Position numbers and translations under genes: made by a program | The notes under the pieces: generated by a model | Databases searched by the model: none | Seen by the model: only the letters and a program-made list of their open reading frames with translations | Told to the model about the DNA's origin: nothing | NCBI GenBank assembly: GCA_964364265.1 | Contig: CAYILA010000003.1 | Coordinates: 19,959 to 83,958, forward strand | Reading direction: 5' to 3' | Source of the DNA: an uncultured Candidatus Saccharibacteria bacterium | GTDB lineage: Bacteria; Patescibacteriota; UBA1384; XYA2-FULL-43-10; 1-14-0-10-43-13 | Length of the DNA stretch: 64,000 bases | Shown: positions 1 to 64,000 of the stretch, in pieces | Numbering within the stretch: the stretch's first letter is position 1 | Layout: every line of letters starts with the position of its first letter

Positions 1-102
1 ACCCGATTTGTATTCGACCGCTTCTCTTTGTTTCTTGTTAAGGTCTTCGAGTATATTTTTGTCGTTATTTTCAAAGTCGATTTTAAGCTGCATGGAGCCC
101 AT
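1..102 (-). CDS. UvrD/PcrA-like helicase, N-terminal fragment running off the window's left edge
   Basis: Reverse translation gives M(G S M)QLKIDFENNDKNILEDLNKKQREAVEYKSG, which matches the helicase-family N-terminus pattern LN.eQ.eAV...GP. Only about 30 aa are visible. Confidence 0.4.
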   Translation of the reverse strand, partial: MGSMQLKIDFENNDKNILEDLNKKQREAVEYKSG

Positions 103-263
103 TATAACATAACCAATACAAAAACGAGCACAAAAAAGCTCTTTGGAGGTCCCCCATTCTTGCGAATGAGGGATGCTTCAAAGAGCTTTGACGGCTTAGA
201 CACCGAGGTATCTAATTAGTCAACGCACATATACTAGCATATTTGGGGAAAATAGTCAATCCT

Positions 264-707
264 CTACTTTTTCAGCTTCTCTGCCTCCGTCTGAAACTTT
301 TTAGCAGATCCGAAACCTTTGTAAACAGATAAAAATCTAAGATAGGCGACTTCGTCGACGCTTTTTAATTTATCCAAAACCATATTACCTATTTGGCGGG
401 ATGGAATCTTTTTTATATTTGAGACCAAAAGCATGCCCTCAATTTCATCAACGAAGTTCTCAATCTGTTCTTTAGAAAACGGTCTTTTTTCAAAGGCGCG
501 ATGCATGCCGCGGGAAAGTTTTTCTTTTTCGTAATCTTGAATCGAGCCGTCTCTTTTAATCACATGAAGTTTGACCGGCTCTATTTTTTCATATGTGGTA
601 AAACGATAATGACATTTGATGCACTCTCTTCTGCGTCTGACAAAACTATCCTCGTCTCGCGAGTCAATGACCTTGGTATCGGATTTTTTACAGGCAGGAC
701 AAAACAT
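264..707 (-). CDS. nrdR: Transcriptional repressor NrdR
   Basis: N-terminal zinc ribbon (CPAC...C..C) followed by an ATP-cone. MFCPACKKSDTKVIDSRDEDSFVRRRRECIKC is the NrdR signature. Confidence 0.85.
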   Translation of the reverse strand: MFCPACKKSDTKVIDSRDEDSFVRRRRECIKCHYRFTTYEKIEPVKLHVIKRDGSIQDYEKEKLSRGMHRAFEKRPFSKEQIENFVDEIEGMLLVSNIKKIPSRQIGNMVLDKLKSVDEVAYLRFLSVYKGFGSAKKFQTEAEKLKK

Positions 708-826
708 ATGAGTTAATATGATATAAGTTACAAGTTATAAGTATAATAGCACAAAAAAAGAGAGGAATCTGCTATTATTCCACTCTTGCGCCTTTTATCT
801 TCTTTCTTATATCCTCTATCTTGTAA

Positions 827-1987
827 TTATTTCAATTTGCGTCGTATGAAAGCCGGAACCTCGAGCTCTTCCTCGTCGTCGTTTTCTTCCGGTTCAGCCG
901 GTTTTTGCGGCTCCGGAGTGGCCGAAGATCCGAACAAAGGTCGTTCGGTTCTTCTGATTATCTGCGAGCTTGGAATATCAGAGATTGGCGTTTCGCTTTG
1001 AGCTAGATTTTTCTTTGGATATTTAACCTGTTCCGATTCAAAACCGGTGGCTATGACAGTAATTTTTACTTCGCCTTGCATTGCTTCATCAATAATGGCG
1101 CCGAATATGATATTGGCGTCGGTATCGGCCGCTTCGGTGATTGCTTTGGCCGCTTCATCAATCTCATACATACCGAGATCGGGACCGCCGGTGATATTAA
1201 ATAATATACCCTTGGCGCCGTCGATTGAAAGCTCAAGAAGCGGCGAATCGATTGCGGCTCGCGCTGCTTCAATCGCTCGATTGTCGCCGGTTCCGTGGCC
1301 GATTCCCATCAAAGCCGAACCGGCATCGGACATAATCGCCTTAACATCAGCAAAGTCAACATTGATAATGCCGTGATAGATAATTAAGTCGGCAATACCT
1401 TGAACGCCCTGTCGTAAAACGTCATCAACAACGCCGAACGCGTCAAAAAGCGATGTTTTCTTATCGATGACCTGCAATAAACGGTCATTTGGAATAGTGA
1501 TTAAGGTGTCAACCTTGTCTTTCATCTCCGCAATTCCAAGATCGGCGATTTTTCGGCGTCTCATACCTTCAAATGAAAAAGGTTTAGTAACGACACCGAC
1601 AGTCAAGGCGCCCAACTCTTTGGCTATTTCAGCCACAAAAGGAGCAGCACCGGTTCCGGTTCCACCGCCCATACCACAAGTAACAAAGACCATATCTGCG
1701 CCTTTGAGTGTTTCGTAGACCTCTTCTTTATTCTCTTCAATTGCTTTTCTGCCAACCTCCGGATCGGCGCCGGCGCCTAACCCGCGAGTTGTTTCTTTGC
1801 CGATTTGAATTTTTTGGGGGGCTTCGTTAAAGGCGAGAGCTTGAGCGTCGGTGTTGACGGCTATGAATTCAACTCCTCGAAGTTTGGATGTTATCATTCT
1901 AGTCACGGCCGAACAGCCGGAACCGCCGACTCCAACAACACGAATGACTGCAAAATTTTCTAGCTCAGAAGATCTTTTTTCTGCCAT
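827..1987 (-). CDS. ftsZ: Cell division GTPase FtsZ
   Basis: GGGTGTG tubulin signature, [12 protein letters not shown]-terminus, and an acidic C-terminal tail. Confidence 0.95.
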
Positions 1988-2040
1988 CTCTTTCCTTAAT
2001 TATTAATCGACATTAAAAGGATTATAGTGGGATAAAATAT

Positions 2041-3273
2041 TTATGGCAAGAAGTGTCTAAAGAAGTTCCTGGTTTTGTCAATAAATCCACCCATTCCAGG
2101 TATATCAAAATCGAAGGAACTCCCTCCCTCGTTCTTATTTTTACCCCATAACATCAACCCTATGGCCGTAGCATATACTGGATCATCAAGCTTGTCAATA
2201 AGGCCGGAAATTTCTAATATCGGTCGACCAACTTGAGCTGGCAGATGCATGGTAGATTTGGTCAACTCAACCACGCCTTCGATTTTTGCCCCGCCTCCGG
2301 TCAGAACTACACCCGCCGGAAGAGCGCCGTCACGGTCTATTCGCGTCAATCTCTCCTTTACGATCATTAGTATTTCATTCAATCTCGCTTCGATAATCTC
2401 CGAAATATATTTGACATTAGCCGTACCCTCTTCGTTTTTATCGAGCTTTCTAAGGTCGATTTCTTCCTTCTCATCGATTTTATCAGGAATAGCGTAGCCG
2501 TATTTTAGCTTAATTAGGTCGGCAAGATCGATATTGGTTCGTAGTCCAATGGCGATATCGTTTGTGATATGGATTGAACCGATCGGAATGACTTCGGAAA
2601 TAATCATATCTCCTTCCTCGAATACCGAGTATGAAGTTGATCCGGCGCCGATATCGATCAGGACTACGCCGATATCCTGTTGTCGCTTCGAGAGGAGAAG
2701 CCCGGCTGTTGAAATTGGAGAATAAACCAGTCCGGAGATACTGACTCCGGCTTGGGTAACGGCCCTAGTTAAGCTTTTTAAAGCATTGGTTGACGTTGAA
2801 ATAACACTGGCAATGACCTCGAGGCGGATGCCGGTCATACCGACCGGATCCTTGATTTCTTCATGACCATCGATTATGAAGTATCTGGGAATGACATGAA
2901 GAATTTCCCGATTTGGTTGGCTCGGTGTCGTTTTAGTGGACTCGATTACTTTTTCGACATCAACCTCGCCTATTTCACCATCTGCCTTGGAAACAGCGAT
3001 TACTCCTTTGGTATCCTCTGATTGGATATGGGCCCCCGATATTCCGACAAAGGCGTTTGCAACTTTCATACCGGACATTTTTTCAGCTTCAACCAACGAG
3101 GCGGAGATTGCAGAAACGGTCTCCTCCACATCAACAATAACGCCCCTCCTGATGCCTTGATTTAAGCTCGAACCGAGTCCAATTATATCGGTGATGCCGT
3201 TTTCGAATTTACCGATACAGGTGATGACTTTCGTGGTGCCGATATCAATTCCGACCGACAAATTATTTCGCAT
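2041..3273 (-). CDS. ftsA: Cell division protein FtsA (actin-like ATPase)
   Basis: IDIGTTKV N-terminus, actin-fold motifs (LTGGGA), and position immediately upstream of ftsZ. Confidence 0.9.
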   Translation of the reverse strand: MRNNLSVGIDIGTTKVITCIGKFENGITDIIGLGSSLNQGIRRGVIVDVEETVSAISASLVEAEKMSGMKVANAFVGISGAHIQSEDTKGVIAVSKADGEIGEVDVEKVIESTKTTPSQPNREILHVIPRYFIIDGHEEIKDPVGMTGIRLEVIASVISTSTNALKSLTRAVTQAGVSISGLVYSPISTAGLLLSKRQQDIGVVLIDIGAGSTSYSVFEEGDMIISEVIPIGSIHITNDIAIGLRTNIDLADLIKLKYGYAIPDKIDEKEEIDLRKLDKNEEGTANVKYISEIIEARLNEILMIVKERLTRIDRDGALPAGVVLTGGGAKIEGVVELTKSTMHLPAQVGRPILEISGLIDKLDDPVYATAIGLMLWGKNKNEGGSSFDFDIPGMGGFIDKTRNFFRHFLP

Positions 3274-3380
3274 TAAAACCCTCCAAACATATCATCAAAA
3301 ACAAAATATGGCAGATTTTGCTTTATTTCAAACTCTCATTTACTCTATTTTATTACAGACAGGTATCTTTAAGCAAGTGT

Positions 3381-3776
3381 TTAGACAAATATTTGTTTTA
3401 TGTAGGGCAGAAAAACCAGTAACGCTACAACTACTGCAATAACGGCGCTGATTAGAACGGCGCCGGCCATAGCGTCCTTAACCCTGGCGATAATATGGTG
3501 GTCTTCGGGGTGGCAGACATCGCAGACCTTTTCGATTGCCGTGTTGATAATTTCAATTGCGAAAACTAAAACGACGGCGATGAATAGAACGGCGGCCTCT
3601 ATTCGGGTAACCCCTAAAACATAAGCGAAGATGCCGACCAAAACCGTGGCAACCGCGTGAATTCTGGCATTTTTCTCTGAAATTAACAGAAAAATAACCC
3701 CCCTAAACGCATAATGAAAGCTTTTAAACATTTTTCGGATTGTAAACTTATTATAATTCATATTTATAGTCCGCAA
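3381..3776 (-). CDS. Diacylglycerol/undecaprenol kinase family membrane protein (DgkA-like)
   Basis: Small 3-TM protein with a FKSFHYAFRGV N-terminal amphipathic helix and the E..A.D conserved core. The true start is possibly the internal MFKSF. Confidence 0.65.
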   Translation of the reverse strand: MRTINMNYNKFTIRKMFKSFHYAFRGVIFLLISEKNARIHAVATVLVGIFAYVLGVTRIEAAVLFIAVVLVFAIEIINTAIEKVCDVCHPEDHHIIARVKDAMAGAVLISAVIAVVVALLVFLPYIKQIFV

Positions 3777-4159
3777 TTAATTAATTTAGCCGTCCTATCC
3801 CATTCTTGCTGATTCTGTTCATGATCGTAACCTAACAGATGCAATAGACCGTGTTTGATAACATCATCCAAATTTTCATCTTTTTCGTTAACGATTTTCA
3901 AAGAGATGATTATGCTTCCCAGCACATTATCAGGCGTCGAGATATCGTTCTCCGGAAAAGAAAGAACATCGGTAGGGGCGTCGATTCGGCGATATTTTTT
4001 ATTTAGAGCCGCTATATCTTTCTCTGTGACGAAACCGATTTCGACTATCCGGTCGGAATCTTTCGATAATTTTTCCACCGATTCGGACAAAAGTTGTCCA
4101 ATATGCTTTTTGTTCATTCCCCAATCATCGGGAAAATCAGCTAAAAATTCTAGTTTCAT
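3764..4159 (-). CDS. ybeY: rRNA maturation endoribonuclease YbeY
   Basis: HGLLHLLGYDHE zinc-binding H..H..G..H motif. Confidence 0.85.
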   Translation of the reverse strand: MKLEFLADFPDDWGMNKKHIGQLLSESVEKLSKDSDRIVEIGFVTEKDIAALNKKYRRIDAPTDVLSFPENDISTPDNVLGSIIISLKIVNEKDENLDDVIKHGLLHLLGYDHEQNQQEWDRTAKLINCGL

Positions 4160-4160
4160 A

Positions 4161-4607
4161 CTAATTACCGGCTAAATATTCATTTACCAAGCGGGCGACC
4201 AATCCACCGTCGGCCCTACCCTTTACTTTACTCATCACTTCACCAATTGCCCGGCCGGTCTGTTCCTTTGTATAGCTTTTGACCGAAAGCGTTTCAGATA
4301 CAATCGTTCGGATTTCATCTTCGCCCATCTGTTCCGGAAGATATTTTGACAAGATTACGATTTCATCTTTCTCTTTCCCTGCCAAATCCTGCCGCCCGCC
4401 CTTTTCATACTCGATTGAAGCCTCACGACGCTGTTTGATCTCTTTAGTAATTACTGTTATGGCGTCTTGGTTGGTAAGTTCGGTTTTCTTTTCTATCGAG
4501 AGATTTTTTAATGCTGTTTTGAGTAAACGTAAAACAGAGACCGTAAGCTCATCTTTATTTTTATAGGCCTCAATGTAGTCAGAATCTATTTGTAAGATTA
4601 AAGACAT
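4161..4607 (-). CDS. GatB/YqeY domain protein
   Basis: YqeY-like helical protein (...KEIKQRREASIEYEKGGRQDLA...GLVARLV). Confidence 0.75.
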   Translation of the reverse strand: MSLILQIDSDYIEAYKNKDELTVSVLRLLKTALKNLSIEKKTELTNQDAITVITKEIKQRREASIEYEKGGRQDLAGKEKDEIVILSKYLPEQMGEDEIRTIVSETLSVKSYTKEQTGRAIGEVMSKVKGRADGGLVARLVNEYLAGN

Positions 4608-4614
4608 GGCGCTC

Positions 4615-4809
4615 CTAATATCCCCTTTTAGATTGTCTGATGGCGGATTTACGAATTGCCGACTTTCTGCGCTGAAGCCGGTTGGGTTCCTGTTCGTGGT
4701 AACGTTTAGTTTTTGCCACAGTTAAAACGCCGCTTTGCTGAACCTCGCGGTTAAAACGACGAAGCATGACATCAAATTTTTCCTCGCCCTTCTTCTTCAC
4801 TTCTATCAA
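4615..4809 (-). CDS. rpsU: 30S ribosomal protein S21
   Basis: Basic 64 aa protein with the ...RYHEQEPNRLQRRKS... S21 pattern. TTG start preceded by GGAAGGTGGTGA SD. Confidence 0.8.
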   Translation of the reverse strand: MIEVKKKGEEKFDVMLRRFNREVQQSGVLTVAKTKRYHEQEPNRLQRRKSAIRKSAIRQSKRGY

Positions 4810-5005
4810 TTAGAATCACCACCTTCCAGATACGCTTATTTGAACAAATACAACTATACCTAAAGATATCATATATGGCAATAGTCGTGCCTATTTGAAA
4901 GCTGTAATTCACGCCAGAATTTGATATCACGCCTACGCAGGCCATTTAACTGATTTGTACATGATAATATTACGTCTCACAATGAATAAATACTATTAAA
5001 AGCTA

Positions 5006-5034
5006 TTGACAGACGAGGATAAGTGTGCTAGTAT
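5006..5034 (+). promoter_or_regulatory. Sigma-70-type promoter: TTGACA, 17 bp spacer, TGcTAGTAT (extended -10)
   Basis: Perfect -35 TTGACA at 5006-5011 and TAGTAT at 5029-5034 with an upstream TG. Lies about 90 nt upstream of the 5128 ORF. Confidence 0.5.
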
Positions 5035-5127
5035 ACTCGTGTCGACCAGAAGTCGATTTTTTAATTAATAAGGATATTTGGATCAAGAGATTCTCCGAAA
5101 ATTCTAGCTCGAAGTCCAAATCAATAA

Positions 5128-5811
5128 ATGACTTTAGGTAATTGGAAGGTCAGGAGTTGGGAAATAGATTTTACTAAAATTGGTAAGGTCTTAAAAAATG
5201 TATCTTTATCAGTCATACTTTTCGCCATGTTGCCCACCTCGTTTGCCCCGATTTCCGGTGTGACTGAGGCCAACACTCAAAAAGGTACATTGCTCAATGT
5301 TAAGTTTGATAGGGCCAATCCGTTAAGTGTTGATACCAAAATTTCAACAATAACGCCGGGTGAATCAAAAATAGAAAAAAATGTTCGTTTAGCCGCTGAA
5401 GCCGAAGCCGCCGCCAGAAACACCGTTTCTCGAGGCACGAGAATTCATGTCGACCCGTCTAACTTTGATGAGATGTATCAAAGGGCCGGTGCGGCTTACG
5501 GTGTCTCCCCCGCTCTTCTGAAGGCCGTCCACATTGTTGAAACCGGAGCTTCCGGTTCGACAAGCAGGGCCAACCCTTCAGGCGCGACTGGTCCTATGCA
5601 GTTCTTGCCTAGTACCTTTAGAGCTTACGGTGTTGATGGTAATGGCGACGGTGTGAAAGACATTTGCAATGTCGAAGACGCTGTTTTCTCCGCCGCCCGA
5701 TACTTGAAGGCCTGTGGATATCCGAATGTCAAGTTAGCTTTGTATGGTTATAACCCATCTTCGCGTTATGTGAATAAGGTTGCCAACCTGGCCTACTCAT
5801 TCGGTATGTAA
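5128..5811 (+). CDS. Secreted lytic transglycosylase (SLT domain) protein
   Basis: Hydrophobic N-terminal segment. SLT-like core GATGPMQFLPSTFRAYGVDGNGDG...AARYL. Confidence 0.75.
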   Translation: MTLGNWKVRSWEIDFTKIGKVLKNVSLSVILFAMLPTSFAPISGVTEANTQKGTLLNVKFDRANPLSVDTKISTITPGESKIEKNVRLAAEAEAAARNTVSRGTRIHVDPSNFDEMYQRAGAAYGVSPALLKAVHIVETGASGSTSRANPSGATGPMQFLPSTFRAYGVDGNGDGVKDICNVEDAVFSAARYLKACGYPNVKLALYGYNPSSRYVNKVANLAYSFGM

Positions 5812-5828
5812 TATGGAAAAAAAGAAAA

Positions 5829-5861
5829 ACCGCCCAGCGATCACATCAAGGGCGGTTTTTT
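5829..5861 (+). terminator. Rho-independent terminator after the SLT gene
   Basis: CCGCCC...GGGCGG stem followed by TTTTTT. Confidence 0.6.
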
Positions 5862-5868
5862 CGTCGCA

Positions 5869-5912
5869 TCAAAAAGCACCGTGTAAGGGGGGTGAACACG
5901 GTGCTTTTTGTC
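5869..5912. terminator. Bidirectional hairpin terminator
   Basis: AAAAAGCACCGTG...CACGGTGCTTTTT. An 8-bp stem with A-run and T-run flanks on both sides. Confidence 0.5.
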
Positions 5913-6034
5913 TAACACACCCTAATACGCAACATTTAAGAAAAAGTTTTGCCGTTTTGACCTATCGTATTTTAATCAATAAAGACCAGAGGCATCAATT
6001 TTTGATGATTCTGGTCTTCCGCCGACACCGGATT

Positions 6035-6442
6035 TTAATGTCGGCGGGGATCCTCCATTCCTATCTTACAGATAAACTTTCGCCCGTTCGTGTGGACATG
6101 ATAGACCACATAACGAATCTCTTGGCACTCCAGAAATATAATTATTTCATGAAGGCCAAGACGATTGAGCAGTCCGTCCGGAATACTGTACGGCCCCTCA
6201 ATAACAGGAGCTTCATCCATATCCCAATCCCAAAGTGTTTTGACCTTGGCAGTCATTCTGGAGTTGTAGGCTGATATACCAGCATGACTTCCATCATTAT
6301 AAACTCTGGCTAGAACCATGGATGTGTCGCCGGCTTGGCTTATGATCCAGACCTCTTTCGGCGCTCTGAATGCTGGTTCGTTGCCTCTTCCCTTTGGCCG
6401 TCCCCGGGGACGGCCGGTTCTTGATGTCGCCAAAGCGATCAC
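6035..6442 (-). CDS. Hypothetical protein with tandem AT-hook-like N-terminus (GRPRGRPKGRG)
   Basis: ORF with no recognisable domain except RGRP AT-hook cores. Locally elevated GC. Stop codon sits inside a 9-bp GC hairpin. Confidence 0.45.
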   Translation of the reverse strand: MIALATSRTGRPRGRPKGRGNEPAFRAPKEVWIISQAGDTSMVLARVYNDGSHAGISAYNSRMTAKVKTLWDWDMDEAPVIEGPYSIPDGLLNRLGLHEIIIFLECQEIRYVVYHVHTNGRKFICKIGMEDPRRH

Positions 6443-6513
6443 CTGTCTTTCTATCGCACCGATGAGAATATTTGATAAATGGCTATTTTGTTTCGGATTG
6501 CGAAAACGACTTA

Positions 6514-7824
6514 TTACATCGATGTAAAGCCCTGGTTATCAGCTGTGTCCCAGGTAGCGAATTTAGCGTTAGTCCCCTCTTTTTCTTCGATTTCCATCAG
6601 CCGGTTATATTTTGCGGTACGCTCGGAGCGGCAAGGGGCACCTGATTTGATTACACCGCAACCGGTGGCGACAGCAAGGTCGGAGATGAAATCATCTTCA
6701 GTTTCACCTGAGCGGTGTGAAACGATGACTTTAAAACCGGATTGTTCAGCCAGTTTAATAGTTTCCAAAGTTTCCGATAAAGTTCCGATTTGATTTGGCT
6801 TGATCAGAATACCGGTTGTCGAATGTTGGGCGACACCTTTTGCCAAGAGTGTCTTATTTGTGGCATAAAGATCGTCGCCGATCAATTCAACCTTATGACC
6901 AATCCTTTGAGTTAGTTCCTGCCAGCCGGTCCAGTCGGTTTCGTCCATCGCGTCTTCAATAGAAATAATCGGATATTTTTCTGTCCAGCTCTCATAAAAC
7001 TCTACCATTTTTTGGGTCGTCAAAGTTCTGTTTTCTCGATGGAGAGTGTAAAGGTCCTCCTGATAGAAACGGCTGGCGGCCGGATCAAGCGCGATAAAAA
7101 CATTCTCGCCGGGATGGTAGTTGGCCTTTTTAATTGCCATCACTAAAAGTTCCATTGCTTGTTCGTTTGAGAATAAAGCCGGGGCGTAACCGCCCTCATC
7201 TCCGACTAAGGGTTGATAGCTTCTTTCTTCAAGAATTTTTCCCAGCGCGTGAAAAATCTCGGAGCCGACCCGGATTGCTTCCCGAAAGGTTGTAAACTTA
7301 ACAGGAACAATCATAAACTCCTGAAAATCAGTCGATCCGACAGCGTGTTTTCCGCCGTTTAGAATATTTAAAAATGGAATTGGTATAGTCCATGAGGTTG
7401 TCGGTTTTCCCATCAGCCGGGCTAAATATTTATAAAATGGCATTTTGGCGCTTTTTGATGCCGCTTTAGCCACTACAAGAGATACCGAGAGAATTGCATT
7501 TGCTCCCAGCTTGGATTTGTTTGGAGTTCCATCTAACGACAGCATTTTCTGATCAATCGCTAGGATGTTATCCACATCCATTCCCGCTACCGCTTGTTTG
7601 ATCGGACCGTTCACATTGGCAACTGCTTTCAATACTCCCCTACCGCCGTAACGATTCGGATCGCCGTCGCGAAGTTCTAGAGCTTCGTTTTCTCCAGTCG
7701 ATGCGCCGGAAGGCACAAAACTTAAGGAATGAGTATCGTCTTCCAAAACAATTTCACAGGAAACGGTTGGATTTCCGCGCGAATCGAGTATTTCTCGCGC
7801 CATTAAGTTTTGAATTTTTGACAT
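6514..7824 (-). CDS. eno: Enolase
   Basis: REILDSRGNPTV N-terminus and enolase signature SHRSGETED. Confidence 0.95.
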   Translation of the reverse strand: MSKIQNLMAREILDSRGNPTVSCEIVLEDDTHSLSFVPSGASTGENEALELRDGDPNRYGGRGVLKAVANVNGPIKQAVAGMDVDNILAIDQKMLSLDGTPNKSKLGANAILSVSLVVAKAASKSAKMPFYKYLARLMGKPTTSWTIPIPFLNILNGGKHAVGSTDFQEFMIVPVKFTTFREAIRVGSEIFHALGKILEERSYQPLVGDEGGYAPALFSNEQAMELLVMAIKKANYHPGENVFIALDPAASRFYQEDLYTLHRENRTLTTQKMVEFYESWTEKYPIISIEDAMDETDWTGWQELTQRIGHKVELIGDDLYATNKTLLAKGVAQHSTTGILIKPNQIGTLSETLETIKLAEQSGFKVIVSHRSGETEDDFISDLAVATGCGVIKSGAPCRSERTAKYNRLMEIEEKEGTNAKFATWDTADNQGFTSM

Positions 7825-7846
7825 ATTATCTCCTCATAATACCTAC

Positions 7847-9013
7847 TTACTCGATTGTTACGGTTGACTCGGGAGGAACCACCGCTATCCAAAACTGTCC
7901 GCGATTGAATTTGATTTCGCTGCCGGCAGAATCGTAAAATATCTCGCGATCGGTTTTAGAGTTTTTCTTCCAGGTGGCTTCGATCATGGTTCCGTTGTAA
8001 ATAATCTTAGCGGCACCGCTTCCGATCGTGGTCATTTCATAACCGGCTTCATTAATTCGAGTGATAGTCGCTTTTCTCTTTACGGTCATTACAATTATGT
8101 TTGTCGGATTAATTTGTGTTTTGGTAATTTGATCGACATGGGCTTTGTCGGCCAATGAGCGTTTGTAGGAATTCTTTGTTCTATCATAATCAAATACTGC
8201 CTTGTATTGATTGGTTGAAAAATTGATCGTTATCTTTTGAGATTGGGGCAAGGCAGTCTTTTGGCTGTCATCTATATCTTCGTTGAATTTGTAAACCGTA
8301 TAATTGTTGGCGGTGGAAAATTTCTTGTCGGAAGCGGTTTTGCGGAGCTTAACGGTCGATGTGAACATTGTATGCTCACTAGCTAAATTCTTTGTTCTTT
8401 CTCTCCAGTATGGACTTGGATTACTAAATTGATCCAGATCCAATACTTTTTCTTTTTGAATTTGATCAAGTGCATCAATGTTGCCACCGACATGAGCTAA
8501 ATAAGCATCATAACCGCGAGCCCAATCGACGAAGTAAGTTCTAGCAGATCGGATAGGACCGACTTTTTCTGCTTCAAAAGTACCAAAAATAGCCATGAAT
8601 CGGGTGATGCCGCCTTCGGCGATCGCTTCATAGATTATACTGGCTTTATCTAAGCCGGCTTGAGGACGGGCATCGGGATGGTTTTCAACTACGACAGCAA
8701 GAGGATGTCTTGCCGAGGATTCCTTGGTAGTCATAATTCCATCGAGGGGAGCTTGATAGATTAAATCATTCGTCTCTTCTGTCGTATTTGTATTTTCTGT
8801 CGGTGTGATATTATCCTTTGTTAAAAATCTTATTCCCAGATAGAATAAACTGATAATAATTAAACCGAGTACGATTAAAAAAACAAGCCGCTTTTTGGGG
8901 TTTGCAAAAAAATCCTTAATTCGTTCTTTAAGTTTTTTTCTAGGACCTTTATTATTGACTGTCACATTTTCATTATTTGATTCAGTAGCGGTCGTTGTCT
9001 CTTCTTCAGGCAT
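7847..9013 (-). CDS. Membrane-anchored DUF3048 (YerB-like) domain protein
   Basis: N-terminal TM helix. The block LAVVVENHPDARPQAGLDKASIIYEAIAEGGITRFMAIF is characteristic of DUF3048. Confidence 0.55.
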   Translation of the reverse strand: MPEEETTTATESNNENVTVNNKGPRKKLKERIKDFFANPKKRLVFLIVLGLIIISLFYLGIRFLTKDNITPTENTNTTEETNDLIYQAPLDGIMTTKESSARHPLAVVVENHPDARPQAGLDKASIIYEAIAEGGITRFMAIFGTFEAEKVGPIRSARTYFVDWARGYDAYLAHVGGNIDALDQIQKEKVLDLDQFSNPSPYWRERTKNLASEHTMFTSTVKLRKTASDKKFSTANNYTVYKFNEDIDDSQKTALPQSQKITINFSTNQYKAVFDYDRTKNSYKRSLADKAHVDQITKTQINPTNIIVMTVKRKATITRINEAGYEMTTIGSGAAKIIYNGTMIEATWKKNSKTDREIFYDSAGSEIKFNRGQFWIAVVPPESTVTIE

Positions 9014-9037
9014 TTCTCCTCCTATATTCGTATTAAA

Positions 9038-9961
9038 TTAATGCCAATCGGCAATAATTCCTTTTTTACCTTCTAATTTTTGAATATAATCAAACGCGGA
9101 GAGCGCCGCCTTGGCGCCTTCTCCGGCTGATATAACGACTTGCTTATACGGGGTTTGGGTGAGATCGCCGGCGGCAAATATCCCGGGAACAGAAGTTTGT
9201 TGGCGGTTATCGACTATTATCTGATTGGTTTGATCGATATTGACCAAACCCTCTGCTAATTTTCGGTCTACGACATATCCGACTTCGACCATTACTCCGC
9301 CGACCGGAATTTCTTTTCCATCTTTAAGTATAACAGAAGTTACGGTATTGTCTCCCTTAATTTCTAAAACTTCAGTGTTAAATATTATCTCAATGTTCGG
9401 ATTTGATTTCAATCGGTCGATAAGATGTTGTTCGCCGCGAAACTCGGCAGTGCGGTGGATTATGTAAACACGCGAGGCGTATTTTGAGAGCAGTAAGGCC
9501 GCATCCAGAGCGGAGCTGCCGCCTCCGATGACAGCCACATCCCTTCCTTTGTAAAACGGAGCGTCGCATGTGGCGCAATAAGATATTCCATGTCCTTTCA
9601 GCTTCTCCTCGCCAGGCACGGCAAGCTCTCTTGGTTTTTTACCGAACGCAAGTATTATCGATTTTGTATCGTATGACGCGGAAGCGGTTGAAACAATAAA
9701 TGTTCCGTTTTTGGGTTCAATTTTTTTAACTTCGGCATTTTCAATTTTAGCGCCGAATTTAGTCGCTTGCTCCCGAAATTTAGAGATTAAATCCAATCCA
9801 GAGATATTATCGAAACCGGGATAATTTTCAATATCATAGGTTTTTATAACCTGACCGCCAATATCGGCGCTGATTATTAAAGTTGAGAGCGATCTTCTGG
9901 ATGTGTAGATGGCGGCGGTCAAACCAGCCGGTCCGGCGCCGATTATGATTACATCTAGCAT
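9038..9961 (-). CDS. trxB: Thioredoxin-disulfide reductase
   Basis: GAGPAG FAD motif, CATC redox-active disulfide, second GGG.SA NADPH motif. Confidence 0.9.
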
Positions 9962-10117
9962 AAAATTCTACCTGATTAAGTTCAAACCGATCTCATCGTT
10001 CTTTGTTCTGTTGATCGTATGCAATTTTTCAAGAAATATCGCACAAGTTGCGGAAACAATCTCGTCTCCTTTATTGGGGCGCAATATGTATTTTTCTTTT
10101 GAGCAATTCATTAAAAA

Positions 10118-10378
10118 CTAAAAAACACTTTGAATTCGTGTCAATAAGAATTTTATCACAATAACAATGATATTGCCAATATGCATTGCTGCCGGCCAAG
10201 TTGCCGGCAAAAGCAAGATAAGCGTTGCGATAATAATCCAATGACCGCTTTTAAAAGTATGCCAGATTTGGATGACAAGAAATATAAGAAATAGTAGAGA
10301 GATAAGCGCTTGAGTCATCGGTGGTAGCGGCGATATGATTTTATCATAAAAAGAGAACACGACATCAAGATATGTCAT
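10118..10378 (-). CDS. Small hypothetical membrane protein (3 predicted TM)
   Basis: Hydrophobic 86 aa ORF that overlaps the upstream gene by 1-3 nt. Confidence 0.35.
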   Translation of the reverse strand: MTYLDVVFSFYDKIISPLPPMTQALISLLFLIFLVIQIWHTFKSGHWIIIATLILLLPATWPAAMHIGNIIVIVIKFLLTRIQSVF

Positions 10379-10379
10379 A

Positions 10380-11183
10380 TTATTTCTTCCCGACTACAAC
10401 GACTGCCGTATACTTGCCGGCAATCGCGTCTGACTGCTCGATAGTTACTGATCGGGCAGAAAGAGAGGTTTTTACCAATTCCGCAAAAGCCTGCTTGTCC
10501 GTTTGATAATACACGATTGTTGTCTGATAAGAAAACTTCCTGGCGTTCGTGACCGACAAAACCGTGAACCCGTCGGCAGTTAAAGTTGCTTTCACCTTTG
10601 CGGCCTCTCCTGCGACACCGTTACCGTTCAATACTTGCAGAGTGCCGTCCGCCTTTGTTGCGGTAGCGGTCGTTGCGGCGGCTGGAGCGGCAGTTTGAGT
10701 CGAGGCAGGAGTTGTGGCCTGTGAAGTCGCAGCAGTCGAGGTTTTTGCTGTTTCTTCTTGAGTGATTGTTTCCCCCTCGTATGAATTTTTAGTTGATGAA
10801 TTGCTGGTTGAATCAGTTGATTTGGTATCGTTTGATCTTAAGGGGTTGTAAGGACTTTTATAAATGGCCAATAATATTAACCCGGAAATTACCAATAACC
10901 AGACAAAAGTTTTAATACAGGAATGCTTCTTTTTGGGTTTTGGATTTGGCATATCATCAAAAAAACCGCTCTTGGAAGTTTTTTCGTTGGATCCGGTATT
11001 CTCAGGAACAAAAAAATCAGGAGAATCGGCCTCGTCTTTTTTGTCTTTCTTTTCATTCCCGACTTCCTCTTTGGGCTTTTCTGGTTCGGGTTTAGAAAAA
11101 GAGATCGGTTTTTCAGGATCATCTGAAAAACCAACACCCTTGTGTTTCTTTCGATGCGGCCTTATGTCGTCTGAAATTCCCAT
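10380..11183 (-). CDS. LytR_C (cell-envelope-related attenuator C-terminal) domain membrane protein with Thr/Ala-rich linker
   Basis: Single TM, low-complexity TSTAAT... linker, and a C-terminal GTLQVLNGNGVAGEA...GFTV...Y block typical of LytR_C. Confidence 0.6.
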   Translation of the reverse strand: MGISDDIRPHRKKHKGVGFSDDPEKPISFSKPEPEKPKEEVGNEKKDKKDEADSPDFFVPENTGSNEKTSKSGFFDDMPNPKPKKKHSCIKTFVWLLVISGLILLAIYKSPYNPLRSNDTKSTDSTSNSSTKNSYEGETITQEETAKTSTAATSQATTPASTQTAAPAAATTATATKADGTLQVLNGNGVAGEAAKVKATLTADGFTVLSVTNARKFSYQTTIVYYQTDKQAFAELVKTSLSARSVTIEQSDAIAGKYTAVVVVGKK

Positions 11184-11218
11184 TTCCCCTCAATTTATTT
11201 ACTTGATTATAACACTTA

Positions 11219-12127
11219 TTACCGCCATTTTCTAATCCGTTCGAAATCTTTAGGTTTTTTAAAGTCAACAATATGCTCCCGCCAGTCATCCCCGATTATG
11301 AAATGATTGTTGATGTCGCCTGCCCCCAAAAGTGAAAGATATCCGATATCTTCAATCTTAATATTCATCAGGTTGCAAGCCAGCCAATCGGCGGCCAAGG
11401 GATCTGAAGAAACTATCGAGTAATGAGCCGGCACCATGTCGCCATGTACCGGTCCCTCGCCTTCCATACATTCGAAACCGTCTAACACGGAAAGCTTTAG
11501 CTTGATATGTTCGAAAAGAGTGGCAATGTTTTCATTTAAAGCGGGAGTGCCCTGATGGATTAAGGATTTATTGTCTTTTAATTTCGAAAAATTCATCCCT
11601 AATTTAGCGGATAGTCCGAAATAAGGTTTGATCAGCCCGCCGACAGCCACATTTTTAATTGCGCCGGTATAAATCACTTCATTATGTGTTTTGGGCAAAG
11701 CGATTGAAATTAAGTAATCGGAGTTTAATAATGTTTTGGAAAATTGCGCCCGGATCTTATTGTTTTTTTTATCCAAGATTTCAATCGTTTCGAATTCATC
11801 GGTGTTAAGATCAACCAAAGCCAAATCGTATTTTTCCTGTAATGAAAAATACCCGTAGTTTTCAAATGCGGTTATAGTGTTGCCTTCGCCGGTTCCTTCG
11901 GCAAGGATAATTTGTGATTTTACATAAGGAGAGATGAAATTCAACAAAGCGTCGAGGGCGTCAACGTGGGTTGATGAAAGCTGGATATCTTCATGGACGC
12001 AATTCGGTTTGACGACGACGCTTTTTGCGCCGCGAAGACCGGAAATGATTTCACCTTTAATCAAAGAGAGAGCCCTCTCGATGTTGTATTTGCGGTCGTT
12101 GGAAGAAATAAAAGCAATTTTACTCAT
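11219..12127 (-). CDS. DUF362 domain protein
   Basis: VVVKPN and LPKTHNEVIYTGAIKNVAVGGL motifs match the DUF362 pattern (KPN ... KtH ... KN). Confidence 0.55.
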   Translation of the reverse strand: MSKIAFISSNDRKYNIERALSLIKGEIISGLRGAKSVVVKPNCVHEDIQLSSTHVDALDALLNFISPYVKSQIILAEGTGEGNTITAFENYGYFSLQEKYDLALVDLNTDEFETIEILDKKNNKIRAQFSKTLLNSDYLISIALPKTHNEVIYTGAIKNVAVGGLIKPYFGLSAKLGMNFSKLKDNKSLIHQGTPALNENIATLFEHIKLKLSVLDGFECMEGEGPVHGDMVPAHYSIVSSDPLAADWLACNLMNIKIEDIGYLSLLGAGDINNHFIIGDDWREHIVDFKKPKDFERIRKWR

Positions 12128-12274
12128 CGCCAGTATATTATATCAAAAGAGGAGCATCGATTCATATTACCTGCTCTAAATCATAATATTCAATATAGGA
12201 TGAGATGATTGTGTTATTGATATCATTATTCACAAACCCTCCAGTTTGTTATTGATTAAGGGTTTGTTTTTGTT

Positions 12275-12886
12275 TTAGCGGCCGAATTTCCGTATCATAC
12301 CGCGGACTTTGCCTTGGATTGTGACTCGGTTTCTGGCGAAGCGCATCGCCGACATTGACTTATTGGCCGGTTGAAGCCGGATGCCGCCCTTCTCCTCATA
12401 GAATCTTTTTAAGGTGGCATTTTGATTATCAACTAGGGCAACGACGATGTCGCCATTTTTGGCGGAAGAAGTTTGCTCAATAATGATGTAATCGCCGTCA
12501 AGTATGCCATCATCGATCATCGATTCGCCGCGGACTCGAAGGGCAAAGGTTTTTTTACCCATCATATCACGCGGGATATCGATCGTCTCCGATGTTCTTA
12601 TCGCTTCGATTGGCCGACCGGCGTCGATTACGCCCTCAAGCGGAATAGTAAATATACCCGCGCCATCGTCAAAACTAGGCGTTAATTGAATTGCCCGCGC
12701 CTCCATCGCCTCTTTAGTCAGATAACCCTTTTCCTGTAAGATATTGATATACTCGGCAATCGTGCCGGTTGAAGAAAACTCAAAGTAATGGGCTATTTCG
12801 CGGTAGCTGGGGGCGTAGCCGTTCTCATCGATAAAACCGCGTATGTAGTCCAATATCTCTTTTTGTCGCTTTGTCAGTGGATCCAT
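12275..12886 (-). CDS. lexA: LexA repressor (S24 peptidase)
   Basis: wHTH N-terminus (LTKRQKEILDYIRGFIDENGYAPS). S24 catalytic Ser/Lys (GESM...K). Start placed at the ATG at 12886; the ORF track extends upstream through a TTG. Confidence 0.85.
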   Translation of the reverse strand: MDPLTKRQKEILDYIRGFIDENGYAPSYREIAHYFEFSSTGTIAEYINILQEKGYLTKEAMEARAIQLTPSFDDGAGIFTIPLEGVIDAGRPIEAIRTSETIDIPRDMMGKKTFALRVRGESMIDDGILDGDYIIIEQTSSAKNGDIVVALVDNQNATLKRFYEEKGGIRLQPANKSMSAMRFARNRVTIQGKVRGMIRKFGR

Positions 12887-12896
12887 TTGGCTCCCT

Positions 12897-12933
12897 GTGT
12901 TCGTAATGTGTTCGGTATATCTATTATCGAACA
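12897..12933. promoter_or_regulatory. Candidate SOS/LexA operator: GTTC-N7-GTTC direct repeat overlapping a TGTTCG-N13-CGAACA palindrome
   Basis: Lies 11-47 nt upstream of the lexA ATG. Both motif classes are known LexA-box architectures in other phyla. Confidence 0.3.
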
Positions 12934-13032
12934 AAAACCAAACATCTGTCAATATCTATGTAGCCGTGTGGTTGTGGATAACTTGAAAATATGGTAGAAT
13001 TGGAAAAGGCAAGATGTGAAAATTTAATGTAG

Positions 13033-13082
13033 ACAAAAAAAATAAATATCGGAAGACGATTCGGGAAACTCGATCTTCCGAT
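13033..13082 (-). terminator. Rho-independent terminator downstream of rlmD
   Basis: On the minus strand, ATCGGAAGA...TCTTCCGAT 9-bp stem followed by a T8 run. Confidence 0.55.
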
Positions 13083-13128
13083 ATTAGACAATTCACATCT
13101 TGCAAAGTAATTATCCGGGACCGGCGAT

Positions 13129-14472
13129 TCAGCCGGTCCCATTTCTTTTTAATAGGCCAACACATTCAATGTGGTGGGTTTGCGGGAACATATCGATCGG
13201 CTGGACTTTTTTGAGTCCTATCCCCCTTTTTTCAAATAATACGATATCACGGGCGAATGTAGCTGGATTGCAGGAGACGTAGATTAGACGGTCAAAATCA
13301 ATTTTTGATATTGATTCTATGGTTTCCGGCCTTAATCCCGCCCGCGGCGGATCAATGACAATCACAGAATTGTTAAACCCGCCTACCGGCGAGGCAGGTT
13401 GTTTGATTGTTAAATTGTTGTTCAGATATTTTTCGGAATCCTCCCTTATGAATTCAACATTATGGATATGATTAATCATAGCATTGTCTTTCGCGTCGCG
13501 GACAGCTTCCGGAATAATTTCAACGCCGGTAACATTTTTTGCCATCGGCGATAAATAGATTGCGATCGAACCGGTGCCGCAGTAGAGGTCTAAGACCACA
13601 TCTTTTGGAGTGACGGCAGCGTATTCCTTGATTTTATTATAAAGCGTTTTGACACCGAGCGAATTTGTCTGGAAAAAAGATTCCGGCGAAATTTGAAACA
13701 GAAGCGAACCTATTTTTTCGTAAATAACCGGCGAACCGAATAAAAGATATCGCTTCATATTCGTAAGCGATTTGGCCGGCGCGACAGTATGATAAATTGA
13801 TTTAACGCCGGTAATTTCCTTTATGCAATTAGCAATACCCTCTTTATCTGGCAGGGTTTCGGTGCTGGTGATAATCTCAACCATAAAATCACCGGTTGCT
13901 TTGCCTTCGCGGATTTTTAACTGCCAAAATGATCCCTTATTTTCAACATTTTCATTAATATATTGTTTTAATTTGGGCAAAATCTCATTTGCGGTTACGG
14001 ATTGTAAGAAACATTTATCTACCTCAACCAATCCTTTTTTATAATCGAAGTTTTGGCGGGCGAAGCCGATATCGCCATCCGGTTTATCGATGAAGAAAAA
14101 CCGAATCGAATTGCGGTAAAAGAACGGGTGATTAGATCCGGGTATTATTTTCTCTGATTTTGTATCTATCCTTTGTTTTTTGAGAATTTCAGTAAATATC
14201 TTGCCTTTAAATCTTAGCTGAACGTCGTAAGGGATATTTTGATGCTCGCAGCCGCCGCATTTATCAAAAAATTGACAACGCGGTTTTATCCGAATCGGTG
14301 ATGGATTAATAATCTCCTTGATAATGCCGTTGGCATAATTCTTTTTATCTTTAGTAATATACGCCTCGACTTCATCACCGGGTACTGATTTCTTAACCAA
14401 AACGACCTTGCCGTCTTTTGAACAGCCCAATCCCCAACCTTCGTAAACTAGTTTTTCAATTTTGATTTTCAT
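13129..14472 (-). CDS. 23S rRNA (uracil-C5)-methyltransferase RlmD/RumA family (TRAM + Fe-S + SAM MTase)
   Basis: TRAM N-terminus. 4-Cys cluster C..FDKCGGCEHQ. SAM motif DLYCGTGSIA. Nucleophile VSCNPAT. Confidence 0.85.
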   Translation of the reverse strand: MKIKIEKLVYEGWGLGCSKDGKVVLVKKSVPGDEVEAYITKDKKNYANGIIKEIINPSPIRIKPRCQFFDKCGGCEHQNIPYDVQLRFKGKIFTEILKKQRIDTKSEKIIPGSNHPFFYRNSIRFFFIDKPDGDIGFARQNFDYKKGLVEVDKCFLQSVTANEILPKLKQYINENVENKGSFWQLKIREGKATGDFMVEIITSTETLPDKEGIANCIKEITGVKSIYHTVAPAKSLTNMKRYLLFGSPVIYEKIGSLLFQISPESFFQTNSLGVKTLYNKIKEYAAVTPKDVVLDLYCGTGSIAIYLSPMAKNVTGVEIIPEAVRDAKDNAMINHIHNVEFIREDSEKYLNNNLTIKQPASPVGGFNNSVIVIDPPRAGLRPETIESISKIDFDRLIYVSCNPATFARDIVLFEKRGIGLKKVQPIDMFPQTHHIECVGLLKRNGTG

Positions 14473-14605
14473 TTATTTAGTAACGAATATATAAGAATAC
14501 CCGTAGCGACGGCGACATTTTCGGCTGAACGGACACTGTCTAAAACAAAATAAACCTCCAAAAGAGGCTTATCTGTTATTTTCAGCTGATTTTTATTAAA
14601 TCCGT

Positions 14606-15892
14606 TCACTTATCAATTCTTTTTTTAACCTCGGATGCTAATGAACTTGAGGGAAATGTCTCTTGAGTCGAGGCGGAGAGATCGCGCAAAATCGCTTCGT
14701 CCTTCATCGCTTCGCGCTGACCGATGATAACAACATATTTTGCCCCTATCCTTGAAGCGGATCCCAGCTGTTGGCGCAATCCATCGTTTGAAGGAACGAA
14801 AAATACATTCAGATCCGCTTTGGTCAATTCGTCGTAAATATTTTTCGAGGCCTCCTTGGCCTTCTCGCCCAACTGTAGGATGCAGACATCAACCCCTCTT
14901 TTTAGGGGAAGTTTGATTTTTTGTTCTTTCATTAGAGAAATAATTCTTTCAATGCCAAGGGAATATCCGACCGCCGGCGTGCTTATGCCTCCTAGAAGCT
15001 CGACTAAGCCGTTATAGCGACCGCCGCCCCCGATTGAACTTTGCCGGCTTTTGTCATCTTTTGAGCCGATCTCAAAAACAGTATTGGTGTAGTAATCCAA
15101 ACCTCTGACCAATTTAGGATCAAGGTCGTAGCGGATATTGAAATAATCCAAATACTCCAAGGTGTTTTGAAAATGTGTTTTACATTCACTACAGAGCGAA
15201 TCTAAAGTGGTGGGAGCGTTTTTGGACAGATTCTGGCACTTTTCCTCTTTGCAATCCAAAAGCCGGAGCGGGTTTTTCTCATACCTTCTGATACAATCTT
15301 CACAGAGGTTTTTAATCTTGTCTTTGTAATATTTTTTTAGTTTTGCCTGAAACTTCGGACGGCACTTTTGGCAGCCGATTGAATTAGTATAAACGATAAT
15401 ATCCTTGAGTCCTAGACGGTTTAAAATCTCCCAAGCGGACATTATGGCCAGATAATCTGATTTCGGCGAGGGATCGCCAACGATCTCTACTCCAAGTTGA
15501 TAAAATTCCCGGTATCTGCCCTTTTGGGGGCGTTCTCGGCGGAACATCGGTCCATAATAATAGAGTCGAACCGGTTGCGGCCATGAACTCATTCCGTTCT
15601 GAATATAAGACCGGATAACGCCGGCCGTGCCTTCCGGACGAAGAGCGTAAGCGACGCCTTCATCGCCGCCGGTCTTTTCGAGCATAAACATCTCTTTCGT
15701 TACTATATCGCTGTCCAGACCAATTCCTCTCCCGTATATTTCGGCATTTTCAAAATAAGGAACATCGATTCGCTCGATGCCCAATCCTTCTAATATTTTA
15801 AATGATTCATCCGCGACTCTCTGCCAGTATTGCTGGTCTGTCGGAAGTATGTCTTTCGTACCTCTTGGCGATTGATATGATTGCTTACTCAT
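14606..15892 (-). CDS. hisS: Histidyl-tRNA synthetase
   Basis: PRGTKDILP motif and class II motifs (FRRERPQKGRYREFYQ). Confidence 0.95.
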   Translation of the reverse strand: MSKQSYQSPRGTKDILPTDQQYWQRVADESFKILEGLGIERIDVPYFENAEIYGRGIGLDSDIVTKEMFMLEKTGGDEGVAYALRPEGTAGVIRSYIQNGMSSWPQPVRLYYYGPMFRRERPQKGRYREFYQLGVEIVGDPSPKSDYLAIMSAWEILNRLGLKDIIVYTNSIGCQKCRPKFQAKLKKYYKDKIKNLCEDCIRRYEKNPLRLLDCKEEKCQNLSKNAPTTLDSLCSECKTHFQNTLEYLDYFNIRYDLDPKLVRGLDYYTNTVFEIGSKDDKSRQSSIGGGGRYNGLVELLGGISTPAVGYSLGIERIISLMKEQKIKLPLKRGVDVCILQLGEKAKEASKNIYDELTKADLNVFFVPSNDGLRQQLGSASRIGAKYVVIIGQREAMKDEAILRDLSASTQETFPSSSLASEVKKRIDK

Positions 15893-15979
15893 AACTACTC
15901 CTTTTTTTGACTATAAAAAGCCAAGTTAGCAAGCTAACTGCGCCAATAGTAGCAATAATTAAGTAAAAAATCAAAGAAA

Positions 15980-18493
15980 TTAAAGGATCTTAAACTTTAA
16001 TCCGTCGTTTTTACTAAATGAGATCTTTATTTTATTTCCGTTGCTTAACTCTTCAGTCAGGATTTTTTCTGCTATGACCGATTCAATTTTATCAGAGATC
16101 AATTTTCTTATCGGTCTAGCGCCAAAGTCCGGATTAAATCCCTCCTTTGCGATCCATTTTGTGACCGATTTATCGTACTCGATTGAAATCATTTGTTTAA
16201 GGATCCGGTCTTTCAATTCCTTCATTTGTAATTCGACAATCTCTTCGATTGAAGAATTTGAAAGAGGACGGAAAACAATAATCTTATCTACTCTGTTTAA
16301 GAATTCAGGTTTAAAAAATTCTTTGAGCTCTTCATGCACCTGATCCTTCATTTTTTCATAGGCGTCGTCGATATTTTTTTCGTTGGCGAATCCAATCAAC
16401 GATCGTTTATCAAAGATATTTGTTCCCATATTCGATGTCATTACAAGAATCGTATTTTTAAAATCGACTTTTCTGCCTCTGGCATCGGTTAATTCGCCGT
16501 CTTCCATAATCTGGAGAAGGATATTAAATACCTCCTGGTGAGCTTTTTCAATCTCATCGAAAAGAATCACGGAGTACGGTTGTCTCCGGACAAGCTCGGT
16601 CAGTTTGCCACCCTCTTCATATCCGATATAGCCGGCCGGGGCGCCGATTAATCTCGAAACATTATGGCGCTCCATAAACTCCGACATATCGATTTTTATC
16701 AATGCGTTGCGATCGCCGAGTATCTCTTCGGCTAAAACCTTTGCCAATTCCGTTTTACCGACACCGGTCGGACCTAGAAAGATGAATGAACCGTTCGGAC
16801 GATTCGGATTGGCAATCCCGACTCTGGCGCGTCGGATGGCTCTTGAAATCTCGACCACCGCCTCGTCTTGGCCTATAATATGTTTTTTAATTCTTTTCTC
16901 CAAATCCAAGTAACGCTTCTTTTCTTTAATCGTCAGGTCGGTTACCGGTATCCCTGTCCATTTTGAAACAACAACCCCGATTTGCTCTGCCGAGATAATA
17001 TTTATCTTATCAAGAGAATCATTTTTCTTAATCTCTTTGATCGCGTTTTCAATTTTAATCTCCCTCTCCCGAAGCTTGGTCGCTCTTTCGTATTGTTCCG
17101 CCAAAATGCTTTCTTCTTTTTCGCGCAATAATTCTCTAAGTTGTGTTGTAAGTTGAGCTAATCTGGCGGATGCCGGAGAAACCGTATTTGTGGCCGCCGC
17201 CGCTTCGTCGATTAAATCAATTGCTTTATCAGGTAGATTTCTGTCATTAATATAGCGCTTCGAAAGGTATACCGCCGCTTCGATCGCTTCCGGAGTATAA
17301 GTAACATTGTGGAAGCTTTCATACCGGCTCTTGATACCCTTAAGAATCTCAACGCTTTCGGCTGGAGTGGGTTCTTTGACAATAATCGGCTGGAATCGAC
17401 GCTCGAAAGCCGGATCTTTCTCAATATATTTTTTATATTCATCAGTGGTTGTGGAACCGATTAAGTGGAGTTCGCCTCGAGCTAGCATCGGTTTCAATAA
17501 ATTTGCGGCATCGATTGATCCCTCTGTCGAACCGGCGCCGACAACAGTGTGTATTTCATCGATAAATAAAATCATCTTGCCGTTTTTCTTAATTTCGGAC
17601 AGCAATTTTTTGACGCGGCTTTCAAATTGCCCTCGATACATTGTACCGGCTAGAATAGAGCCCATATCAATAGATAAAATTTCCCGGCCATGCAGTTTAT
17701 TTGGAACTTGTCCGGTTATGATCTTTTGAGCCAAACCCTCCACAATTGCCGTCTTTCCAATCCCCGGTTCGCCGATCAGGACGGGATTGTTCTTAGTCCT
17801 CCGGCATAATATTTGAATTAACCGCTCTGTTTCCCTTTCTCGGCCGATAACCGGGTCAAGTTTTCCGGACTGGGCCAACTTCGTTAAATTTGTGGTGAAC
17901 GAGGTTAGGATTGAATCGGTTTTGGTTTTGGCATATGTCGATCCGCCCATGGCGGGACCGATCGGGCCGAACCCTTCCTCTCCCATTTCGAACGAGGGCT
18001 CAAAATCAGGTCTTGGCTCGGATTCGGGAGGTTTCATATCGGTTAGGGTATCGCGTATTCCTCCAAAAATTGTCTCAATCTGCTTTTTAATCTCATCAGG
18101 TTTAACACCCATCCGTTCGATTATCGAATATGAAACAAAATTCTTATTCGATAAAAGAGCCAAAAGCAAATGCTCGGTATCAATTGTAAAGTGACCGTAT
18201 TTTGATGCCTCAAGCACGGCTGATTTAATCGCTTCTTTTCCGTCGTCGGTAAGGCCGTCCGGAGCGTTTCTGACCATTTTTTTGGAAACCAAAGACGAAA
18301 TCAGTGCTGCCCTTTCGGTACTGACATCAAATGAGGATAATATTTCGTAGGCGAGAGTTTCTCTAGCTAAAAGCATCGCGACAAGCATATGCTCGGTATC
18401 CAGCACCGCGTTTTGTTCGTGGGAAATTCTTTCAGCCGAGACCAGTACCTTCTTTAGATTTTCAGAAAATTTTCTAAATAAATTCATATCCAT
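15980..18493 (-). CDS. clpC: ATP-dependent Clp protease ATP-binding subunit ClpC
   Basis: Two Clp_N repeats. Two AAA+ modules (GEPGIGKT; GPTGVGKT) separated by a UVR-like linker. Confidence 0.9.
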   Translation of the reverse strand: MDMNLFRKFSENLKKVLVSAERISHEQNAVLDTEHMLVAMLLARETLAYEILSSFDVSTERAALISSLVSKKMVRNAPDGLTDDGKEAIKSAVLEASKYGHFTIDTEHLLLALLSNKNFVSYSIIERMGVKPDEIKKQIETIFGGIRDTLTDMKPPESEPRPDFEPSFEMGEEGFGPIGPAMGGSTYAKTKTDSILTSFTTNLTKLAQSGKLDPVIGRERETERLIQILCRRTKNNPVLIGEPGIGKTAIVEGLAQKIITGQVPNKLHGREILSIDMGSILAGTMYRGQFESRVKKLLSEIKKNGKMILFIDEIHTVVGAGSTEGSIDAANLLKPMLARGELHLIGSTTTDEYKKYIEKDPAFERRFQPIIVKEPTPAESVEILKGIKSRYESFHNVTYTPEAIEAAVYLSKRYINDRNLPDKAIDLIDEAAAATNTVSPASARLAQLTTQLRELLREKEESILAEQYERATKLREREIKIENAIKEIKKNDSLDKINIISAEQIGVVVSKWTGIPVTDLTIKEKKRYLDLEKRIKKHIIGQDEAVVEISRAIRRARVGIANPNRPNGSFIFLGPTGVGKTELAKVLAEEILGDRNALIKIDMSEFMERHNVSRLIGAPAGYIGYEEGGKLTELVRRQPYSVILFDEIEKAHQEVFNILLQIMEDGELTDARGRKVDFKNTILVMTSNMGTNIFDKRSLIGFANEKNIDDAYEKMKDQVHEELKEFFKPEFLNRVDKIIVFRPLSNSSIEEIVELQMKELKDRILKQMISIEYDKSVTKWIAKEGFNPDFGARPIRKLISDKIESVIAEKILTEELSNGNKIKISFSKNDGLKFKIL

Positions 18494-18545
18494 AAATTCT
18501 CCGTCATCAAAACAGATTTATTACCCCGCCGTATTGGTAATACTC

Positions 18546-19622
18546 TTACTCTTCTGTTTCTGTTTCAATTTTTTCTTCGTCAACCTCGATATCAATGCCC
18601 CAGCCAGTCAATTTTGAGGCCAATCGAACATTCTGACCATTGCGGCCGATAGCCAATGATAAACTCTCCTGATCGACAAAAACAGTCGCTTTGTTGTCCT
18701 TTGCCGAGATCACGATCCTATTTGTTTTGGCCGGTGACAATGCGTTCGAGATAAATTGTGAAACATCTTCATCCCAAAGGACGATATCAATTTTCTCCTC
18801 GCCAATTTCATCCAGAACGGCCTGAACTCTTGTTCCTCTCTGTCCGACACAGGATCCAACCGGATCGATCTTGTCCTCGGTGGCAATAACAGCAATCTTT
18901 GTTCTAGAACCGGCTTCTCTTGAGACATTTTTGATGATAACCGAACCGGCGTTAATCTCCGGAACTTCGATTGCGAACAACCCTAAAATCAAGCCCTCGT
19001 CGGATCTGGATACGACGATTTGAGGCCCCTTAGTCGTTTCGACAACTTCCTTAACGTATGTTTTTAAGCGCTGTCCGACATAATATCTTTCATCTCTGAT
19101 CTGCTCGGAAGGATACATAATTCCATTTGCCTTGCCGAGCGAAACGATAATATTCTTACCGTCAACCTGTTGCACAACAGCCGTAACGACCTCGTGTTCT
19201 TTCTCTTTAAATTCTTTATAGAGCATGTTCCGCTCCGCTTCGCGGAGACGCTGAATAATTACTTGTTTGGCGGTCTGGGCGGCAATCCGGCCAAAATCGC
19301 TTTGTTTCGGAAGCGGAATAGTTACCTCTTCACCAACCTTGGCTTTTTTATTTATTTTTAGGGCCTGATCGAGCGTTAATTGTTGTTCCGGCTCCTCGGC
19401 TTCCTCTTCGCTTTCGACAACCTCATAAACCCGGAACATATCGGCGTCGCCGGTTACCGGATCCATTATGGCCTTAATGATCTGCTTCGGACGACCGTAA
19501 TCTTTTCGATAAGCGGCCGCCAGAGCGGCTTCGACTGTCTCTAACACAATTTCCTTTTCGAGTCCTTTTTCCTCGCAGAGTTCGTCGATTGCGGCGATAA
19601 AGGGGCTGATTTTTTGTGCCAT
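18546..19622 (-). CDS. nusA: Transcription termination/antitermination factor NusA
   Basis: NusA N-terminal domain, S1 domain, and two KH domains (GSCVGQRG, GRNGQNVRLAS). Start is the ATG preceded by GAAGGAG. Confidence 0.9.
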   Translation of the reverse strand: MAQKISPFIAAIDELCEEKGLEKEIVLETVEAALAAAYRKDYGRPKQIIKAIMDPVTGDADMFRVYEVVESEEEAEEPEQQLTLDQALKINKKAKVGEEVTIPLPKQSDFGRIAAQTAKQVIIQRLREAERNMLYKEFKEKEHEVVTAVVQQVDGKNIIVSLGKANGIMYPSEQIRDERYYVGQRLKTYVKEVVETTKGPQIVVSRSDEGLILGLFAIEVPEINAGSVIIKNVSREAGSRTKIAVIATEDKIDPVGSCVGQRGTRVQAVLDEIGEEKIDIVLWDEDVSQFISNALSPAKTNRIVISAKDNKATVFVDQESLSLAIGRNGQNVRLASKLTGWGIDIEVDEEKIETETEE

Positions 19623-19695
19623 TTTTACTCCTTCGGGTAGCAATATTAAAGTTAACCACCCGTAATTAAGATTTAATTTGTAATTTGATTTTGAA

Positions 19696-19727
19696 TAAAA
19701 ATGGTGACCGGACAGGCCACCAAAAAC
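19696..19727 (-). terminator. Rho-independent terminator after ldh
   Basis: Minus strand GGTGGCC...GGTCACC hairpin followed by TTTTT. Confidence 0.5.
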
Positions 19728-19775
19728 ATAACTACAAAGTTATTATAATGGAAAGATTTTTTTAAGTCAAGTATT

Positions 19776-20732
19776 TTAAGATATTTCTTTAATATTATTC
19801 TTTATAATTTCGGCTGATTCTTTCAATTTCTTTTTTTCATCTTCATCTAAACTGATTTCAATAATACGATCAACGCCGTTTCTATTGATGACCGCCGGCA
19901 ATGACAGATAAATATCATCTAGACCATATAAATTGTCTACATAAACGGATACCGGAAAAATATGGTTTTCGTCGAACAATATCGCACGGACAATTTTTGT
20001 TACTGCCAGAGCGATGGCGTAGCAGGTATAACCTTTTTTTTCAATGACGGTGGCGGCGGAATTTTTGGTATCGAGGTAGGCCTTATCGACCTTTTCTTTT
20101 GAATAACCCTCTAAGTTTTCAATCGGTTCGCCCATAACATTGGAATGAGAGATAACCGGCACCTGGCTTTCACCGTGTTCTCCGATTAAAAATGCGCCCA
20201 TACTTTCAGCCGCGATATTGAATTCTTGGGCCAAAAAATACCTGAAACGGGCCGAATCAAGCGTTGTGCCGGTGCCGAAGACCTGATTGGAAGGATAACC
20301 GGATTCCTTGTAAGCAATATATGCAGTAACATCAAGAGGGTTTGTCACCATCAATATTATAGCGCCGGATGTTTGCTTTTTAATCTCGCCCACAATTCCC
20401 TTGACAATTTTAGAATTGGTTTTAGCCAGATCACGGCGGGTTTGGTCCGTCTTTTGGGCAATTCCGGCCGTAATCACAATTACATCGGCGTCCTTGCAGT
20501 CGTCATAACATCCTGCGTGAATATTAGTTTGGGGAACGAACGAAAGTCCGTGTTCAAGATCCAAAACCTCTCCCTCGCATTTTTTGGTATCCAGATCGAT
20601 AAGGACAATTTCAGATGCGATACCTTGAATCATCATAGAGAAAGCGGTCGATGATCCTACGGCTCCGGTGCCGATGATTACCACTTTATTTTTCTCATGC
20701 TCTTTTTCTTTTTTTGAGAATAATTTAAACAT
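19776..20732 (-). CDS. ldh: L-lactate (or malate) dehydrogenase, LDH/MDH family
   Basis: Rossmann motif VVIIGTGAVGSS, GEHGES catalytic loop, ITAGI(A)QK. Confidence 0.85.
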   Translation of the reverse strand: MFKLFSKKEKEHEKNKVVIIGTGAVGSSTAFSMMIQGIASEIVLIDLDTKKCEGEVLDLEHGLSFVPQTNIHAGCYDDCKDADVIVITAGIAQKTDQTRRDLAKTNSKIVKGIVGEIKKQTSGAIILMVTNPLDVTAYIAYKESGYPSNQVFGTGTTLDSARFRYFLAQEFNIAAESMGAFLIGEHGESQVPVISHSNVMGEPIENLEGYSKEKVDKAYLDTKNSAATVIEKKGYTCYAIALAVTKIVRAILFDENHIFPVSVYVDNLYGLDDIYLSLPAVINRNGVDRIIEISLDEDEKKKLKESAEIIKNNIKEIS

Positions 20733-20744
20733 TTCCCCTCTTTC

Positions 20745-21596
20745 CTATCTATTTTTTAAAATCTCTTCATTAATCATTTTGTCTTCAATCGAGCGCATTG
20801 ATTTGCGTCCATGCAAAATGGTGTAAACGGTTAATCGTAATCCTTTAGGCAAAAAGAAAAACAAATATTTTAGCAACGAAAGCAATGGCCATTTTCTTCC
20901 GACCGCTTTTGTTTGATGTAGTAATATCGCTTTTTTCAAATCAAAAACTGTCTTGCCTTCGAAAACAGTGTACCCCTGTCCGATGCCTTCTAAAATATGC
21001 GCGTCGCTTCCGCCGGACTCCGCTTTGTGGACAATTGTCTCGTTTAAAAATCTTGAGGCAAAGTTTTCGTTGCTTGATGTCGGTGTGGCGTTGATCACTT
21101 CGACCGCATCGATTCCATTTCGTTCCCGTATTGTCGATACGGCGCCAATCCCATTATACACCTCCATCCGTCCGCCGTTCATGCGAGTATAGTTAAACGG
21201 ATGCGGTATAACGCTGATTCCACCCTGATCCTTTATATTTTTTAAAGTATCGGAAACTGTCATATGGGGCGAGACCTTTTTCTTCAAGAATAACCCGACG
21301 ATATGTCCTTCTTTAGAGGTGATCTCTTCGCCGATGATGACTTGAAAACGATAATGGCCGTTTTTTACGATCTCCGCGGCTTTTTTTGCGCCCTCAATTG
21401 TATTATGATCGGTAATCGCAATTATTATCAGGTCGGTTTTGTTTTCGGTGTATTCAATAATTTCTTCTATCGTCGGTTTGCCGTCGGAATAATTACTGTG
21501 CATATGAAGATCGGCTTTGCTGACATGAGCCATTTTGCGAAGCTTGTTTATACTGTCCTCATATATTGATTGCCGGATAAATTGTTTTTTTGCCAT
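20745..21596 (-). CDS. PHP-domain metal-dependent phosphoesterase
   Basis: DLHMHSNYSDG and ITDHNT PHP motifs. Confidence 0.75.
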   Translation of the reverse strand: MAKKQFIRQSIYEDSINKLRKMAHVSKADLHMHSNYSDGKPTIEEIIEYTENKTDLIIIAITDHNTIEGAKKAAEIVKNGHYRFQVIIGEEITSKEGHIVGLFLKKKVSPHMTVSDTLKNIKDQGGISVIPHPFNYTRMNGGRMEVYNGIGAVSTIRERNGIDAVEVINATPTSSNENFASRFLNETIVHKAESGGSDAHILEGIGQGYTVFEGKTVFDLKKAILLHQTKAVGRKWPLLSLLKYLFFFLPKGLRLTVYTILHGRKSMRSIEDKMINEEILKNR

Positions 21597-22216
21597 TAAA
21601 ATAGGGTTATTTGCTCGCTGTTTCCCTTTTTACTTTCTAAAACCATATTCTCAATTTTTGTAATTACTTTTGGGATATTATCGAAGTCCGATTTAAAAGC
21701 ATTAAGCAAGTTTGTCGAGCGGAGGGCGGCGGCCGGATGGTACATCGGTATCAATACTCTCTTTTTTTGATTGAATAGTATCCAGCGAGGTTTGCCGTGA
21801 ACCTGAGATATCTTCATTCCGGATCCAAACTTTGCCATCGAAAATCTTCCCAATGTCACGATTATTTTTGGATCGATTATTTCAATCTGCCGGTCGACAA
21901 ATATCTTAAAGGCCTCGATCTCTTCCGGACTCGGATCGCGGTTCTCCGGCGGACGGTAATAAATGATATTTGATATCCAGATTTCGGGCCGCCGGATTCC
22001 AATACCTTCCAAGGTTTCATTTAATAGTTTGCCTGCGCGTCCGACAAAAGGAATACCTTTTTGATCTTCAAAAAACCCCGGCGCTTCGCCCAAAAAAAAG
22101 AGTGACGATCCAATATTTCCGTCTCCGAAAACCATCTGAGTCGCGCCTGATTTAAGCGGCAAATCCGCTTCAATCGCTTCTCTTTTTAATTTATCCAACT
22201 CTTCTTTTTTATCCAT
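21596..22216 (-). CDS. Uracil-DNA glycosylase, family 4
   Basis: GEAPGFFEDQKGIPFVGRAGKLL family-4 UDG motif A. The start codon overlaps the stop codon of the PHP gene by 1 nt. Confidence 0.85.
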   Translation of the reverse strand: MDKKEELDKLKREAIEADLPLKSGATQMVFGDGNIGSSLFFLGEAPGFFEDQKGIPFVGRAGKLLNETLEGIGIRRPEIWISNIIYYRPPENRDPSPEEIEAFKIFVDRQIEIIDPKIIVTLGRFSMAKFGSGMKISQVHGKPRWILFNQKKRVLIPMYHPAAALRSTNLLNAFKSDFDNIPKVITKIENMVLESKKGNSEQITLF

Positions 22217-22240
22217 CGCTACAACTATATCGCGCTTGAA

Positions 22241-23209
22241 CTAAAAAATCAAAACCCGTTTTTTGAATTGTTCCATCAATTCAATCGCTTCTTCCGCTGA
22301 TTTTGCTTTCATTAAAGATATCTTCAAATCTTTTGTGTCGGCGTTTCCCTTTAAGTATGATGCAAAATGTTTATTCATCAAGACAAAATTCTTATCATTT
22401 TCAAAGTATTTATCGAAAGTGCCGGCATGTTCGATCATCACATTTAAAATGGCGCCGATATTAAGATTTTCTTTTCTCGCGCGGCTTGAAAAAACCCAGG
22501 GATTACCGGAACTGGCCCTGCCTATCATCGCGCCGTCGAGTCTATATTTCCGGGAAATCTCTCGAGCTTTATGATATGAATCAATATCGCCGTTTCCGAT
22601 TAAAACCGTGTCATAACCGATAAAGTATTTTTGAATCTTTTTATATACTTCAAAATGATTCGGAACCCTCCACATCTCTTGCTTGGTTCTGGCGTGGATT
22701 GTTAAGGCGGAAATGCCGCAATCCAAAAGTATCGGGATCCATTGTTCGGATGTATCTTTTTCAAAACCGATTCGAGTTTTGACTGAGATCGGAATATTTT
22801 TTAACCCTTCTTTTGTGGCTTTGATAATTCCCCTTGCCTTATCGGGATTTAATATCAATGCCGACCCGGCTCCCATTTTCACCACTGATTTATCGGGACA
22901 ACCCATATTAATATCGACTCCGTCAAACCCGAGCTTTTCAATCTTTTCAGCCGCAATTTTAAATAGTTTTGGATCCGATCCGAACAATTGAGCGACGATC
23001 GGTCGCTCAATTTTATCGTATTGTAAATCAATCTTTATTTTATTAAAACCCGCATCCGAACAGATTCCGTCAACCGAGGCAAATTCGGTAAATATAACAT
23101 CCGGCTGGCCGTATTTGGCGGTGATGAAACGAAAAGCGGCGTCGGTCACTCCTTCCATTGGAGCTAAGGCTAAAAAAGGATAATTTAATTTTTTCCAAAA
23201 GTTTTTCAA
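22241..23209 (-). CDS. dus: tRNA-dihydrouridine synthase
   Basis: LAPMEGVTDAAFR N-terminus, TIM-barrel FMN motifs, catalytic C in NMGCP. Confidence 0.85.
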   Translation of the reverse strand: MKNFWKKLNYPFLALAPMEGVTDAAFRFITAKYGQPDVIFTEFASVDGICSDAGFNKIKIDLQYDKIERPIVAQLFGSDPKLFKIAAEKIEKLGFDGVDINMGCPDKSVVKMGAGSALILNPDKARGIIKATKEGLKNIPISVKTRIGFEKDTSEQWIPILLDCGISALTIHARTKQEMWRVPNHFEVYKKIQKYFIGYDTVLIGNGDIDSYHKAREISRKYRLDGAMIGRASSGNPWVFSSRARKENLNIGAILNVMIEHAGTFDKYFENDKNFVLMNKHFASYLKGNADTKDLKISLMKAKSAEEAIELMEQFKKRVLIF

Positions 23210-23235
23210 GATTTAGAGCGTTATTTTAATCAATG

Positions 23236-23916
23236 TTATTTGACAATCCGGCCGTCAACTACTCGGATAATCCGATGGCAAAGTTTAGCCACATCCGGAT
23301 TATGGGTGACCATCACAAAAGTTTGTCCGGATTCTTTATTCAGTTTAATTATCATATCCATAATCTCTTTTCCGGATTTAGTATCAAGATTTCCGGTCGG
23401 TTCGTCGGCCAATATGATATCGGGGTTGTTTATTAAAGCCCTGGCGATCGCCACTCTTTGCTGTTGGCCGCCTGATAATTCATTGGGTAAATGATTGGCT
23501 CTTTCTAAAAGACCGACTTTTTCGAGTTCTTCCAGCGCGATTTCTTTTGATTTTGATTTCTTGGTTCCGGCGTATTTCAAAGGCAGCATAACATTTTCCA
23601 GAGCGGTTAAGGATGGAATCAGAGAATAATTTTGAAAAATGTAACCGATATGTCGGTTGCGTAGAGCGGCTAACTGTTTGCGCGAAAGTGTTTTTGTTTT
23701 AATGTCTCCGACCATAACCGTTCCGCTCGTCGGTTGATCCAGAATCCCAAGCATATTCAAAAGGGTCGATTTGCCCGAGCCGGAAGGTCCCATAATCGCC
23801 ACCATCTCACCCTTTTTGGCTTCAAAATCCACGCCGCAAAGGGCCTGGACGACATTATCTTTACCCATCTGATAGGATTTCGTTACATCTTTAATTTTAA
23901 GCGCGATATTTTTCAT
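23236..23916 (-). CDS. ABC transporter ATP-binding protein (MacB/LolD-like)
   Basis: Walker A GPSGSGKST, signature LSGGQQQRVAIARAL, Walker B ILADEPT. Confidence 0.9.
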   Translation of the reverse strand: MKNIALKIKDVTKSYQMGKDNVVQALCGVDFEAKKGEMVAIMGPSGSGKSTLLNMLGILDQPTSGTVMVGDIKTKTLSRKQLAALRNRHIGYIFQNYSLIPSLTALENVMLPLKYAGTKKSKSKEIALEELEKVGLLERANHLPNELSGGQQQRVAIARALINNPDIILADEPTGNLDTKSGKEIMDMIIKLNKESGQTFVMVTHNPDVAKLCHRIIRVVDGRIVK

Positions 23917-23922
23917 ATTTTC

Positions 23923-25203
23923 CTATTCCTCCCTTAACGCTTTAACTAGATTCAGACGCGAAGCTCTCCAAGCCGGAATTACGCCTGCTACGATTCCAAG
24001 AATGAAGGAGAAAGCAATCACTTCTACAATAAAATTGGTATCGAGTAAAAATATCTCCGCGCCCTTACTTTCTAATTTATTATTAACCAAAACTATCATA
24101 ATAATACCCATACCAAGCCCGACTATCCCTCCGATCAGTCCTATCATGCCGGCTTCCAGGGTATACTCCCTGGCCACCGCGCCATCGGTCGCTCCGATTG
24201 CCTTCTTAATGCCTATTTCACGAGTTCGTTCAGAGATCGACATAATCATGGTATTGATAATTGAAAAACTTCCGACTATAAGCGCCAGAAGAGCGGCGCC
24301 GAGTATCACGGCATTAAACATAACCATGGCTTTGTCAATCTGTTCGCCCATGGATTTAGGGGATAAAACCGTAACTTTGTCTCCAAATTGATCCTTAATT
24401 CGGTTTGAAACTGTCTCCGAATCATATCCGTCCTTCCATGATACCGAGGCGCCGGTCGAAAGGTCCTCCATCTTGAATGTCTTGGCTTGTTGAAGTTGGG
24501 TTCTGATGTCGGCCGGCAGTTTTGCCATTGCGGCATCGGATGTCTGGGATGCCTTGTCGGATTGTTCCTTCAGAGAATTTAAGAATGGATTTGACAAAAC
24601 CAGCATCTCCCGGGCCGGGTTAATCGACATCATGGCAAAGCTGTCAGGACCGGTCATCGTTTTGTTCATTACACCCAAAACAGTAAATTCCTTGCCGCGG
24701 ATAGTAATTTTATCGCCGGCGCGGACTTTTTTGTCGGTAGCGATACTGATACCGAGAACAACTTGATCGTCTCTATCTCCTCTTTGAAGCATTCTGCCCT
24801 CTTTCATCGACAGAGTGGTCCAGTTGCGGTTTTGGAATGTTGAATTTAGGTCGTATCCCTCGATTGTCGGCGGCACGCCCATATTGAGGCTGATATTATT
24901 CGGATCCGGTTCGGCATACGGCAATTCTACTCCAGCGCCAACCGCCTCGACGCCTTCAACCTCTGCGATTTGATTTAATGTATCAAGCGGTAGAGTGTTT
25001 GTCGCGCTTGGTCCAAAACCGGCGCTACCTTTTGGCATAATTGTAATTTGACCGGTTATATATCTTTTTCCGCCATCAATCATCTTGTTGAATTTTAAGG
25101 CCAAGGAACCCATTACTGTAAAAGCAAATATCCCGATGGCGATGCCCATTATGGTCAAAAAAGTTCTAAATTTCCGGCGCCACATATTTCTAAATATTTC
25201 CAT
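23923..25203 (-). CDS. ABC transporter permease, FtsX/MacB family
   Basis: N-terminal TM, large periplasmic domain, and a C-terminal 3-TM FtsX fold. Confidence 0.85.
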   Translation of the reverse strand: MEIFRNMWRRKFRTFLTIMGIAIGIFAFTVMGSLALKFNKMIDGGKRYITGQITIMPKGSAGFGPSATNTLPLDTLNQIAEVEGVEAVGAGVELPYAEPDPNNISLNMGVPPTIEGYDLNSTFQNRNWTTLSMKEGRMLQRGDRDDQVVLGISIATDKKVRAGDKITIRGKEFTVLGVMNKTMTGPDSFAMMSINPAREMLVLSNPFLNSLKEQSDKASQTSDAAMAKLPADIRTQLQQAKTFKMEDLSTGASVSWKDGYDSETVSNRIKDQFGDKVTVLSPKSMGEQIDKAMVMFNAVILGAALLALIVGSFSIINTMIMSISERTREIGIKKAIGATDGAVAREYTLEAGMIGLIGGIVGLGMGIIMIVLVNNKLESKGAEIFLLDTNFIVEVIAFSFILGIVAGVIPAWRASRLNLVKALREE

Positions 25204-25322
25204 AAGACCTTTCCTTAATTCACTAATTGATTATTGCACAAATATTAAATTATGCAAGTCAGAAAATGTATACGACAACAAAAGAGAGTGTTTTTCAACT
25301 CTCTTTTTAGGAGGAAGATGGA

Positions 25323-25541
25323 CTATTTTTTGCGTCGCCAGATTCCAATTCTGTGAAAACTTCTTCTGGCTAACTGGGCGTGATTTCCCAATGTTCCGAC
25401 CGCTTTTTTGGTCGCAAGTCTCAAACTCTTATAACTTTCCCGCGCACATTCCCCTTTATATATCATTTTCTGTCGGCTGTACGGCGGACTGTTGACAAGG
25501 ACATATACCGGTTCTAGCCTTTGAAATAAATTATTTTTCAT
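25323..25541 (-). CDS. Hypothetical small basic protein
   Basis: 72 aa ORF between the anti-sigma-like gene and the ABC permease. No recognisable domain. Weak call. Confidence 0.25.
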   Translation of the reverse strand: MKNNLFQRLEPVYVLVNSPPYSRQKMIYKGECARESYKSLRLATKKAVGTLGNHAQLARRSFHRIGIWRRKK

Positions 25542-25656
25542 ATAGCTCCTTTTTTGAAAAGGTGCCGGCCGGCTGTTTGTCTCATTGTTTATGTTTTGAG
25601 ACTTTTATTGCCTCTTCACTGACTAATACGAAAATTAAAATATTAAGATTTCATAA

Positions 25657-26373
25657 TTATTTACAACCGGGATGATACTCAATCAGGGATTGGCTTTTAT
25701 AAACTGATTTAATCTTTTCCGGAATAATTTCAGCGTTGTTTTCAACTTTTCCGTAAACCATAACCATTTGACAAGAGCTGGCATAATTTAAAATGTTTCG
25801 ATTGTCGGTGTCCAGCAGCCACAACTGACCATTATAATCTTTGATGTAAATATTGTTCGCTTGCATGACGACACGCCCGACAATAAAGCCCTTTTCCGGT
25901 TCGATCAGATTATTTATTATCTTCTCTTCATAACTATCGTATATGGGCAAAGAAGCCGAACTGAATTTATCCAATATTAAACCGTAACCTCGAATCTGCA
26001 TTAAAAACGCCATCAGGATAATTATTGAAAATGAGAAAATAATCAAGCCCCTTCTTTCGATTCGATAGCCGCATCTTGTTTTCCTGATTATCCAGAAGAA
26101 TAGGTAGGACGAACAGACGAATACGGCAAACCAGAAATAAGGGGCGACAATTGTTAGATATTCCATCAAAGTAATATGGCCGTAATCCAAAATCTCCCAA
26201 TCGGTCTCGAAAATAATGCTGACAATTATTCCAAATGACAAAACCATAAAAAATATCGATATCAACGATATCGACCAGATGGCTTCTTCCTTCAAAGAAA
26301 AACACCAAGCGGGTGTCGGTTTGATTGATTTTGTTTTGATTTCCTTAAAAATTTTCGAACTAAGGTCTTTCAT
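25657..26373 (-). CDS. Putative membrane anti-sigma factor (partner of ECF sigma)
   Basis: Overlaps the 3' end of the sigma gene by 14 nt. Multi-TM N-terminal half and a soluble C-terminal domain. Function inferred from gene context only. Confidence 0.45.
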   Translation of the reverse strand: MKDLSSKIFKEIKTKSIKPTPAWCFSLKEEAIWSISLISIFFMVLSFGIIVSIIFETDWEILDYGHITLMEYLTIVAPYFWFAVFVCSSYLFFWIIRKTRCGYRIERRGLIIFSFSIIILMAFLMQIRGYGLILDKFSSASLPIYDSYEEKIINNLIEPEKGFIVGRVVMQANNIYIKDYNGQLWLLDTDNRNILNYASSCQMVMVYGKVENNAEIIPEKIKSVYKSQSLIEYHPGCK

Positions 26374-26941
26374 TTTTTGGGATTTGTTTTTCTGCCGCTT
26401 TTTTGAACAATTGCTTAGCCCTGTTTATCAATGTGGCGACAGTACCTTTTGGTTTCTTTAAAATATATGAAATTTCGTTATAATTTTTTTCCTCTAAATA
26501 TCTCAGCACCAAAACACTTTTATACTTTGGCTTTAAGGTGTCGAGAACTTTTGCGACACTCATCTTGGTTATCTCTGCTTCTGCTTCCTTTTCGAGGTTT
26601 GTTTGATCCGGAAGCAACTCAAAAATATCGAAATCCTCTTCAAATGATACTACGCTCGGTCTGGCTTTTATTTTTCGGTAATAAGAAATGGCTTCGTTGT
26701 GCGAGATTCTGTAAATCCAACTTGAAAACTTCTGATTTTTGTCGAATGAATTTAAATTCTTATATGCTTTAATAAACACTTCTTGCAAAATATCCTCGAT
26801 GTCTTCGTCGGAGGAGACCAATAATCTTCTGATATACCGAGACAACTTTCCCTCATACCTTTTCATAAGGTAAATATAGTATGAGTCGTCTTTCAATACC
26901 AGATCGATTAGTTTTTCATCACTAATGTTATTTATATTCAT
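26360..26941 (-). CDS. RNA polymerase sigma-70 factor, ECF subfamily
   Basis: Region 2 (FIKAYKNLNSFDKNQKFSSWIYRISHNEAISYYRK) and region 4 HTH (NYNEISYILKKPKGTVATLINRAKQ). Confidence 0.85.
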   Translation of the reverse strand: MNINNISDEKLIDLVLKDDSYYIYLMKRYEGKLSRYIRRLLVSSDEDIEDILQEVFIKAYKNLNSFDKNQKFSSWIYRISHNEAISYYRKIKARPSVVSFEEDFDIFELLPDQTNLEKEAEAEITKMSVAKVLDTLKPKYKSVLVLRYLEEKNYNEISYILKKPKGTVATLINRAKQLFKKAAEKQIPKNERP

Positions 26942-27069
26942 AAATCGTCGATTATCAACTTCGCTTTTAAGATACCATCTTGGAAAAATTAATCAAAGCC
27001 GCCGCACATTATATATAGTGTTTATTTATTGCCGGATTTCCAGTATCATATTGCCAAGAAAGGATAAAT

Positions 27070-28155
27070 ATGAATTATGCTGTAATTATGGCAGGTGGTC
27101 AGGGCACAAGGTTGTGGCCTCTTTCAAGAAAGAACATGCCCAAACAACTCCACCGTTTATCAAGCGATAAATCATTAATTCAGGAAACTGTTGGAAGATT
27201 GTTGCCCATTTTCAAACCGGACCAGATTTTTATTTCCACCACACCTGAATATCAGGAAGAGATTAATAATCAGTTACCGGAAATCCCAGCAAAGAATTAT
27301 ATAATTGAACCGGTCGCCATGGGCAACGCCGCCGCCTGCGGTTTGGCGACAATGCTGATAGCCAAAAAAGATCCGGAAGCGAATATTATTTTCTATCCCG
27401 CAGATCAATCTATTAAAAATGAAGAAAGATTTCAACAAACCTTGCAATATGCATTTCTTCAACTAAACCAACATCCGGATCATATAATTACAATTGGTAT
27501 TGAGCCGAACCGACCGGATACCGGGTTAGGTTATATCCAGATGGCAGAAGAAATCAATTTTGATAAGGAAAAGAATTTACGAATAAATAAGGTTAAATGC
27601 TTTGTTGAAAAACCGGATCAGGAAACTGCAGTTTCATATATCTCCTCGAGTCAATATCTGTGGAACGCTGGCATTTTTATTTGGCAGACAGATAATTTTA
27701 TCAAATTAGTCCAAGATCATCTTCCGAATATTTATTCGGTATTAAAAACTATTACAGATTCATACAATAGCGACAGGTATGATGATGTATTAAATAGTGA
27801 GTATCCCAATATTGAAAACATAACAGTTGATTACGGAATAATGGAGAAGACTGACAAGATTCTTGTGGTTCCGGGTGATTTTGGTTGGAGCGATATCGGC
27901 AACTGGAGCACACTATTTGAAATATTATCTGAAATAGAAGGAACCAATGTTGTATCGCGCGGAGAACATATCAGCATTGAGGATGAAAACTCAATTGTAT
28001 TTTCCGGTGAAAAGTTAATCGCAACTATCGGGTTGAAAGATATCGTGGTGGTAGACACTCCGGACGCCACTCTAATTTGCGACCGGAACCGAGCCCATCA
28101 AGTGAAAGATTTACTCAATAAATTAAAAGAAGAAGGCAAGGAAAATTATTTATAA
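27070..28155 (+). CDS. manC: Mannose-1-phosphate guanylyltransferase
   Basis: IMAGGQGTRLWPLS nucleotidyltransferase motif and a left-handed beta-helix C-terminus. Confidence 0.85.
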   Translation: MNYAVIMAGGQGTRLWPLSRKNMPKQLHRLSSDKSLIQETVGRLLPIFKPDQIFISTTPEYQEEINNQLPEIPAKNYIIEPVAMGNAAACGLATMLIAKKDPEANIIFYPADQSIKNEERFQQTLQYAFLQLNQHPDHIITIGIEPNRPDTGLGYIQMAEEINFDKEKNLRINKVKCFVEKPDQETAVSYISSSQYLWNAGIFIWQTDNFIKLVQDHLPNIYSVLKTITDSYNSDRYDDVLNSEYPNIENITVDYGIMEKTDKILVVPGDFGWSDIGNWSTLFEILSEIEGTNVVSRGEHISIEDENSIVFSGEKLIATIGLKDIVVVDTPDATLICDRNRAHQVKDLLNKLKEEGKENYL

Positions 28156-28163
28156 AGGACTAT

Positions 28164-29525
28164 ATGGGAAAAGAAATACCATCGGAAATATTTAGATCAT
28201 ACGACATTAGAGGATTGTATCCTTTTCAGCTGGATGAAAAACTAGCCTACAGAATCGCTCAAGCTTACGTAAAATATGTTCAACCGGAAGGCAAAATCGT
28301 TGTCGGTTATGATGTTCGAACTTCCTCCCCAAAGCTTCAGGAGTCGGTCATATCGGGTTTAACCGACGCCGGTATCGATGTCGTTAATATCGGGATGGTT
28401 TCAACCGATATGTATTATTTCGCTGCTGGAAACTATAACTATGCTGGCGGAATTATGATTACCGCTTCTCATAATCCGGCTGAATATAACGGTCTTAAGA
28501 TGGTAAGAGAAAATGTTTACCCTCTGTTTGGTGAAGAAGGAATAAATCAAATTAGGGATATGATTTTAAATAACGAAGAGAAAATCAAATCCGAAAATAC
28601 CGGGATAACTGAAAATAAGGATGTATTAAACGACTTCTCTGATTTTGTACAAGGGTTGATTGATGTAGATTCCGTAAAGCCACTAAAAGTTGTAATGAAC
28701 GCGAATTTCGGTTACCAAGCTGTTGTTGCCGACCACATTATTAAAAGAGCAAAACTTCCCATCACTTTAGTGGGTTTAAATGACCAGCCGGATGGAACAT
28801 TTCCGAAAGGAAGGCCTGATCCATATGTCCCAGAAAACAGACCTGAATTTGTTGAGCTTGTTAAATCTGAAAATGCTGATTTTGGCGTTGCTTGGGATGC
28901 GGATGGTGACAGGGTCTTCTTTTGCACCGGCAACGGTGTATTTGTTGACGCATATTATATTAATTCCTTATTGATTAAAGAAATGTTGGCAAAAAGCGAC
29001 GACAAAAATATCATCTATGAACCCCGCTATACCTGGGCAATTATCGATGCAGCAAAAGAAGCCGGTGGAAATGCCATCGCAGAACGCGTCGGCCATTCCT
29101 ATATTAAAGCCAGGATGAAGAAAGAGAACGCAATATTTTGCGGCGAGTCATCGGGGCATACATATTTTAGAGATTTTTGGTACGCCGATGCCGGTATGAT
29201 TCCGTTTATACTAATGCTAGAAATTATTAGTAAATCCGGCAAATCGCTTGATGATCTGATAATGCCGATTATCAACAAATATCCGATTTCCGGAGAGATT
29301 AATTCTACAGTTGACGACAAGGATGCCGTCCTTTCAGAGATTAGAGAGACATATTCTGACGCCGAATTCAATACTCTTGATGGTTTGTCGCTCGAATATC
29401 CTGATTGGCGAGCCAATATCCGTGCTTCTAATACTGAACCTCTATTACGCTTGAATGTCGAGGCCAAGACTAAAGAACTGGTCGAGGATAAGACCCAAGA
29501 GCTCTTAAATATTATCCGTAGTTAA
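28164..29525 (+). CDS. Phosphomannomutase/phosphoglucomutase
   Basis: Active-site TASHNP, metal loop DADGDR, sugar-binding GESSGH. Confidence 0.9.
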   Translation: MGKEIPSEIFRSYDIRGLYPFQLDEKLAYRIAQAYVKYVQPEGKIVVGYDVRTSSPKLQESVISGLTDAGIDVVNIGMVSTDMYYFAAGNYNYAGGIMITASHNPAEYNGLKMVRENVYPLFGEEGINQIRDMILNNEEKIKSENTGITENKDVLNDFSDFVQGLIDVDSVKPLKVVMNANFGYQAVVADHIIKRAKLPITLVGLNDQPDGTFPKGRPDPYVPENRPEFVELVKSENADFGVAWDADGDRVFFCTGNGVFVDAYYINSLLIKEMLAKSDDKNIIYEPRYTWAIIDAAKEAGGNAIAERVGHSYIKARMKKENAIFCGESSGHTYFRDFWYADAGMIPFILMLEIISKSGKSLDDLIMPIINKYPISGEINSTVDDKDAVLSEIRETYSDAEFNTLDGLSLEYPDWRANIRASNTEPLLRLNVEAKTKELVEDKTQELLNIIRS

Positions 29526-29649
29526 GCTGTCCCTCCCCCATTATCTCCTTCTCCTAATCTCAATTAATTAAAAGTACTGATAAGGTATTATAATTAATCA
29601 CCTTTTCTGGACGGCCGTCCAGATTTAGGGATATTAGTTAATATATGTG

Positions 29650-29692
29650 GAATAGAAAAGGCGGAGGATCCCGTGTGGGGAAACTCCGCCTT
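29650..29692 (-). terminator. Terminator hairpin downstream of the LysM-like ORF
   Basis: AAGGCGGAG...CTCCGCCTT 9-bp stem followed by a T-rich run on the minus strand. Confidence 0.5.
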
Positions 29693-29705
29693 CTAAACTT
29701 TGCCG

Positions 29706-30002
29706 CTAGTTTTTTGCTAGTGGCAATTTCACCCGGTCACCCGGGTGAAGCTTCCCCGGGTCAAGCCCGGGGTTTGTCTCTCTGAATACTTCCCGAAGTG
29801 TCCAGAGAGACACTCGATTGTCCTGAAGCAGGCCGGCCCGCTCCAAGAGTCGGTCCTCGCCGTCGCTCGCTTGGACGACGAGGACCACGCGTGGCCGAGC
29901 TAAAAGCTCGGCCTTTACACGAGCCTGGCGGTGTACTGGTGACACCGTCCAGACTGACCAGAGCGCGGCCAGAATGGCCGCGAGGATGAGAAGTTTTTTC
30001 AT
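29706..30002 (-). CDS. Small secreted/membrane-anchored LysM-like protein encoded in a GC-rich islet
   Basis: Start at MKKLLILAAILAALW (signal/TM), preceded by AGGAAGGGAAG SD. C-terminal SLWTLREVFRETNPGLDPGKLHPGDRVKLP fits the LysM consensus (.TLW.IA......NP.L.DP..I.PGQ.L.IP). The ORF track's longer 134-aa version has no upstream SD. Confidence 0.5.
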   Translation of the reverse strand: MKKLLILAAILAALWSVWTVSPVHRQARVKAELLARPRVVLVVQASDGEDRLLERAGLLQDNRVSLWTLREVFRETNPGLDPGKLHPGDRVKLPLAKN

Positions 30003-30493
30003 AACTTCCCTTCCTAGGCGGCCTAGCCGCCGGTCGTGAGCGTTGACCTTTCGGGTCAGCTCGCGCCTGATATTATAAGTTAATAGCAAGCGTGAACTGA
30101 CTCTAAACAACTGGCATTATAGCATAATACTTCGCTTATGTCAATATTAGATTTGCCTATCGGGAAATGCTCGATTCACCAGACTCTTACCTAACAATTA
30201 CGATATCATCTATACCACTTGACTAGGATTACCCCGTCAAAATCTTCTATACAGGCACAATATTGTGTCAAAATTCACGCTGCAGCGTATGTTATGACAC
30301 AAATATACCCAAACTCTGGCGTGAATTCGGGTATATAGTTATTCTTCGAGTGATGCGATGCTGAAATCGGGAAGTATTAATTATTTCTCGATTCCGCCCC
30401 TGGCTCCCCTCGAACAATATAATATTAGGCCTGATTTACTGATTAGCTCCAATCCTTGGTTGGTCGGCCTCGGGCCGAGATTAGCTATCTCTG

Positions 30494-31423
30494 TTATTTT
30501 AAATAAATAATCTCGGTCTCAATCTCTACGCCAAATTTATCTTTGACTGTTTTCTTGGCATACTCGATTAGTTGCAGAACTTCGCTTGATTTGGCGTCTC
30601 CAAGATTAATCAAGAAATTGGGATGCTTTTCGGCAATTTGGGCATTGCCGATTTTTTTGCCTTTCAGTCCGGCTTCACTTAAAAGCAAAGCGACCGGAAC
30701 AACCGAAAAGGGATCGTTTTTGATAAACTCTTTATACTTTTCAGCCAGCTCCGGTGTAACTTTAGAGACCGGTACATTTTTAAAGGTGCTTCCGGCGCTA
30801 GGGTAATTTAAGGGTTGATTGTCAAGGCGGTATCGGATATTTGCTTTAACCTTGGCTTCAATATCGTATTTCTGACCTTTTTTGAAAAAGAAGCCGCAAA
30901 ATAGTATGCATTCGTCTAATTTCTCATTCTTAAAAATACTTCCCCGGTAGGTGAAGGCGCACTCCTCTTTGCTCCTTATTTTTGTTTCCAATGTTTCTAA
31001 ATCCAAACTCTCGACATTTCCTATATTATCCTTTGTCTCTCCGCCAAACGACCCGGCATTACCTCTTACGGCGCCGCCAAGAGATCCCGGCAGGCCGCCG
31101 GCCCATTCAAAGCCAGAGTATTCTTTTTCAATGCAATAATTAATCGCTTTCGAAAACAGCAATCCCGCTCCATATTTTACATTGGGAAAATTATCCGTGA
31201 TCTCGTCGATATCATTATGAAGTATCAGCCCGTCATAACCGCCATCATCTATTAAGAGGTTTGTAACACCGCCGGTTATAAACATTTTGGCAATCCCCTT
31301 TTCCTTTGCTTCTTTCAAACCAGCAATCAATTCATCTTTGTTTTTGAACTTTAGATAATACTTAGCATTGCCGCCGATTTTGTAATAACTTAAATTTTTA
31401 AGAGAAATATTTTCTTCAATCAT
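30494..31423 (-). CDS. murB: UDP-N-acetylenolpyruvoylglucosamine reductase
   Basis: FAD-binding N-terminal YKIGG..ITGGVTNLL and the MurB C-terminal domain. Confidence 0.9.
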   Translation of the reverse strand: MIEENISLKNLSYYKIGGNAKYYLKFKNKDELIAGLKEAKEKGIAKMFITGGVTNLLIDDGGYDGLILHNDIDEITDNFPNVKYGAGLLFSKAINYCIEKEYSGFEWAGGLPGSLGGAVRGNAGSFGGETKDNIGNVESLDLETLETKIRSKEECAFTYRGSIFKNEKLDECILFCGFFFKKGQKYDIEAKVKANIRYRLDNQPLNYPSAGSTFKNVPVSKVTPELAEKYKEFIKNDPFSVVPVALLLSEAGLKGKKIGNAQIAEKHPNFLINLGDAKSSEVLQLIEYAKKTVKDKFGVEIETEIIYLK

Positions 31424-32247
31424 TTTGCTCCTTTTAGTTTTTCGATAAGAATGAGAAACATAAATTTTGGAATCGCCATTTGTCTAGCAATTCTTCTTGG
31501 CTCAATGATTAATCGAAATAACCACTCAAAGCCCAATTTTTGCAACCAGACCGGGGCCCGTGGTTTGATGCCGGCAACAAAATCAAACGAACCGCCCACG
31601 CCCATTCCGATGCGGCAACCGGTATGTTTTAGGTTGGCCGCCAACCACTTTTCTTGTTTTGGTGCGCCGTATGCTACAAATACAATATCGGCTTTGCTCT
31701 TTTTGATCGCTTCGACTATTTCCTCGGTATCCTTAATCGAACCGGAATGGACACCGACGACCCGAAGGTCCGGCAGATCGGTTTGAAGTTTGAGCGAGCA
31801 CCTTTCGGCCACCGTCGGTTCTCCTCCGACAAAAAATATCTCTAAACGATTTTTTGAGGCGTATTCTGATAGGTCCCAAATAAAATCAGAACCGGAGACT
31901 CTGGCTTTTATTGGTCTATTCCCTATCCTGGTGTAAACAGGCATGAATATTATTGAGAGAAACCAAACAGCCAAAAAATAGAAAAATGAAATATACTTAT
32001 CGAAAGCCGGTTTTGTATTTAAGTATTTGGCCGCCCAAATTAATCCGACTCCATCAGTAATATTTAAGGAAGAAGAATGATTTAAAATTTTGAATAATTC
32101 CCTGTCTTTTTGGGCTCTTGTTATTATTTCCGGATTTGGAGTGCAAATAATATGAGTTCCCGACATTGAAAAATCATGAAATATTTTTTCGTATTCCTTT
32201 TTCTCTATAGCATCTAATCTGATTTTTAAGATATTCACTCTATTCAT
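31420..32247 (-). CDS. WecB/TagA/CpsF-family glycosyltransferase
   Basis: IVFVAYGAPKQEKW and the GVGGSFD pattern of the TagA/WecG family. An internal hydrophobic segment is present. Confidence 0.8.
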   Translation of the reverse strand: MNRVNILKIRLDAIEKKEYEKIFHDFSMSGTHIICTPNPEIITRAQKDRELFKILNHSSSLNITDGVGLIWAAKYLNTKPAFDKYISFFYFLAVWFLSIIFMPVYTRIGNRPIKARVSGSDFIWDLSEYASKNRLEIFFVGGEPTVAERCSLKLQTDLPDLRVVGVHSGSIKDTEEIVEAIKKSKADIVFVAYGAPKQEKWLAANLKHTGCRIGMGVGGSFDFVAGIKPRAPVWLQKLGFEWLFRLIIEPRRIARQMAIPKFMFLILIEKLKGAK

Positions 32248-33334
32248 TTTCCAAACATTTTTTTATTTCGGAAATAAATACTTCTTCGGAAAACTTCTCG
32301 GCTTGTTTTCGACAATCTTTCGGTAAGATGTTCTCTCTAATCTTTTCCAATTGCTCTATCGCTTCATTTAAACTATCCGGATTATCATTTTCAAAGAATA
32401 CTCCGGTTTTCCCCTCGACAACCGTTTCGGTGACACCACCCTTTTTATATGCCACTACCGGAACTCCCGATGCCATTGCTTCAATGGGAGTCAGACCGAA
32501 ATCCTCTTCTCCGGGGAATATCAAGGCGATCGAATTTCTCATTTTTTCCACGACAACCCTGTCTGGTTGCCAGTCAAGAAATTCGATATTATTTTTCGCT
32601 AACTTTTTTAATCTTTTTTGATCCGATCCGATGCCTATAATTTTTAATTCCTTGTTATTTATGTTAAATGCTTTTATTGCCAAATCAATCTTTTTATACG
32701 GCTCTAACCTTGAAACCACCAGATAATAATCCCCGGTCTTGCCATCAGAAAGTGGAATATTTTTAATATCAGTTGGGGGATAAATCACTTTTGCATCTTT
32801 CCGGTAATACTTTTTAATCCGTTCGGCCGCCGTATTCGATTGAGCAAGCCAAAGATCGACTCTATCCGCCGAGACACGGTCCCAAATCCTGACATTTTTC
32901 AAAATATTTCTAATATATATCCCCTTAATTCCTTGGCCGATGTTGTGCTCATCCAAATATTCGTGGTACCAATCCCAAGCATAACGCATCGGCGAATAAC
33001 AGTAACAGATATGCTTCGTTTTCGGTTTGGTGATGACGCCGTGGGCAAATGAATTTGAGAAAGATAAGACGGTATCATACTTTGATAAATCAAATTCTTC
33101 AATCGCTTGCGGAAACCGCGGTAATAATAAGCGTGTCTTGCTTCTAATATTTCGGGGCAGTTTTCCGAGGGAGGATTGTGTGACATTATATTTTGAAAAT
33201 ACTTCTTTAGTTCCTTTTTCGTCATACAATAAAGTATAAAGATCAACATTTGGAAAATGTTTTAAGAATATTTGTAGCACTTTTTCAGCACCACCTAATT
33301 TAGTTAAAAAATCGTGAACCACCGCAATTTTCAT
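32240..33334 (-). CDS. Glycosyltransferase family 4 (GT-B)
   Basis: EEDFGLTPIEAMASGVPVVA E-X7-E motif. Confidence 0.85.
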   Translation of the reverse strand: MKIAVVHDFLTKLGGAEKVLQIFLKHFPNVDLYTLLYDEKGTKEVFSKYNVTQSSLGKLPRNIRSKTRLLLPRFPQAIEEFDLSKYDTVLSFSNSFAHGVITKPKTKHICYCYSPMRYAWDWYHEYLDEHNIGQGIKGIYIRNILKNVRIWDRVSADRVDLWLAQSNTAAERIKKYYRKDAKVIYPPTDIKNIPLSDGKTGDYYLVVSRLEPYKKIDLAIKAFNINNKELKIIGIGSDQKRLKKLAKNNIEFLDWQPDRVVVEKMRNSIALIFPGEEDFGLTPIEAMASGVPVVAYKKGGVTETVVEGKTGVFFENDNPDSLNEAIEQLEKIRENILPKDCRKQAEKFSEEVFISEIKKCLENE

Positions 33335-34392
33335 TCAGTACCTTCTTTAATAAAATCAATCAGTTGCTTTGCCGAATTCTGCCAATCAAAATCTTTTAAT
33401 CGTTGAAATCCATCCTTAATCAGTTTTTCTCTTTTAGCTTTATCGGATACAATTTCTTCCATTGCCTTTGCTATCTCACTCGGATCATCCGGATCGATTA
33501 AAATGGCAGAGTTTCCGGCGATTTCTTTCATTGCAGAACAATCAGAAGTTATTACCGGTAAACCAGTTGAGAAAGCTTCTAAAATTGGCATACCGAAGCC
33601 TTCATACAAACTCGGATAGACCAAGGCCGTAGCGTTATTAAATAATTGCTTGACCTTCTGATGCGGTTGATAACCCAATAATTTGATATCATTTTTGTAT
33701 TTAGAATTATCTATTTCTTTTAAAATCTCCCGGAAGCCGAAACCGGCCTTGCCTATCAATATTAATTTTCGCTTGTCGGGATTGCCGCATTTATATTCTT
33801 CAAAAGCTTTAACAATGTTAACAATATTTTTTCGTTTTTCAATTCTGCCGATAAATACAAAATCACCATAAAGATTGGATTTTCCACCGATATTTTCGTA
33901 ACCGCTATAGATTACTTTTATTTTATCCTGATTGATTTTGTATAATTTTATTAAATCTTTTTTAGTTGAATCAGAAACGGTTACTATCTTTGCTCCAAAA
34001 TTAATGTCTTTTTTAATAGCTCTGTTTTGTATGATCAGTTCGGTTTTGGTATATGCCTTCTTAAAGTACTTGAAAGCTAAGTCATGAATGTAGACTATCG
34101 AATTTTTTGGAGCAAAGCCGGGAATTTCGTTGCCAAAAACTATCAGAGCTTCCGGCTTGTCTTTGAACAATGCTAACGGCAAGCGAAATTTATGCCAAAA
34201 TTTTTTAAAAGGGATTATGATATTTTTAAAATTATCGCCTTGCAGTTCTTTGGCCAGCGGCACGCTTGAATAGAGAAAATACTCATTTTCCTTATCGATT
34301 TTTTTCAAACACAAAATCGTCTGATAAGCGACATTTTCTACACCGGTTTTATTTTCCAGCGAAGCGCTGGAAGCGTCAATGGCAATTTTCAT
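33331..34392 (-). CDS. Glycosyltransferase family 4 (GT-B)
   Basis: YEGFGMPILEAFSTGLPVITSD E-X7-E motif. Start set at the internal MKIAIDAS, which abuts the mreB stop. Confidence 0.8.
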   Translation of the reverse strand: MKIAIDASSASLENKTGVENVAYQTILCLKKIDKENEYFLYSSVPLAKELQGDNFKNIIIPFKKFWHKFRLPLALFKDKPEALIVFGNEIPGFAPKNSIVYIHDLAFKYFKKAYTKTELIIQNRAIKKDINFGAKIVTVSDSTKKDLIKLYKINQDKIKVIYSGYENIGGKSNLYGDFVFIGRIEKRKNIVNIVKAFEEYKCGNPDKRKLILIGKAGFGFREILKEIDNSKYKNDIKLLGYQPHQKVKQLFNNATALVYPSLYEGFGMPILEAFSTGLPVITSDCSAMKEIAGNSAILIDPDDPSEIAKAMEEIVSDKAKREKLIKDGFQRLKDFDWQNSAKQLIDFIKEGTE

Positions 34393-34393
34393 A

Positions 34394-35401
34394 TTAATCC
34401 TTCGCCCAAAGAACAGACTTTTTGAACGATTCGAGATTTTCAACCGCAATCCCCGATCCTTTGACCACACATTCCAACGGTTGATTGGCGACTTCGCAGG
34501 GAACGCCGGTAATCTTAGTTAACAAACTATCGATATTTCGAAGCAACGAGCCGCCGCCGGTCAGAACGATTCCCTTATCCATTACATCGGAAGCAAGCTC
34601 CGGAGGCGTCTTTTGCAAGACGTCTTTAACGGCATTGATTATCTCCATTAACGGGCCTTTTATTGCGGTTACGACATCATTTGATGTGATCATGATGCTT
34701 TCCGGAAGTCCGGTAATTGTATTCGATCCGGAAACCTCCATTTTTTCCTCTTTTTTAAGGACTTGGGCTGAACCAATCTGGATTTTAACCTGCTCTGCGG
34801 TTTGTTCGCCGATAATTAAATTATGCTTTTTTCGAATGAAATTAGCGATGGCGGCATCCATTTTATTCCCGCCGACACGAACCGATGATGAAGCCACCAC
34901 ATCGCCCAATGATAATACCGCCACTTCTGTCGTTCCGCCGCCGATATCGATTATCATATTGCCGGCCGGAGTGGCGATCGGAATGCCGGCGCCGAGGGCG
35001 GCGGCAATCGGTTTTTTAATAATATATGTCTGTTTTGCGCCGGCCGCGTTGCAAGCATCAATCACTGCTCTTCTCTCTGTCGAAGTAATGCCGGCCGGAA
35101 CCGAGACCATAATGTCGGGTTTGAATAATTTAATATTTCCGGTCACTTTATTTATAAAGTATTTAAGCATCGCTTCGGCGATACGGTAATTCGCCACCAC
35201 TCCATCTTTCAGGGGCGTGGCTGCGATAATGCTCTCCGGAGTTCGGCCAATCATTTTTCTGGCTTCCTCGCCAATCGCCACGACTTTATTGTCAAAGGCC
35301 TGCAGGGCGACAACGCTCGGCTCGTTTACGATAATCCCCCGTTTTGGAACATAAACTAAAATGTTTGTTGTCCCCAGATCAATTGCGATTTTTCTTACCA
35401 T
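34394..35401 (-). CDS. mreB: Rod shape-determining protein MreB
   Basis: IAIDLGTTN N-terminus and actin-fold motifs (DIGGGTTE). Confidence 0.95.
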   Translation of the reverse strand: MVRKIAIDLGTTNILVYVPKRGIIVNEPSVVALQAFDNKVVAIGEEARKMIGRTPESIIAATPLKDGVVANYRIAEAMLKYFINKVTGNIKLFKPDIMVSVPAGITSTERRAVIDACNAAGAKQTYIIKKPIAAALGAGIPIATPAGNMIIDIGGGTTEVAVLSLGDVVASSSVRVGGNKMDAAIANFIRKKHNLIIGEQTAEQVKIQIGSAQVLKKEEKMEVSGSNTITGLPESIMITSNDVVTAIKGPLMEIINAVKDVLQKTPPELASDVMDKGIVLTGGGSLLRNIDSLLTKITGVPCEVANQPLECVVKGSGIAVENLESFKKSVLWAKD

Positions 35402-35406
35402 TATAT

Positions 35407-36669
35407 TTATTCCGCCCGGACGATATCGGCTCCGACACCAATTAATTTTTTATCAATATTCTCATAACCGCGGTCAATGTATTCGGATTGATTAATTTCA
35501 GTCTGACCTTCGGCAATCAGTGCGGCTACTACTAACGCGGCGCCGCCTCTTATGTCCTGGCAGAGAATTGATGTGCCGTTTAATTTCCTTGAACCGATAA
35601 TCTCGATGATATGAGGACTTAGTATTTGGTCTTTAGCGCCCATTTTTTCAAGTTCGGAAAGATAGAGAAATCTTCCCTCAAATAATGTCTCGAAGATTCG
35701 GCTCTTGCCTTCAGCCTGCGTCATCAAGACCGCAAACGGCGATTGCAGGTCTGTCGGAAAACCGGGATACGTTCTGGTGTCAATATCCTGCGCTTTCAGG
35801 CCGCCATGTTTATAGGTCTGGAAATATTTTGATCCCTCTTTTTCAACTACTTCGAATTTTGCTCCGGCCGCTTCCAGTTTTTTAATTACAATCGACATAT
35901 GTTCCGGTATAACCGGACCGATTGTCAGCTCGGAATTTGTTGCGACGGCGATTATTAAGTATGTAGCGGCTTCGATCCGATCCGGCATTACATCATAAAC
36001 AACACCATCTAATTTTGAAACACCCTCTATTTCAATCTCATGGGTGCCGGCGCCCTTGATCTTTGCGCCCATTTTGTTCAGGAAGTTTGCAAGATCGGCG
36101 ATTTCCGGCTCGGCCGCCGCCATTCTGATTATTGATTTGCCCTTGACAAAAACCGAGGCCATCATCGCATTTTCGGTCGCCGTAACGCTCATTTTGGCTA
36201 ATATTATCTCGGACGGTTTTGGATACCCTTCCAATACATATTTGTCGCCATCTTTGGATACTTTTACACCCATCTGTCGGAAGGCATCAAGATGATCGTC
36301 TATCGGTCTTGCTCCAATTAAGCAACCGCCCGGTTGTGAAAAGACCGCCTTTCCATATCTGGCGAGCAATGGACCGACGACGACAATAGAACCACGCAAT
36401 TTCTTGACCGACTTTTCATCCGGTTTGCAAGACGTTACCTTGGTCGGATTGATTCTAATATTATTTCCATTGGCCTCAATATCGATGCCGATTGACTCCA
36501 AAATCTCCTCCATCTTATTGATATCGGTGATATTCGGGACATTGTTTACATTGACCTCTGAACTGGCTAATATCGAGGCCGGTAAAATCTTTAAGGCGGA
36601 ATTTTTTGCGCCTGAAACCGTAATTGTCCCCGATAATCTCTTTTTACCGTTTATAATGATTTTAGACAT
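35407..36669 (-). CDS. murA: UDP-N-acetylglucosamine 1-carboxyvinyltransferase
   Basis: GAKNSALK N-terminal motif, catalytic Cys in GGCLIGARPID, EPT fold. Confidence 0.95.
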   Translation of the reverse strand: MSKIIINGKKRLSGTITVSGAKNSALKILPASILASSEVNVNNVPNITDINKMEEILESIGIDIEANGNNIRINPTKVTSCKPDEKSVKKLRGSIVVVGPLLARYGKAVFSQPGGCLIGARPIDDHLDAFRQMGVKVSKDGDKYVLEGYPKPSEIILAKMSVTATENAMMASVFVKGKSIIRMAAAEPEIADLANFLNKMGAKIKGAGTHEIEIEGVSKLDGVVYDVMPDRIEAATYLIIAVATNSELTIGPVIPEHMSIVIKKLEAAGAKFEVVEKEGSKYFQTYKHGGLKAQDIDTRTYPGFPTDLQSPFAVLMTQAEGKSRIFETLFEGRFLYLSELEKMGAKDQILSPHIIEIIGSRKLNGTSILCQDIRGGAALVVAALIAEGQTEINQSEYIDRGYENIDKKLIGVGADIVRAE

Positions 36670-36762
36670 ACTTTCTTTCCATATTAATTATATAAACCGG
36701 GTTTTAAAAAGACCGCTTTCTTTAGCTTTATTGTATGGTAATTTGACCGATAATTCAATATA

Positions 36763-37485
36763 ATGGTTCTCGTGAACAACCGCAGGACTAAAAACATATT
36801 TTCAATAATTTTCAAACAATCCTTAGTCGGCCTTTTGATGTTTTTAATCGGTATAAGTATTATTTTCTATGCCCATGGTTATAAATTTAATTTTAAGAAT
36901 TTCAAAATCATTAAAACCGGAATAATCTACGTCTCGTCCGAACAAAGGGAGGCAAATCTTTATGTCAATGGCGTTTTAGTCGCTCCCAAGTTGCCATTCG
37001 CTTATGGCTGTTTGCCGGGATTTTATAATCTTGAAATTAAAAAAGATGGATATCAAAGCTGGAAATCCCGTATTCAAGTAACCGCCGAAAAAGTTTCGTC
37101 GTTTGATTATATCGTCTTGTTTAAAAACAATATTTCAAAAGAACAAACTTCCGACGCCGGAGTCATTAATCAATTGATTTCACCTAACGACGAGTTGTTT
37201 AGAAGCAATAACACCATTTATTACAATGATTATGAGATCTGGGAGGGACAAAATTTAGTTGCGCGCTTCTCAAAACCGATTAATCGCGCCATTTGGTTCT
37301 CTGATAATTACCATATCATTTACCAACAGGGTGATGAAATCAGGGTCATTGAAAAAACCGGAACAAACGATACCTTCTTAATCCGACTTGAAAACAACGC
37401 CATTACCAATTTTGATATCAGTTCAAACGGAAATGAATTGTATTTTAAAGATCTAGGCAGGTATTATAAGGCGGTGATTAAATAA
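36763..37485 (+). CDS. Membrane-anchored PEGA domain protein
   Basis: N-terminal TM. PEGA-like block ANLYVNGVLVAPKLPFAYGCLPGFYNLEIKKDGYQSW. Confidence 0.55.
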   Translation: MVLVNNRRTKNIFSIIFKQSLVGLLMFLIGISIIFYAHGYKFNFKNFKIIKTGIIYVSSEQREANLYVNGVLVAPKLPFAYGCLPGFYNLEIKKDGYQSWKSRIQVTAEKVSSFDYIVLFKNNISKEQTSDAGVINQLISPNDELFRSNNTIYYNDYEIWEGQNLVARFSKPINRAIWFSDNYHIIYQQGDEIRVIEKTGTNDTFLIRLENNAITNFDISSNGNELYFKDLGRYYKAVIK

Positions 37486-37493
37486 TCATAGCT

Positions 37494-38270
37494 CTATCTC
37501 GGAGCCGGCAACTTATTGGAAGTACCAGTGTTTGTTTGTTTTTTATTTCCGGATGGATCGGGGTAAATTTGATCTGAAACGACAATCAGTCTTCGAAGGG
37601 TGGTGCCGATTGGTGTGCAAGTCATTAGAGTCAAGGTTGATTGGTTCTTGCCCTCTAAAACTGACAGATCGTTGGGCGTAACAGTTTTGATCGATGATAC
37701 TTTGTAGAGGTAATCCTTGTTTTGATATTTAAGTTGAACCACGTCTCCGACTGAAAGCTTATTCAATAGAACAAACACATTCTTATAGTTCCCTTTTGAC
37801 CACGGGTAGTCCGAACTGTGTCCGGTAATAAACACATTGCCGGATTCGCCGGGCAATGCCGTGCCATTCAACTGGATCAAACCGTTTGCTAAACCGGCCG
37901 TCACGGCGTCGGGGTTATTTTCAACCCGCCAAGTGACCGGCGCCAAAACATCAATCAGATCGATTTTTAGATGATTATCCGAAATATTCGGGATCAAAGA
38001 CTTATTTGTGTTTGTTATGGATGTTTTTGTCAGAGCGGAAAGCTCTGTAACTTTGGAGTTGTTTGAGTAATTTTGATTTAAATACTCGGTCTTATACCAA
38101 TAAGTTATATTGTCCAGTAATCCGGAGTAATTGATAAAGCCAAAAATTATCAGATACAAAAGAACGAAACTAAAAAAAAACTTCGTAAATGTTTTGAATT
38201 TACCGGGACTTTTCTTTTGGTGTGAAAAAAGTTTTTCCAGTTCCTTTTCATCAAAGTATTCTGTATCCAT
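37494..38270 (-). CDS. Sortase family transpeptidase
   Basis: N-terminal TM, NVFITGHSS catalytic His region, and TLMTCTP (TLxTC) active-site Cys motif. Confidence 0.8.
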   Translation of the reverse strand: MDTEYFDEKELEKLFSHQKKSPGKFKTFTKFFFSFVLLYLIIFGFINYSGLLDNITYWYKTEYLNQNYSNNSKVTELSALTKTSITNTNKSLIPNISDNHLKIDLIDVLAPVTWRVENNPDAVTAGLANGLIQLNGTALPGESGNVFITGHSSDYPWSKGNYKNVFVLLNKLSVGDVVQLKYQNKDYLYKVSSIKTVTPNDLSVLEGKNQSTLTLMTCTPIGTTLRRLIVVSDQIYPDPSGNKKQTNTGTSNKLPAPR

Positions 38271-38375
38271 ATTAGCGGCACCATTTTCTTAAAATAGTTC
38301 AACCCCTTTTTCAATATCGAGTTTTTGAATGATTTAAGTTTAAATTATTCCAGTAAATTTTTCAACAAAAAGTAA

Positions 38376-38414
38376 TTAAAGAATTTACCGCGAAGAGGTA
38401 AATTCTTTTTCGAC
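38376..38414 (-). terminator. Terminator hairpin downstream of the islet ORF
   Basis: AAAGAATTTACC...GGTAAATTCTTT 12-bp inverted repeat followed by a T-rich run on the minus strand. Confidence 0.5.
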
Positions 38415-38478
38415 AAAAAAAGGGCGCCCGCTGATCAAAACTCAATGAGTTTGATTAGGCAGACGCCTTTGTGTGATG

Positions 38479-39657
38479 TTACCGTGATAACTGTTTGCCG
38501 CAGAGAACCTGGGCTAGCTCGGCAAGCGACCTGCCACGGAGATACCGATCGCTGATCTCCATTGCTGCTGTTGAAGCAGTGATGAAATCAGCTTCTTCTT
38601 GCGAGATTTCTGCGATACAAGCGAGTGCGGAATAGATATCTGTTTCATCTGTGGTGCTCTCGAGAAGTATCGCGAAGTCATTCCGATCTCGCGTAATCCG
38701 ACAGAGCTCCATGAAAAGCGAATCAACGCTCTCTGGATTTGACAGAAGGGCTTCTCGAGCAACTGTGATATCGCTCTGGTCAGCGCTGATTTTGGCGAGT
38801 GCGAGAAGGTTAAAGTACCTTCTGAAATCCGCCGACCATCCCTTTTCAATTTCTTGAACTGGGATAGCCGTTATTTCAGCTCTTGCTCTTGCGATATCCC
38901 GAGGGTCACGAGTAGCTTTGGCGATCTTGAGCCAATGTTCCCACGGCTCGCAATCGAATCTCTCTGCGATAGCGCGAGCTGCCAGGATGTCTTCATTTGC
39001 CTGGCTAAACTCGTAAACAGCGAGGTATTCCGAGAGTTGGTAGCAGGGAACCTTTTCCTTGGCTGCCATTTTCCGCGCTTCATCAATCTTGCCCATCGCC
39101 GCCGTGGCTCGTACGCGTATGACGCGCACCACACCTTGTTTGTATGATTGCCGAACAATCCGATCAGCCAGTTTCCTGACCATGTCGGGTTGTGATGTTT
39201 CGGCTATCGTTTCCAAAACGACGAACATGGCGATCTGGCGCTGCACCTTTTGCTCGTCCTCGTCTACATAATCGTCTTCGTCGCCAGTGGTCTTGGCAGT
39301 AAGCGAGGCAAGTTTCAAAGCGTATCCGAGATCTTTCTTTGCCCACCCCCTTATGATGCTCTGTCGTGCGAACACAGCCTCATCGTGGCCTTCAGGACTG
39401 ATCTTCTCGGCAATTTCCTCCGCAACCGCCAGATCACCCGCCAAGGCAAGCGCCTCGACGATGTCGGCTCGAACCTCATCAGCTTCGCTGGGACTCGGGT
39501 CGGAGCTTCTCGTGAGAACAATCCGGCAACCCAGAAAATCCCCGATAGTGTTCTTCCCCAAATGTTCAGCCCGCTGATGGACGATGTCGCCAACTTGGAG
39601 CATCGCCATCTCGATAAGCTCCTCAAACAACCTCTTCTTCCAAAGCAGTTTGTCCAT
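38479..39657 (-). CDS. Hypothetical alpha-helical repeat protein (HEAT/TPR-like) in a GC-elevated islet
   Basis: 392 aa, Ala/Glu/Arg-rich helical repeats, no catalytic motif. Local GC is clearly above flanks. Both strands are riddled with long overlapping ORFs, the signature of high-GC DNA. Confidence 0.45.
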   Translation of the reverse strand: MDKLLWKKRLFEELIEMAMLQVGDIVHQRAEHLGKNTIGDFLGCRIVLTRSSDPSPSEADEVRADIVEALALAGDLAVAEEIAEKISPEGHDEAVFARQSIIRGWAKKDLGYALKLASLTAKTTGDEDDYVDEDEQKVQRQIAMFVVLETIAETSQPDMVRKLADRIVRQSYKQGVVRVIRVRATAAMGKIDEARKMAAKEKVPCYQLSEYLAVYEFSQANEDILAARAIAERFDCEPWEHWLKIAKATRDPRDIARARAEITAIPVQEIEKGWSADFRRYFNLLALAKISADQSDITVAREALLSNPESVDSLFMELCRITRDRNDFAILLESTTDETDIYSALACIAEISQEEADFITASTAAMEISDRYLRGRSLAELAQVLCGKQLSR

Positions 39658-39860
39658 GATTTCTCCTTTTCAAGGTGCCGAAACCCTGACACAAATAATA
39701 GCACATATAGGCACCTCCGTCAAGTTTTGGGCGAAACTAAAACAGAACCTTTTTGCAAGATTCTGCCTTAAAAATCCTATGAAATTTTTCTACCAATTTC
39801 TAAAGACGACTCGATTTCTTTCGAAGCGAGGCGAACCTTTCAAACTTGCAATTTCCTTTG

Positions 39861-39944
39861 TGGTGCCGCGGGTGGGAATCGAACCCACACTCACGAGGAA
39901 CACGATTTTGAGTCGTGCGCGTCTACCAGTTCCGCCACCGCGGC
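39861..39944 (-). tRNA. tRNA-Leu (anticodon CAA), CCA encoded
   Basis: Cloverleaf: acceptor GCCGCGG/CCGCGGC, anticodon stem CACGA/TCGTG with loop CUCAAAA, 13-nt variable arm (type II), T-loop GTGGG-TTCGATT-CCCAC. Confidence 0.85.
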
Positions 39945-39967
39945 ACGTCGTTATTCTAACACAAATC

Positions 39968-40570
39968 CTAGCTTCGCTCAACCCTTTTTAATTCATCTCC
40001 GGTCATGTCGATAATCATTGAAGGAACCGGATTTTCCAGTTGGCCACCATCTACAATCAGATCAATATTGTTGAAATTTTCACCGAATTGCTCTCTCAAT
40101 TCGTCTATTGAAGTTATATTTCCACCGCCGGCTATATTTGCCGATGTTTGGGCGAGAACAAGCCCGCTTTCCCTAATAATTGATAATATCAAGTCGCTGT
40201 CGGGCACTCTAACTCCGATAGTGTCACCTTTCCGGCACAGATTAGATACGCCGTTGCCCGATTTTGATTTCAAGATAAAGGTAAATTTACCGGGAATTTT
40301 TTCTTCAATCAATAGTTTAGATTTTTCATCCAATACCGTGATATTGTTGATTTTATCAATCGAGTCAACGGCCACTCCGATCGGTTTTTCCGGACCTCTT
40401 TGTTTCAGGTCGATTATTCTCCTTACCGCTCCGTCGTTACAGGCATCGGCGCAAATTCCGTAAATCGTATCGAACGGTAAAACCGAAACACCGCCGGATT
40501 TAATGATTTCCGACGCTTTATTTATTACTTCTTCTTGGTTTTGGTCCAATTTTATAATATTATTGAGCAT
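39968..40570 (-). CDS. tsaC: L-threonylcarbamoyladenylate synthase (YrdC/TsaC family)
   Basis: YrdC fold motif VLPFDTIYGICADA, KQRGPEKPIGVAV. Start set at the internal ATG (MLNNII). Confidence 0.8.
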   Translation of the reverse strand: MLNNIIKLDQNQEEVINKASEIIKSGGVSVLPFDTIYGICADACNDGAVRRIIDLKQRGPEKPIGVAVDSIDKINNITVLDEKSKLLIEEKIPGKFTFILKSKSGNGVSNLCRKGDTIGVRVPDSDLILSIIRESGLVLAQTSANIAGGGNITSIDELREQFGENFNNIDLIVDGGQLENPVPSMIIDMTGDELKRVERS

Positions 40571-40638
40571 AATCTGGTGCTTGTTATCATCCCTAAAGAG
40601 TAATATAATCGATTTGAAGTAATTTTTAAAGGAGTAAT

Positions 40639-41676
40639 ATGTCGGATCTTGACACCTCTTCATTGTTTAAATACGACTCTTCAAGAATGATTGATCAAGT
40701 TGAGAGTTTTTCAACTGATTGTATAGACGCCTGGCAACAAGCCGAAAATCTGATACTTCCCTCCTATTATGTCAAAGCCAAAAATATCCTGTTGCTTGGA
40801 ATGGGCGGATCTGGTGTATCAAACGACTTCATTGCCGACTTGCTTTACGGTACCGACCTTTGCATTAATTCAATCCATGGTTACGACATCCCCGGCTTAG
40901 TGGATGAAAATACCTTGGTCATTGCCAATTCATATTCAGGAAATACCGAGGAAGTATTGGCTGGATTTATTTCCGCATACAAGAGAAAAGCTAAATTGAT
41001 TGCCATTACCACCGGTGGCAAACTTGAATCGCTAGCCGAAAAATACAGAGCGCCCCTATTTAAGTACAATTATCCTTCAACCCCGAGAATGGCTGTGCCT
41101 TTTACTTTCGTTTCATTACTTTCGATATTTAAAAAGCTGGGACATTTAGAAATTGATAATTCAATTTTTGACCTTCTTGAAAAAGTCAATCGGCTGACTC
41201 AAAATTACAGACACGAAATCCCAGTCGCCCAAAATCCAGCCAAAGCCCTGGCTCAAAAATTGGAAGGAAATATTCCGATTATTTATTCTAGCTTCTCCTT
41301 AAAATCTCTTGGTTTTCGTGCCAAAAGTCAGTTTAATGAAAATTCAAAAAACCTTTCATTCAGCGAATATTATCCCGAACTAAATCATAATTCGATACAG
41401 GGATATCGTTATCCAAAAGCGCCGGTATTCGTAATATCCGTTGAATCAAATTTAGATGATTCACAGAGTCAAAAACGAGCCAATCTTACAGAAGAAGTTC
41501 TGCGTAAATCAAATATTCCCTGCGAGAGAATCAATTTTTCCTCTGTTACAAATCCAGTTGTAGAAATTTTGAGCTTTATTCAATTCTTTAACTATGTTTC
41601 GATTTATCTTGCGGTTATTAATATGCAAGATCCCACTTCTATGCCTGATATAACTACATTTAAGAGCAAACTTTAG
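40639..41676 (+). CDS. Bifunctional phosphoglucose/phosphomannose isomerase (SIS domain; archaeal-type PGI/PMI)
   Basis: SIS phosphosugar-binding LLGMGGSGVSNDF, the second half typical of the bact-PGI_C family, size about 345 aa. Confidence 0.6.
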   Translation: MSDLDTSSLFKYDSSRMIDQVESFSTDCIDAWQQAENLILPSYYVKAKNILLLGMGGSGVSNDFIADLLYGTDLCINSIHGYDIPGLVDENTLVIANSYSGNTEEVLAGFISAYKRKAKLIAITTGGKLESLAEKYRAPLFKYNYPSTPRMAVPFTFVSLLSIFKKLGHLEIDNSIFDLLEKVNRLTQNYRHEIPVAQNPAKALAQKLEGNIPIIYSSFSLKSLGFRAKSQFNENSKNLSFSEYYPELNHNSIQGYRYPKAPVFVISVESNLDDSQSQKRANLTEEVLRKSNIPCERINFSSVTNPVVEILSFIQFFNYVSIYLAVINMQDPTSMPDITTFKSKL

Positions 41677-41695
41677 TAAAATTTGGAGGGATTGA

Positions 41696-43282
41696 GTGTT
41701 TTTAGGCAGACAAAAAAAACCTGTTGTTCTTGTAATTTTGGATGGTTGGGGCGTCGCCCCGTCTTGGGGAGGCAACGCTATCTCTCAAGCCAATACCAAG
41801 TTTTACGACAAGGTCTGGCAACAAGCTCCCAAAACGACTCTATTGGCATCCGGTGAAGCGGTCGGCTTGCCGGTCAGCGCTCCGGGCAATTCGGAAGCCG
41901 GTCACCTCAATATTGGCGCCGGACATGTCGTCCATCAGGACCAGACTTTGATCGATGCCCAGATCGACAACCAATCCTTCTACAGCAACCCAAAAATCCT
42001 CAATGCGATCGAACACGCCACGCAACACAATTCAAACATTCATCTGATGGGTTTGCTCTCAAAAACCGGAACCCACAGTCATATCAAACATCTTTTTGCC
42101 CTTTTGACGCTGTTCAAAGCTAAAAATTTTAGCCGCGTCTTTATTCACTTGTTTACGGATGGTCGCGATTCCGATCCGATGTCCGGCATCGAAATGGTAG
42201 ACGAAGTCGAACACAAAATAGCCGAGATCGGTGTCGGTAAGATATCGTCAATTGCCGGCCGTTTTTATGCCATGGATCGAGACAACCGTTGGGGCCGTGT
42301 CGCCAGAGCATACAATCTACTAGTCAAGGGCGAGGGTAATATATTTGAATCTCCCAAGACCGCGATTACATCGTCTTACTCCCAAGGCATAACCGATGAG
42401 TTTATTGAACCTCGATTAATATCAAACAAAGGTCAACAGATTACATCGATCAAAAGCAATGATAGTATTATATTTTTCAATTTCAGAAGCGACAGAGCCA
42501 AGGAAATCACCAGAGCATTTTTAGATGAACATTTACCGGAGTTTCCGGATCGCATGAAGTTAAGCAATCTCTATTTTGCAACCTTTGTGATTTATGATGA
42601 TCACTTACTATCCGAACAGATATTTTCTCCCGAGAAGATCGTGTACCCGTTAGCCCGAGTATTATCGGAAAATAACTTGAAACAATTGCACATCGCCGAA
42701 ACTGAAAAATATCCTCATGTCACATACTTTTTAAATGGCGGGACCGAAAAACCTTTTCCGGGTGAAAGCCGCGCAATGATTCCTTCTCCCCAAAAATTCA
42801 AAACTTACGATTATGTCCCAAAAATGAACGCTCCTAAATTAACCGCTCTTATCGTATCCACAATCAAAAAAAACATATATGATTTTACAGTTGTAAATTT
42901 TGCCAATACTGATATGGTCGGACATACTGGCAATCTTGGATCAGCAATAATGGCGGTTGAGTGCGTTGACGAATGCGTTTCTAAGATTGCAGATGAAATC
43001 ATAAGCAAGGATGGAATAATGCTAATTGTTGGCGATCATGGCAATGTCGAGCAAATGATTAATCCCCAAACCGGGGACCCAGATACTGAACACTCAACAA
43101 ATCCCGTCCCTTTTATTATCGTATCTAATGACCCAACTATTAATAAACTAAAAATGCAAGCCGACGGAATATTGGCTTCCGTTTCACCAACAATGCTAGA
43201 TTTGATGCAGATTAAAAAACCGGCTGATATGAGAAACAATTCAATTATTATTAAAGAAATCAATGTCCCAATCGCTAAATAA
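41696..43282 (+). CDS. gpmI: 2,3-bisphosphoglycerate-independent phosphoglycerate mutase
   Basis: ILDGWG metal site, catalytic-Ser motif GNSEAGHLNIGAG, HLFTDGRD, VGDHGN. Confidence 0.95.
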   Translation: MFLGRQKKPVVLVILDGWGVAPSWGGNAISQANTKFYDKVWQQAPKTTLLASGEAVGLPVSAPGNSEAGHLNIGAGHVVHQDQTLIDAQIDNQSFYSNPKILNAIEHATQHNSNIHLMGLLSKTGTHSHIKHLFALLTLFKAKNFSRVFIHLFTDGRDSDPMSGIEMVDEVEHKIAEIGVGKISSIAGRFYAMDRDNRWGRVARAYNLLVKGEGNIFESPKTAITSSYSQGITDEFIEPRLISNKGQQITSIKSNDSIIFFNFRSDRAKEITRAFLDEHLPEFPDRMKLSNLYFATFVIYDDHLLSEQIFSPEKIVYPLARVLSENNLKQLHIAETEKYPHVTYFLNGGTEKPFPGESRAMIPSPQKFKTYDYVPKMNAPKLTALIVSTIKKNIYDFTVVNFANTDMVGHTGNLGSAIMAVECVDECVSKIADEIISKDGIMLIVGDHGNVEQMINPQTGDPDTEHSTNPVPFIIVSNDPTINKLKMQADGILASVSPTMLDLMQIKKPADMRNNSIIIKEINVPIAK

Positions 43283-44765
43283 AAATATAATTCTTTGCCT
43301 TACAGATGGTATTGGAATTTCTTCCGCTTGGCAGGGAAATGTTTTGAATATGGGCAAGTCAAATATAATCGGCCGCTTTCTTAAAGAATACCCTTCCGAA
43401 CTCCTAAAAACCGATATTGAAGGGATTACTAAAATCGGAAATCAGTTGGACACTAACTCGTCCTACCAAAGAATATTTACTGGAAAAAATGTCCTGCCGT
43501 CATATGACCGAATAAATAAATCGATATCGGATAGCTCCCATTATCACGATTTGTTTGAAATGCCGATCAAACATCATTCCTCGCTTCATCTGGTCGGCAC
43601 GCTATCGGCTGATAATTTTTATGGCTCGCAAAAACATTTGGAAGAGATACTAAAACAAGCTAAAGGAAGAGGAATATTTAATTTGAACATTCATCTTCTG
43701 ATTGATAATTCATTTAAAACGAAGGAGGAACTTCTTTCTAAATTACAGGAACTGGAGAACTTCACTACAAAAATAAAACTGGGGCGGGTCGTAACGATAG
43801 CCGGCCGTGACAATCTTCATCAAGATATCAATCTAAAATATTTCAAGGCCCTGCTTGCTTGTTTTGTCGGCGGCAAAACCAATAAATCCCTATCCCCTGA
43901 ACAGATAATTAATTTATCCGATAAAAAAGACGGTTTTTCAAAACTGGCTCCTACCTCAATTGTCGAGGACGGATATCAAAAAGGCCGAATTTCCGGATAT
44001 GATACTGTATTATTTTTTGACTATAACAATGATGATTATGATTATTTAATCAATAAACTTGTATTTGGCTCCGGTCTTTTCGGATTGAAAATCCCAAAGT
44101 CATTAAACATTTTCACTCTTTCAACCTCTAAAGTTGATAAGATAAAAAGCATATTTCCAGCCGAAAATAAAAAAGATATCTTTGACCAGATTTCAAGAGA
44201 CAATAAGATTGCCCTAATTTCAGAGATATCAAGATACGCTTACCTAAAACCCTTTACTGAAAATAATAAGATCGATCCGACATTTATTGATTATGAAAAC
44301 AATGAAAACAATTTTTATCTTAAACTATTGTCCGATCTTAAATCAAAATCAGAGAAGTACGAGTTGACAATTTTGGTAATTCCGACGCTTGATAATGCGG
44401 TTATCTCCGACTCAATGGAAAAAACCATTAAATCCTTAAATCTTTACTATCAATTTCTCGAGGATGTTGAAAAATACATTTTGGAAAAAGATTTATTATT
44501 CATATTGACTTCCAGTTACGGCAGAATTAATAACTTAAATAATAAACGAGATAATTTAATCTTGCCCAATTTTGATCCGGTTCCATTTATTGTCTTGTCA
44601 AAATACAAATCAGAAAGCGCTAATTTGCAAACCGAACCGGAAAATAGCATCGCTTCCAATTATTTAAATTTAAAACACGACATCTTAGATGTGGCGCCGA
44701 CCTTGCTTCAGATGTTTGGTTTGGATATTCCCGATAGTCTGACCGGAACAAGTCTCTTGAATTGA
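43263..44765 (+). CDS. Divergent iPGM-like paralog lacking catalytic Ser and metal-binding His/Asp (probable pseudoenzyme)
   Basis: Collinear with gpmI (LTDGIG, HLVGTLS, IAGRDN, PVPFIV, APTLLQMFGL). GNSEAGH is replaced by GNQLDTNSSYQ and VGDHGN by LTSSYGR. Overlaps the gpmI 3' end by 20 nt. Confidence 0.7.
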   Translation: MSQSLNKNIILCLTDGIGISSAWQGNVLNMGKSNIIGRFLKEYPSELLKTDIEGITKIGNQLDTNSSYQRIFTGKNVLPSYDRINKSISDSSHYHDLFEMPIKHHSSLHLVGTLSADNFYGSQKHLEEILKQAKGRGIFNLNIHLLIDNSFKTKEELLSKLQELENFTTKIKLGRVVTIAGRDNLHQDINLKYFKALLACFVGGKTNKSLSPEQIINLSDKKDGFSKLAPTSIVEDGYQKGRISGYDTVLFFDYNNDDYDYLINKLVFGSGLFGLKIPKSLNIFTLSTSKVDKIKSIFPAENKKDIFDQISRDNKIALISEISRYAYLKPFTENNKIDPTFIDYENNENNFYLKLLSDLKSKSEKYELTILVIPTLDNAVISDSMEKTIKSLNLYYQFLEDVEKYILEKDLLFILTSSYGRINNLNNKRDNLILPNFDPVPFIVLSKYKSESANLQTEPENSIASNYLNLKHDILDVAPTLLQMFGLDIPDSLTGTSLLN

Positions 44766-44803
44766 ATTTTGGCGTTAATTCTGATATATTGAGCTTATTA
44801 ATC

Positions 44804-45124
44804 GGGCCCATAGCTTAGTTTCAGCCAGAGGCTGATCGTCCTCTGGACGAGGTAGGGGAAAATGAATTATGTATACTTTATGAAAAGTCTGCGTAACGGC
44901 AAGGTTTATGTCGGCAGAACGACGAATAAGCCTGACAAGCGAGTTTTGGAACATAATAATGGCAGTAATGTTTGGAGTAGACACAACAAACCTTTTGAAT
45001 TAATCTATTTTGAGGAATATTATTGTGAAATAGATTGTGCGAAAAGAGAAGCCTTCTATAAAACAGGAATCGGCAAGAAGGTGAAAAAGGCAATCATCGA
45101 AACGTTTATAACAGAATAATATAT
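44804..45124 (+). mobile_element. tRNA-associated insertion: 17-bp duplicate of tRNA-Ala 5' end plus GIY-YIG ORF
   Basis: GGGCCCATAGCTTAGTT at 44804-44820 is identical to the first 17 nt of the tRNA-Ala at 45125. The 304 bp between them carry a YhbQ-like GIY-YIG ORF. Confidence 0.55.
44862..45119 (+). CDS. GIY-YIG nuclease superfamily protein (YhbQ/UPF0213-like, 85 aa)
   Basis: VYFMKSLRNGKVYVGRTTNKPDKRVLEHNNG matches GIY...YVG.T.n..rR..eHn. A conserved Glu lies in REAFYK. Confidence 0.8.
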   Translation: MNYVYFMKSLRNGKVYVGRTTNKPDKRVLEHNNGSNVWSRHNKPFELIYFEEYYCEIDCAKREAFYKTGIGKKVKKAIIETFITE

Positions 45125-45200
45125 GGGCCCATAGCTTAGTTGGTAGAGCGCCTCCATGGCATGGAGGAGGTCAGGAGTTCAAGTCTCCTTGGGTCCACCA
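45125..45200 (+). tRNA. tRNA-Ala (anticodon GGC), CCA encoded
   Basis: 76 nt cloverleaf, G3:U70 Ala identity pair, anticodon loop AUGGCAU, T-arm AGGAG-TTCAAGT-CTCCT. Confidence 0.9.
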
Positions 45201-45214
45201 AGAAATTAAAATAT

Positions 45215-47782
45215 ATGAAAAAGTATGAGTTCTCTCAAATAGATAAAAAGTGGCAGGAATACTGGAAGAGTACTAGTTATGGCGTCGCCAAAGATGAGGG
45301 TGGGAATAAACATTACCATCTAATCGAGTTTCCTTATCCTTCGGGCGAGGGTCTGCATGTCGGTCATTGTATGGGTTATGGGGCATCTGATGCATACTGC
45401 CGGATGAAAAGGATGCAAGGTTTCAATGTAATGTTCCCGATCGGTTGGGACGCTTTTGGTCTTCCGACTGAAAATTACGCTATTAAGACCGGCATCCATC
45501 CCCGCCTTGCCACCAAACAAAGTATTGATACATTTAAGAAACAAATCGAATCCCTAGGCTACTCTTTTGACTGGAAAAGAGAGATAAACACCACCGATCC
45601 GGAATACTATAAATGGACACAATGGATTTTTTTGCAGTTTTACAAACACGGCATTGTAGACCCTTCGACAGGCTCAGGGCAAGCTGGAAAATTGATTGAG
45701 GTCGCCGATGATGATACTACCACCCCTCGCCTTGCCTACCAAGCCGAAATGCCGATTAACTGGTGTCCTTCTTGTAAAATAGGGCTAGCCAATGAAGAAG
45801 TTATCGCCGGAAAATGCGAGCGCTGTGGAACCGAAACAATCAAAAAAATGCAGAAGCAGTGGCTGTTACGTATTACGGCGTATGCAGACCGCTTAATTTC
45901 CGACCTTGATACGGTTGATTATTTAGACAAGATCAAAACTCAACAAGTAAATTGGATCGGGCGATCTACTGGAACAAATATTCGCTTTACTGTCATTCCT
46001 GCGAACGCAGGAATCTTAAAGATCCCTGATCAAGTCAGGGATGACAATATTGTCGAAATTTTTACCACCCGTACCGATACTTTATTCGGTTGTACCTATA
46101 TTGTTTTGTCACCCGAGCATCCAATTATTGCAAAACTAAAAACAAATATTGCCAATTGTAATAAAGTTAATCAATATATTGAAGATTCTGCTAAAAAGTC
46201 CGACATGGAACGAACGGAATTGGCCAAAGAGAAAACCGGAGTCAAACTGGAAAGTATTAAAGCCATAAATCCGATTAACAATGAAGAGATCGATGTTTGG
46301 ATTGCCGATTATGTACTCGCTTCATACGGAACCGGCGCAGTAATGGCAGTTCCCGCTCACGACGAACGAGATTTTGAATTCGCCAAGAAATACGATATTG
46401 ATATTAAGCAAGTTATTACCGGCGATAATTATAATGACAATAAAGCTTTTACGGAATACGGCATATTAATTCATTCGGGTGGATTTGACGGCTTGACAAG
46501 TAAAGAAGCACAAGGGAAAATCACTATAAAACTAAAGGAAATTGGTGCCGGAGATTTTACTGTTAATTACAAACTTCGGGACTGGATTTTCTCCCGCCAG
46601 CATTATTGGGGCGAACCGATCCCAATTATTCATTGTGATAAATGCGGTACAATTCCAATGGATGAAAATGATTTGCCGCTAACTTTGCCGGAAGTGGAAA
46701 ATTACCAGCCAACCGTTACCGGCGAATCACCATTGGCTGCTATTCCAAATTGGGTCAACACAACTTGTCCGGAGTGCGGCGGTCCCGCAAAAAGAGAGAC
46801 CGACACTATGCCGAACTGGGCCGGCTCTAGCTGGTATTTCTTGCGTTACTGCGATCCGAAAAATATGAATGAATTTGCTTCGATGGACAAACTCGAATAT
46901 TGGTTAAATCCTGGTTTAGATGCCAGCGAGGCCCCGCGTAGCTCGAAGAGCGGAGGTGGGGTTGATATCTACAATGGTGGGATGGAACACACAACTTTGC
47001 ATTTGTTATATTCCCGCTTCTGGCACAAGTTTTTGTATGATTTAGGGAAAGTTCCTTCGAACGAGCCGTACCAAAAAAGAATCGCTCATGGTATAATACT
47101 GGGTCCCGACGGACAGAAGATGAGTAAGTCCCGCGACAATGTCATCAATCCGGATAAAATCGTAGAGAAGTACGGTTCCGATACTTTGCGTACCTATATT
47201 ATGTTTATCGGTCCATACGACCAGGAGTCCGCTTGGAACACTTCCAGCATCCAGGGAGTCTACCGCTTCCTCAACCGACTTTGGAATAATTATGATTTAG
47301 TCAATAACCAATCGGATGAAAAAGATCTATTAATTAAATTGAACCAAACCATCGATTGTGTTACCGCGGACTTGGAATCATTTAATTTAAATACGGTCGT
47401 CTCCAAATTGATGGAAATGAATAATATGATTGAAAAAATCGGTCATATATCTAAGGATTCGTATTCTAAATATCTTAAACTTATTTTTCCCGTAGCACCC
47501 CACATCTCATCCGAATTATTTGAAATGTTGGAAAAAGGCAAAATTGAAGCAAAAGAATGGCCTAAAACCGATTTAAATTATCTTTCCGCCGACCAGATTG
47601 AAATAGTCGTCCAAATCAACGGCAAGGTCAGGGCTAAAATGATGCTCGATGCCAATATTTCCGATCAGGAGATGGTTGATTTCGCCCTTAATTTACCCGA
47701 AGTGAAAGAATATATCGAAGACAAGAAGATAGTAAAGATAATCCCAGTCGCCAAGAAACTGGTCAGTATCGTAATCGCTTGA
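45215..47782 (+). CDS. leuS: Leucyl-tRNA synthetase
   Basis: HVGHCMGY (HIGH), KMSKS, and the CP1 editing domain. Start set at the ATG 14 nt after the tRNA; the track's 45140 start overlaps the tRNA. Confidence 0.95.
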   Translation: MKKYEFSQIDKKWQEYWKSTSYGVAKDEGGNKHYHLIEFPYPSGEGLHVGHCMGYGASDAYCRMKRMQGFNVMFPIGWDAFGLPTENYAIKTGIHPRLATKQSIDTFKKQIESLGYSFDWKREINTTDPEYYKWTQWIFLQFYKHGIVDPSTGSGQAGKLIEVADDDTTTPRLAYQAEMPINWCPSCKIGLANEEVIAGKCERCGTETIKKMQKQWLLRITAYADRLISDLDTVDYLDKIKTQQVNWIGRSTGTNIRFTVIPANAGILKIPDQVRDDNIVEIFTTRTDTLFGCTYIVLSPEHPIIAKLKTNIANCNKVNQYIEDSAKKSDMERTELAKEKTGVKLESIKAINPINNEEIDVWIADYVLASYGTGAVMAVPAHDERDFEFAKKYDIDIKQVITGDNYNDNKAFTEYGILIHSGGFDGLTSKEAQGKITIKLKEIGAGDFTVNYKLRDWIFSRQHYWGEPIPIIHCDKCGTIPMDENDLPLTLPEVENYQPTVTGESPLAAIPNWVNTTCPECGGPAKRETDTMPNWAGSSWYFLRYCDPKNMNEFASMDKLEYWLNPGLDASEAPRSSKSGGGVDIYNGGMEHTTLHLLYSRFWHKFLYDLGKVPSNEPYQKRIAHGIILGPDGQKMSKSRDNVINPDKIVEKYGSDTLRTYIMFIGPYDQESAWNTSSIQGVYRFLNRLWNNYDLVNNQSDEKDLLIKLNQTIDCVTADLESFNLNTVVSKLMEMNNMIEKIGHISKDSYSKYLKLIFPVAPHISSELFEMLEKGKIEAKEWPKTDLNYLSADQIEIVVQINGKVRAKMMLDANISDQEMVDFALNLPEVKEYIEDKKIVKIIPVAKKLVSIVIA

Positions 47783-47861
47783 CTCTTGATTATTGCTCTA
47801 TATTATGCGATAATATTTAGGTCATCATTAGCTAGATCCCCACTAAAATATTAATGATTGG

Positions 47862-47900
47862 TAGTTTCGTAATTTCGATTAATTCGTAATTTTGTAGGAG
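47862..47900 (+). repeat. TTCGTAATTT-type spacer repeat (rpmF leader)
   Basis: TTTCGTAATTTCGATTAATTCGTAATTTTGTAGGAG: tandem imperfect copies. Confidence 0.35.
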
Positions 47901-47911
47901 TTAGGAAATTT

Positions 47912-48091
47912 ATGGCTGAACCAAAGAAAAGAACCAACAACTCAAAACAAGGCATGCGGAGAATGCACGACAAAGTCGCCGCACCTTCACTTAATTATTG
48001 TCAGAGCTGCCACCAACCAATTCTGCGACATACGGTTTGTTATAATTGCGGTATGTACAAAAACACTAAAGTTCTCGATAAAAAGACATAA
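47912..48091 (+). CDS. rpmF: 50S ribosomal protein L32
   Basis: 59 aa, not in the ORF track. [50 protein letters not shown] is the L32 pattern with a C..C...C..C zinc ribbon. Confidence 0.8.
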
Positions 48092-48101
48092 TGGAGGTTT
48101 G

Positions 48102-48515
48102 ATGAACCGTCATTTGTCCCGTTTAGTCGCCATGCAAACCCTCTATGAGTGGGATTTTCGAAAAGGAAGCGACCTTTCTGAAATAAAAGAAAGAAATATT
48201 GAAGAGTATAAGAATGAACTTGATGCTAACTTTGTTAAAGATATTGTCGATTATGTCTCAAAAAACACCGAGGCTGTCGACAAAGAAATATCCGTATCAG
48301 CTCCCGAATGGCCGATTGAACAAATAGCTTTGATTGATAAGACAATTCTTAGGATCGCCATTTATGAGATGGTCTTCAAAAAAGAAACACCGCCCAAAGT
48401 TATTATTAATGAAGCGATTGAGTTGGCAAAGCAATTCGGCGGCAACAGTTCGTCAAAATTCGTAAACGGAGTTTTAGGAACGCTATACGACAAATCAGGT
48501 AACAAAAAGGAATAA
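48102..48515 (+). CDS. nusB: Transcription antitermination factor NusB
   Basis: NusB all-helical fold with R.LA.Q.LY N-terminus. GGAGG SD lies before the ATG at 48102. Confidence 0.85.
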
Positions 48516-48516
48516 T

Positions 48517-49227
48517 ATGTCCACAACAGATGAATTAGAAAAAGAAATTGGGATACAATTTAAGGATAAAAAGCTATTGGAACAAGTATTTATTCACAGA
48601 TCGTACCTCAACGAACACAGAAACTCTTCACTCGAGCATAATGAACGACTCGAGTTTTTGGGCGATGCCGTTTTGGAATTGGCGGTCACTGAATATCTGT
48701 ATGGAAAATACAACAAGCCGGAAGGCGAACTGACCAGTTGGAGAAGCGCTTTAGTCAAGGGCGAATCTTTGTCCGAAGAAGCAAAACGGCTTGGCATCAA
48801 CGAACTGATTAAAACCTCCCGCGGAGAAGCAAAAAATCTTGGTAAAGCCAGAGATCTCATCTTGGCAAATGCCTTTGAAGCCCTTGTCGGTGGTATTTAT
48901 CTTGATCAAGGGTATGACGTCGTTTCTGAGTTTATTGAGCAAAATATCTGTTACAAATTAAAAGACATCTTAGAAAAAGGTCTTTATTACGATCCGAAAA
49001 GCAAATTCCAGGAACTCTCTCAAGAATCTCTTTCTATAACCCCGACCTATGAAGTCGTCTCGGAAGAAGGGCCGGATCATGCCAAGGTTTTTGTTGTGGC
49101 TGCTTATCTCGGCGACCAAAAAATAGCCGAGGGACAGGGTCCGTCCAAACAAAGAGCCCAATCCGATGCGGCTAAAAAATCCCTTGAATCGTGGGATGAA
49201 ACCATATCAAACTTTAATTCAAAGTAG
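48517..49227 (+). CDS. rnc: Ribonuclease III
   Basis: ERLEFLGDAVLELAV signature and a C-terminal dsRBD. Confidence 0.9.
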   Translation: MSTTDELEKEIGIQFKDKKLLEQVFIHRSYLNEHRNSSLEHNERLEFLGDAVLELAVTEYLYGKYNKPEGELTSWRSALVKGESLSEEAKRLGINELIKTSRGEAKNLGKARDLILANAFEALVGGIYLDQGYDVVSEFIEQNICYKLKDILEKGLYYDPKSKFQELSQESLSITPTYEVVSEEGPDHAKVFVVAAYLGDQKIAEGQGPSKQRAQSDAAKKSLESWDETISNFNSK

Positions 49228-50182
49228 AACTCCACTCAACATTTTGCCAGCCCCAATCGAGCAGTTTTATTGATTCATCAGCCGAGGCGGTGGCATTATC
49301 GGCGGTTGTACGGATGATGACCCCGATTAGGGTGTGGTCGTCTCTCTTCGCCGCCGAAACCAGCACATGTCCCGCTTCCGGCATATAACCGGTCTTGACC
49401 CCGATAGCTCCCATATAGTTATAATCGGCAACCAACCGGTTAGAGTTCGTAACTTCATGCCAGATTGTGCTGTCGATATTTGTAAAGGCGTCTTGTTTGG
49501 TCTTTACAATTGCGGCGAATGTCTCATTTTTCAAGGCATGGCTGGCTGCCAAATACAAGTCATATGCGCTTGAATAACCGGTCGTGTCCAAACCGGCTGG
49601 ATCTTCATAGCGGGTGTCCATCATGCCCAGCTCTTTGGCTTTTTCATTCATTTTATCGACAAATCTGGTTATGCCGATGTCGCCATAACCATTCATCTTT
49701 TCAGCCAATGCATAGGCGGTATCATTACCGGATTTGATCAATAGGCCCTTCAGCAGTTCCCCGACTTTGACCTGTTCTCCCGGTCTGATAAACGTATCGG
49801 CTCCGACCTGACTTGAGGCCGTCTCTGAAATCGTCACAGTATCATCCAGCTTATAGTTTTCCAGGGATACGATCGCGGTCATTATTTTGGTGGTTGAAGC
49901 AATCGGAACGCGGTTCTTGATCCCCTCTTTTAATAAAATCTTGCCCGAATCATTGTCGACTAGGATATACTCGCTGGCGTAGATCAACGGTTTTTCTGCT
50001 CCGAATTTAACTTTGGGACGCGCAAGAATTTGCGGTAACGAAATATCAATATCAGAAGCAACCGCAATGTTTGTCGGATTCGTTTCCTTTACAATTATCG
50101 CTCTGTCGATCCTATCCGAGATCCCGCCAAGCCCTACCGTATTGAGAAGTATCGAGACAAAAATTAATGATTTAACTATCAT
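49214..50182 (-). CDS. D-alanyl-D-alanine carboxypeptidase (S11, PBP5-like)
   Basis: SxxK (ASTTK), SGN (KSGNDTA) and KTG motifs. N-terminal signal/TM. Confidence 0.8.
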   Translation of the reverse strand: MIVKSLIFVSILLNTVGLGGISDRIDRAIIVKETNPTNIAVASDIDISLPQILARPKVKFGAEKPLIYASEYILVDNDSGKILLKEGIKNRVPIASTTKIMTAIVSLENYKLDDTVTISETASSQVGADTFIRPGEQVKVGELLKGLLIKSGNDTAYALAEKMNGYGDIGITRFVDKMNEKAKELGMMDTRYEDPAGLDTTGYSSAYDLYLAASHALKNETFAAIVKTKQDAFTNIDSTIWHEVTNSNRLVADYNYMGAIGVKTGYMPEAGHVLVSAAKRDDHTLIGVIIRTTADNATASADESIKLLDWGWQNVEWSSTLN

Positions 50183-50901
50183 ATGATATCATTTTTCGTT
50201 ATTTGTTTTGTCCGGCCGCTTTTAAGATTTAATTTTGAAAGTTCTAATTTACCGATTCTGATTCTGACCAATTTAGCCACGGATAGTCCGATTTTACCAC
50301 ACATCTTCCTAATCTGTCGATTGTGGCCGGTGTGAAGAACCACATTAAAAATGACATATTTTTGACCGTTTTTGGTCTTCATGCGAAAGCTATCAACACT
50401 ATCGGCTTTCATCAGCTTTTTTTCAATCAATAAACCTCCGGTCATCCTGCCTTTGATTTTGTCAAATTCGACTTTCTCGCCTCGGTCAATCCAAACTTCG
50501 TACTCTTTTTCATGTTGAAATGAGGGATGGGATAATTTTTGGGCCAGATCGCCGTCGTTGGTCAGAATAATCAGGCCTTCCGAATCCTCATCCAATCTTC
50601 CAATCGGGTACAGACGAACACTCTCTGGACCAAAATCGGTTACCTTTTTCCTTCCTTTTTCATCGATCGCCGCCGAAATCACTCCGGTCGGTTTATTTAA
50701 TACGATATAAACTTTCTCTTGATCGAATTCCACTGGTTTATTATTGTAATAGACCTTGTCAGTATCGCCAATGCAATCTCCCGGATCGGCAATTTTTTCG
50801 TTGATTTTAATCTTCCCAGCCAAAACCAGTTCGTCGGCTTTGCGCCGCGAACAAATCCCCGCTTCTGCGAGATATTTATTGATTCTTATCTTCTTAATCA
50901 T
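50179..50901 (-). CDS. Pseudouridine synthase, RsuA/RluB family (S4 + PSI)
   Basis: S4 domain N-terminus and catalytic GRLDEDSEGL. Confidence 0.85.
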   Translation of the reverse strand: MIKKIRINKYLAEAGICSRRKADELVLAGKIKINEKIADPGDCIGDTDKVYYNNKPVEFDQEKVYIVLNKPTGVISAAIDEKGRKKVTDFGPESVRLYPIGRLDEDSEGLIILTNDGDLAQKLSHPSFQHEKEYEVWIDRGEKVEFDKIKGRMTGGLLIEKKLMKADSVDSFRMKTKNGQKYVIFNVVLHTGHNRQIRKMCGKIGLSVAKLVRIRIGKLELSKLNLKSGRTKQITKNDII

Positions 50902-52327
50902 TTGTTTCGGTATCGGCAGTTTTTAACTCTTTACCTTCGGCTTCTTTTGCAAGTCGGATATGAACATCGGCTAATTGCTTTTCTGATACCAAAGACGGAG
51001 CGCCCATCGTTAAATCTTTTGCGTCTCCCGTTTTCGGGAAAGCCATCACTTCGCGGATAACATCTTCGCCTGCCAGTATCGCCGCCAATCGATCAATTCC
51101 CGGCGCGATCCCGCCGTGCGGCGGGGCGCCGTATTCAAACGCCTCCAACATATGGCCGAATCTTCTTCTCTTCTCGTCCTCTGTTACACCAAGCAACTCA
51201 AATATCTTATCCTGAATATCTCTTTTGTGGATTCTGATCGAACCGCCAGCGATTTCATATCCATTCAACACGAGATCGTAACAGTAAGCTTTGACATCTC
51301 TCGGATTGGAATCCAATTTATCTAAATCCTCTTTTTGAGGCATCGTAAAGGGATGGTGAGTTGAAACCAATTTTTTATCGGTCTCTGAATATTTAAATAA
51401 TGGCGCATCAATGATCCAGACAAAAGCCAACTCATTCTTGTCATCCTTGTTTTCGCGCAAGTCCGGCTTGTCGGAGTGATATTTTTCCATCGATTCGGCA
51501 TAAGTCATTCGATGAAACGGTTTGCTTTTAATCTTTTTCTCCGGAAAAACCTTTTCCACCAGGCCCGTCATCATCTCCTCAACCAATGAAAGAATATCTT
51601 CCTGTTCAACGAAACTCATCTCTATATCAAGCTGAGTAAATTCCGGCTGGCGGTCGCCGCGCTGATCCTCGTCCCTAAAACACCGCACAATCTGGTAATA
51701 ACGCTCTATCCCGCCAACCATTAGGAGTTGTTTAAACTGCTGGGGACTTTGTGGTAAAACATAGAAATTGCCCGGGTATAACCGTGAAGGAACGATGTAT
51801 TCTCTGGCCCCCTCCGGTGTCGACTTTGTCAAGTACGGCGTTTCAATCTCTCTAAAATTCTTGTCGTTTAAATAATCGCGAAAATATTTAATAATTTCGT
51901 GCCGTAGAGTAATATTTCTAGTTAATCTCTCGCTTCTCAAGTCTAAATAACGATATTTCAAGCGAAGTTCTTCATCAACTCCGCCGGTATCCTTGTCAAT
52001 TTCAAAAGGTGGTGTCTTGGCTTGGTTCAACACTTCGATATCAATCGCCTCCATCTCAACTTTTCCAGTCGCAATGCTCTCATTGGTAAGATTTTCCGGT
52101 CTTGCTTTGATTTTGCCAATTATTGACAATACCCATTCCGGACGAAGGTCGGTTACCTTTTCATATGCCAAAGATCCCGGCACCATCACCACCTGCAAAA
52201 GGCCCGACATATCGCGAAGATCGATAAAGACAATTTTGCCGTGGTCCCGTCTTTTGTGAACCCAACCGGATATCTTTACCGTTTTGCCGACTTCTGCTAT
52301 TGTTTTTGAAATAAGTGTTCTTTCCAT
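50894..52327 (-). CDS. aspS: Aspartyl-tRNA synthetase (short, archaeal/ND-type architecture)
   Basis: OB anticodon-binding N-terminus. Class II motif 2 FRDEDQRGDRQPEFTQLDIE and motif 3 GGIAPGIDRL. 477 aa, no GAD insertion. Confidence 0.9.
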   Translation of the reverse strand: MERTLISKTIAEVGKTVKISGWVHKRRDHGKIVFIDLRDMSGLLQVVMVPGSLAYEKVTDLRPEWVLSIIGKIKARPENLTNESIATGKVEMEAIDIEVLNQAKTPPFEIDKDTGGVDEELRLKYRYLDLRSERLTRNITLRHEIIKYFRDYLNDKNFREIETPYLTKSTPEGAREYIVPSRLYPGNFYVLPQSPQQFKQLLMVGGIERYYQIVRCFRDEDQRGDRQPEFTQLDIEMSFVEQEDILSLVEEMMTGLVEKVFPEKKIKSKPFHRMTYAESMEKYHSDKPDLRENKDDKNELAFVWIIDAPLFKYSETDKKLVSTHHPFTMPQKEDLDKLDSNPRDVKAYCYDLVLNGYEIAGGSIRIHKRDIQDKIFELLGVTEDEKRRRFGHMLEAFEYGAPPHGGIAPGIDRLAAILAGEDVIREVMAFPKTGDAKDLTMGAPSLVSEKQLADVHIRLAKEAEGKELKTADTETND

Positions 52328-52340
52328 ATTGCTCGCTTTC

Positions 52341-54569
52341 TTAAGAATCCCTTAATTTTGCGCTGTATTGATTTTCAATTTTACTAATTATTTTTGAAAT
52401 AGTCTCATCCGCTTCCACATCGGTCAAGGTCTTTTCCATATCCTGCAGATAAATATGGTAGGCAAGATTTTTCTTACCGGCTCCCAATTTATCTGAAGCA
52501 TATTCGTCAAACAATTCTACTCTGTTTATCTTATCCGAAATCTCCAGAATGGAACCGGATATTTCAGATGGATTTGTATTGGTGTCAACAACAAACGCCA
52601 AATCGCGCGCTACCACCGGATACTTGGAAACCGGTTTGTAATGGTATTCCTTATCATCCAGCCGCAACTCCAAATCATCTTCATTGTCCAAATCGGCTAA
52701 TGAGATTTCAATCGCATAAACAACCGGCTTCCTGATCTTCAACAAAAGCAACTCGCCCCCTTTCAATTCCTTGATTTCGATATTTTCATCATTTTGAATC
52801 TGTGATAACTTCGCGTGAATGTTATCGATTTCTTTTCTGGCATCTTTGCCGGTAGATACGACCGCCAAATTGGTTCGCTCTTTTTCTTCATTAAACACAT
52901 TTCCAATTTCAAATAGTAATATTGGATCGAAAAGACCGTTTTTTGCGACATTTTTCAAAAGGGACGGAATCAATGAATCGCGCAGATATTTGTTTTCATG
53001 TTGAATCGGATTGGCAACCTCGAGCAAATTGTCGGTATTCATATTTTCTGTTTTTATATCCTTTTCAGACAGGAAAGAATAATTCTTAACTTCGGAAAAT
53101 CCCAGATCGGAGATCATGTCTTTCAACCTTTCCTTCTGGTAGTAAATTGATTTTTGCGGCTTTTCCGCTTCGGGAAGTTCTAATCTTTTTAAATTATCGA
53201 TTCCATAAATTCTCTCAACCTCCTCTGCCAAATCCTGCCAGACGGTAATATCGTGTCGCCATGAAGGAATTTTGGCTTCCGCTCCTTCTATTTTAAAACC
53301 GAGGTATTTCAAGGTTGAATTGATATCATCCTCCGATAGATTCAAATCAAGGAGTTGGTTAATTTTTTGATATGGAATGTTTATCTGTCTTTCGATATCT
53401 TTTTCGCCGCTGTACGCAAAACCCAAATCGTCTCCGGCGGCAATTTCAATAATCATCTTGGCCGCTTTAACAAGCGCATTTTTAACCATCGCCGAATCAA
53501 TTCCTCTCTCAAATCGGTAGCTGGCATCGGAAACAATATTATGAGTTTTGGCTATTTTTCTAATTACAGACGAACTAAATTCTGCCGCCTCCAATATGAT
53601 GTTTTTCGTTGTTTCGGTTACGCCTGTATCTTGACCGCCCATTACTCCGGCCAGGGCCAAAGCTTTTTCCTTATCGGCAATTAACAGATCATTTTCTTGA
53701 AGTTTAATATTTTTACCGTCCAATAGCATAATACTTTCACCATCGCGGGAATCCCTAATCGTAATGGTATGACCGGAAACTTTATCGGCATCGAAAGCAT
53801 GAAGCGGATGGCCGAGATCCAACATGATGTAGTTAGTGATATCAACAATATTATTAATCGGTTTGAACCCAAGGATTATAAGTCGTTTTTTAAGCCACTC
53901 CGGAGAAGGGCCGACCGAGATATTATTTATCCGGTATCCGTAATATCGTGGGCAACTTTCTTTCTTTTCGATTTCTATCTTTAGCTCTGCAGTAATTGCC
54001 GCATCTTTACCCTCGTCATTTTTAATTACTGTTTTGCTAAATCCGGCGATTTCCCGAGCTAATCCGAGATGCGACAGGCAGTCGCCACGGTTCGGAGTGA
54101 TTTCCGCCTCAATCACCATGTCGCTCTCTATGTATTTTGATAATTTCTCGCCTATTCGATAATTCTGATCTAGAATTTTAATGCCGCTTCCCTCTTCCCC
54201 CAACCCGAGTTCTTTCTCTGAACAGAGCATCCCATTTGATTTAATACCGCGTATTTCAGCCGCTTTTAAGATTTGACCGCCGATTTTAGACCCAACAAGC
54301 GCCAAAGGGACAATTTGTCCAACTTCAATATTTGGTGCGCCGCAGACAACTTCAAATTCATGGCTACCGTTTGTTACTTTCGCCAACCGTAAACGATCGG
54401 CATTTGGATGAGGGCTGATCTCCAGTATTTTGGCAATAATAATATTGTCATCCAATCCAAAGTCGGCCGATTCGATCTCCGTTCCGGTAACAGTTAACTT
54501 ATCGATCAATTCCTGATCGGATATGCTTATATCAACATAATCTTTCAGCCAGCTTTTTAAATACTTCAT
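52341..54569 (-). CDS. pheT: Phenylalanyl-tRNA synthetase beta subunit
   Basis: tRNA-binding OB N-terminus, B3/B4, B5 and a FDX-ACB-like C-terminus. Start set at the ATG (MKYLKSW). Confidence 0.9.
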   Translation of the reverse strand: MKYLKSWLKDYVDISISDQELIDKLTVTGTEIESADFGLDDNIIIAKILEISPHPNADRLRLAKVTNGSHEFEVVCGAPNIEVGQIVPLALVGSKIGGQILKAAEIRGIKSNGMLCSEKELGLGEEGSGIKILDQNYRIGEKLSKYIESDMVIEAEITPNRGDCLSHLGLAREIAGFSKTVIKNDEGKDAAITAELKIEIEKKESCPRYYGYRINNISVGPSPEWLKKRLIILGFKPINNIVDITNYIMLDLGHPLHAFDADKVSGHTITIRDSRDGESIMLLDGKNIKLQENDLLIADKEKALALAGVMGGQDTGVTETTKNIILEAAEFSSSVIRKIAKTHNIVSDASYRFERGIDSAMVKNALVKAAKMIIEIAAGDDLGFAYSGEKDIERQINIPYQKINQLLDLNLSEDDINSTLKYLGFKIEGAEAKIPSWRHDITVWQDLAEEVERIYGIDNLKRLELPEAEKPQKSIYYQKERLKDMISDLGFSEVKNYSFLSEKDIKTENMNTDNLLEVANPIQHENKYLRDSLIPSLLKNVAKNGLFDPILLFEIGNVFNEEKERTNLAVVSTGKDARKEIDNIHAKLSQIQNDENIEIKELKGGELLLLKIRKPVVYAIEISLADLDNEDDLELRLDDKEYHYKPVSKYPVVARDLAFVVDTNTNPSEISGSILEISDKINRVELFDEYASDKLGAGKKNLAYHIYLQDMEKTLTDVEADETISKIISKIENQYSAKLRDS

Positions 54570-54624
54570 AAGTTTCCCAACTACTACCAATTTACAGATT
54601 TATCCTGTCTGCCGACAGTCAAGC

Positions 54625-54716
54625 GAAATTACGAATCCTACAAATATCAGCGCTAACGAAAGTCAAACCATTCGTATTTTCGTATTTTCGAATTATTCGT
54701 AAATTCGTAGTATTTC
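54625..54716 (+). repeat. TTCGTAATTT-type spacer repeats (pheS-pheT spacer)
   Basis: GAAATTACGAAT (inverted copy), then ATTCGTATTTTCGTATTTTCGAATTATTCGTAAATTCGTAG. Confidence 0.35.
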
Positions 54717-54718
54717 GG

Positions 54719-55402
54719 TTACTTAAATTGTTTTAAGAATCGAAGATCCCCGCTTCTAAATAACCTGATTTCGTCGATATCGTATTTTAACATCGTCAGC
54801 CGGTCAATTCCCATACCCAGAGCGAATCCGGAATATTGGTCGGGGTCAATTTTCATATTTGAAAGAACCTTCGGATAGACCATGCCCGAACCCAAAACTT
54901 CCATCCATTTACCATTGAATTTAATGTCGACATCAATCCCCGGCTCGACAAAAGGATAATGATGGGGGCGGTAGCGAAGTTCAATATTATCGCCGTACAT
55001 TTTCATCAAAAATTTCTCAATCGTCCAAAGAAGATGCCCGACTTTGACATCCTTATCTATATAGAGGGCTTCCAATTGGTACAGTGTTGTCTCATGTTTG
55101 GCGTCTGTCGCTTCATTCCGATAGCAAACTCCCGGCACAATTACCCGAATCGGTGGAGTCTTGTTTTCGCCGTACCGAACTTGTAAATTAGAAGTATGCG
55201 TCCTTAGGACTCTGCCGTCTTTCAGCCAAAAAGTGTCCTGAACATCTCTGGCCGGATGGTCTGAAGGGATGTTTAGTGCATCAAAATTGTACCATTCGGT
55301 ATCTACTTCCGGACCTTCATAGACATAAAAACCAAGTTCCTCAAATATTTTTACCGCTTGGCGCAGATATATTGTAATTGGATGCAGATTACCTTTATTC
55401 AT
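54719..55402 (-). CDS. pheS: Phenylalanyl-tRNA synthetase alpha subunit (catalytic core only, 227 aa)
   Basis: Class II core (HPARD, FRNE, GLGIDRL) with no N-terminal coiled-coil region. Confidence 0.85.
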   Translation of the reverse strand: MNKGNLHPITIYLRQAVKIFEELGFYVYEGPEVDTEWYNFDALNIPSDHPARDVQDTFWLKDGRVLRTHTSNLQVRYGENKTPPIRVIVPGVCYRNEATDAKHETTLYQLEALYIDKDVKVGHLLWTIEKFLMKMYGDNIELRYRPHHYPFVEPGIDVDIKFNGKWMEVLGSGMVYPKVLSNMKIDPDQYSGFALGMGIDRLTMLKYDIDEIRLFRSGDLRFLKQFK

Positions 55403-55796
55403 TTTTTTTTGATCTTTTAGAAATACCCTTCTTTTTTGTTTGGAAAAAAAGTTCCAACAAAGTCACGACTACTACTACCGATATGCCAATCCACCAATCC
55501 AGAACCCGAAAACCTCGTAGGGCGAACATGGCGGTCAGGGCGAAGGAAAATATCATGCCCTGCCTAACAGACGGCCAAAAATATGAATAGATTAGTTTGT
55601 CGGCTTTCGCTTTGATCTTTAAGTAATAGATACCGATCGCCGCAATCCCACCGAATGTCAGAAACATAGAAATATAGAAATTAATAAAGACGGCGGAACC
55701 GGATTGGTACGGATTATTATTAAAAACGTCTAAGACCAGCGAGGCAAAAGCGAATAAGGTAATGGTAAACAAAAAAAATAAATTTCTCTTCAGCAT
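55395..55796 (-). CDS. Hypothetical 4-TM membrane protein
   Basis: Hydrophobic 133 aa ORF between rbfA and pheS. Confidence 0.35.
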   Translation of the reverse strand: MLKRNLFFLFTITLFAFASLVLDVFNNNPYQSGSAVFINFYISMFLTFGGIAAIGIYYLKIKAKADKLIYSYFWPSVRQGMIFSFALTAMFALRGFRVLDWWIGISVVVVVTLLELFFQTKKKGISKRSKKNE

Positions 55797-56137
55797 TATT
55801 TTTTCTCTTTATGAATTTCCTCAATCAAACTCTCTATCTTACTGGCGTATTCCGGCGAATTATCAAGATAAAATCGGATTTTGGGGTGTTTTCGTAATTC
55901 TAATTTCTTTGATAATTCCTTCGTCATTGCTGGACCCTCTCTCTGACATTCAATAATCGTCATTTCGGGATTGTTCAGAGCCGATATCCAAACCTTGGCG
56001 AAGCCGAGATCCTTTGACACTTCGACATTTGTGACAGTTATTATCTGGTCAGCAAATAATTTCAACAGTAATTTTGAAATCTCATGGCCTACCAACTCAT
56101 CGACTTTTTCCATCCTATCACTCATATTACTTTGCAA
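55796..56137 (-). CDS. rbfA: Ribosome-binding factor A
   Basis: KH-like RbfA pattern (...ITVTNVEVSKDLGFAKVWIS...). Confidence 0.8.
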   Translation of the reverse strand: MQSNMSDRMEKVDELVGHEISKLLLKLFADQIITVTNVEVSKDLGFAKVWISALNNPEMTIIECQREGPAMTKELSKKLELRKHPKIRFYLDNSPEYASKIESLIEEIHKEKK

Positions 56138-56167
56138 TTATATCAGAAATATTAACGATTAGCCACA

Positions 56168-56204
56168 TAAAAACCCGATTCCGAAATGATGAATCGGGTT
56201 TTTA
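56168..56204 (-). terminator. Rho-independent terminator after rplM-rpsI
   Basis: AACCCGATTC...GAATCGGGTT 10-bp stem flanked by an A-run and a T-run. Confidence 0.6.
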
Positions 56205-56259
56205 TTATATAGTTAAGATATTTAGCGCTTTGCCAATCCTAGCTTGGCTTTGAAAACGC

Positions 56260-56640
56260 TTAGCGTTTTGCCCATTGAGGCGCTCGTCTGGCGCGCTTCA
56301 GACCTGGTTTCTTCCGCTCTTTTTCCCGCGGATCGCGGGTTAGAAATCCGGCTTTTTTTAAAGTCAATCGGTATTCAGGATCAAACGCCTCAAGAGCTCT
56401 GGCAATACCATGTCTGATGGCCTCCAGCTGGCTTTCCTTGCCACCACCTTTGACTCTAATCGATACTCCGAATATGCCTTTCTTACCAACTAATTCCAGG
56501 GGATAGATGATATTAGCCGGAAGTTCCGTTTCTTTGTCGTTGACGGTAATTTTATTGGGATCTTTGAAAATTCGAACAGTGGCTACCGCCGTTTTTCTTC
56601 GTCCGGTACCGTACCAATATTTTTTTACTTCTTTTTCCAT
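56260..56640 (-). CDS. rpsI: 30S ribosomal protein S9
   Basis: GGGKESQLEAIRHGIARAL and C-terminal ...KKPGLKRARRAPQWAKR. Confidence 0.95.
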   Translation of the reverse strand: MEKEVKKYWYGTGRRKTAVATVRIFKDPNKITVNDKETELPANIIYPLELVGKKGIFGVSIRVKGGGKESQLEAIRHGIARALEAFDPEYRLTLKKAGFLTRDPREKERKKPGLKRARRAPQWAKR

Positions 56641-57056
56641 TATTTTTTCTCGATATTTACAAATTTAACATTTTGATGCGGATGGGAAGGACCGGAATAA
56701 ATTTTTAAACGGGAAGTAACCGCATCCCGCAGTTTATTCTTTGGAATCATCCCGTAAACCGCTTTTTTAATAATCTCTTCGGGATGATACTCTCTCATCT
56801 GTTTGAAAGTTGATTTCTTAAGATTTCCGATATAACCGGTGTGCTTGTAATAAACTTTCTGATCCTCTTTTTTACCGGTAACTTTTACCTTTTTGGCATT
56901 AATTACTACCACCATGTTGCCGTTGTCTTTATTCTTGGCAAAATCGGTTGAAAGCTTGCCACGCAAAGAATCGGCGATCTTTGTTGAGATCCGGCCCAAT
57001 ATTTCGCCTTCGGCGTCGTACAAATACCAACTTTTATTATTTTCCTTGTTTGTCAT
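56640..57056 (-). CDS. rplM: 50S ribosomal protein L13
   Basis: WYLYDAEGEILGR N-terminus, typical of L13. Confidence 0.95.
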   Translation of the reverse strand: MTNKENNKSWYLYDAEGEILGRISTKIADSLRGKLSTDFAKNKDNGNMVVVINAKKVKVTGKKEDQKVYYKHTGYIGNLKKSTFKQMREYHPEEIIKKAVYGMIPKNKLRDAVTSRLKIYSGPSHPHQNVKFVNIEKK

Positions 57057-57516
57057 TCTTGGCTTTCTTGGGCTCTTTTATCATCACATCGACATCTTTG
57101 GTTTTCTTTGTGTCTTTTGTTTCATTCTTATCCTCAACTTTTTCACTCTCCCCCTCTTCTTTAGTCACGAAAACCTTTTTATCAACCAACTCAATCCGAA
57201 CCATTCGGCTATTGTCACCCAGACGATTTTTAAGGTGATAACTTCTTGCAAAACCGCTTTTGCGACCGGCATATCTTGGAACCAACTCTTCAATTACTTT
57301 CTTTACCGCACTTTTATCAAGTAAAATTCCTTCAAGATTTCGGCGGACTGCAAGATCGGCCTTTTTGCTTCTGGCAATAATCCGGTCAAATTGAGATTTC
57401 AAGACTTTTGATTTTGCTTTTGTGGTATCAACTTTTTCATACAATACCAAGGAGGTAAGAATATTTCTTACCATTAATCGTCTATGATCGGCTTTTCGGC
57501 TTAAATTCTTACTCAT
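57037..57516 (-). CDS. rplQ: 50S ribosomal protein L17 with K/E-rich C-terminal extension
   Basis: HRRLMVRNILTSLVLYEKVDTTKAKSK L17 core. Confidence 0.9.
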   Translation of the reverse strand: MSKNLSRKADHRRLMVRNILTSLVLYEKVDTTKAKSKVLKSQFDRIIARSKKADLAVRRNLEGILLDKSAVKKVIEELVPRYAGRKSGFARSYHLKNRLGDNSRMVRIELVDKKVFVTKEEGESEKVEDKNETKDTKKTKDVDVMIKEPKKAKNDKQGK

Positions 57517-58462
57517 ATCTTGATATTACGTCGGCAATTTCAGTGATTCCCTTTTTGCCTAATCCTTTAATCTCTTCAATCTTTAGGGGCGACATTCTTT
57601 TTAAACCGGCAATCGTTTTAATACCGGCATTCAAAAGCGCATTAGTTGTTCTCTGCGAGAAACCGGCTTCTTCTATCTTTACTTTGCTTTCGCCCAGTTG
57701 TTCCTTATCCTCATCCTCTATTAATTTCAGAACCTCCGGGGTCTCAACAATTTCAGATACCTTTTCAGTCAACGATGGATTAAAGCTTGGGTCCGAGATA
57801 ATCGCTTCAAAGTGGTCAACCAAAACTCTTGATGCCTCTTTAATGGCATCTTGCGCGGTAATCGTGCCGTCCGTCGTAATTTCCATGGTGATCTTATCAA
57901 AGTTTGTCATTTGTCCGACACGTGTGTTTTCAATTAAAAAGCTGACGCGTTCGACTGGAGAAAATGAGGCGTCAATTCCGATCCAGCCAATCTCTTTCTT
58001 GTCTTCTTTGGTGCCGGTTGGACGAAAACCTCTGTCTTTTTCAACCATCAGTTCAAGCTGAAGGCTAGCACCCTTATCAACATTGGCGATACGGGCCTCG
58101 GGATTTGAGATTTCAATCTGGCTGTTCGCTTGAAAATCAGCCGCCGTAATCTGGCAAGGCCCCTTCTTGGAAAGGGTCAGTATTACCGGTTCCTCTGAAT
58201 ATGATTTAAAATTAATGCTTTTTAAGTTCAATAGCAATTCGATCATATCCTCTTTAATACCTTTTATGGCTGAAAATTCGTGGTCTACGCCTTCAACTCT
58301 AAAATAAGTTGCGGCTGAACCGACAATAGAGGAAAGCAAAACTCTTCGAATTGCATTTCCGATGGTTGAGCCGTATCCTGGATAAAGCGGTTCGATGACG
58401 AATTTACTTTTGTTATCGCTAATGGCTGTCTCTTTAATTGTTGGCAATCCGATTTTGTCCAT
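57509..58462 (-). CDS. rpoA: DNA-directed RNA polymerase alpha subunit
   Basis: NTD dimerisation domain (EPLYPGYGSTIGNAIRRVLLSS) and a C-terminal alpha-CTD helix-hairpin-helix. Confidence 0.95.
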   Translation of the reverse strand: MDKIGLPTIKETAISDNKSKFVIEPLYPGYGSTIGNAIRRVLLSSIVGSAATYFRVEGVDHEFSAIKGIKEDMIELLLNLKSINFKSYSEEPVILTLSKKGPCQITAADFQANSQIEISNPEARIANVDKGASLQLELMVEKDRGFRPTGTKEDKKEIGWIGIDASFSPVERVSFLIENTRVGQMTNFDKITMEITTDGTITAQDAIKEASRVLVDHFEAIISDPSFNPSLTEKVSEIVETPEVLKLIEDEDKEQLGESKVKIEEAGFSQRTTNALLNAGIKTIAGLKRMSPLKIEEIKGLGKKGITEIADVISRYE

Positions 58463-58485
58463 ATAATCTCCGATCTTTAAATATT

Positions 58486-59082
58486 TTATCTTGAATAGAA
58501 CTCAATAATTAAGTTTTCATTTATTGGCGTGTCGATCTCTTCCCTGATAGGCAGGTGATTGATTTTGCCTTTCAGGTTTTTCTTGTCAAACTCCATCCAG
58601 CTCGGGCAGTGCTCGCTTTTGATTTCAAAAAAGCTTTCTTTCTTTTTCGGTTCGATTTGATCCAACTCTTTTACGGTGTACGACGGAATATTGACCTTTT
58701 TGCCGTTCAATTTGATCAATCCGTGGTTTACCATCTGTCTGGCATGCGCCCGCGAGACGGCAAAACCAAATCTGAAAACCACATTATCAAGTCGAAGCTC
58801 TAAAAGACGCATCAAATTCTCGGCCGTGTTGCCGGAAAGTTTCTCCGCTTTTGTAACATAGTTTCTAAATTGAATTTCTCTAGTGCCGTAAATTTCTTTG
58901 GCGCGTTGTTTTTCGGCTAATTGCCGGCCGTATTCACTCTTTTTGCCTCTCATTTCAGTGGGACCATGGGCACCCGGTCGGTAGGGACGTTTTACCATAG
59001 CGCATTTAGGCGAAAAGCAACGCTCGCCTTTGAGCATCAATTTTTCACCGGCGCTTCTGCATTTTTCACATGAATCCGACAT
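58486..59082 (-). CDS. rpsD: 30S ribosomal protein S4
   Basis: N-terminal zinc ribbon C..C...C..C, then the S4 domain (LDNVVFRFGFAVSRAHARQMVNHG). Start set at the ATG with a GAAGGG SD. Confidence 0.9.
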   Translation of the reverse strand: MSDSCEKCRSAGEKLMLKGERCFSPKCAMVKRPYRPGAHGPTEMRGKKSEYGRQLAEKQRAKEIYGTREIQFRNYVTKAEKLSGNTAENLMRLLELRLDNVVFRFGFAVSRAHARQMVNHGLIKLNGKKVNIPSYTVKELDQIEPKKKESFFEIKSEHCPSWMEFDKKNLKGKINHLPIREEIDTPINENLIIEFYSR

Positions 59083-59087
59083 ATTAA

Positions 59088-59516
59088 TTAGACCCTTCTT
59101 GGTTTCTTTGGACGACAACCGTTATGCGCGATTGGGGTAATATCTTTAATTGTTGAAACACTGATTTTGGCATTAATTAAGGCCCGAACTGCCGATTCCC
59201 GACCCGATCCGACACCGGAGACATAAACCTTGGCTTCCGAAAAGCCCATCGATTTTGCTTTTTCAATCGCAGCCGAGGCGGCCAGTTGGGCGGCGTATGG
59301 AGTCGATTTTTTGGTACCCTTAAATCCGATTGAACCGGCCGAAGCCCAGGAAATAACACCGCCATTATCGTCGGTTATCGAGATAATGGTATTATTGAAG
59401 GTTGACTGGATATAAATACTTCCGGAGTGAACACTTCGCTTTATTTTCTTTTTAACCCGAAGGGGGGCTTTTGGGGCAACCTTCTTCTCTTCTTTTTTGG
59501 GTGCTGCTTTTGCCAT
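59088..59516 (-). CDS. rpsK: 30S ribosomal protein S11
   Basis: [14 protein letters not shown]-type core and the C-terminal ...[13 protein letters not shown]. Confidence 0.95.
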
Positions 59517-59534
59517 AAGTTTCCAAATTCCCTA

Positions 59535-59622
59535 CTAATTTACAAATCTTTCGAAAGTACGAATATTAATGAATTAATTTGTAATTTTGTAATTTCGTTG
59601 AATTCGTACATTCGTAGTGTTT
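59535..59622 (+). repeat. TTCGTAATTT-type spacer repeats (rpsM-rpsK spacer)
   Basis: AATTTACAAATCTTTCGAAAGTACGAAT...AATTTGTAATTTTGTAATTTCGTTGAATTCGTACATTCGTAG. Confidence 0.35.
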
Positions 59623-59631
59623 AGGTTGTTT

Positions 59632-60018
59632 CTATGTCTTCTCTGCCGACGGTTTTCTTCCCGATCCGACAGTAACTTTTTTGCCTCTTTTGGTTCTGGC
59701 ATTCGTTTTTGTTCGCTGTCCTCTGGCTGGCAAATTCTTTGAGTGCCGGTGACCGCGGTAAGAACCGATTTCTTTTAATCTCTTGATATTTCCGGTTACT
59801 TCCATCCGAAGATCCCCCTCTACCCGGTATTCCGAAATGGCTGTTCTGATCTTCTCGAGTTGGGTCGTGGTCAGATCTTTTACTTTAACGGAGTGATCGA
59901 CTCCGGCTTTTTCTAAAACCTTTTTTGAGATAGAAAGTCCGATACCATAAAGATAAGTCAAAGCGATTTCAACTCTTTTTTCATCCGGTAAATTTATGTT
60001 TGCAATTCTAACTGCCAT
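59632..60018 (-). CDS. rpsM: 30S ribosomal protein S13
   Basis: [12 protein letters not shown]-terminus and a basic C-terminal tail. Confidence 0.95.
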
Positions 60019-60023
60019 ATTGT

Positions 60024-60099
60024 GTAATTTCTAATTTCTAATCACTAAACAATTCTCCATTTCCAATTCCTACTTATTTGACATTAGAAATTAGAAATT
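60024..60099 (-). promoter_or_regulatory. Structured rpsM leader: 17-bp perfect inverted repeat (AAUUUCUAAUUUCUAAU / AUUAGAAAUUAGAAAUU) flanking a GGAG-containing loop
   Basis: The arms pair in the mRNA. The 3' arm ends 5 nt before the AUG, and the only SD-like GGAG lies in the loop. A direct repeat TTGACAT x2 is also present on the + strand. Confidence 0.4.
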
Positions 60100-60121
60100 T
60101 GACATTGCCGCCTCTGGCGGC

Positions 60122-60268
60122 CTACCCCTGCCTTTGCTTGTGTTTTGGATTTTCGCAAATAACAAACAAGCGTCTCTTCGCTCCCGGGCGCTTTGTTTTG
60201 CTCATCTTGCTTCGCAAAATTATTTTACATTTGCTGCACATTTTTTTGATTGATGCTTGAACTTTCAT
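60122..60268 (-). CDS. rpmJ: 50S ribosomal protein L36 (48 aa, with about 10-aa insertion in the zinc-ribbon loop)
   Basis: Not in the ORF track. [48 protein letters not shown] matches MKV.aSvKk.C..CkiikRrgrv.[13 protein letters not shown]. Confidence 0.7.
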
Positions 60269-60312
60269 TGTACCTTTTTAACACTAAAAAACGACTAAAC
60301 CAGCTGTCATTT

Positions 60313-60546
60313 TTAGGAATTTCTTTCCGGATTTATTCTTCTCGTAATTCTGCCTCGACTTAAATCGTACGGCGTCAACTCGACGGTTACTTTATCTCCC
60401 GCCATGACTTGAATTCGATTTTGAATCATTCTTCCGGAAAGATAGCCCAATACCATATGACCGTTGTCTAGTTCGATTCTAAGTTTCGAATCAGGCAATA
60501 CCTCTGTCACATTACCCGTTACTTCAATTACATCTTTTCTTGTCAT
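60313..60546 (-). CDS. infA: Translation initiation factor IF-1
   Basis: S1-like OB fold (...GYLSGRMIQNRIQVMAGDKVTVELTPYDLSRGRITRR). Confidence 0.95.
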   Translation of the reverse strand: MTRKDVIEVTGNVTEVLPDSKLRIELDNGHMVLGYLSGRMIQNRIQVMAGDKVTVELTPYDLSRGRITRRINPERNS

Positions 60547-60601
60547 ATTGTGATTTCTTTAAGAATTTAACATATTTGGACATGTAAGTCAACACTTGCG
60601 G

Positions 60602-61360
60602 CTAGCGCGTAACAATAACCGTCTTGCCGTCAATGATTACAACCGTATCTTCAAAATGAGCGCAGTTGGAGCCGTCCTTCATCGTCACTGTCCAGCCGTC
60701 CTCCTTGGTTTTAACTTTGTTTGAACCGGTACTTAACATCGGTTCGATCGCCAAGGCCATGCCGTTTTTAATCGACGGGCCAAGCAATCCGTCGCCGTAA
60801 TTTGGAATCTGCGGTTCCATATGAAGCTCGGTACCAATCCCGTGCCCGACCAATTCTTTAACAACTGACAAACCGCGCTTATTGGCCTCTTCCTCAATCC
60901 TTTTTCCGATCATACCGATATTTTGGTCCGGTTTTGCGGCCGATACACCGATTTCAAGACATTTTTTAGTTATATCAATCAATTCATGGTCATTTTCCGA
61001 TATTTTACCGACTCCGACTGTTCTGGCCATGTCGGTGTGTACTCCTTTGAAATAGGCGCCGGCATCAATCGAAACGATATCGCCTTCCTTTAATACATCC
61101 TCTTTTGAGGGCAATCCGTGGACAAGATCGGCATTTTTCGAGATACAGGAAGAGCTTGGGTAAAATTCTCCGCCGACTTCATAATTCAAAAATGAGGACG
61201 CCGCCCCGCGTTTTTTAAGTTCGGATTCGATGAACTGGTTAATCTCAAAAGTTGAAACACCGGGTTTTACTAGTTTCAAAACAGAATCAAAAACTTCGGC
61301 CAGAATATGGCCGCACACTTTAATATCTTCGATTTGTTTCTGGCTTAAAATTAAAAACAT
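60602..61360 (-). CDS. map: Methionine aminopeptidase type I
   Basis: Pita-bread fold with metal ligands D..D..H..E..E (VCGHI, SIDAGAYFKGVHTD, LVGHGIG). Confidence 0.95.
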   Translation of the reverse strand: MFLILSQKQIEDIKVCGHILAEVFDSVLKLVKPGVSTFEINQFIESELKKRGAASSFLNYEVGGEFYPSSSCISKNADLVHGLPSKEDVLKEGDIVSIDAGAYFKGVHTDMARTVGVGKISENDHELIDITKKCLEIGVSAAKPDQNIGMIGKRIEEEANKRGLSVVKELVGHGIGTELHMEPQIPNYGDGLLGPSIKNGMALAIEPMLSTGSNKVKTKEDGWTVTMKDGSNCAHFEDTVVIIDGKTVIVTR

Positions 61361-61388
61361 ATATTAATATGCCCGATTTTTGATAGTT

Positions 61389-62063
61389 TTAATTATTTGA
61401 AAATTGTAAAAGAGATCTTTCAATTTCTTCTTTGACTTCCTGAATTGATTTTTCGCCGTCGATGATGATCAGACGGCCGGCTTGTTTGAATAACCTGGTA
61501 ACCTCTTCGATTCTTGGAATGTATTGCCCGATTCGTTTTCTGACCACTTCCTCTTTGTCGTCCGCCCGCGAAACCAAAGCGCCGCCGCAGGATTCGCACA
61601 TCGTGGTTTCACTCTCAATATAGATCTTGCCGCAGATTGAACAGACCTTTCTGTGGATGATTCGGTTGACTGAAGATTCGGGATCGATTTTTAAGTAAAT
61701 CACCAGCGGTTCCCGCCACTTTTTCTCTTTAGCATAATTATTTAACATATTTGCTTGTTCAAAAGAAAAAGGGAAGTTATCGAAGATAATGCCGGTTTCT
61801 CTTTTTTCCAATTCTTTCTTAACTAAATCAAAAACAATATCATCGGGTTGGGGAGTTCCCTCGATGTAGCGTTTATTGATTTCAGCGACAAATGGATCTT
61901 TTGGATTAGATGACTCTATTTCTTTTCTAATCAATTCACCGATACCGACAATCGGAAGGTTCTCCTTCCTTGATAAAAATTCCGCCTGCGTCCCTTTTCC
62001 TGAACCGGGCAACCCCAAAATAGTAAATATTTTTCTTTGAATTTCCATATTAATACGCGTCAT
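61389..62063 (-). CDS. adk: Adenylate kinase (zinc-lid type)
   Basis: P-loop GLPGSGKGTQ and LID with C..C...C..C. Confidence 0.9.
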   Translation of the reverse strand: MTRINMEIQRKIFTILGLPGSGKGTQAEFLSRKENLPIVGIGELIRKEIESSNPKDPFVAEINKRYIEGTPQPDDIVFDLVKKELEKRETGIIFDNFPFSFEQANMLNNYAKEKKWREPLVIYLKIDPESSVNRIIHRKVCSICGKIYIESETTMCESCGGALVSRADDKEEVVRKRIGQYIPRIEEVTRLFKQAGRLIIIDGEKSIQEVKEEIERSLLQFSNN

Positions 62064-63321
62064 AAGTATGCATTACGATTTGGGCCTCGATCTGACGCAT
62101 TGTCTCAACTACTACTGAAACGATAATTAAAATTCCGGTACCACCGAGTGAAAAAGTGGTGATGTGGGTAATGCCTTCGACGATGAACGGCAAAATGGCG
62201 ATCAAACCCAAAAATATCGAACCAAAAAGAGTTATTCTGGTAATTACCTTGCCCAAATATTCCCTGGTTTCGCTACCGGGACGGATCCCGGGGATAAATC
62301 CGCTCTGTTTCTGAAGATTTTCGGCAATTTGCTCCGGCTTAAAGACAATACTGGTATAAAAATAAGTGAAAAATACCACCAAAAAAAAGTAGACTATTCC
62401 GTGATAAGTCTGATTAGCAAAAAATTCTCCGACCGCTTTGGCGGAATTGGCGATCCAAGGGGTATAAGCGTTTTCCAAATATTTTGATAGCACTGACGGT
62501 AAGACCAGCAAACTCAAAGCAAAGATAATCGGGATGACGCCGGCGATATTTACCTTGATTGGCAGGAAATTATTGACTGCGCCGCTGCCGGAGTAACGCA
62601 TTTTTCTGGCGTAGGAAATCGGAATTTTCCTCTCCCCCTCTTGAACAAAAACGATTGCGCCGACAACAAATATGATTGCCGCCAGCAGTACGATTGCGCC
62701 GATTATCTTACCGGTATCGCCCGATTGAACCAGAGCGACTGTATTTCTAATCTGAGTCGGCATACCTGAAATAATCCCAAGTGAGATAATTAAGGAAACG
62801 CCGTTGCCGATCCCCTTTTCCGAAATAATTTCACCCAACCACATCAAAAGCATGGTGCCGGCAGTCACTGAAATCAGCATGACGGCAAGGTCGAAAGGCG
62901 TCCAAGTCGGGATAATGCCTTGATTACGAAGCAATACCAACATACTGTAAGCCTGTACCAAAGCCAGCGGCACGGTCGCCATTCGAGTGTATTGGTTGAT
63001 TTTTTTTCGTCCCGCTTCTCCCTCTTTTTGCAACTCCTCGACCGCCGGAAATATCATTCCGAGTAATTGGAAAACGATTGAAGAAGTAATGTAAGGTCCG
63101 ACACCCATCAGAATAATTGAGAAATTACTCATCGTTCCGCCGGAAAACATATTGAGAAGTCCGAAGGCCTGGTTTTGTTCGAAAAAGGTCTGCAGGCGGG
63201 AAATGTCAACGCCGGGAAGCGGGATATGGGCCAAAAGTCTAGTAACCGCCAAAATACCGACTGTTATGATTATTTTCAGCCGCAGGTCTTTATATCTCCA
63301 TATTTTTTCCAGTTTTTCCAT
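62050..63321 (-). CDS. secY: Preprotein translocase subunit SecY
   Basis: 10-TM SecY pattern (GVGPYITSSIVFQLL, plug and hinge motifs). Confidence 0.95.
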   Translation of the reverse strand: MEKLEKIWRYKDLRLKIIITVGILAVTRLLAHIPLPGVDISRLQTFFEQNQAFGLLNMFSGGTMSNFSIILMGVGPYITSSIVFQLLGMIFPAVEELQKEGEAGRKKINQYTRMATVPLALVQAYSMLVLLRNQGIIPTWTPFDLAVMLISVTAGTMLLMWLGEIISEKGIGNGVSLIISLGIISGMPTQIRNTVALVQSGDTGKIIGAIVLLAAIIFVVGAIVFVQEGERKIPISYARKMRYSGSGAVNNFLPIKVNIAGVIPIIFALSLLVLPSVLSKYLENAYTPWIANSAKAVGEFFANQTYHGIVYFFLVVFFTYFYTSIVFKPEQIAENLQKQSGFIPGIRPGSETREYLGKVITRITLFGSIFLGLIAILPFIVEGITHITTFSLGGTGILIIVSVVVETMRQIEAQIVMHTYDAY

Positions 63322-63404
63322 ATTCCTACACTACCCAATCCGTGCCTATAAGTCAATCGTATTGGAGCACATTTAATCCTTCTTTACTATTCTTTTCTCC
63401 AACA

Positions 63405-63815
63405 CTATTGTCCGGCGCCGTATTGACCTGAAAAACCTCCCTTTTTAGGGAGTAATTTTACAGTCAAAACAAACTTCCTCGTCCCGCCGGCCGGATCGGG
63501 GACTTCATCTGTTTGATTTTTTTCCCATTCCCGCAGCAACTCGGCATTTAGGATCTCTTTAATAGTGGAGATCTCCTCCAGATTTTCCCTCATCTCAAGA
63601 GTCAGTTTTTGATTCGGACCGGTACTTACTATATTGTCTTTGATCTGCTTCTTTTTTTGGTTCGCTTCTTTTGATTCTTCAAAAGCTGTCATATACTCGG
63701 GTGAACTTTCCAACTCGCTTTTTAGCATCTCTCGGCAAGCACGCACTTCCTCCTGTAATTTTTCCAGCGCTTCAATTCTTTTCTGGATTGATTGTTCTTC
63801 CATTGCTTCTCCCAA
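63405..63815 (-). CDS. Hypothetical coiled-coil protein at the position normally occupied by rplO
   Basis: E/K-rich coiled-coil N-terminal 100 aa and a Gly-rich basic tail (GGTRKFVLTVKLLPKKGGFSGQYGAGQ). No L15 motifs. Confidence 0.35.
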   Translation of the reverse strand: MGEAMEEQSIQKRIEALEKLQEEVRACREMLKSELESSPEYMTAFEESKEANQKKKQIKDNIVSTGPNQKLTLEMRENLEEISTIKEILNAELLREWEKNQTDEVPDPAGGTRKFVLTVKLLPKKGGFSGQYGAGQ

Positions 63816-63897
63816 ATAATAGATTTATGTACCGAATTTGATCGTTTTAAACATTGTCTCAAACTGTTCGATAAGGCTGCTTCCTGAAGATATCAGA

Positions 63898-64000
63898 TTA
63901 ATCTCCCAAATCGATCCGCTGTTGTTTATAAAATATGTTTTGGTCGTAATCTTTGAATCGGCCTTTACCAGAGGATTTGGAGAGACCAGATATGTCGGTA
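63898..64000 (-). CDS. Unidentified gene, C-terminal fragment running off the window's right edge
   Basis: Minus-strand frame ends ...SGLSKSSGKGRFKDYDQNIFYKQQRIDLGD* with the stop at 63898-63900. Too short to assign. Confidence 0.25.
   Translation of the reverse strand, partial: TDISGLSKSSGKGRFKDYDQNIFYKQQRIDLGD

Follow-up and report, generated by a model that had tools for sequence, protein, structure and literature searches.

A GC-rich islet between pmm and murB of an uncultured Saccharibacteria bacterium is probably a hairpin-packed gene for a membrane-anchored LysM-like protein

The 64,000-nucleotide stretch of an uncultured Candidatus Saccharibacteria genome analysed here (the window) contains, between pmm and murB, a GC-rich islet organized as one predicted autonomous minus-strand transcription unit of ~460 nt, complete with promoter, SD sequence, open reading frame (ORF) and terminator. 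The explanation that we favour, with a probability of about 0.55, is that the islet is a self-contained gene for a membrane-anchored LysM-like protein, and that its mRNA is under selection to form a chain of ~14 hairpins extending from the leader to the terminator. Under this explanation, the high GC content goes with the selected hairpin structure, and it is a property common to a class of genes in the lineage.

The islet core (positions 29656-30065) has a GC content of 59.8%, compared with a window mean of 41.5%, with peaks of 0.61-0.62 in 200-nt windows and up to 0.72 in 50-nt windows. In a sliding-window profile at the 400-nt scale (window mean 0.415, standard deviation 0.045), GC content rises abruptly at the islet to the maximum of the entire window, about four standard deviations above the mean. 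With windows of 511 nt, another stretch, near 39091, is equally GC-rich (0.556). The initial annotation, whose quoted strings are all present in the sequence, correctly recognized an abrupt islet but put its composition slightly too high, at more than 60% over 0.5 kb; the span in question, 29600-30110, has 55.2% GC. Pfam identifies the flanking genes as phosphomannomutase (28164-29525, plus strand) and MurB (30494-31423, minus strand), and the islet sits within a cell-envelope gene cluster comprising murA, mreB, glycosyltransferases, tagA/wecG, murB, manC and pmm. The reported lack of an integrase or transposase was borne out by a domain search of the surrounding 20 kb, and an ARAGORN scan for tRNAs and tmRNAs found none within the islet.

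A perfect 18-bp palindrome, TCTGGACGGCCGTCCAGA (29606-29623, no strand assigned), is located between the stop codon of pmm and the terminator of the islet; it probably serves to terminate pmm transcription or to block transcription in both directions. This palindrome and the pair AAGGCGGAG...CTCCGCCTT (29658-29692) had been read as markers of the islet edge. They do occupy these positions, but they are three of the ~14 consecutive stem-loops that fill the islet. The 9-mer CCGTCCAGA occurs three times, always within the islet, against 0.24 occurrences expected. A REP/BIME or MITE element was rejected, as the hairpins differ from one another and the 9-mer that they share is confined to the islet within the 64 kb. 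An integron cassette was also discarded, since no GTTRRRY/RYYYAAC core sites of an attC were seen by eye and there is no integrase.

The transcription unit is headed by a sigma-70 promoter (30116-30144, minus strand, as are all features of the unit), with a -35 box TTGACA (30144-30139), a 17-nt spacer and an extended -10 box TGcTATAAT (30124-30116). It matches the consensus at 12 of 12 positions and carries the TG extension in addition, it is the sole promoter-like site returned by a consensus scan of 29400-30600, and it is located in AT-rich DNA immediately outside the GC-rich core. Judged from the position of the -10 box, transcription would start at ~30108 and produce a 5' leader of ~106 nt (30003-30108). 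In this leader, a long hairpin of 19 bp (30101-30055) competes with an alternative hairpin at ~30063-30034, and a 6-bp hairpin, GGCGGC-UAG-GCCGCC, lies at 30017-30031. The SD hairpin (29983-30015) pairs AGGAAGGGAAG (30015-30005) with codons 3-8 and holds the AUG (30002-30000) in a 7-nt loop; its predicted dG is -12.7 kcal/mol, with a pairing probability of ~0.9 across the SD. The SD is of the type used by host genes.

The coding sequence begins MKKLLILAAILAALW and comprises 98 codons followed by TAG (30002-29706). The initial annotation had placed this ORF correctly and had singled it out, rightly, as the best-supported gene of the islet, but its product has 98 amino acids rather than 99. In the MFE fold, nine consecutive stem-loops with stems of 7-15 bp and loops of 3-7 nt occupy 29700-29982. 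The first five are located at 29982-29964, 29955-29922, 29913-29893, 29887-29851 and 29848-29821, and the remaining four at 29811-29776, 29772-29754, 29749-29728 and 29726-29700. The unit is closed by an intrinsic terminator (29649-29693), in which a 14-bp hairpin (dG -24.3 kcal/mol) is followed by the U-tract UUUUCUAUU.

In the predicted MFE fold, the ~14 stem-loops that fill the islet are near-perfect and stand back to back. The sense strand reaches -255.8 kcal/mol, compared with -163.4 ± 5.3 kcal/mol for shuffled sequences (z = -17.6), so that base composition by itself cannot account for the folding. A z-score of -12.2 was obtained for the antisense strand; the transcribed strand folds better by 14-15 kcal/mol and contains more G-U pairs. 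Host genes have z-scores between 0 and -2, the other GC-rich gene of the window (38479-39657) has no excess structure (z = -0.2 to -0.4), and in a GC-corrected scan of the 64 kb no other extended stretch was hyper-structured. When synonymous codons were permuted with both the protein and the codon usage kept fixed, the energy of the coding sequence changed from the native -163.4 to -111.4 ± 5.4 kcal/mol (z = -9.6). The synonymous sites of the islet are thus selected for RNA structure. A concentration of GC in stems (0.665 paired versus 0.396 unpaired) was dropped as a signal, because shuffled sequences give 0.68 versus 0.44. An enrichment of six-base palindromes or restriction sites was dropped as well (P = 0.16 in the window islet, and a depletion in the islet of relative L004 described below).

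Natural variation in the islet preserves both structure and reading frame. Sample R3 contains a second allele with 9 differences in the 59 positions of a polymorphic tract at 29865-29923 (minus strand), following 2.9 kb of perfect identity. Eight substitutions leave the folding energy at -47.2 versus -48.2, compared with -31.4 ± 5.4 for random sets of eight (P = 0.002). None of the variant substitutions falls at codon position 2 (P = 0.03), the coding frame is kept, and the amino-acid changes (S->G, L->M, A->S) are conservative. A diversity-generating retroelement was rejected as the cause of the tract, as the changes show no adenine specificity and no reverse transcriptase gene lies nearby.

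Two related groundwater Patescibacteria, here called L003 and L004, carry analogous GC-rich, hyper-structured islets. The L003 islet (1430-1960, minus strand; z = -10.4) has the promoter TTGACT-17-TGcTATAAT, a 142-nt leader and a gene for a 103-aa TM+LysM protein. This protein scores 36 bits with Pfam LysM (cut-off 20.9), and its best NCBIfam match is YneA, over the full length and with E = 1.4e-11, at 44.2 bits versus a cut-off of 60. The L004 islet (3775-4230, minus strand; z = -9.9) has the promoter TTGACT-17-TGtTATATT, a 105-nt leader and a gene for a 95-aa membrane protein. These two islets have a GC content of 0.58-0.61, versus 0.46 and 0.51 in their hosts, and their synonymous sites are also selected for structure (z = -4.8 and -6.8 for L003 and L004). 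The three islets cannot be aligned with one another, and BLASTP detected no similarity between the window protein and the L003 protein. Look-ups with pmm homologues returned only other CPR lineages that have neither pmm-murB synteny nor islets, and these served as negative controls.

The ORF of the window islet would encode a 98-aa bitopic protein with a diverged LysM-type domain, as judged from its predicted translation and fold. Its N-terminus combines a positively charged start with a hydrophobic run of 18 residues, a signal- or anchor-like segment that agrees with the secreted mini-protein originally proposed. The predicted layout consists of a hydrophobic helix (residues ~3-20), a second helix and a LysM-like β-α-α-β domain (residues ~38-94). 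The best AlphaFold2 models, which show this β-α-α-β topology, have pLDDT values of 74.8 over the full length and 87.2 for residues 27-98, with one of five models confident in each run. A Foldseek search returned LysM structures almost exclusively among its top ~50 matches, with probabilities up to 0.97 at E-values of 0.07-1; the superpositions yield TM-scores up to 0.67 (for single-domain targets) and r.m.s.d. values of 2.4-2.8 Å, with E-values of at least 0.066. A phmmer search against 1.8 billion proteins matched solely multi-LysM proteins. The predicted topology and both sets of matches support the LysM-like C-terminal module claimed in the initial annotation.

At the sequence level, the evidence for the protein is weak. 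Pfam LysM (PF01476) did not match the ORF at E ≤ 1, and LysM2_NFP, the only related Pfam model that did match, reached 17.6 bits versus a cut-off of 36. No NCBIfam profile, including that of YneA, matched the window protein at E ≤ 1, an hhalign alignment was limited to the last 23 residues of the product, and a sequence search of the PDB found nothing. K-mer protein searches with the ORF product and with the L003 protein each retrieved only the query itself. Furthermore, the LysM-like motif NPGLDPG..HPGD is encoded by CCCGGG-type palindromes, and the LysM resemblance could therefore in part be a by-product of the hairpins.

This coincidence of motif and palindromes also bears on an alternative explanation, in which the islet specifies a structured non-coding RNA, or a dual-function RNA dominated by its RNA role, and the 98-codon ORF arose by accident from GC-rich, stop-poor palindromes. 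The extreme excess of hairpins on the transcribed strand, with its G-U pairs and its energy advantage over the antisense strand, fits such an RNA, as does the preservation of structure by the variant allele. Among dinucleotide shuffles of the region, ~6% contain an ORF as long as this one (chance P ~0.06), and the ORF has no protein homologues. It is annotated at NCBI as hypothetical protein AAB881_00665, and on an identical contig it was left uncalled by the ENA gene caller. We nevertheless consider an accidental ORF improbable. GC content at codon positions 1, 2 and 3 is 0.72, 0.41 and 0.65, a pattern that follows the reading frame of the ORF. At its N-terminus, the predicted product has the classic order of charged and then hydrophobic residues, its AlphaFold2 model has a LysM fold, and the variant allele spares codon position 2 and replaces residues conservatively. 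In the L003 islet, an equal degree of structure goes together with a gene whose product is beyond doubt a LysM protein. As for a known RNA, Rfam 15 gave no islet match at gathering score (best sub-threshold scores 23-25 bits versus cut-offs of 42-52), and even at E ≤ 10 no credible family with a meaningful score emerged.

The initial annotation had offered two other explanations, of which the first was recent acquisition from a donor of high GC content. In this scenario, a bacterium or phage would have supplied a promoterless or moron-like cassette that entered the pmm-murB gap, and the GC content would be that of the donor. The contrast in composition (GC 0.60 versus 0.415) accords with this, as do a codon-position comparison with the flanks (GC3 of 0.65 in the ORF versus ~0.38 in neighbouring genes), the orphan status of the gene and the compactness of a unit that carries its own terminator. 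The gap is indeed a variable spot, with three different cargoes in three relatives, which also fits an import. Recent transfer from a high-GC source is left without positive support because no donor was found. No protein relatives of the ORF product were present in 5.8 billion protein clusters or 1.8 billion representatives, an IMG/VR scan and two scans of JGI metagenomes, one with a protein pattern and one with a DNA pattern, detected no relative of the islet protein or DNA, and the collections searched for a donor or relative returned self-matches only. No integrase, transposase, tRNA or flanking direct repeat accompanies the islet, and its promoter is of the host type and embedded in AT-rich DNA. 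Moreover, donor composition cannot produce a folding z-score of -17.6 or a synonymous-site z-score of -9.6, and the GC-rich gene at 38479-39657 is devoid of excess structure. Finally, similarly built islets of the same GC content occur in two relatives whose host GC differs. On this evidence, an import is unlikely.

The second explanation, a chimeric join or another assembly artefact at 29.6-30.1 kb, is far less probable still and can practically be set aside. It would account for the abrupt change in composition, and three low-coverage contigs (4-6x) do end inside the islet, at 29875, 29896 and 29923. These breaks coincide, however, with the two-allele polymorphism. A 64,330-bp ENA contig from another sample replicate is base-for-base identical to the window across 24164-33525, and the locus is present on at least four contigs of 50-200 kb. 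From the pmm side, a Logan contig and an ENA R3 contig extend 220-270 nt into the islet, and from the murB side another R3 contig extends ~170 nt; the two R3 contigs overlap each other at 29896-29923, each crossing its own AT-to-GC boundary. The coherent promoter-to-terminator anatomy likewise argues against an artefact.

If the islet is a self-contained gene for a LysM-like protein, as we favour, the N-terminal hydrophobic helix would serve as a membrane anchor or uncleaved signal, and a short helix would lead to one LysM-type domain, strongly diverged and oriented towards the cell wall. At the membrane surface, the most likely ligand of the predicted protein is peptidoglycan, because its architecture is that of YneA-type small regulators of division or the cell wall, and the protein may take part in division control. 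At the RNA level, the stem-loop that buries the ribosome-binding site would gate translation. Since the transcript is predicted to fold end to end with its ribosome-binding site buried, the near-perfect constitutive promoter and the hairpins together may yield an mRNA that is long-lived but translationally throttled or gated.

As a more tentative proposal, which we regard as possible rather than probable, a groundwater Patescibacteria clade may possess an undescribed class of genes with constitutive, GC-rich hairpin-chain mRNAs of ~0.5 kb. Their products would be small, rapidly evolving membrane proteins, YneA-like (TM+LysM) or related, with translation gated by the RNA or with a second function for the RNA. 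Our literature searches turned up no account of small, hairpin-packed LysM genes from CPR bacteria. In AT-rich, streamlined genomes, the usual readings of a GC spike are foreign DNA, an RNA gene or a misassembly. The present spike appears to mark a protein gene whose synonymous sites are under strong selection for RNA structure, in a design that recurs in relatives; before horizontal transfer is called from composition in CPR genomes, RNA structure would then have to be checked as well. These organisms lack many classical regulators, and if the class is real, they may in this way control a potentially toxic membrane protein acting on the cell wall or division post-transcriptionally. For ultra-small bacteria, this would represent a new mode of control over regulators of the envelope or division, or over toxins. 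Because one gene caller skipped the islet gene on an identical contig, the small envelope proteins of episymbionts, which evolve fast, may also be undercounted.

Several known systems share features with the islet. Phage morons and small genomic islets are likewise compact promoter-gene-terminator units of atypical composition at a variable spot between conserved genes; the islet differs from them in that it has no phage or mobile-element context and no donor, and in that its composition is tied to selected RNA structure. RNAIII of Staphylococcus aureus is a dual-function RNA of ~0.5 kb with ~14 stem-loops and a small ORF. The islet RNA has the same approximate length and number of stem-loops and also carries an ORF, but this ORF makes up two-thirds of the RNA, there is no sequence or Rfam relationship, and there are no known target-pairing loops. 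Among protein domains, LysM (PF01476/CBM50) is matched by the predicted β-α-α-β fold and by the C-terminal motif NPGLDPxxLxPGDxVxLP, whereas the window protein lies below every curated sequence threshold and has VVLVVQASDGEDRLLERA in its first strand and helix instead of the usual xYxVxxGDTLxxIA.

In overall layout, the window protein (98 aa, predicted TM segment and LysM-like domain) resembles YneA, the SOS-induced cell-division suppressor of Bacillus subtilis (NF010723), and its gene also sits among genes related to the cell wall and division. YneA has ~100 aa and joins one N-terminal transmembrane segment to one extracellular LysM domain (PMC13396833). Genes of the YneA type have a LexA box at the promoter and are often divergent from lexA; the window gene, by contrast, is separated from lexA (12275-12952) by 17 kb. 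No LexA box was located near the islet promoter, GAAC-N7-GAAC being present only at lexA and at position 456, although the lineage's own box may differ; nor is there a Cheo-box-like site near 30100-30200. To our knowledge, a hairpin-packed mRNA has not been described for yneA.

The mRNAs of type I toxins and other toxic small membrane proteins (hok, tisB, aapA1) are unusually stable and compact, with a structured leader and a ribosome-binding site held in a hairpin. In contrast to these, the islet encodes a protein of 98 aa with an extracytoplasmic soluble domain rather than a hydrophobic peptide of fewer than 60 aa, and its hairpins cover the whole coding region, not the ends only. No promoter-like site for an antitoxin RNA was detected by the consensus scan of 29400-30600, either on the plus (antisense) strand or nearby. 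What the islet has in common with these genes is a strong promoter, a long structured leader, a sequestered SD (-12.7 kcal/mol, ~0.9) and a small membrane protein as the predicted product, and the gated mRNA proposed here would behave as these known mRNAs do.

The window sequence belongs to a Patescibacteria (CPR) MAG from the Hainich H51 groundwater well, GCA_038055525.1, where it forms part of contig JBBUIC010000002.1; the analysis covered about 64 kb of this host genome and, for each relative, 13 kb. The GC-rich islet sits in a 968-nt gap between two convergent genes identified by Pfam, phosphomannomutase (pmm, 28164-29525, plus strand) and murB (30494-31423, minus strand). The surrounding 20 kb hold a cell-envelope cluster of murA-like, mreB, two GT4 glycosyltransferase, wecG/tagA, murB, manC, pmm and sortase genes and, as the initial annotation had stated, neither an integrase nor a transposase. 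The sequence strings and both palindromes quoted there were all found at their assigned positions, and its description of a GC-rich islet in an AT-rich genome stands with small corrections to the figures. Compared with 41.5% for the whole window, GC is 55.2% over the span first assigned (29600-30110) and 59.8% in the core (29656-30065), with 200-nt windows peaking at 0.61-0.62. A sliding-window check places the 64-kb maximum at the 400-nt scale in the islet, ~4 SD over the mean. At the 0.5-kb scale its GC is matched near 39.1 kb (0.51-0.556) by a 392-aa ORF (38479-39657, minus strand). This ORF has no Pfam match, its RNA is not structured beyond expectation (z = -0.2 to -0.4), and a foreign origin is compositionally more plausible for it than for the islet.

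In the islet about 14 near-perfect stem-loops adjoin one another in a chain; their stems measure 6-19 bp and their loops 3-7 nt. The palindromes, which had been taken to mark the islet edges, belong to this chain, which fills the whole islet. Minus-strand RNA of 29650-30110 folds at -255.8 kcal/mol, as against -163.4 ± 5.3 kcal/mol for dinucleotide-preserving shuffles (z = -17.6), and the plus strand gives z = -12.2 in the same test. The sense RNA is more stable than the antisense RNA by 14-15 kcal/mol; sense-strand G-U pairs, such as the three in the hairpin at 29848-29821, are A-C mismatches on the antisense strand. Across ordinary genes, the other GC-rich ORF among them, z ranges from about 0 to -2, and a GC-corrected folding scan of the 64-kb window returned no further extended region comparable to the islet. 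When synonymous codons were permuted with protein and codon usage held constant, the native 98-codon sequence (-163.4 kcal/mol) lay well below its permuted versions (-111.4 ± 5.4 kcal/mol; z = -9.6), and pmm, murB, manC and the other GC-rich ORF gave z values of +0.4 to -0.8. Selection in the islet coding sequence acts on RNA structure in addition to coding.

A 146-nt structured element (13005-13150, z = -7.9) without an ORF lies between lexA and a 447-aa methyltransferase-like gene, whose 3' end faces it. Its outer 12-bp stem surrounds a 17-bp hairpin and is followed by a GC-rich terminator hairpin and T-run on the plus strand; an Rfam scan of the window at the gathering score gave no match here. 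The lexA gene occupies 12275-12952 on the minus strand. Directly upstream of its likely start, a GAAC-N7-GAAC direct repeat (12899-12913) may be a LexA box like those of alphaproteobacteria; one more copy of the repeat occurs in the 64 kb (position 456), a frequency not above chance.

A chimeric assembly join, the other origin first considered for the islet, was not borne out. Over 24164-33525 the window shows no difference from a 64,330-bp ENA contig of replicate R2, and four or more contigs of 50-200 kb carry the locus. Three low-coverage contigs terminate within the islet: a Logan contig running from pmm to 29875 and two contigs of replicate R3, of which the first extends from pmm to 29923 and the second from murB to 29896. 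Separate contigs enter from the pmm and the murB side, so that each AT-to-GC boundary has independent crossings of its own. A chimeric join is thereby excluded, and the probability that the islet is an assembly artefact is close to negligible. The pmm-side R3 contig matches the window exactly over 2.9 kb, after which 9 of its final 59 positions (29865-29923) are different, so that divergence between alleles rises from 0 to 15% at 29865 (contigs L024 and L026, sample Hain_H51_01um_R3). Since the murB-side R3 contig carries the window allele there, two islet alleles coexist. Codon position 2 is spared by all eight scorable changes in the second allele (P = 0.03). Three of these changes are synonymous, and conservative replacements affect three codons (S to G, L to M, A to S). 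The eight changes leave local folding at -47.2 versus -48.2 kcal/mol, compared with -31.4 ± 5.4 kcal/mol for random eight-change sets, 0.2% of which match the energy of the second allele. Though read from a single contig end with 5x coverage, this pattern suggests that purifying selection maintains both frame and fold.

On the minus strand, a sigma-70 promoter (30144-30116) with 12 of 12 consensus positions (TTGACA-17 nt-TATAAT) and a TG extension is located in AT-rich DNA, immediately outside the GC-rich core. The predicted leader of about 106 nt has alternative hairpins. In a ribosome-binding-site hairpin (30015-29983, -12.7 kcal/mol, pairing probability about 0.9), the Shine-Dalgarno stretch AGGAAGGGAAG, similar to those of the neighbouring genes, is paired with codons 3-8, leaving the AUG in the loop. 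The coding sequence (30002-29706) has 98 codons, not the 99 initially given, and contains nine hairpins; it is followed by a terminator (29693-29649) with a 14-bp hairpin of -24.3 kcal/mol and a U-tract. A perfect 18-bp palindrome (29606-29623) separates the pmm stop codon from this terminator. Given the consensus promoter and hairpin-chain RNA, the message is predicted to be abundant, stable and poorly translated, as are the mRNAs of toxic small membrane proteins. The 383-nt spacer from the islet promoter to the murB stop (30111-30493) is AT-rich (0.415) and without a credible ORF. It holds two neighbouring imperfect palindromes, 30263-30302 (20-nt arms) and 30303-30336 (14-nt arms), and near its murB end AGCTAATC is duplicated around a GC hairpin.

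The 98-aa product, called by NCBI annotation, begins with MKK followed by 18 hydrophobic residues. Pfam returned only LysM2_NFP, sub-threshold at 17.6 bits (cut-off 36), and NCBIfam gave no match. A phmmer search of 1.84 billion representatives hit multi-LysM proteins only, with alignments confined to residues about 70-96 and repeat-inflated E-values. AlphaFold2 models built without alignment show a helix-helix-beta-alpha-alpha-beta fold (pLDDT 74.8 over the full length, 87.2 for residues 27-98; one confident model in five per run). Nearly all Foldseek matches in the PDB are LysM domains (probability up to 0.97, TM-score up to 0.67, rmsd 2.4-2.8 Å), the E-values of 0.066 or higher reflecting the tiny domain. 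The predicted fold and the Foldseek and phmmer matches agree with the LysM-like module of the initial annotation, which falls below LysM sequence thresholds. Translation of the ORF is probable, and its product would be a highly diverged LysM protein anchored by a TM segment. That the islet functions as RNA only, its ORF being accidental, would agree with the occurrence of an ORF of such length in about 6% of region shuffles and with the coding of the motif NPGLDPG..HPGD by CCCGGG-type palindromes. Moreover, the ENA gene table of L022, the contig with identical DNA, has no gene between pmm and murB, an omission that also makes an "orphan" status drawn from protein databases less certain than it appears. 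We nevertheless hold this reading to be rather improbable, as GC at codon positions 1/2/3 (0.72/0.41/0.65) is phased with the ORF frame, and the LysM fold prediction, the substitution pattern of the second allele and a LysM-encoding analogue in the relative L003 also argue against it.

No close relative was found in public data, the nearest pmm proteins being at most 65% identical. Convergent pmm-to-murB synteny is kept in three related Patescibacteria loci, L002, L003 and L004 (pmm 60-65% identical), and the presence/absence check proposed for sister genomes found their gaps filled with other cargo: a 332-aa ORF (HD-like by eye) and a 218-aa ORF in L002 (7350-9074), a 252-aa ORF in L003 (7443-8201), and a 246-aa ORF, short-chain dehydrogenase-like by eye, in L004 (7349-8089). 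Because the cargo differs in each, the gap is a local hotspot of gene turnover; the islet at this gap is lineage-specific. Scanning the three loci for excess structure revealed two analogous islets, a few kb from pmm. The L003 islet (1430-1960 or, more widely delimited, 1430-1991, minus strand; GC 0.58, genome 0.46; z = -10.4) has a TG-extended consensus promoter (TTGACT-17-TGcTATAAT), a leader of 142 nt and a terminator. Its gene encodes a 103-aa TM+LysM protein, which passes the Pfam LysM threshold (36 bits versus 20.9) and finds its best NCBIfam match, full length at E = 1.4e-11 and under the cut-off, in the division suppressor YneA. The L004 islet (3775-4230 or, more widely delimited, 3775-4264, minus strand; GC 0.61, genome 0.51; z = -9.9) comprises a promoter (TTGACT-17-TGtTATATT) and a 105-nt leader, in design and length as in the window islet, an SD (GGGGAGG), terminators, and a gene for a 95-aa predicted membrane protein that has hydrophobic segments but matches no family. 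Synonymous-codon permutation yields z = -4.8 for L003 and -6.8 for L004; synonymous sites of both are under selection for structure. No comparable extended islet turned up in some 170 kb of sequence taken from non-CPR genomes and from other lineages of the CPR. Common descent of the three islets has no support from alignment, either as DNA or as protein.

As the same GC level occurs in hosts of differing GC, and the folding excess goes beyond base composition, the GC excess is most readily seen as an accompaniment of the hairpin design. Paired bases of the islet RNA are richer in GC than unpaired ones (0.665 against 0.396), but shuffled sequences show a like contrast (0.68 against 0.44), so that this comparison does not bear on the link. 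Recent acquisition from a high-GC donor, as first suggested, is unlikely: no donor was found, a mobility signature is absent, and transfer leaves the RNA structure unexplained. We favour, with a probability of roughly 0.55, a genuine autonomous small gene for a membrane LysM protein of YneA-like architecture, its mRNA selected to form a chain of hairpins in which the ribosome-binding site is buried. In Bacillus subtilis YneA, the TM segment and LysM domain block septal peptidoglycan synthesis (PMC13396833), and a comparable envelope-directed role for the islet protein would fit the gene neighbourhood. An orphan small TM+LysM gene with exceptional selected mRNA structure, the islet may belong to a clade-specific class.

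The locked ribosome-binding site is also a feature of type I toxin mRNAs, but the islet has no antitoxin RNA and its protein is too large. While the islet has no mobile context, its layout is like that of phage morons. The protein fails LysM sequence thresholds, yet its predicted fold resembles the LysM domain. And although it fails the YneA profile and no SOS link was found, the architecture of the islet protein is that of YneA.

What the first reader, a model, noticed from the sequence alone, without database searches (positions are those of the whole stretch)
30111..30493. About 380 bp ORF-free region packed with nested palindromes next to the GC islet
No ORF of 60 aa or more lies on either strand here. 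The sequence contains TGTGTCA-N24-TGACACA enclosing the perfect 10-bp palindrome CGCTGCAGCG. It also contains AATTCACGC / GCGTGAATT arms about 45 nt apart, TATACCC-N18-GGGTATA, and TCGGCCtcgGGCCGA. This density of inverted repeats is unusual for a spacer in a compact genome. It suggests a structured ncRNA, a multi-operator regulatory region for the divergent murB cluster, or the non-coding remainder of the adjacent inserted element.
Basis: seen in the sequence. Interest (0 to 1): 0.5.

Follow-up and report, generated by a model that had tools for sequence, protein, structure and literature searches.

The report
Terminator-plus-promoter spacer beside hairpin-rich gene
The palindrome-rich 380 bp is an ordinary composite spacer: the tail and probable terminator of the murB operon, a stretch the nearest relative lacks, and a perfect promoter driving the neighbouring GC-rich gene, which is the unusual part of the locus.

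Summary
Their density is only partly above chance. The excess structure sits in about 90 nt (30255-30345); the rest of the region folds like shuffled sequence.

The region is not upstream of a divergent murB. murB (minus strand) ends at 30494 and converges on a PGM/PMM gene that ends at 29525.

Comparison with the only diverged relative found (L022, MurB 74% identical) splits the region into four parts:
- About 157 nt of non-conserved murB trailer.
- A conserved 14-bp RNA hairpin (TATACCC...GGGTATA, 30303-30336) with a U-rich tail, most likely the murB-operon terminator or insulator.
- About 151 nt that carries the TGTGTCA/CGCTGCAGCG palindrome and is absent from L022.
- A perfect TTGACA-17-TGnTATAAT promoter (30144-30116), conserved in L022.

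The promoter transcribes the GC islet. The islet is a 98-aa membrane-anchored, LysM-like ORF whose mRNA is a chain of about 14 hairpins (z = -16).

Neither a separate ncRNA nor an operator array is supported. The finding itself is ordinary; the neighbouring hairpin-chain gene is the unusual feature.

The parts
30494..31423 (-). murB (UDP-N-acetylenolpyruvoylglucosamine reductase), last gene of a minus-strand cell-envelope operon. Its stop codon abuts the finding region.
   Evidence: Pfam MurB_C E = 2.8e-29 and FAD_binding_4. Synteny murA-like, mreB, two GT4 genes, WecG/TagA, murB.
30337..30493 (-). Non-conserved murB 3' trailer. It contains TCGGCC-tcg-GGCCGA at 30464-30478.
   Evidence: Unalignable with the 56 nt at the same place in L022. 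Minus-strand fold z = -0.5. No arm->=7 inverted repeat.
30303..30336 (-). It is a 14-bp RNA stem-loop followed by a U-rich tail (UUGUGU in the window; UUUUCGUAU in L022). It is the probable intrinsic terminator or insulator of the murB operon.
   Evidence: 92% identical over 36 nt with L022, while both flanks are unalignable. dG = -18.4 and -16.2 kcal/mol, z = -4.75 and -4.5. One compensatory U-A to A-U change and one U.G to U-A change. G.U pairs make the minus-strand fold better than the plus-strand fold.
30152..30302 (-). A lineage-specific segment of about 151 nt, an insertion or deletion relative to L022. At its murB-proximal end is hairpin B (30263-30302), formed by TTGTGTCA...TGACACAA around CGCTGCAGCG. 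The segment also holds the palindrome CACAATATTGTG (30256-30267) and GCGTGAATT-complement AATTCACGC (30272-30280).
   Evidence: MAFFT gap at columns 44-194. BLAST places the break at 30148/30298. No other copy in the window. 30145-30262 folds like shuffled sequence.
30116..30144 (-). Sigma-70 promoter: TTGACA (30144-30139), 17-nt spacer, TGC-TATAAT (-10 hexamer 30121-30116). The predicted start is near 30108.
   Evidence: 12 of 12 hexamer matches plus the TG extension. It is the only 12/12 match in the 64 kb on either strand. Both hexamers, the spacing and the TG are identical in L022, while the spacer sequence differs.
30003..30110 (-). Structured 5' leader of the islet gene. It has a 20-bp 5' hairpin, a GGCGGC/GCCGCC hairpin, and a hairpin that covers the Shine-Dalgarno sequence and the ATG.
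   Evidence: Highly conserved with L022; promoter, leader and ORF start are 85% identical over 184 nt. One U-A to C-G compensatory change in the SD/ATG hairpin and one U.G to C-G change in the 5' hairpin. Folds.
29706..30002 (-). 98-aa ORF in the GC islet: an N-terminal membrane helix followed by a LysM-like beta-alpha-alpha-beta domain. 72% of its bases are paired in consecutive hairpins.
   Evidence: The frame is conserved without indels over the 53 codons available in L022, at 60% aa identity. It is the only frame open in both sequences. pN/pS = 0.48, against 0.64-1.58 for the other frames. Residues ~70-96 hit LysM repeats. AF2 pLDDT 74.8, and the top Foldseek hits are LysM domains at E = 0.2-1. 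NCBI annotates it in GCA_038055525.1. Hairpin list.
29643..29699 (-). Terminator-like hairpin of the islet gene: AAGGCGGAG...CUCCGCCUU followed by UUUCUAUU.
   Evidence: I3; dG = -25.4. Not listed by the simple scan because its loop is longer than 8 nt.
29606..29623 (+). Perfect 18-bp palindrome TCTGGACGG/CCGTCCAGA followed by TTTAGGG. It is a possible terminator of the convergent PGM/PMM gene (28164-29525).
   Evidence: I17; one search identifies the gene.

Best explanation
The 383 bp are a composite spacer on the minus strand between two co-directional transcription units, not a single element. Reading 5' to 3' on the minus strand, there are four parts.

(a) About 157 nt of unconstrained murB trailer.

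(b) A conserved RNA hairpin, T (30336-30303), with a U-rich tail. I infer that it ends the murB-operon transcript and shields the next promoter from read-through.

(c) About 151 nt found only in this lineage. This part carries the conspicuous nested palindrome. It is dispensable, because the nearest relative joins T almost directly to the promoter.

(d) A perfect extended -10 sigma-70 promoter (30144-30116). It fires away from murB into the GC islet.

The islet is a self-contained cassette: promoter, 106-nt structured leader that occludes the ribosome-binding site, 98-aa ORF, terminator. The ORF encodes a membrane-anchored LysM-like protein. Its mRNA is a string of about 14 near-perfect hairpins.

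What is shown: the sequence anatomy, the pattern of conservation and loss against L022, the compensatory changes, and the uniqueness of the promoter in the window. What is inferred: actual termination at T, the start site near 30108, translation of the ORF, and any function of the hairpin chain.

The extra palindromes in part (c) are most simply by-products of local inverted-copy (template-switch) mutation. The 9-nt AATTCACGC/GCGTGAATT match between the loop of T and hairpin B is an example.
For: Gene order and orientation.

Promoter: 12/12 matches plus TG. It is unique in the 64 kb. It is conserved in L022 with a different spacer sequence.

Hairpin T:
- 92% identical over 36 nt between unalignable flanks.
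- z = -4.5 to -4.75 in both species.
- A compensatory U-A to A-U change at the stem base and a U.G to U-A change.
- Better pairing on the murB-sense strand.

The 151-nt segment is absent from L022. Outside hairpin B it folds no better than shuffles, and it has no copy elsewhere in the window.

Palindrome statistics.

Cassette:
- Fold z = -16; L022 z = -10.
- Hairpins sit at matching positions in both species, some with entirely different arms.
- ORF frame conservation and pN/pS = 0.48.
- LysM-like sequence and fold.
- GC content is 57-58% in both lineages against 36-40% for murB.

The slot between murB and PGM/PMM is variable in relatives. It is 115-200 bp and empty, or holds CHAP and HD genes, or a Y1 transposase.

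The template-switch mechanism for making and keeping hairpins is described in PMC8794818.
Against: - Only one diverged homologue exists, and its contig stops inside the ORF. All conservation and covariation statements therefore rest on two sequences.
- The U-tract of T is short and interrupted, and the simple terminator scan did not call T in either species.
- T is not found after murB in more distant relatives that lack the cassette. It could therefore belong to the cassette rather than to murB.
- No expression data were available.
- The plus strand of 30345-30493 folds better than chance (z = -3.5), and this is unexplained.
- Whether the 151 nt were inserted here or deleted in L022 cannot be decided.
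Confidence: 0.65

Rival explanations
1. Operator array. The palindromes (hairpin B with TGTGTCA...TGACACA, CACAATATTGTG, and T) are DNA binding sites for one or more dimeric regulators that control the strong islet promoter or murB.
For: TGTGTCA-N24-TGACACA is unique and unexpected by chance. An ACAATAT(AT)ATTGT-type palindrome lies in the promoter spacer of L022, and a similar CACAATATTGTG lies next to a TTGACA in the window.
Against: - Hairpin B and CACAATATTGTG lie about 150-175 nt upstream of the promoter, in a segment that L022 lacks.
- The distance from T to the start site is not kept: about 58 nt in L022 and about 212 nt in the window.
- G.U pairs and compensatory changes in T point to RNA pairing rather than DNA recognition.
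- The motif does not recur at other promoters in the window. The one other ACAATATTGT lies inside a long ORF.
- No regulator gene flanks the gap.
- The region is downstream of murB, not upstream.
Confidence: 0.1
2. An independent structured small RNA is encoded inside 30145-30493. It could be a plus-strand RNA antisense to the murB 3' end, or a processed 3'-UTR RNA of murB.
For: Region z-scores of -3.1 and -4.4. The plus strand of 30345-30493 has z = -3.5. A plus-strand terminator-like hairpin lies at 30630-30651 inside murB.
Against: - No Rfam family matches.
- No promoter-like site on the plus strand, and none on the minus strand other than the islet promoter.
- 30337-30493 is unalignable with L022.
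- The plus-strand terminator inside murB is not conserved in L022.
- The structure excess is confined to T and B.
Confidence: 0.05
3. The palindromes are a footprint of a hairpin-dependent mobile element or of mutational palindrome generation. Candidates are remnants of a REP/RAYT-type or MITE-like insertion, or products of template-switch mutation. In this reading they have no present function beyond T and the promoter.
For: - The segment shows clean presence or absence of about 151 nt, with ATAT at both junctions.
- The same murB/PMM slot in L026 holds a Y1_Tnp gene flanked by two copies of a GC-rich palindrome.
- The loop of T has a 9-nt inverted copy in B (I22).
- Hairpins in the islet change both arms together and shift register between species, as template switching would give (PMC8794818).
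Against: - No terminal inverted repeats and no clear target duplication.
- No second copy in the 64 kb, and none in phage, plasmid or viral collections.
- No Y1 transposase in the window.
- The hairpins are unrelated to the L026 palindrome.
- The 9-nt match is near chance level.
Confidence: 0.2

Closest known systems
Rho-independent (intrinsic) terminator at the end of an operon
   Same: Hairpin T is a stable stem-loop (dG = -16 to -18 kcal/mol). It lies downstream of the last gene of the operon and is followed by a U-rich stretch. It pairs best on the sense strand and is kept by compensatory change in the relative.
   Different: The stem is AU-rich with only three G-C pairs in a row. The U-tract is short and interrupted. 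The simple scan did not call it. The loop sequence is also conserved, which terminators do not require.
Consensus sigma-70 promoter with extended -10 (TGn)
   Same: TTGACA, 17 nt, TGC-TATAAT. The hexamers, spacing and TG are identical in two species whose spacer sequences differ.
   Different: Nothing differs in sequence. Activity in a Patescibacterium is untested.
REP/BIME palindromic units and their RAYT (Y1) transposases
   Same: Palindromes crowd a gap between convergent genes. A relative (L026) has a Y1_Tnp gene flanked by GC-rich palindromes in exactly this slot.
   Different: REPs are repeated families, whereas here every hairpin is different. No second copy was found in the 64 kb, and there is no Y1 gene in the window.
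Template-switch (quasipalindrome) mutation that creates and maintains hairpins (PMC8794818)
   Same: The stems are perfect. Both arms differ between species, and the hairpin centres shift by 2-5 nt. A local inverted 9-mer copy is present.
   Different: No ancestral reconstruction is possible with two sequences, so the mechanism is inferred and was not tested.
Palindromic elements inside coding genes (Rickettsia palindromic elements; GC clusters of yeast mitochondria). This comparison is from my own knowledge and applies to the neighbouring islet gene.
   Same: GC-rich palindromes lie in an AT-rich compact genome, in frame within an ORF.
   Different: Those elements are multi-copy mobile families inserted at different places. 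Here the ORF has no indels between species and the hairpins are single-copy.
LysM peptidoglycan-binding domain proteins (for the islet ORF)
   Same: The C-terminal L-x-PGD-x-V-x-LP motif hits LysM repeats. The predicted topology is beta-alpha-alpha-beta, and the top structural matches are LysM domains. The gene lies in a cell-wall gene neighbourhood.
   Different: Pfam scores are below the gathering cut-off (17.6 bits against 36). Foldseek E-values are 0.2-1. The first half of the domain is shortened. No full-length homologue was found among 5.8 billion proteins.

Membership tests
Intrinsic terminator (hairpin T, 30303-30336) | Stable G+C-containing stem-loop on the sense strand immediately downstream of a gene | tested here: met
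   14-bp stem, dG = -18.4 kcal/mol, z = -4.75. The L022 copy has 13 bp and -16.2 kcal/mol. It lies 157 nt (window) or 56 nt (L022) after the murB stop.
Intrinsic terminator (hairpin T, 30303-30336) | Run of U directly after the stem | tested here: inconclusive
   The tail is UUGUGUCAU in the window and UUUUCGUAUAUU in L022. Both fall below the scan's rule of 5 T in 8, so T was not listed.
Intrinsic terminator (hairpin T, 30303-30336) | Transcript 3' ends map to the U-tract | not testable with these tools
   No RNA data are available.
Sigma-70 promoter | -35 and -10 hexamers with 16-18 nt spacing | tested here: met
   12/12 matches with a 17-nt spacer and the TG extension. Unique in the 64 kb and conserved in L022.
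Sigma-70 promoter | Transcription start about 7 nt downstream of the -10 hexamer | not testable with these tools
   No 5'-end data. The conserved sequence begins at TTGTTTAGAGTCAG right after the -10 hexamer, which is consistent with such a start.
Known structured RNA family (Rfam) | Covariance-model score at or above the family's gathering score | tested here: not met
   No hit in 29400-30700 at gathering score. The best sub-threshold hits are unrelated families at 13-25 bits.
Transcription-factor operator array | Palindromes positioned at or near the regulated promoter, conserved in relatives, with the motif recurring at other targets | tested here: not met
   Hairpin B and CACAATATTGTG lie in a segment absent from L022. 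The distance from T to the promoter differs by about 150 nt between species. The motif does not recur at other promoters.
REP/BIME or MITE repeat family | Multiple related copies in the genome | tested here: not met
   No other copy of the gap or of the 151-nt segment in the 64 kb. The rest of the genome was not available.
REP/BIME or MITE repeat family | Associated Y1 (RAYT) transposase, or terminal inverted repeats with a target-site duplication | tested here: not met
   tblastn with the L026 Y1 protein finds nothing in the window. The 151-nt segment has no terminal inverted repeats; only a 4-nt ATAT is shared at its junctions.
LysM domain protein (islet ORF) | Pfam LysM-family score above the gathering cut-off | tested here: not met
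   LysM2_NFP scores 17.6 bits against a cut-off of 36, E = 0.004.
LysM domain protein (islet ORF) | Beta-alpha-alpha-beta fold superposable on solved LysM domains | tested here: inconclusive
   Single-sequence AF2 model: pLDDT 74.8 for the best model, with the other four at 49-54. Secondary structure is E38-42, H49-55, H66-76, E90-94. 22 of the top 24 Foldseek PDB hits are LysM domains, but E = 0.2-1.8 and TM up to 0.65 on the target.

The most novel reading that the evidence does not exclude
In this reading, the whole 970-bp murB/PMM gap is one conserved cassette with its own insulating hairpin and a maximal-strength promoter. It expresses a protein-coding mRNA built almost entirely of consecutive perfect hairpins.

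The positions of those hairpins, but not their sequences, are kept between species. Their high G+C content is held against a 38-41% GC genome. Either selection for an extreme mRNA (or DNA) structure, or continuous template-switch regeneration of palindromes, would then be acting on a coding gene. The spacer palindromes would be spill-over of the same process.

The conserved 106-nt leader that hides the ribosome-binding site could also be a new cis-regulator of a cell-wall-binding protein in Patescibacteria.
Probability: 0.3. Interest if true: 0.6.

Novelty: new member of a known kind. Interest (0 to 1): 0.3.

Why it matters
For the finding itself, little. It shows that a visually striking cluster of palindromes resolves into three things: a terminator-like hairpin, a promoter, and sequence the nearest relative does without.

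The work has two further uses. First, it corrects the gene geometry: the flanking genes are convergent, not divergent. Second, it points to the neighbouring cassette. That cassette has the strongest predicted promoter in 64 kb and drives a small LysM-like gene whose mRNA is a chain of hairpins (z = -16). In the relative the hairpins are kept in position while the arm sequences are replaced.

If that is a selected feature, it is a clean natural case for asking how hairpins arise and are maintained inside coding sequence. It would also show how a cell-wall-binding protein is controlled in an uncultured Patescibacterium.

Tried and rejected
- Rfam at gathering score and at E <= 10, and a tRNA/tmRNA scan: nothing in the gap.
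- Repeats of the gap or of the 151-nt segment elsewhere in the window: none above chance.
- blastn (distant mode) of the gap against phages and plasmids: no match.
- Two conserved leader patterns against viral contigs: no match.
- Short ORFs inside the region (50 and 39 aa): no Pfam hit.
- More homologues:
  - MurB scans of genome and metagenome contigs gave nothing closer than 48%.
  - The protein database gave one relative at 74% (L022); the rest are <=57%.
  - The PMM search gave <=65%.
  - The ORF search gave only itself.
- A formal covariation test was therefore impossible; only pair counts on two sequences were made.
- Remnants of the CHAP, HD or Y1 genes that occupy this slot in relatives: none in the window.
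- A plus-strand antisense RNA ending at the terminator-like hairpin inside murB (30630-30651): that hairpin is not conserved in L022.
- A duplicated or older promoter at 30267-30240 (TTGACACAATATTGTG resembles the L022 promoter): there is no usable -10 at 16-18 nt, and the resemblance is too short to decide. Left open.
- A type I toxin-antitoxin reading of the islet (structured mRNA plus membrane helix): rejected because the ORF is 98 aa with a LysM-like domain and no antisense promoter was found.

Full report
**Where the region lies.** The window is a Hainich groundwater metagenome contig from a Patescibacterium. MurB relatives are Levybacteria-like at about 50% identity. The finding (30111-30493) lies inside a 968-bp gap (29526-30493) in which the metagenome gene caller called nothing. 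The gap lies between two convergent genes.
- A PGM/PMM-family mutase at 28164-29525 on the plus strand.
- murB at 30494-31423 on the minus strand.

murB is the last gene of a minus-strand cell-envelope operon: murA-like, mreB, two GT4 glycosyltransferases, WecG/TagA, murB. The region is therefore downstream of murB, not upstream of a divergent cluster.

**Check of the observation.** The claimed density is only partly above chance.

| Perfect inverted repeats | Observed | Expected | P |
|---|---|---|---|
| arms >=6 | 5 | 4.3 | 0.45 |
| arms >=7 | 3 | 1.2 | 0.13 |
| arms >=8 | 3 | 0.26 | 0.006 |

All three long repeats lie within 30263-30336. Folding energies tell the same story.

| Stretch | z (minus strand) | z (plus strand) |
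|---|---|---|
| 30111-30493 | -4.4 | -3.1 |
| 30255-30345 | -5.65 | -3.67 |
| 30145-30262 | -0.3 | -0.7 |
| 30345-30493 | -0.5 | -3.5 |

The plus-strand value for 30345-30493 is unexplained. The truly aberrant stretch is next door, in the GC islet.
- The islet reaches 62.5% GC against a window mean of 41.5%.
- In the rest of the gap, which includes the islet (29526-30110), there are 22 arm->=6 repeats against 5.6 expected and 9 arm->=8 against 0.37.
- Its minus-strand fold has MFE -256 kcal/mol and z = -16; the plus strand has z = -12.
- It is the top structural outlier of the whole 64 kb after correcting for GC.

**What the anatomy shows.** The only strong promoter match in the gap is on the minus strand: TTGACA (30144-30139), 17 nt, TGC-TATAAT (ending at 30116). 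It matches 12 of 12 hexamer positions and has the extended -10 TG. It is the only 12/12 match anywhere in the 64 kb on either strand. It points away from murB into the GC islet. Downstream of it, in order, come four features.
- A 106-nt leader.
- A Shine-Dalgarno sequence (GGAAGGGA) and ATG at 30002.
- A 98-aa ORF ending at 29706.
- A terminator-like hairpin with a UUUCUAUU tail at 29699-29643.

The transcript would be about 460 nt. It would be 70% paired, in about 14 consecutive near-perfect hairpins.

**Comparative evidence.** Three assemblies of the same population are identical across the gap. A fourth differs by one base, at 30148, and breaks off inside the islet. Scans and protein searches produced only one diverged relative that carries the element: L022, a 1735-bp Logan contig with MurB 74% identical. 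Alignment with L022 divides the finding region into four parts.

(a) 30337-30493 is unalignable with the 56 nt that follow murB in L022.

- It folds in both species, with dG -18.4 and -16.2 kcal/mol and z about -4.6.
- It has one compensatory U-A to A-U change at the stem base and one U.G to U-A change.
- It pairs better on the murB-sense strand because of G.U pairs.
- It is followed by a U-rich stretch in both species.

(c) About 151 nt (30152-30302 by MAFFT; 30148-30298 by BLAST) have no counterpart in L022. There, T is separated from the -35 hexamer by about 7 nt. This segment holds the most conspicuous feature of the finding, the TGTGTCA-N24-TGACACA palindrome around CGCTGCAGCG (hairpin B). 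It also holds CACAATATTGTG and the AATTCACGC half of the 9-nt inverted match to the loop of T.

(d) The promoter hexamers, their spacing and the TG are identical in L022, while the spacer sequence differs. The sequence from just after the -10 hexamer onward is highly conserved.

I read T as the terminator or insulator of the murB operon. I read part (c) as dispensable lineage-specific sequence and part (d) as the promoter of the next unit. Termination at T and the start near 30108 are inferred, not shown.

**The neighbouring cassette.** The ORF looks real.
- It is in the same frame, without indels, over the 53 codons that L022 covers, at 60% amino-acid identity.
- It is the only one of the six frames open in both sequences.
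- Its pN/pS of 0.48 is the lowest of the six frames (0.64-1.58 for the others). murB gives 0.21 with saturated pS of 0.75.
- Residues ~70-96 hit LysM repeats. Pfam stays below its cut-off.
- A single-sequence AF2 model gives a membrane helix followed by beta-alpha-alpha-beta.
- 22 of the top 24 PDB fold matches are LysM domains, though at E = 0.2-1.8.
- NCBI annotates the ORF in MAG GCA_038055525.1.
- No other full-length homologue exists among 1.84 billion cluster representatives or 5.8 billion clustered proteins.

The hairpins are also kept.
- L022 folds with z = -10 over 267 nt.
- L022 folds with z = -7 over the 124 nt where the two sequences have diverged most.
- Hairpins 1-4 and 6 share columns with few changes, including a U-A to C-G compensatory change in the hairpin that covers the Shine-Dalgarno sequence and the ATG.
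- Hairpins 5 and 7 have entirely different arms and centres shifted by 2-5 nt, yet are perfect 12-14-bp stems in both species.
- Sense-strand folds are more stable than antisense folds. This points at least partly to RNA-level pairing.
- GC content is 57-58% in both lineages against 36-40% for murB. The composition has therefore been maintained since the two lineages split and does not indicate recent transfer.

I cannot say why a coding mRNA should be a string of hairpins. Two candidates are selection for mRNA stability or translational control, and regeneration of palindromes by template switching (PMC8794818). Neither was tested.

**The slot in other relatives.** The murB/PMM slot varies across relatives.

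| Locus | MurB identity | Content of the slot |
|---|---|---|
| L025 | 54% | 115 bp |
| L023 | 57% | About 200 bp, with a decayed remnant of a CHAP-like gene |
| L024 | 54% | A CHAP/NlpC-P60-like gene and an HD-domain gene |
| L026 | 53% | A Y1_Tnp gene flanked by two copies of GTACACGCCGGGGGTG (RAYT/REP-like) |

The slot is thus a variable accessory site, often for cell-wall-related genes. Hairpin-dependent elements do occur in this clade. However, the window has no Y1 gene and no copy of that palindrome.

**Rival readings.**
- An operator array is unlikely. The palindromes lie far upstream, are largely absent from L022, and do not recur at other promoters. Hairpin T shows RNA-type pairing.
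- An independent ncRNA is unlikely. There is no Rfam match, no promoter and no conservation. The plus-strand terminator-like hairpin inside murB is not conserved.
- A mobile-element or mutational origin of the extra palindromes is compatible with the main reading. It lacks positive evidence: no terminal repeats and no other copies.

**Verdict.** The region is a composite of a probable terminator, dispensable lineage-specific sequence and a perfect promoter, all of them known kinds of feature. The interesting object is the adjacent hairpin-chain gene that the promoter serves. All comparative statements rest on two sequences and on no expression data.

Noticed in passing
window 29640-30110 (minus strand): The GC islet is a promoter-to-terminator cassette. 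Its ~460-nt transcript is about 70% paired in ~14 consecutive near-perfect hairpins (z = -16). It encodes a 98-aa membrane-anchored LysM-like ORF. In L022 the hairpins are kept in position but some have entirely different arms.
   Followed up: partly
window 5812-6513: A second gap of about 700 bp, between a transglycosylase-like gene and enolase. The minus-strand fold of 5700-6320, which spans most of the gap, has z = -8.2. It has four strong terminator-like hairpins and a 135-aa ORF (6035-6442, minus strand) that starts with an AT-hook-like GRPRGRPKGRG. No Rfam hit.
   Followed up: no
L026 4960-5720: In a relative (MurB 53%), the same murB/PMM slot holds a Y1_Tnp (IS200-like) gene. Two copies of the GC-rich palindrome GTACACGCCGGGGGTG, at 4967 and 5691, flank it. 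This is a RAYT/REP-like arrangement in a Patescibacterium.
   Followed up: partly
L024 5957-7681; L023 1031-1232: In L024 the slot holds a CHAP/NlpC-P60-like gene and an HD-domain gene. In L023 the 200-bp slot keeps a decayed remnant of the N-terminus of the CHAP-like gene (53% over 34 aa). The slot therefore turns over accessory cell-wall genes.
   Followed up: partly
window 30630-30651 (plus strand, inside murB): A terminator-like hairpin with a T7 run, antisense to the murB coding sequence. It is not conserved in L022, so it is probably chance.
   Followed up: yes
window 12923-13150 (minus strand): Two tandem strong terminator hairpins followed by a TTGACA-18-GATAAT promoter. This is an example of the usual terminator-then-promoter layout in this genome, and the second most structured spot in the window.
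   Followed up: no
window 38479-39657 (minus strand): A 392-aa ORF with no Pfam domain and locally high GC (up to 58%), next to a sortase gene. It may be a sortase substrate.
   Followed up: no
window 30148; L003 end: The only population variant seen in the gap is an A/G difference 4 nt upstream of the -35 hexamer. One assembly (L003) breaks off at window 29896, inside the hairpin-rich islet.
   Followed up: no
window 46044-46053: A second exact copy of the palindrome ACAATATTGT lies inside a long ORF, within another locally structured stretch (45850-46150).
   Followed up: no

What the first reader, a model, noticed from the sequence alone, without database searches (positions are those of the whole stretch)
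38415..39860. GC-elevated roughly 1.4 kb islet abutting the 3' end of tRNA-Leu(CAA), encoding an alpha-helical repeat protein
Composition rises to about 50% GC or more between the sortase gene and tRNA-Leu. Both strands show many long mutually overlapping ORFs, the hallmark of foreign high-GC DNA. The only coherent ORF is a 392-aa all-helical Ala/Glu/Arg repeat protein with no catalytic motif, terminated by a 12-bp inverted-repeat hairpin (38376-38414). tRNA 3' ends are classic integration sites for genomic islands. No integrase remains, so this would be an old or decayed insertion, or a cargo remnant.
Basis: partly seen in the sequence, partly recalled or inferred. Interest (0 to 1): 0.6.

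Follow-up and report, generated by a model that had tools for sequence, protein, structure and literature searches.

The report
Acquired orphan helical-repeat gene beside tRNA-Leu
A 1.6-kb GC-rich stretch between tRNA-Leu and a sortase gene in an uncultivated groundwater Patescibacterium is a real, horizontally acquired single-gene insert that encodes an intact TPR-like helical-repeat protein of unknown role, which is an ordinary kind of genome variation at a recurrent insertion hotspot.

Summary
ORF 38479-39657(-) has 52.2% GC against 41.5% for the window. It is the most GC-rich 1.2-kb stretch in the 64 kb, and its GC1 and GC3 are the highest of 49 genes. Its codon choice is foreign (Leu CTC 0.36 vs 0.08).

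Synteny shows an insertion. In relatives the sortase start lies right after tRNA-Leu(CAA): 25-41 nt in three genomes, and 150 nt or less in 27 of 40 metagenome loci. The window has 1590 nt there. Four other lineages carry unrelated cargo at the same junction, so it is a variable hotspot.

There is no integrase, no room for one, and no direct repeat of the tRNA end. The "decayed island" reading is therefore only partly supported.

The gene is not decayed. dN/dS is 0.15-0.23, and its promoter and flanking terminators are conserved.

The protein belongs to a tiny orphan family (about 9 full-length members among 1.8 billion representatives). These members sit in different genomic contexts. The confident AlphaFold model is an acidic TPR/PPR-like alpha-solenoid with no catalytic signature, so it is probably a protein-binding scaffold.

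Verdict: a new member of a known kind, of low to moderate interest.

The parts
39861..39944 (-). tRNA-Leu(CAA), the native gene that bounds the insert on its 3' side
   Evidence: ARAGORN and Rfam tRNA at 60.7 bits. Its closest sequences are the tRNAs of syntenic relatives L019, L033 and L021, which differ only in the variable arm.
39822..39860 (-). tRNA trailer (AGGAAATTGCAAG..GGTTCGCCTCGCTTCG); probably the start of the acquired DNA
   Evidence: It is shared only with L022 (Staskawiczbacteria), whose tRNA-Leu is more distant (20 differences). It is absent from relatives with near-identical tRNAs. Partial similarity to the L006 upstream region begins here.
39731..39771 (-). Upstream insulating terminator: a 15-bp stem followed by a U-rich tail
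   Evidence: Folding energy -15.7 kcal/mol, z -3.9. The same hairpin occurs in L006, with differences between the two copies in the upper stem that keep the pairing. L005 and L007 contigs begin within its U-tail.
39695..39723 (-). Own promoter: TTGACG, 17-nt spacer, TG-extended TATTAT
   Evidence: 10 of 12 consensus matches. TTGAC is aligned in the window, L001, L005, L006, L007 and L009.
39658..39694 (-). Short 5' UTR with the conserved ..CACCTTGAAAAGGAG.. ribosome-binding region
   Evidence: Conserved in L005 to L008. No significant structure, z -0.6.
38479..39657 (-). ORF392: acidic TPR/PPR-like alpha-solenoid protein of an orphan family
   Evidence: Identical to NCBI MEK7096461.1, annotated as hypothetical. 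AlphaFold2 pLDDT 85, pTM 0.84. dN/dS 0.15-0.23. pI 4.9.
38415..38467 (-). GC-rich hairpin followed by U7, the likely terminator of ORF392
   Evidence: RNA fold of 38330-38490(-): -43.3 kcal/mol, z -5.8.
38378..38408 (-).
38271..38377 (-). AT-rich spacer with a promoter-like site for sortase (38337-38365) and a 9-nt inverted copy of the tRNA 3' terminus (38275-38283)
   Evidence: Promoter scan. The 9-mer has P about 3.5e-4 in shuffles, a post hoc test.
37494..38270 (-). Sortase, the native core gene that bounds the insert on the other side
   Evidence: Pfam Sortase, E 5e-23. Lies directly downstream of tRNA-Leu in relatives.

Best explanation
The roughly 1.5-1.6 kb between tRNA-Leu(CAA) and sortase is a horizontally acquired single-gene accessory cassette. 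It reads, in order: an insulating terminator, its own sigma-70-type promoter, a short leader, a 392-codon gene, and tandem terminators.

It sits in an interval between core genes that is a recurrent site of gene gain in this Patescibacteria clade. The donor was probably another organism of about 50% GC that carried the gene just downstream of its own tRNA-Leu.

Arrival was most likely by recombination of taken-up DNA, anchored in the highly conserved tRNA gene with an illegitimate join on the other side. This step is inferred. Arrival by a site-specific integrase is less likely.

The product is a cytoplasmic, acidic TPR/PPR-like alpha-solenoid with no catalytic residues. It most likely works by binding a partner protein as an adaptor or scaffold. 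It is maintained by selection as a dispensable, lineage-specific accessory function.
For: Shown:
- Composition and codon usage are foreign. GC is 52.2% against 41.5%. GC3 is 0.555 against 0.43 +/- 0.04. Codon fractions (gene vs window genes): CTC 0.36 vs 0.08, ATC 0.63 vs 0.34, AAG 0.57 vs 0.28, CGG 0.32 vs 0.12.
- Relatives show the empty site. In L012, L019 and L010 the neighbourhood MreB-MurA-PEGA-sortase-tRNA-Leu-Sua5 is kept, with 25-41 nt between the tRNA and the sortase start.
- Of 40 metagenome loci with the same linkage, 27 have a spacer of 150 nt or less. The window has 1590 nt.
- The site is a hotspot. Other lineages hold unrelated genes there: NDK-like (nucleoside-diphosphate-kinase-like), methylase plus partner, RibD_C/GrpB-like, GIY-YIG plus His-phosphatase, and a TrpR-like gene. 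These gene labels rest on sequence motifs I recognised, not on a family search.
- The family is tiny and scattered. There are 7 hits among 5.8e9 clusters and 19 hits among 1.84e9 representatives, 7 of them below 1e-30.
- The four contexts that could be read are all different and share no partner gene.
- In distant members GC3 tracks the host genome: 0.30, 0.54 and 0.67 in genomes of 38%, 50% and 57% GC. In the window it does not.
- The cassette elements are conserved across homologues.
- dN/dS is 0.15-0.23.
- The fold is confident (pLDDT 85) and is a generic TPR/PPR/HAT-like solenoid. pI is 4.9-6.1 across the family, and there is no signal peptide, TM segment or LPXTG motif.
- The tRNA trailer is shared with the distant L022 and not with close relatives. 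This suggests the donor locus also followed a tRNA-Leu.
- From the literature: HGT and small islands, mostly between Patescibacteria, are reported for aquifer genomes (PMC12455944).
Against: - No close relative of this genome is sampled. The best sortase identity is 52%, or 65% for a partial match. The insertion therefore cannot be dated, and a truly recent empty site cannot be shown.
- The hosts of the closest homologues (L005 to L009) are unknown because the contigs are 1.4-1.6 kb. No donor is identified.
- The recombination mechanism is inferred from absences (no integrase, no att repeat), from the shared trailer, and from general knowledge.
- Part of the GC excess comes from amino-acid content: the Ala/Arg/Asp/Glu richness raises GC1.
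Confidence: 0.72

Rival explanations
1. Remnant of a classic integrase-mediated genomic island that inserted into the 3' end of tRNA-Leu. The integrase and att repeats were later deleted, leaving one cargo gene.
For: The insert starts immediately after the tRNA 3' end. A distant family member, P0008, begins 22 nt after tRNA-Pro in L030 and L031. So 2 of about 6 readable upstream contexts are tRNA-adjacent.
Against: There is no direct repeat of the tRNA 3' end at the distal boundary; only a 9-nt inverted copy is found. The whole 1590 nt is taken up by one compact gene unit, with no pseudogene space. The other cargoes at the same junction in other lineages show no integrase-sized ORF. There are no family hits in viral contigs, phages or plasmids.
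Confidence: 0.15
2. A native, ancestral gene whose high GC simply reflects its Ala/Arg/Glu/Asp-rich repeat composition and which was lost from all sampled relatives.
For: GC1 is raised by amino-acid content, Ala 13.5% against 6.5%. The gene is under purifying selection. No close relatives are sampled.
Against: GC3 and synonymous codon choice also deviate. At least 30 diverse relatives have the tRNA and sortase adjacent. Family members sit at unrelated loci. The family is extremely rare.
Confidence: 0.08
3. Assembly or binning artefact: a foreign fragment joined in silico into this MAG contig.
For: This is a MAG from low-coverage metagenomes (about 4x). Single-sample contigs break inside the ORF at 39375-39394.
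Against: L113 spans iPGM-PGI-Sua5-tRNA-Leu and the ORF392 5' part. L114 spans the ORF392 3' part, sortase, PEGA and MurA. Both are 99.93% identical to the window, overlap by 20 nt and have similar coverage.
Confidence: 0.03

Closest known systems
tRNA-adjacent genomic islands or islets (integrase type)
   Same: It lies directly at a tRNA 3' end, is compositionally foreign, is absent from relatives and carries an accessory gene.
   Different: It has no integrase and no direct att repeat. It is only 1.6 kb with a single gene. Other lineages hold unrelated cargo at the same junction that also shows no integrase-sized ORF.
Core-gene-flanked HGT hotspots (the concept of Oliveira, Touchon, Cury and Rocha 2017, recalled from my own knowledge) and HGT in aquifer Patescibacteria (PMC12455944)
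   Same: The same interval between conserved core genes (tRNA-Leu and sortase) holds different accessory genes in different lineages. Many such hotspots lack mobile-element genes and are thought to turn over by recombination in the flanking core genes.
   Different: Only one side, the tRNA, is conserved enough at the DNA level to serve as an anchor. The recombination route is not demonstrated here.
TPR/PPR/HAT-type alpha-solenoids (e.g. MalT domain III 1HZ4, Ton1535 3ZPJ, designer PPR)
   Same: About ten helix-turn-helix hairpins with a period of roughly 34 residues form a solenoid. Weak profile matches to TPR_19 and to designer PPR, and to TPR arrays of STAND NTPases.
   Different: No Pfam or NCBIfam model reaches its threshold. 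It has its own repeat signature (hh.hA..[ST]...D[IL]..AR..A). It is acidic, unlike RNA-binding PPRs. It is standalone, with no NTPase or effector domain.

Membership tests
Integrase-type tRNA-targeted genomic island | A tyrosine or serine integrase gene (or its remnant) inside the element | tested here: not met
   The 1590-nt interval holds only ORF392 with its promoter and terminators. ORF392 has no Pfam, PHROG or PADLOC hit.
Integrase-type tRNA-targeted genomic island | A direct repeat of the tRNA 3' end (attL/attR) at the distal boundary | tested here: not met
   No direct repeat of the tRNA 3' end was found; the only match to it is a 9-nt inverted copy at 38275-38283.
Integrase-type tRNA-targeted genomic island | Present or absent relative to an empty site in relatives, with deviant composition | tested here: met
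   Empty junction in L010, L012 and L019 and in most of 40 metagenome loci. GC and codon deviation.
Core-gene-flanked HGT hotspot | The same interval between orthologous core genes holds different accessory genes in different genomes | tested here: met
   The tRNA-Leu/sortase interval carries ORF392 here and five unrelated cargoes elsewhere: L039/L095, L057, L096, L059 and L080.
TPR superfamily (Pfam clan CL0020) | Tandem helix-turn-helix repeats of about 34 residues forming a superhelix | tested here: met
TPR superfamily (Pfam clan CL0020) | A sequence match to a TPR model above its curated threshold | tested here: not met
   TPR_19 scores 15 bits against a cutoff of 25, E 0.03. NCBIfam gives nothing.
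PPR (RNA-binding pentatricopeptide) proteins | A PPR-model match and a basic RNA-binding surface | tested here: not met
   No Pfam PPR hit. The only match is to a designer PPR in the PDB, E 2e-5 over about 57 residues. pI is 4.9, net charge -17, and the whole family is acidic.
   No such hit even at E up to 10.

The most novel reading that the evidence does not exclude
The terminator-promoter-gene-terminator unit is a self-contained cassette that spreads among Patescibacteria without any recombinase of its own. It would preferentially land just downstream of tRNA genes (tRNA-Leu here, tRNA-Pro in L030) by homology-anchored recombination in the ultra-conserved tRNA sequence. The 9-nt inverted copy of the tRNA terminus at the far end would be a scar of that event. 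Its alpha-solenoid product would be a new class of accessory factor, for example in host-symbiont interaction or defence.
Probability: 0.1. Interest if true: 0.55.

Novelty: new member of a known kind. Interest (0 to 1): 0.27.

Why it matters
This is a clean, well-bounded example of single-gene acquisition in a streamlined, uncultivated Patescibacterium. It shows that the tRNA-Leu(CAA)/sortase junction is a recurrent gene-gain hotspot across the clade and that the inserts show no integrase. This fits with DNA uptake and recombination, rather than integrative elements, shaping these tiny genomes. It also flags a very rare, unannotated TPR-like protein family with a confident predicted fold. None of this overturns current ideas, and the function of the protein remains open.

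Tried and rejected
- Family searches found nothing significant for ORF392: Pfam, PHROGs, PADLOC and NCBIfam.
- The PDB sequence profile gave only a weak designer-PPR hit.
- Rfam over 38200-40000 found only the tRNA. The antisense 'Plastid-ycf2' hit is the tRNA read backwards.
- The search for att-like direct repeats was negative.
- Searches of IMG/VR, phage and plasmid collections found no relatives, so there is no evidence for a viral or plasmid vehicle.
- A mosaic tRNA, with its 3' end replaced by an element, was rejected. The tRNA matches those of syntenic relatives except in the variable arm.
- A metal site was considered because three Cys are invariant among the closer members. It was rejected because they are not conserved in P0008 and P0009.
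- A structured or riboswitch-like leader was rejected: z -0.6.
- The look-up of fragment P0010 for upstream context was not on record.
- An early impression that homologues are high-GC genes inside low-GC genomes was withdrawn. Their flanks are only 100-270 nt of intergenic DNA.

Full report
**1. The observation**

The window is from a Patescibacteria MAG. The ORF product is identical to NCBI MEK7096461.1, 'hypothetical protein AAB881_00710'. Contigs L113 and L114, which are 99.93% identical to the window, come from the Hainich aquifer.

- GC in 400-nt windows climbs to 0.49-0.55 between 38400 and 39800, against 0.30-0.40 on either side.
- The 392-codon ORF at 38479-39657(-) is 52.2% GC against a window mean of 41.5%. 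It is the maximum of all 1179-nt windows, z about 3.5.
- GC1 (0.608) and GC3 (0.555) are each the highest of 49 long ORFs, z 2.9 and 2.8.
- Synonymous codon choice departs strongly from the window's genes. The fractions (gene vs window genes) are Leu CTC 0.36 vs 0.08, TTA 0.03 vs 0.25, Ile ATC 0.63 vs 0.34, Lys AAG 0.57 vs 0.28 and Arg CGG 0.32 vs 0.12.
- The KL divergence is 0.161 nats per codon. That is third of 49 genes and the highest among genes over 250 codons.
- tRNA-Leu(CAA) is at 39861-39944(-).
- The overlapping spurious ORFs exist: 10 of 60 aa or more.
- The 12-bp hairpin is at 38378-38408.
One addition: a GC-rich hairpin followed by U7 at 38415-38467 directly follows the stop codon.

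**2. It is an insertion at a recurrent hotspot**

- The neighbours are core genes: MreB, MurA, a PEGA-domain protein and sortase on one side, and Sua5/YrdC, bacterial PGI and two iPGM paralogues on the other.
- A search of GTDB species genomes for the tRNA-Leu 3' end gave 20 loci.
- Three of these loci (L010, L012, L019) keep the gene order MreB-MurA-PEGA-sortase-tRNA-Leu-Sua5 (L012 adds PGI and iPGM). In them the sortase start codon lies 25, 41 and 39 nt after the tRNA, and ORF392 is absent.
- A metagenome scan with a sortase profile returned 80 loci.
- Forty of the 80 loci have tRNA-Leu(CAA) on the same strand upstream. The spacer is 150 nt or less in 27, 151-600 nt in 9, and 0.9-2.9 kb in 4. 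The window has 1590 nt.
- The long spacers carry unrelated genes. From motif reading, not family searches, these are: an NDK-like gene (L039, L095), a methylase-like gene plus partner (L057), RibD_C-like and GrpB-like genes (L096), a GIY-YIG-like gene plus a histidine phosphatase (L059), and a small TrpR/YerC-like gene (L080).
- None of the 80 loci encodes an ORF392 relative.
- The tRNA itself is native-like. It differs from those of L019, L033 and L021 only in the variable arm.

**3. No signs of site-specific integration**

- There is no direct repeat of the tRNA 3' end at the sortase side.
- The interval has no room for an integrase remnant.
- The family is absent from IMG/VR, phage and plasmid collections.
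- Two small oddities remain:
  - A 9-nt inverted copy of the tRNA terminus (GCGGCACCA, 38275-38283) lies 5 nt before the sortase start. Shuffles give P about 3.5e-4, but the test is post hoc.
  - The 39-41 nt directly after the tRNA are shared with L022, a Staskawiczbacterium. L022's tRNA-Leu is more distant and its downstream genes are unrelated. Relatives with near-identical tRNAs have other trailers.
- The shared trailer suggests the acquired DNA begins right at the tRNA end and came from a locus that also followed a tRNA-Leu.
- That fits recombination anchored in the conserved tRNA. This is an inference and is not shown.

**4. Anatomy of the cassette (minus strand)**

- Trailer, 39860-39822.
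- A 15-bp terminator hairpin with a U-rich tail, 39771-39731. Folding z is -3.9. The same hairpin occurs in L006, where differences in the upper stem keep the pairing.
- Promoter TTGACG, 17-nt spacer, TG-extended TATTAT, 39723-39695. TTGAC is conserved in the homologues.
- A short leader with the conserved CACCTTGAAAAGGAG.
- ORF392.
- Two terminator hairpins.
- An AT-rich spacer with a promoter-like site for sortase.

**5. The gene is functional, rare and scattered**

- dN/dS against the closest homologues (64-74% amino-acid identity) is 0.15-0.23.
- A word-indexed search of 5.8e9 clusters found only 6 homologues.
- An exhaustive profile search of 1.84e9 representatives found 19 hits, 7 of them below 1e-30. 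It added two divergent full-length members, P0008 and P0009.
- The contexts all differ:
  - L001 lies next to F420-ligase-like, SHMT, DUF2914 and ArgRS genes.
  - L030 lies 22 nt after a tRNA-Arg/tRNA-Pro pair.
  - L032 lies in a sugar-nucleotide and glycosyltransferase region of a 57% GC genome.
- In these three, gene GC3 (0.54, 0.30, 0.67) follows the host genome GC (50%, 38%, 57%). The window copy is not ameliorated.
- The hosts of the closest homologues (L005 to L009) are unknown because the contigs are 1.4-1.6 kb.

**6. The protein**

- AlphaFold2 with the 7-sequence alignment gave pLDDT 85.4 and pTM 0.84. The model has a long N-terminal helix, one beta-hairpin (absent in P0007 and P0008) and about ten helical hairpins.
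- Foldseek's best PDB hit is MalT domain III, E 4e-4, TM 0.31.
- Profile hits beyond the family fall on TPR arrays of STAND NTPases and on uncharacterised repeat proteins that share the motif hh.hA..[ST]..D..D[IL]..AR..A.
- No residue pattern suggests catalysis or metal binding. The family-wide invariant residues are the repeat positions.
- All members are acidic, pI 4.9-6.1. None has a signal peptide-like or TM segment, or an LPXTG motif.
- The best-supported mode of action is therefore a cytoplasmic protein-binding adaptor. RNA binding in the manner of PPR proteins is unlikely.
- The partner is unknown, and no conserved neighbour hints at one.

**7. Comparison with known systems and verdict**

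- The locus behaves like a tRNA-adjacent islet or HGT hotspot.
- It fails two defining tests of an integrase-type island (integrase, att repeat) and meets the hotspot definition.
- HGT of single genes and small islands among aquifer Patescibacteria is already documented (PMC12455944).
- The protein is structurally a TPR-like solenoid but reaches no curated family threshold.
- Overall it is a new member of a known kind, with low to moderate interest.
- The most novel reading not excluded is a recombinase-free cassette that homes to tRNA flanks. It rests on two tRNA-adjacent contexts, a shared trailer and a 9-nt inverted repeat, and I rate it at about 10%.

Noticed in passing
window 38275-38283 and 39861-39869: A 9-nt inverted copy of the tRNA-Leu 3' terminus (GCGGCACCA / TGGTGCCGC) brackets the whole 1.59-kb insert, 5 nt upstream of the sortase start codon. 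Shuffle P is about 3.5e-4 for that 9-mer, but the test was post hoc.
   Followed up: partly
window 39822-39860; L022 4100-4140: About 40 nt immediately after tRNA-Leu (AGGAAATTGCAAG..GGTTCGCCTCGCTTCG) are shared with a Staskawiczbacteria genome. That genome has a more divergent tRNA-Leu and unrelated downstream genes. Closer relatives do not share this trailer.
   Followed up: partly
L028 (JAJDCE010000123.1) 35-190: The tRNA-Leu 3' end CCACCCGCGGCACCA is repeated 116 nt downstream as a direct repeat. It could be an att-like scar or an intron-related duplication.
   Followed up: no
L011 (PEZW01000018.1) 7894-8000: The sequence just after tRNA-Leu looks like a second Leu-like tRNA (CTCAAAATCG anticodon-loop region) interrupted by palindromic inserts.
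   Followed up: no
L057 2307-4703; L022 5045-6588: Probable restriction-modification gene pairs lie downstream of tRNA-Leu(CAA) in other Patescibacteria. In L057 the pair sits exactly in the tRNA-Leu/sortase junction.
   Followed up: partly
window ~44862-45119 (+), next to tRNA-Ala(GGC) 45125-45200: An 85-aa GIY-YIG gene (Pfam call on the 99.9%-identical L113) ends just before tRNA-Ala. A GIY-YIG-like 76-aa ORF also follows tRNA-Leu in L059. Small GIY-YIG genes seem to sit beside tRNAs in this group.
   Followed up: no
window 41696-43282 and 43263-44765: Two tandem iPGM paralogues. The second is divergent: it matches only iPGM_N, with no Metalloenzyme domain hit. The arrangement is conserved in relatives (L012, L018, L021).
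   Followed up: no
L113 / L114 against window 39375-39394: Single-sample Hainich contigs of the same population (99.93% identity) both end inside ORF392 and overlap by 20 nt. Several of the few mismatches cluster at that break. This could be low coverage or strain microdiversity in the gene.
   Followed up: partly
L006 1500-1600; L007 1370-1470; L005 3' end; L001 ~1470: Downstream of the homologues lies a conserved block (TTTCAATGTACAAAC..TTGCAAAAACAAAT). In L006 and L007 it has a 14-nt perfect inverted repeat (TTGCAAAAACAAAT / ATTTGTTTTTGCAA). The window copy lacks this block. It may be a promoter or operator of the next gene in those genomes.
   Followed up: no
window 25000-28000, 32000-34200, 44000-44600: Low-GC stretches (0.30-0.37) that deviate from the window mean in the opposite direction to the islet.
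   Followed up: no
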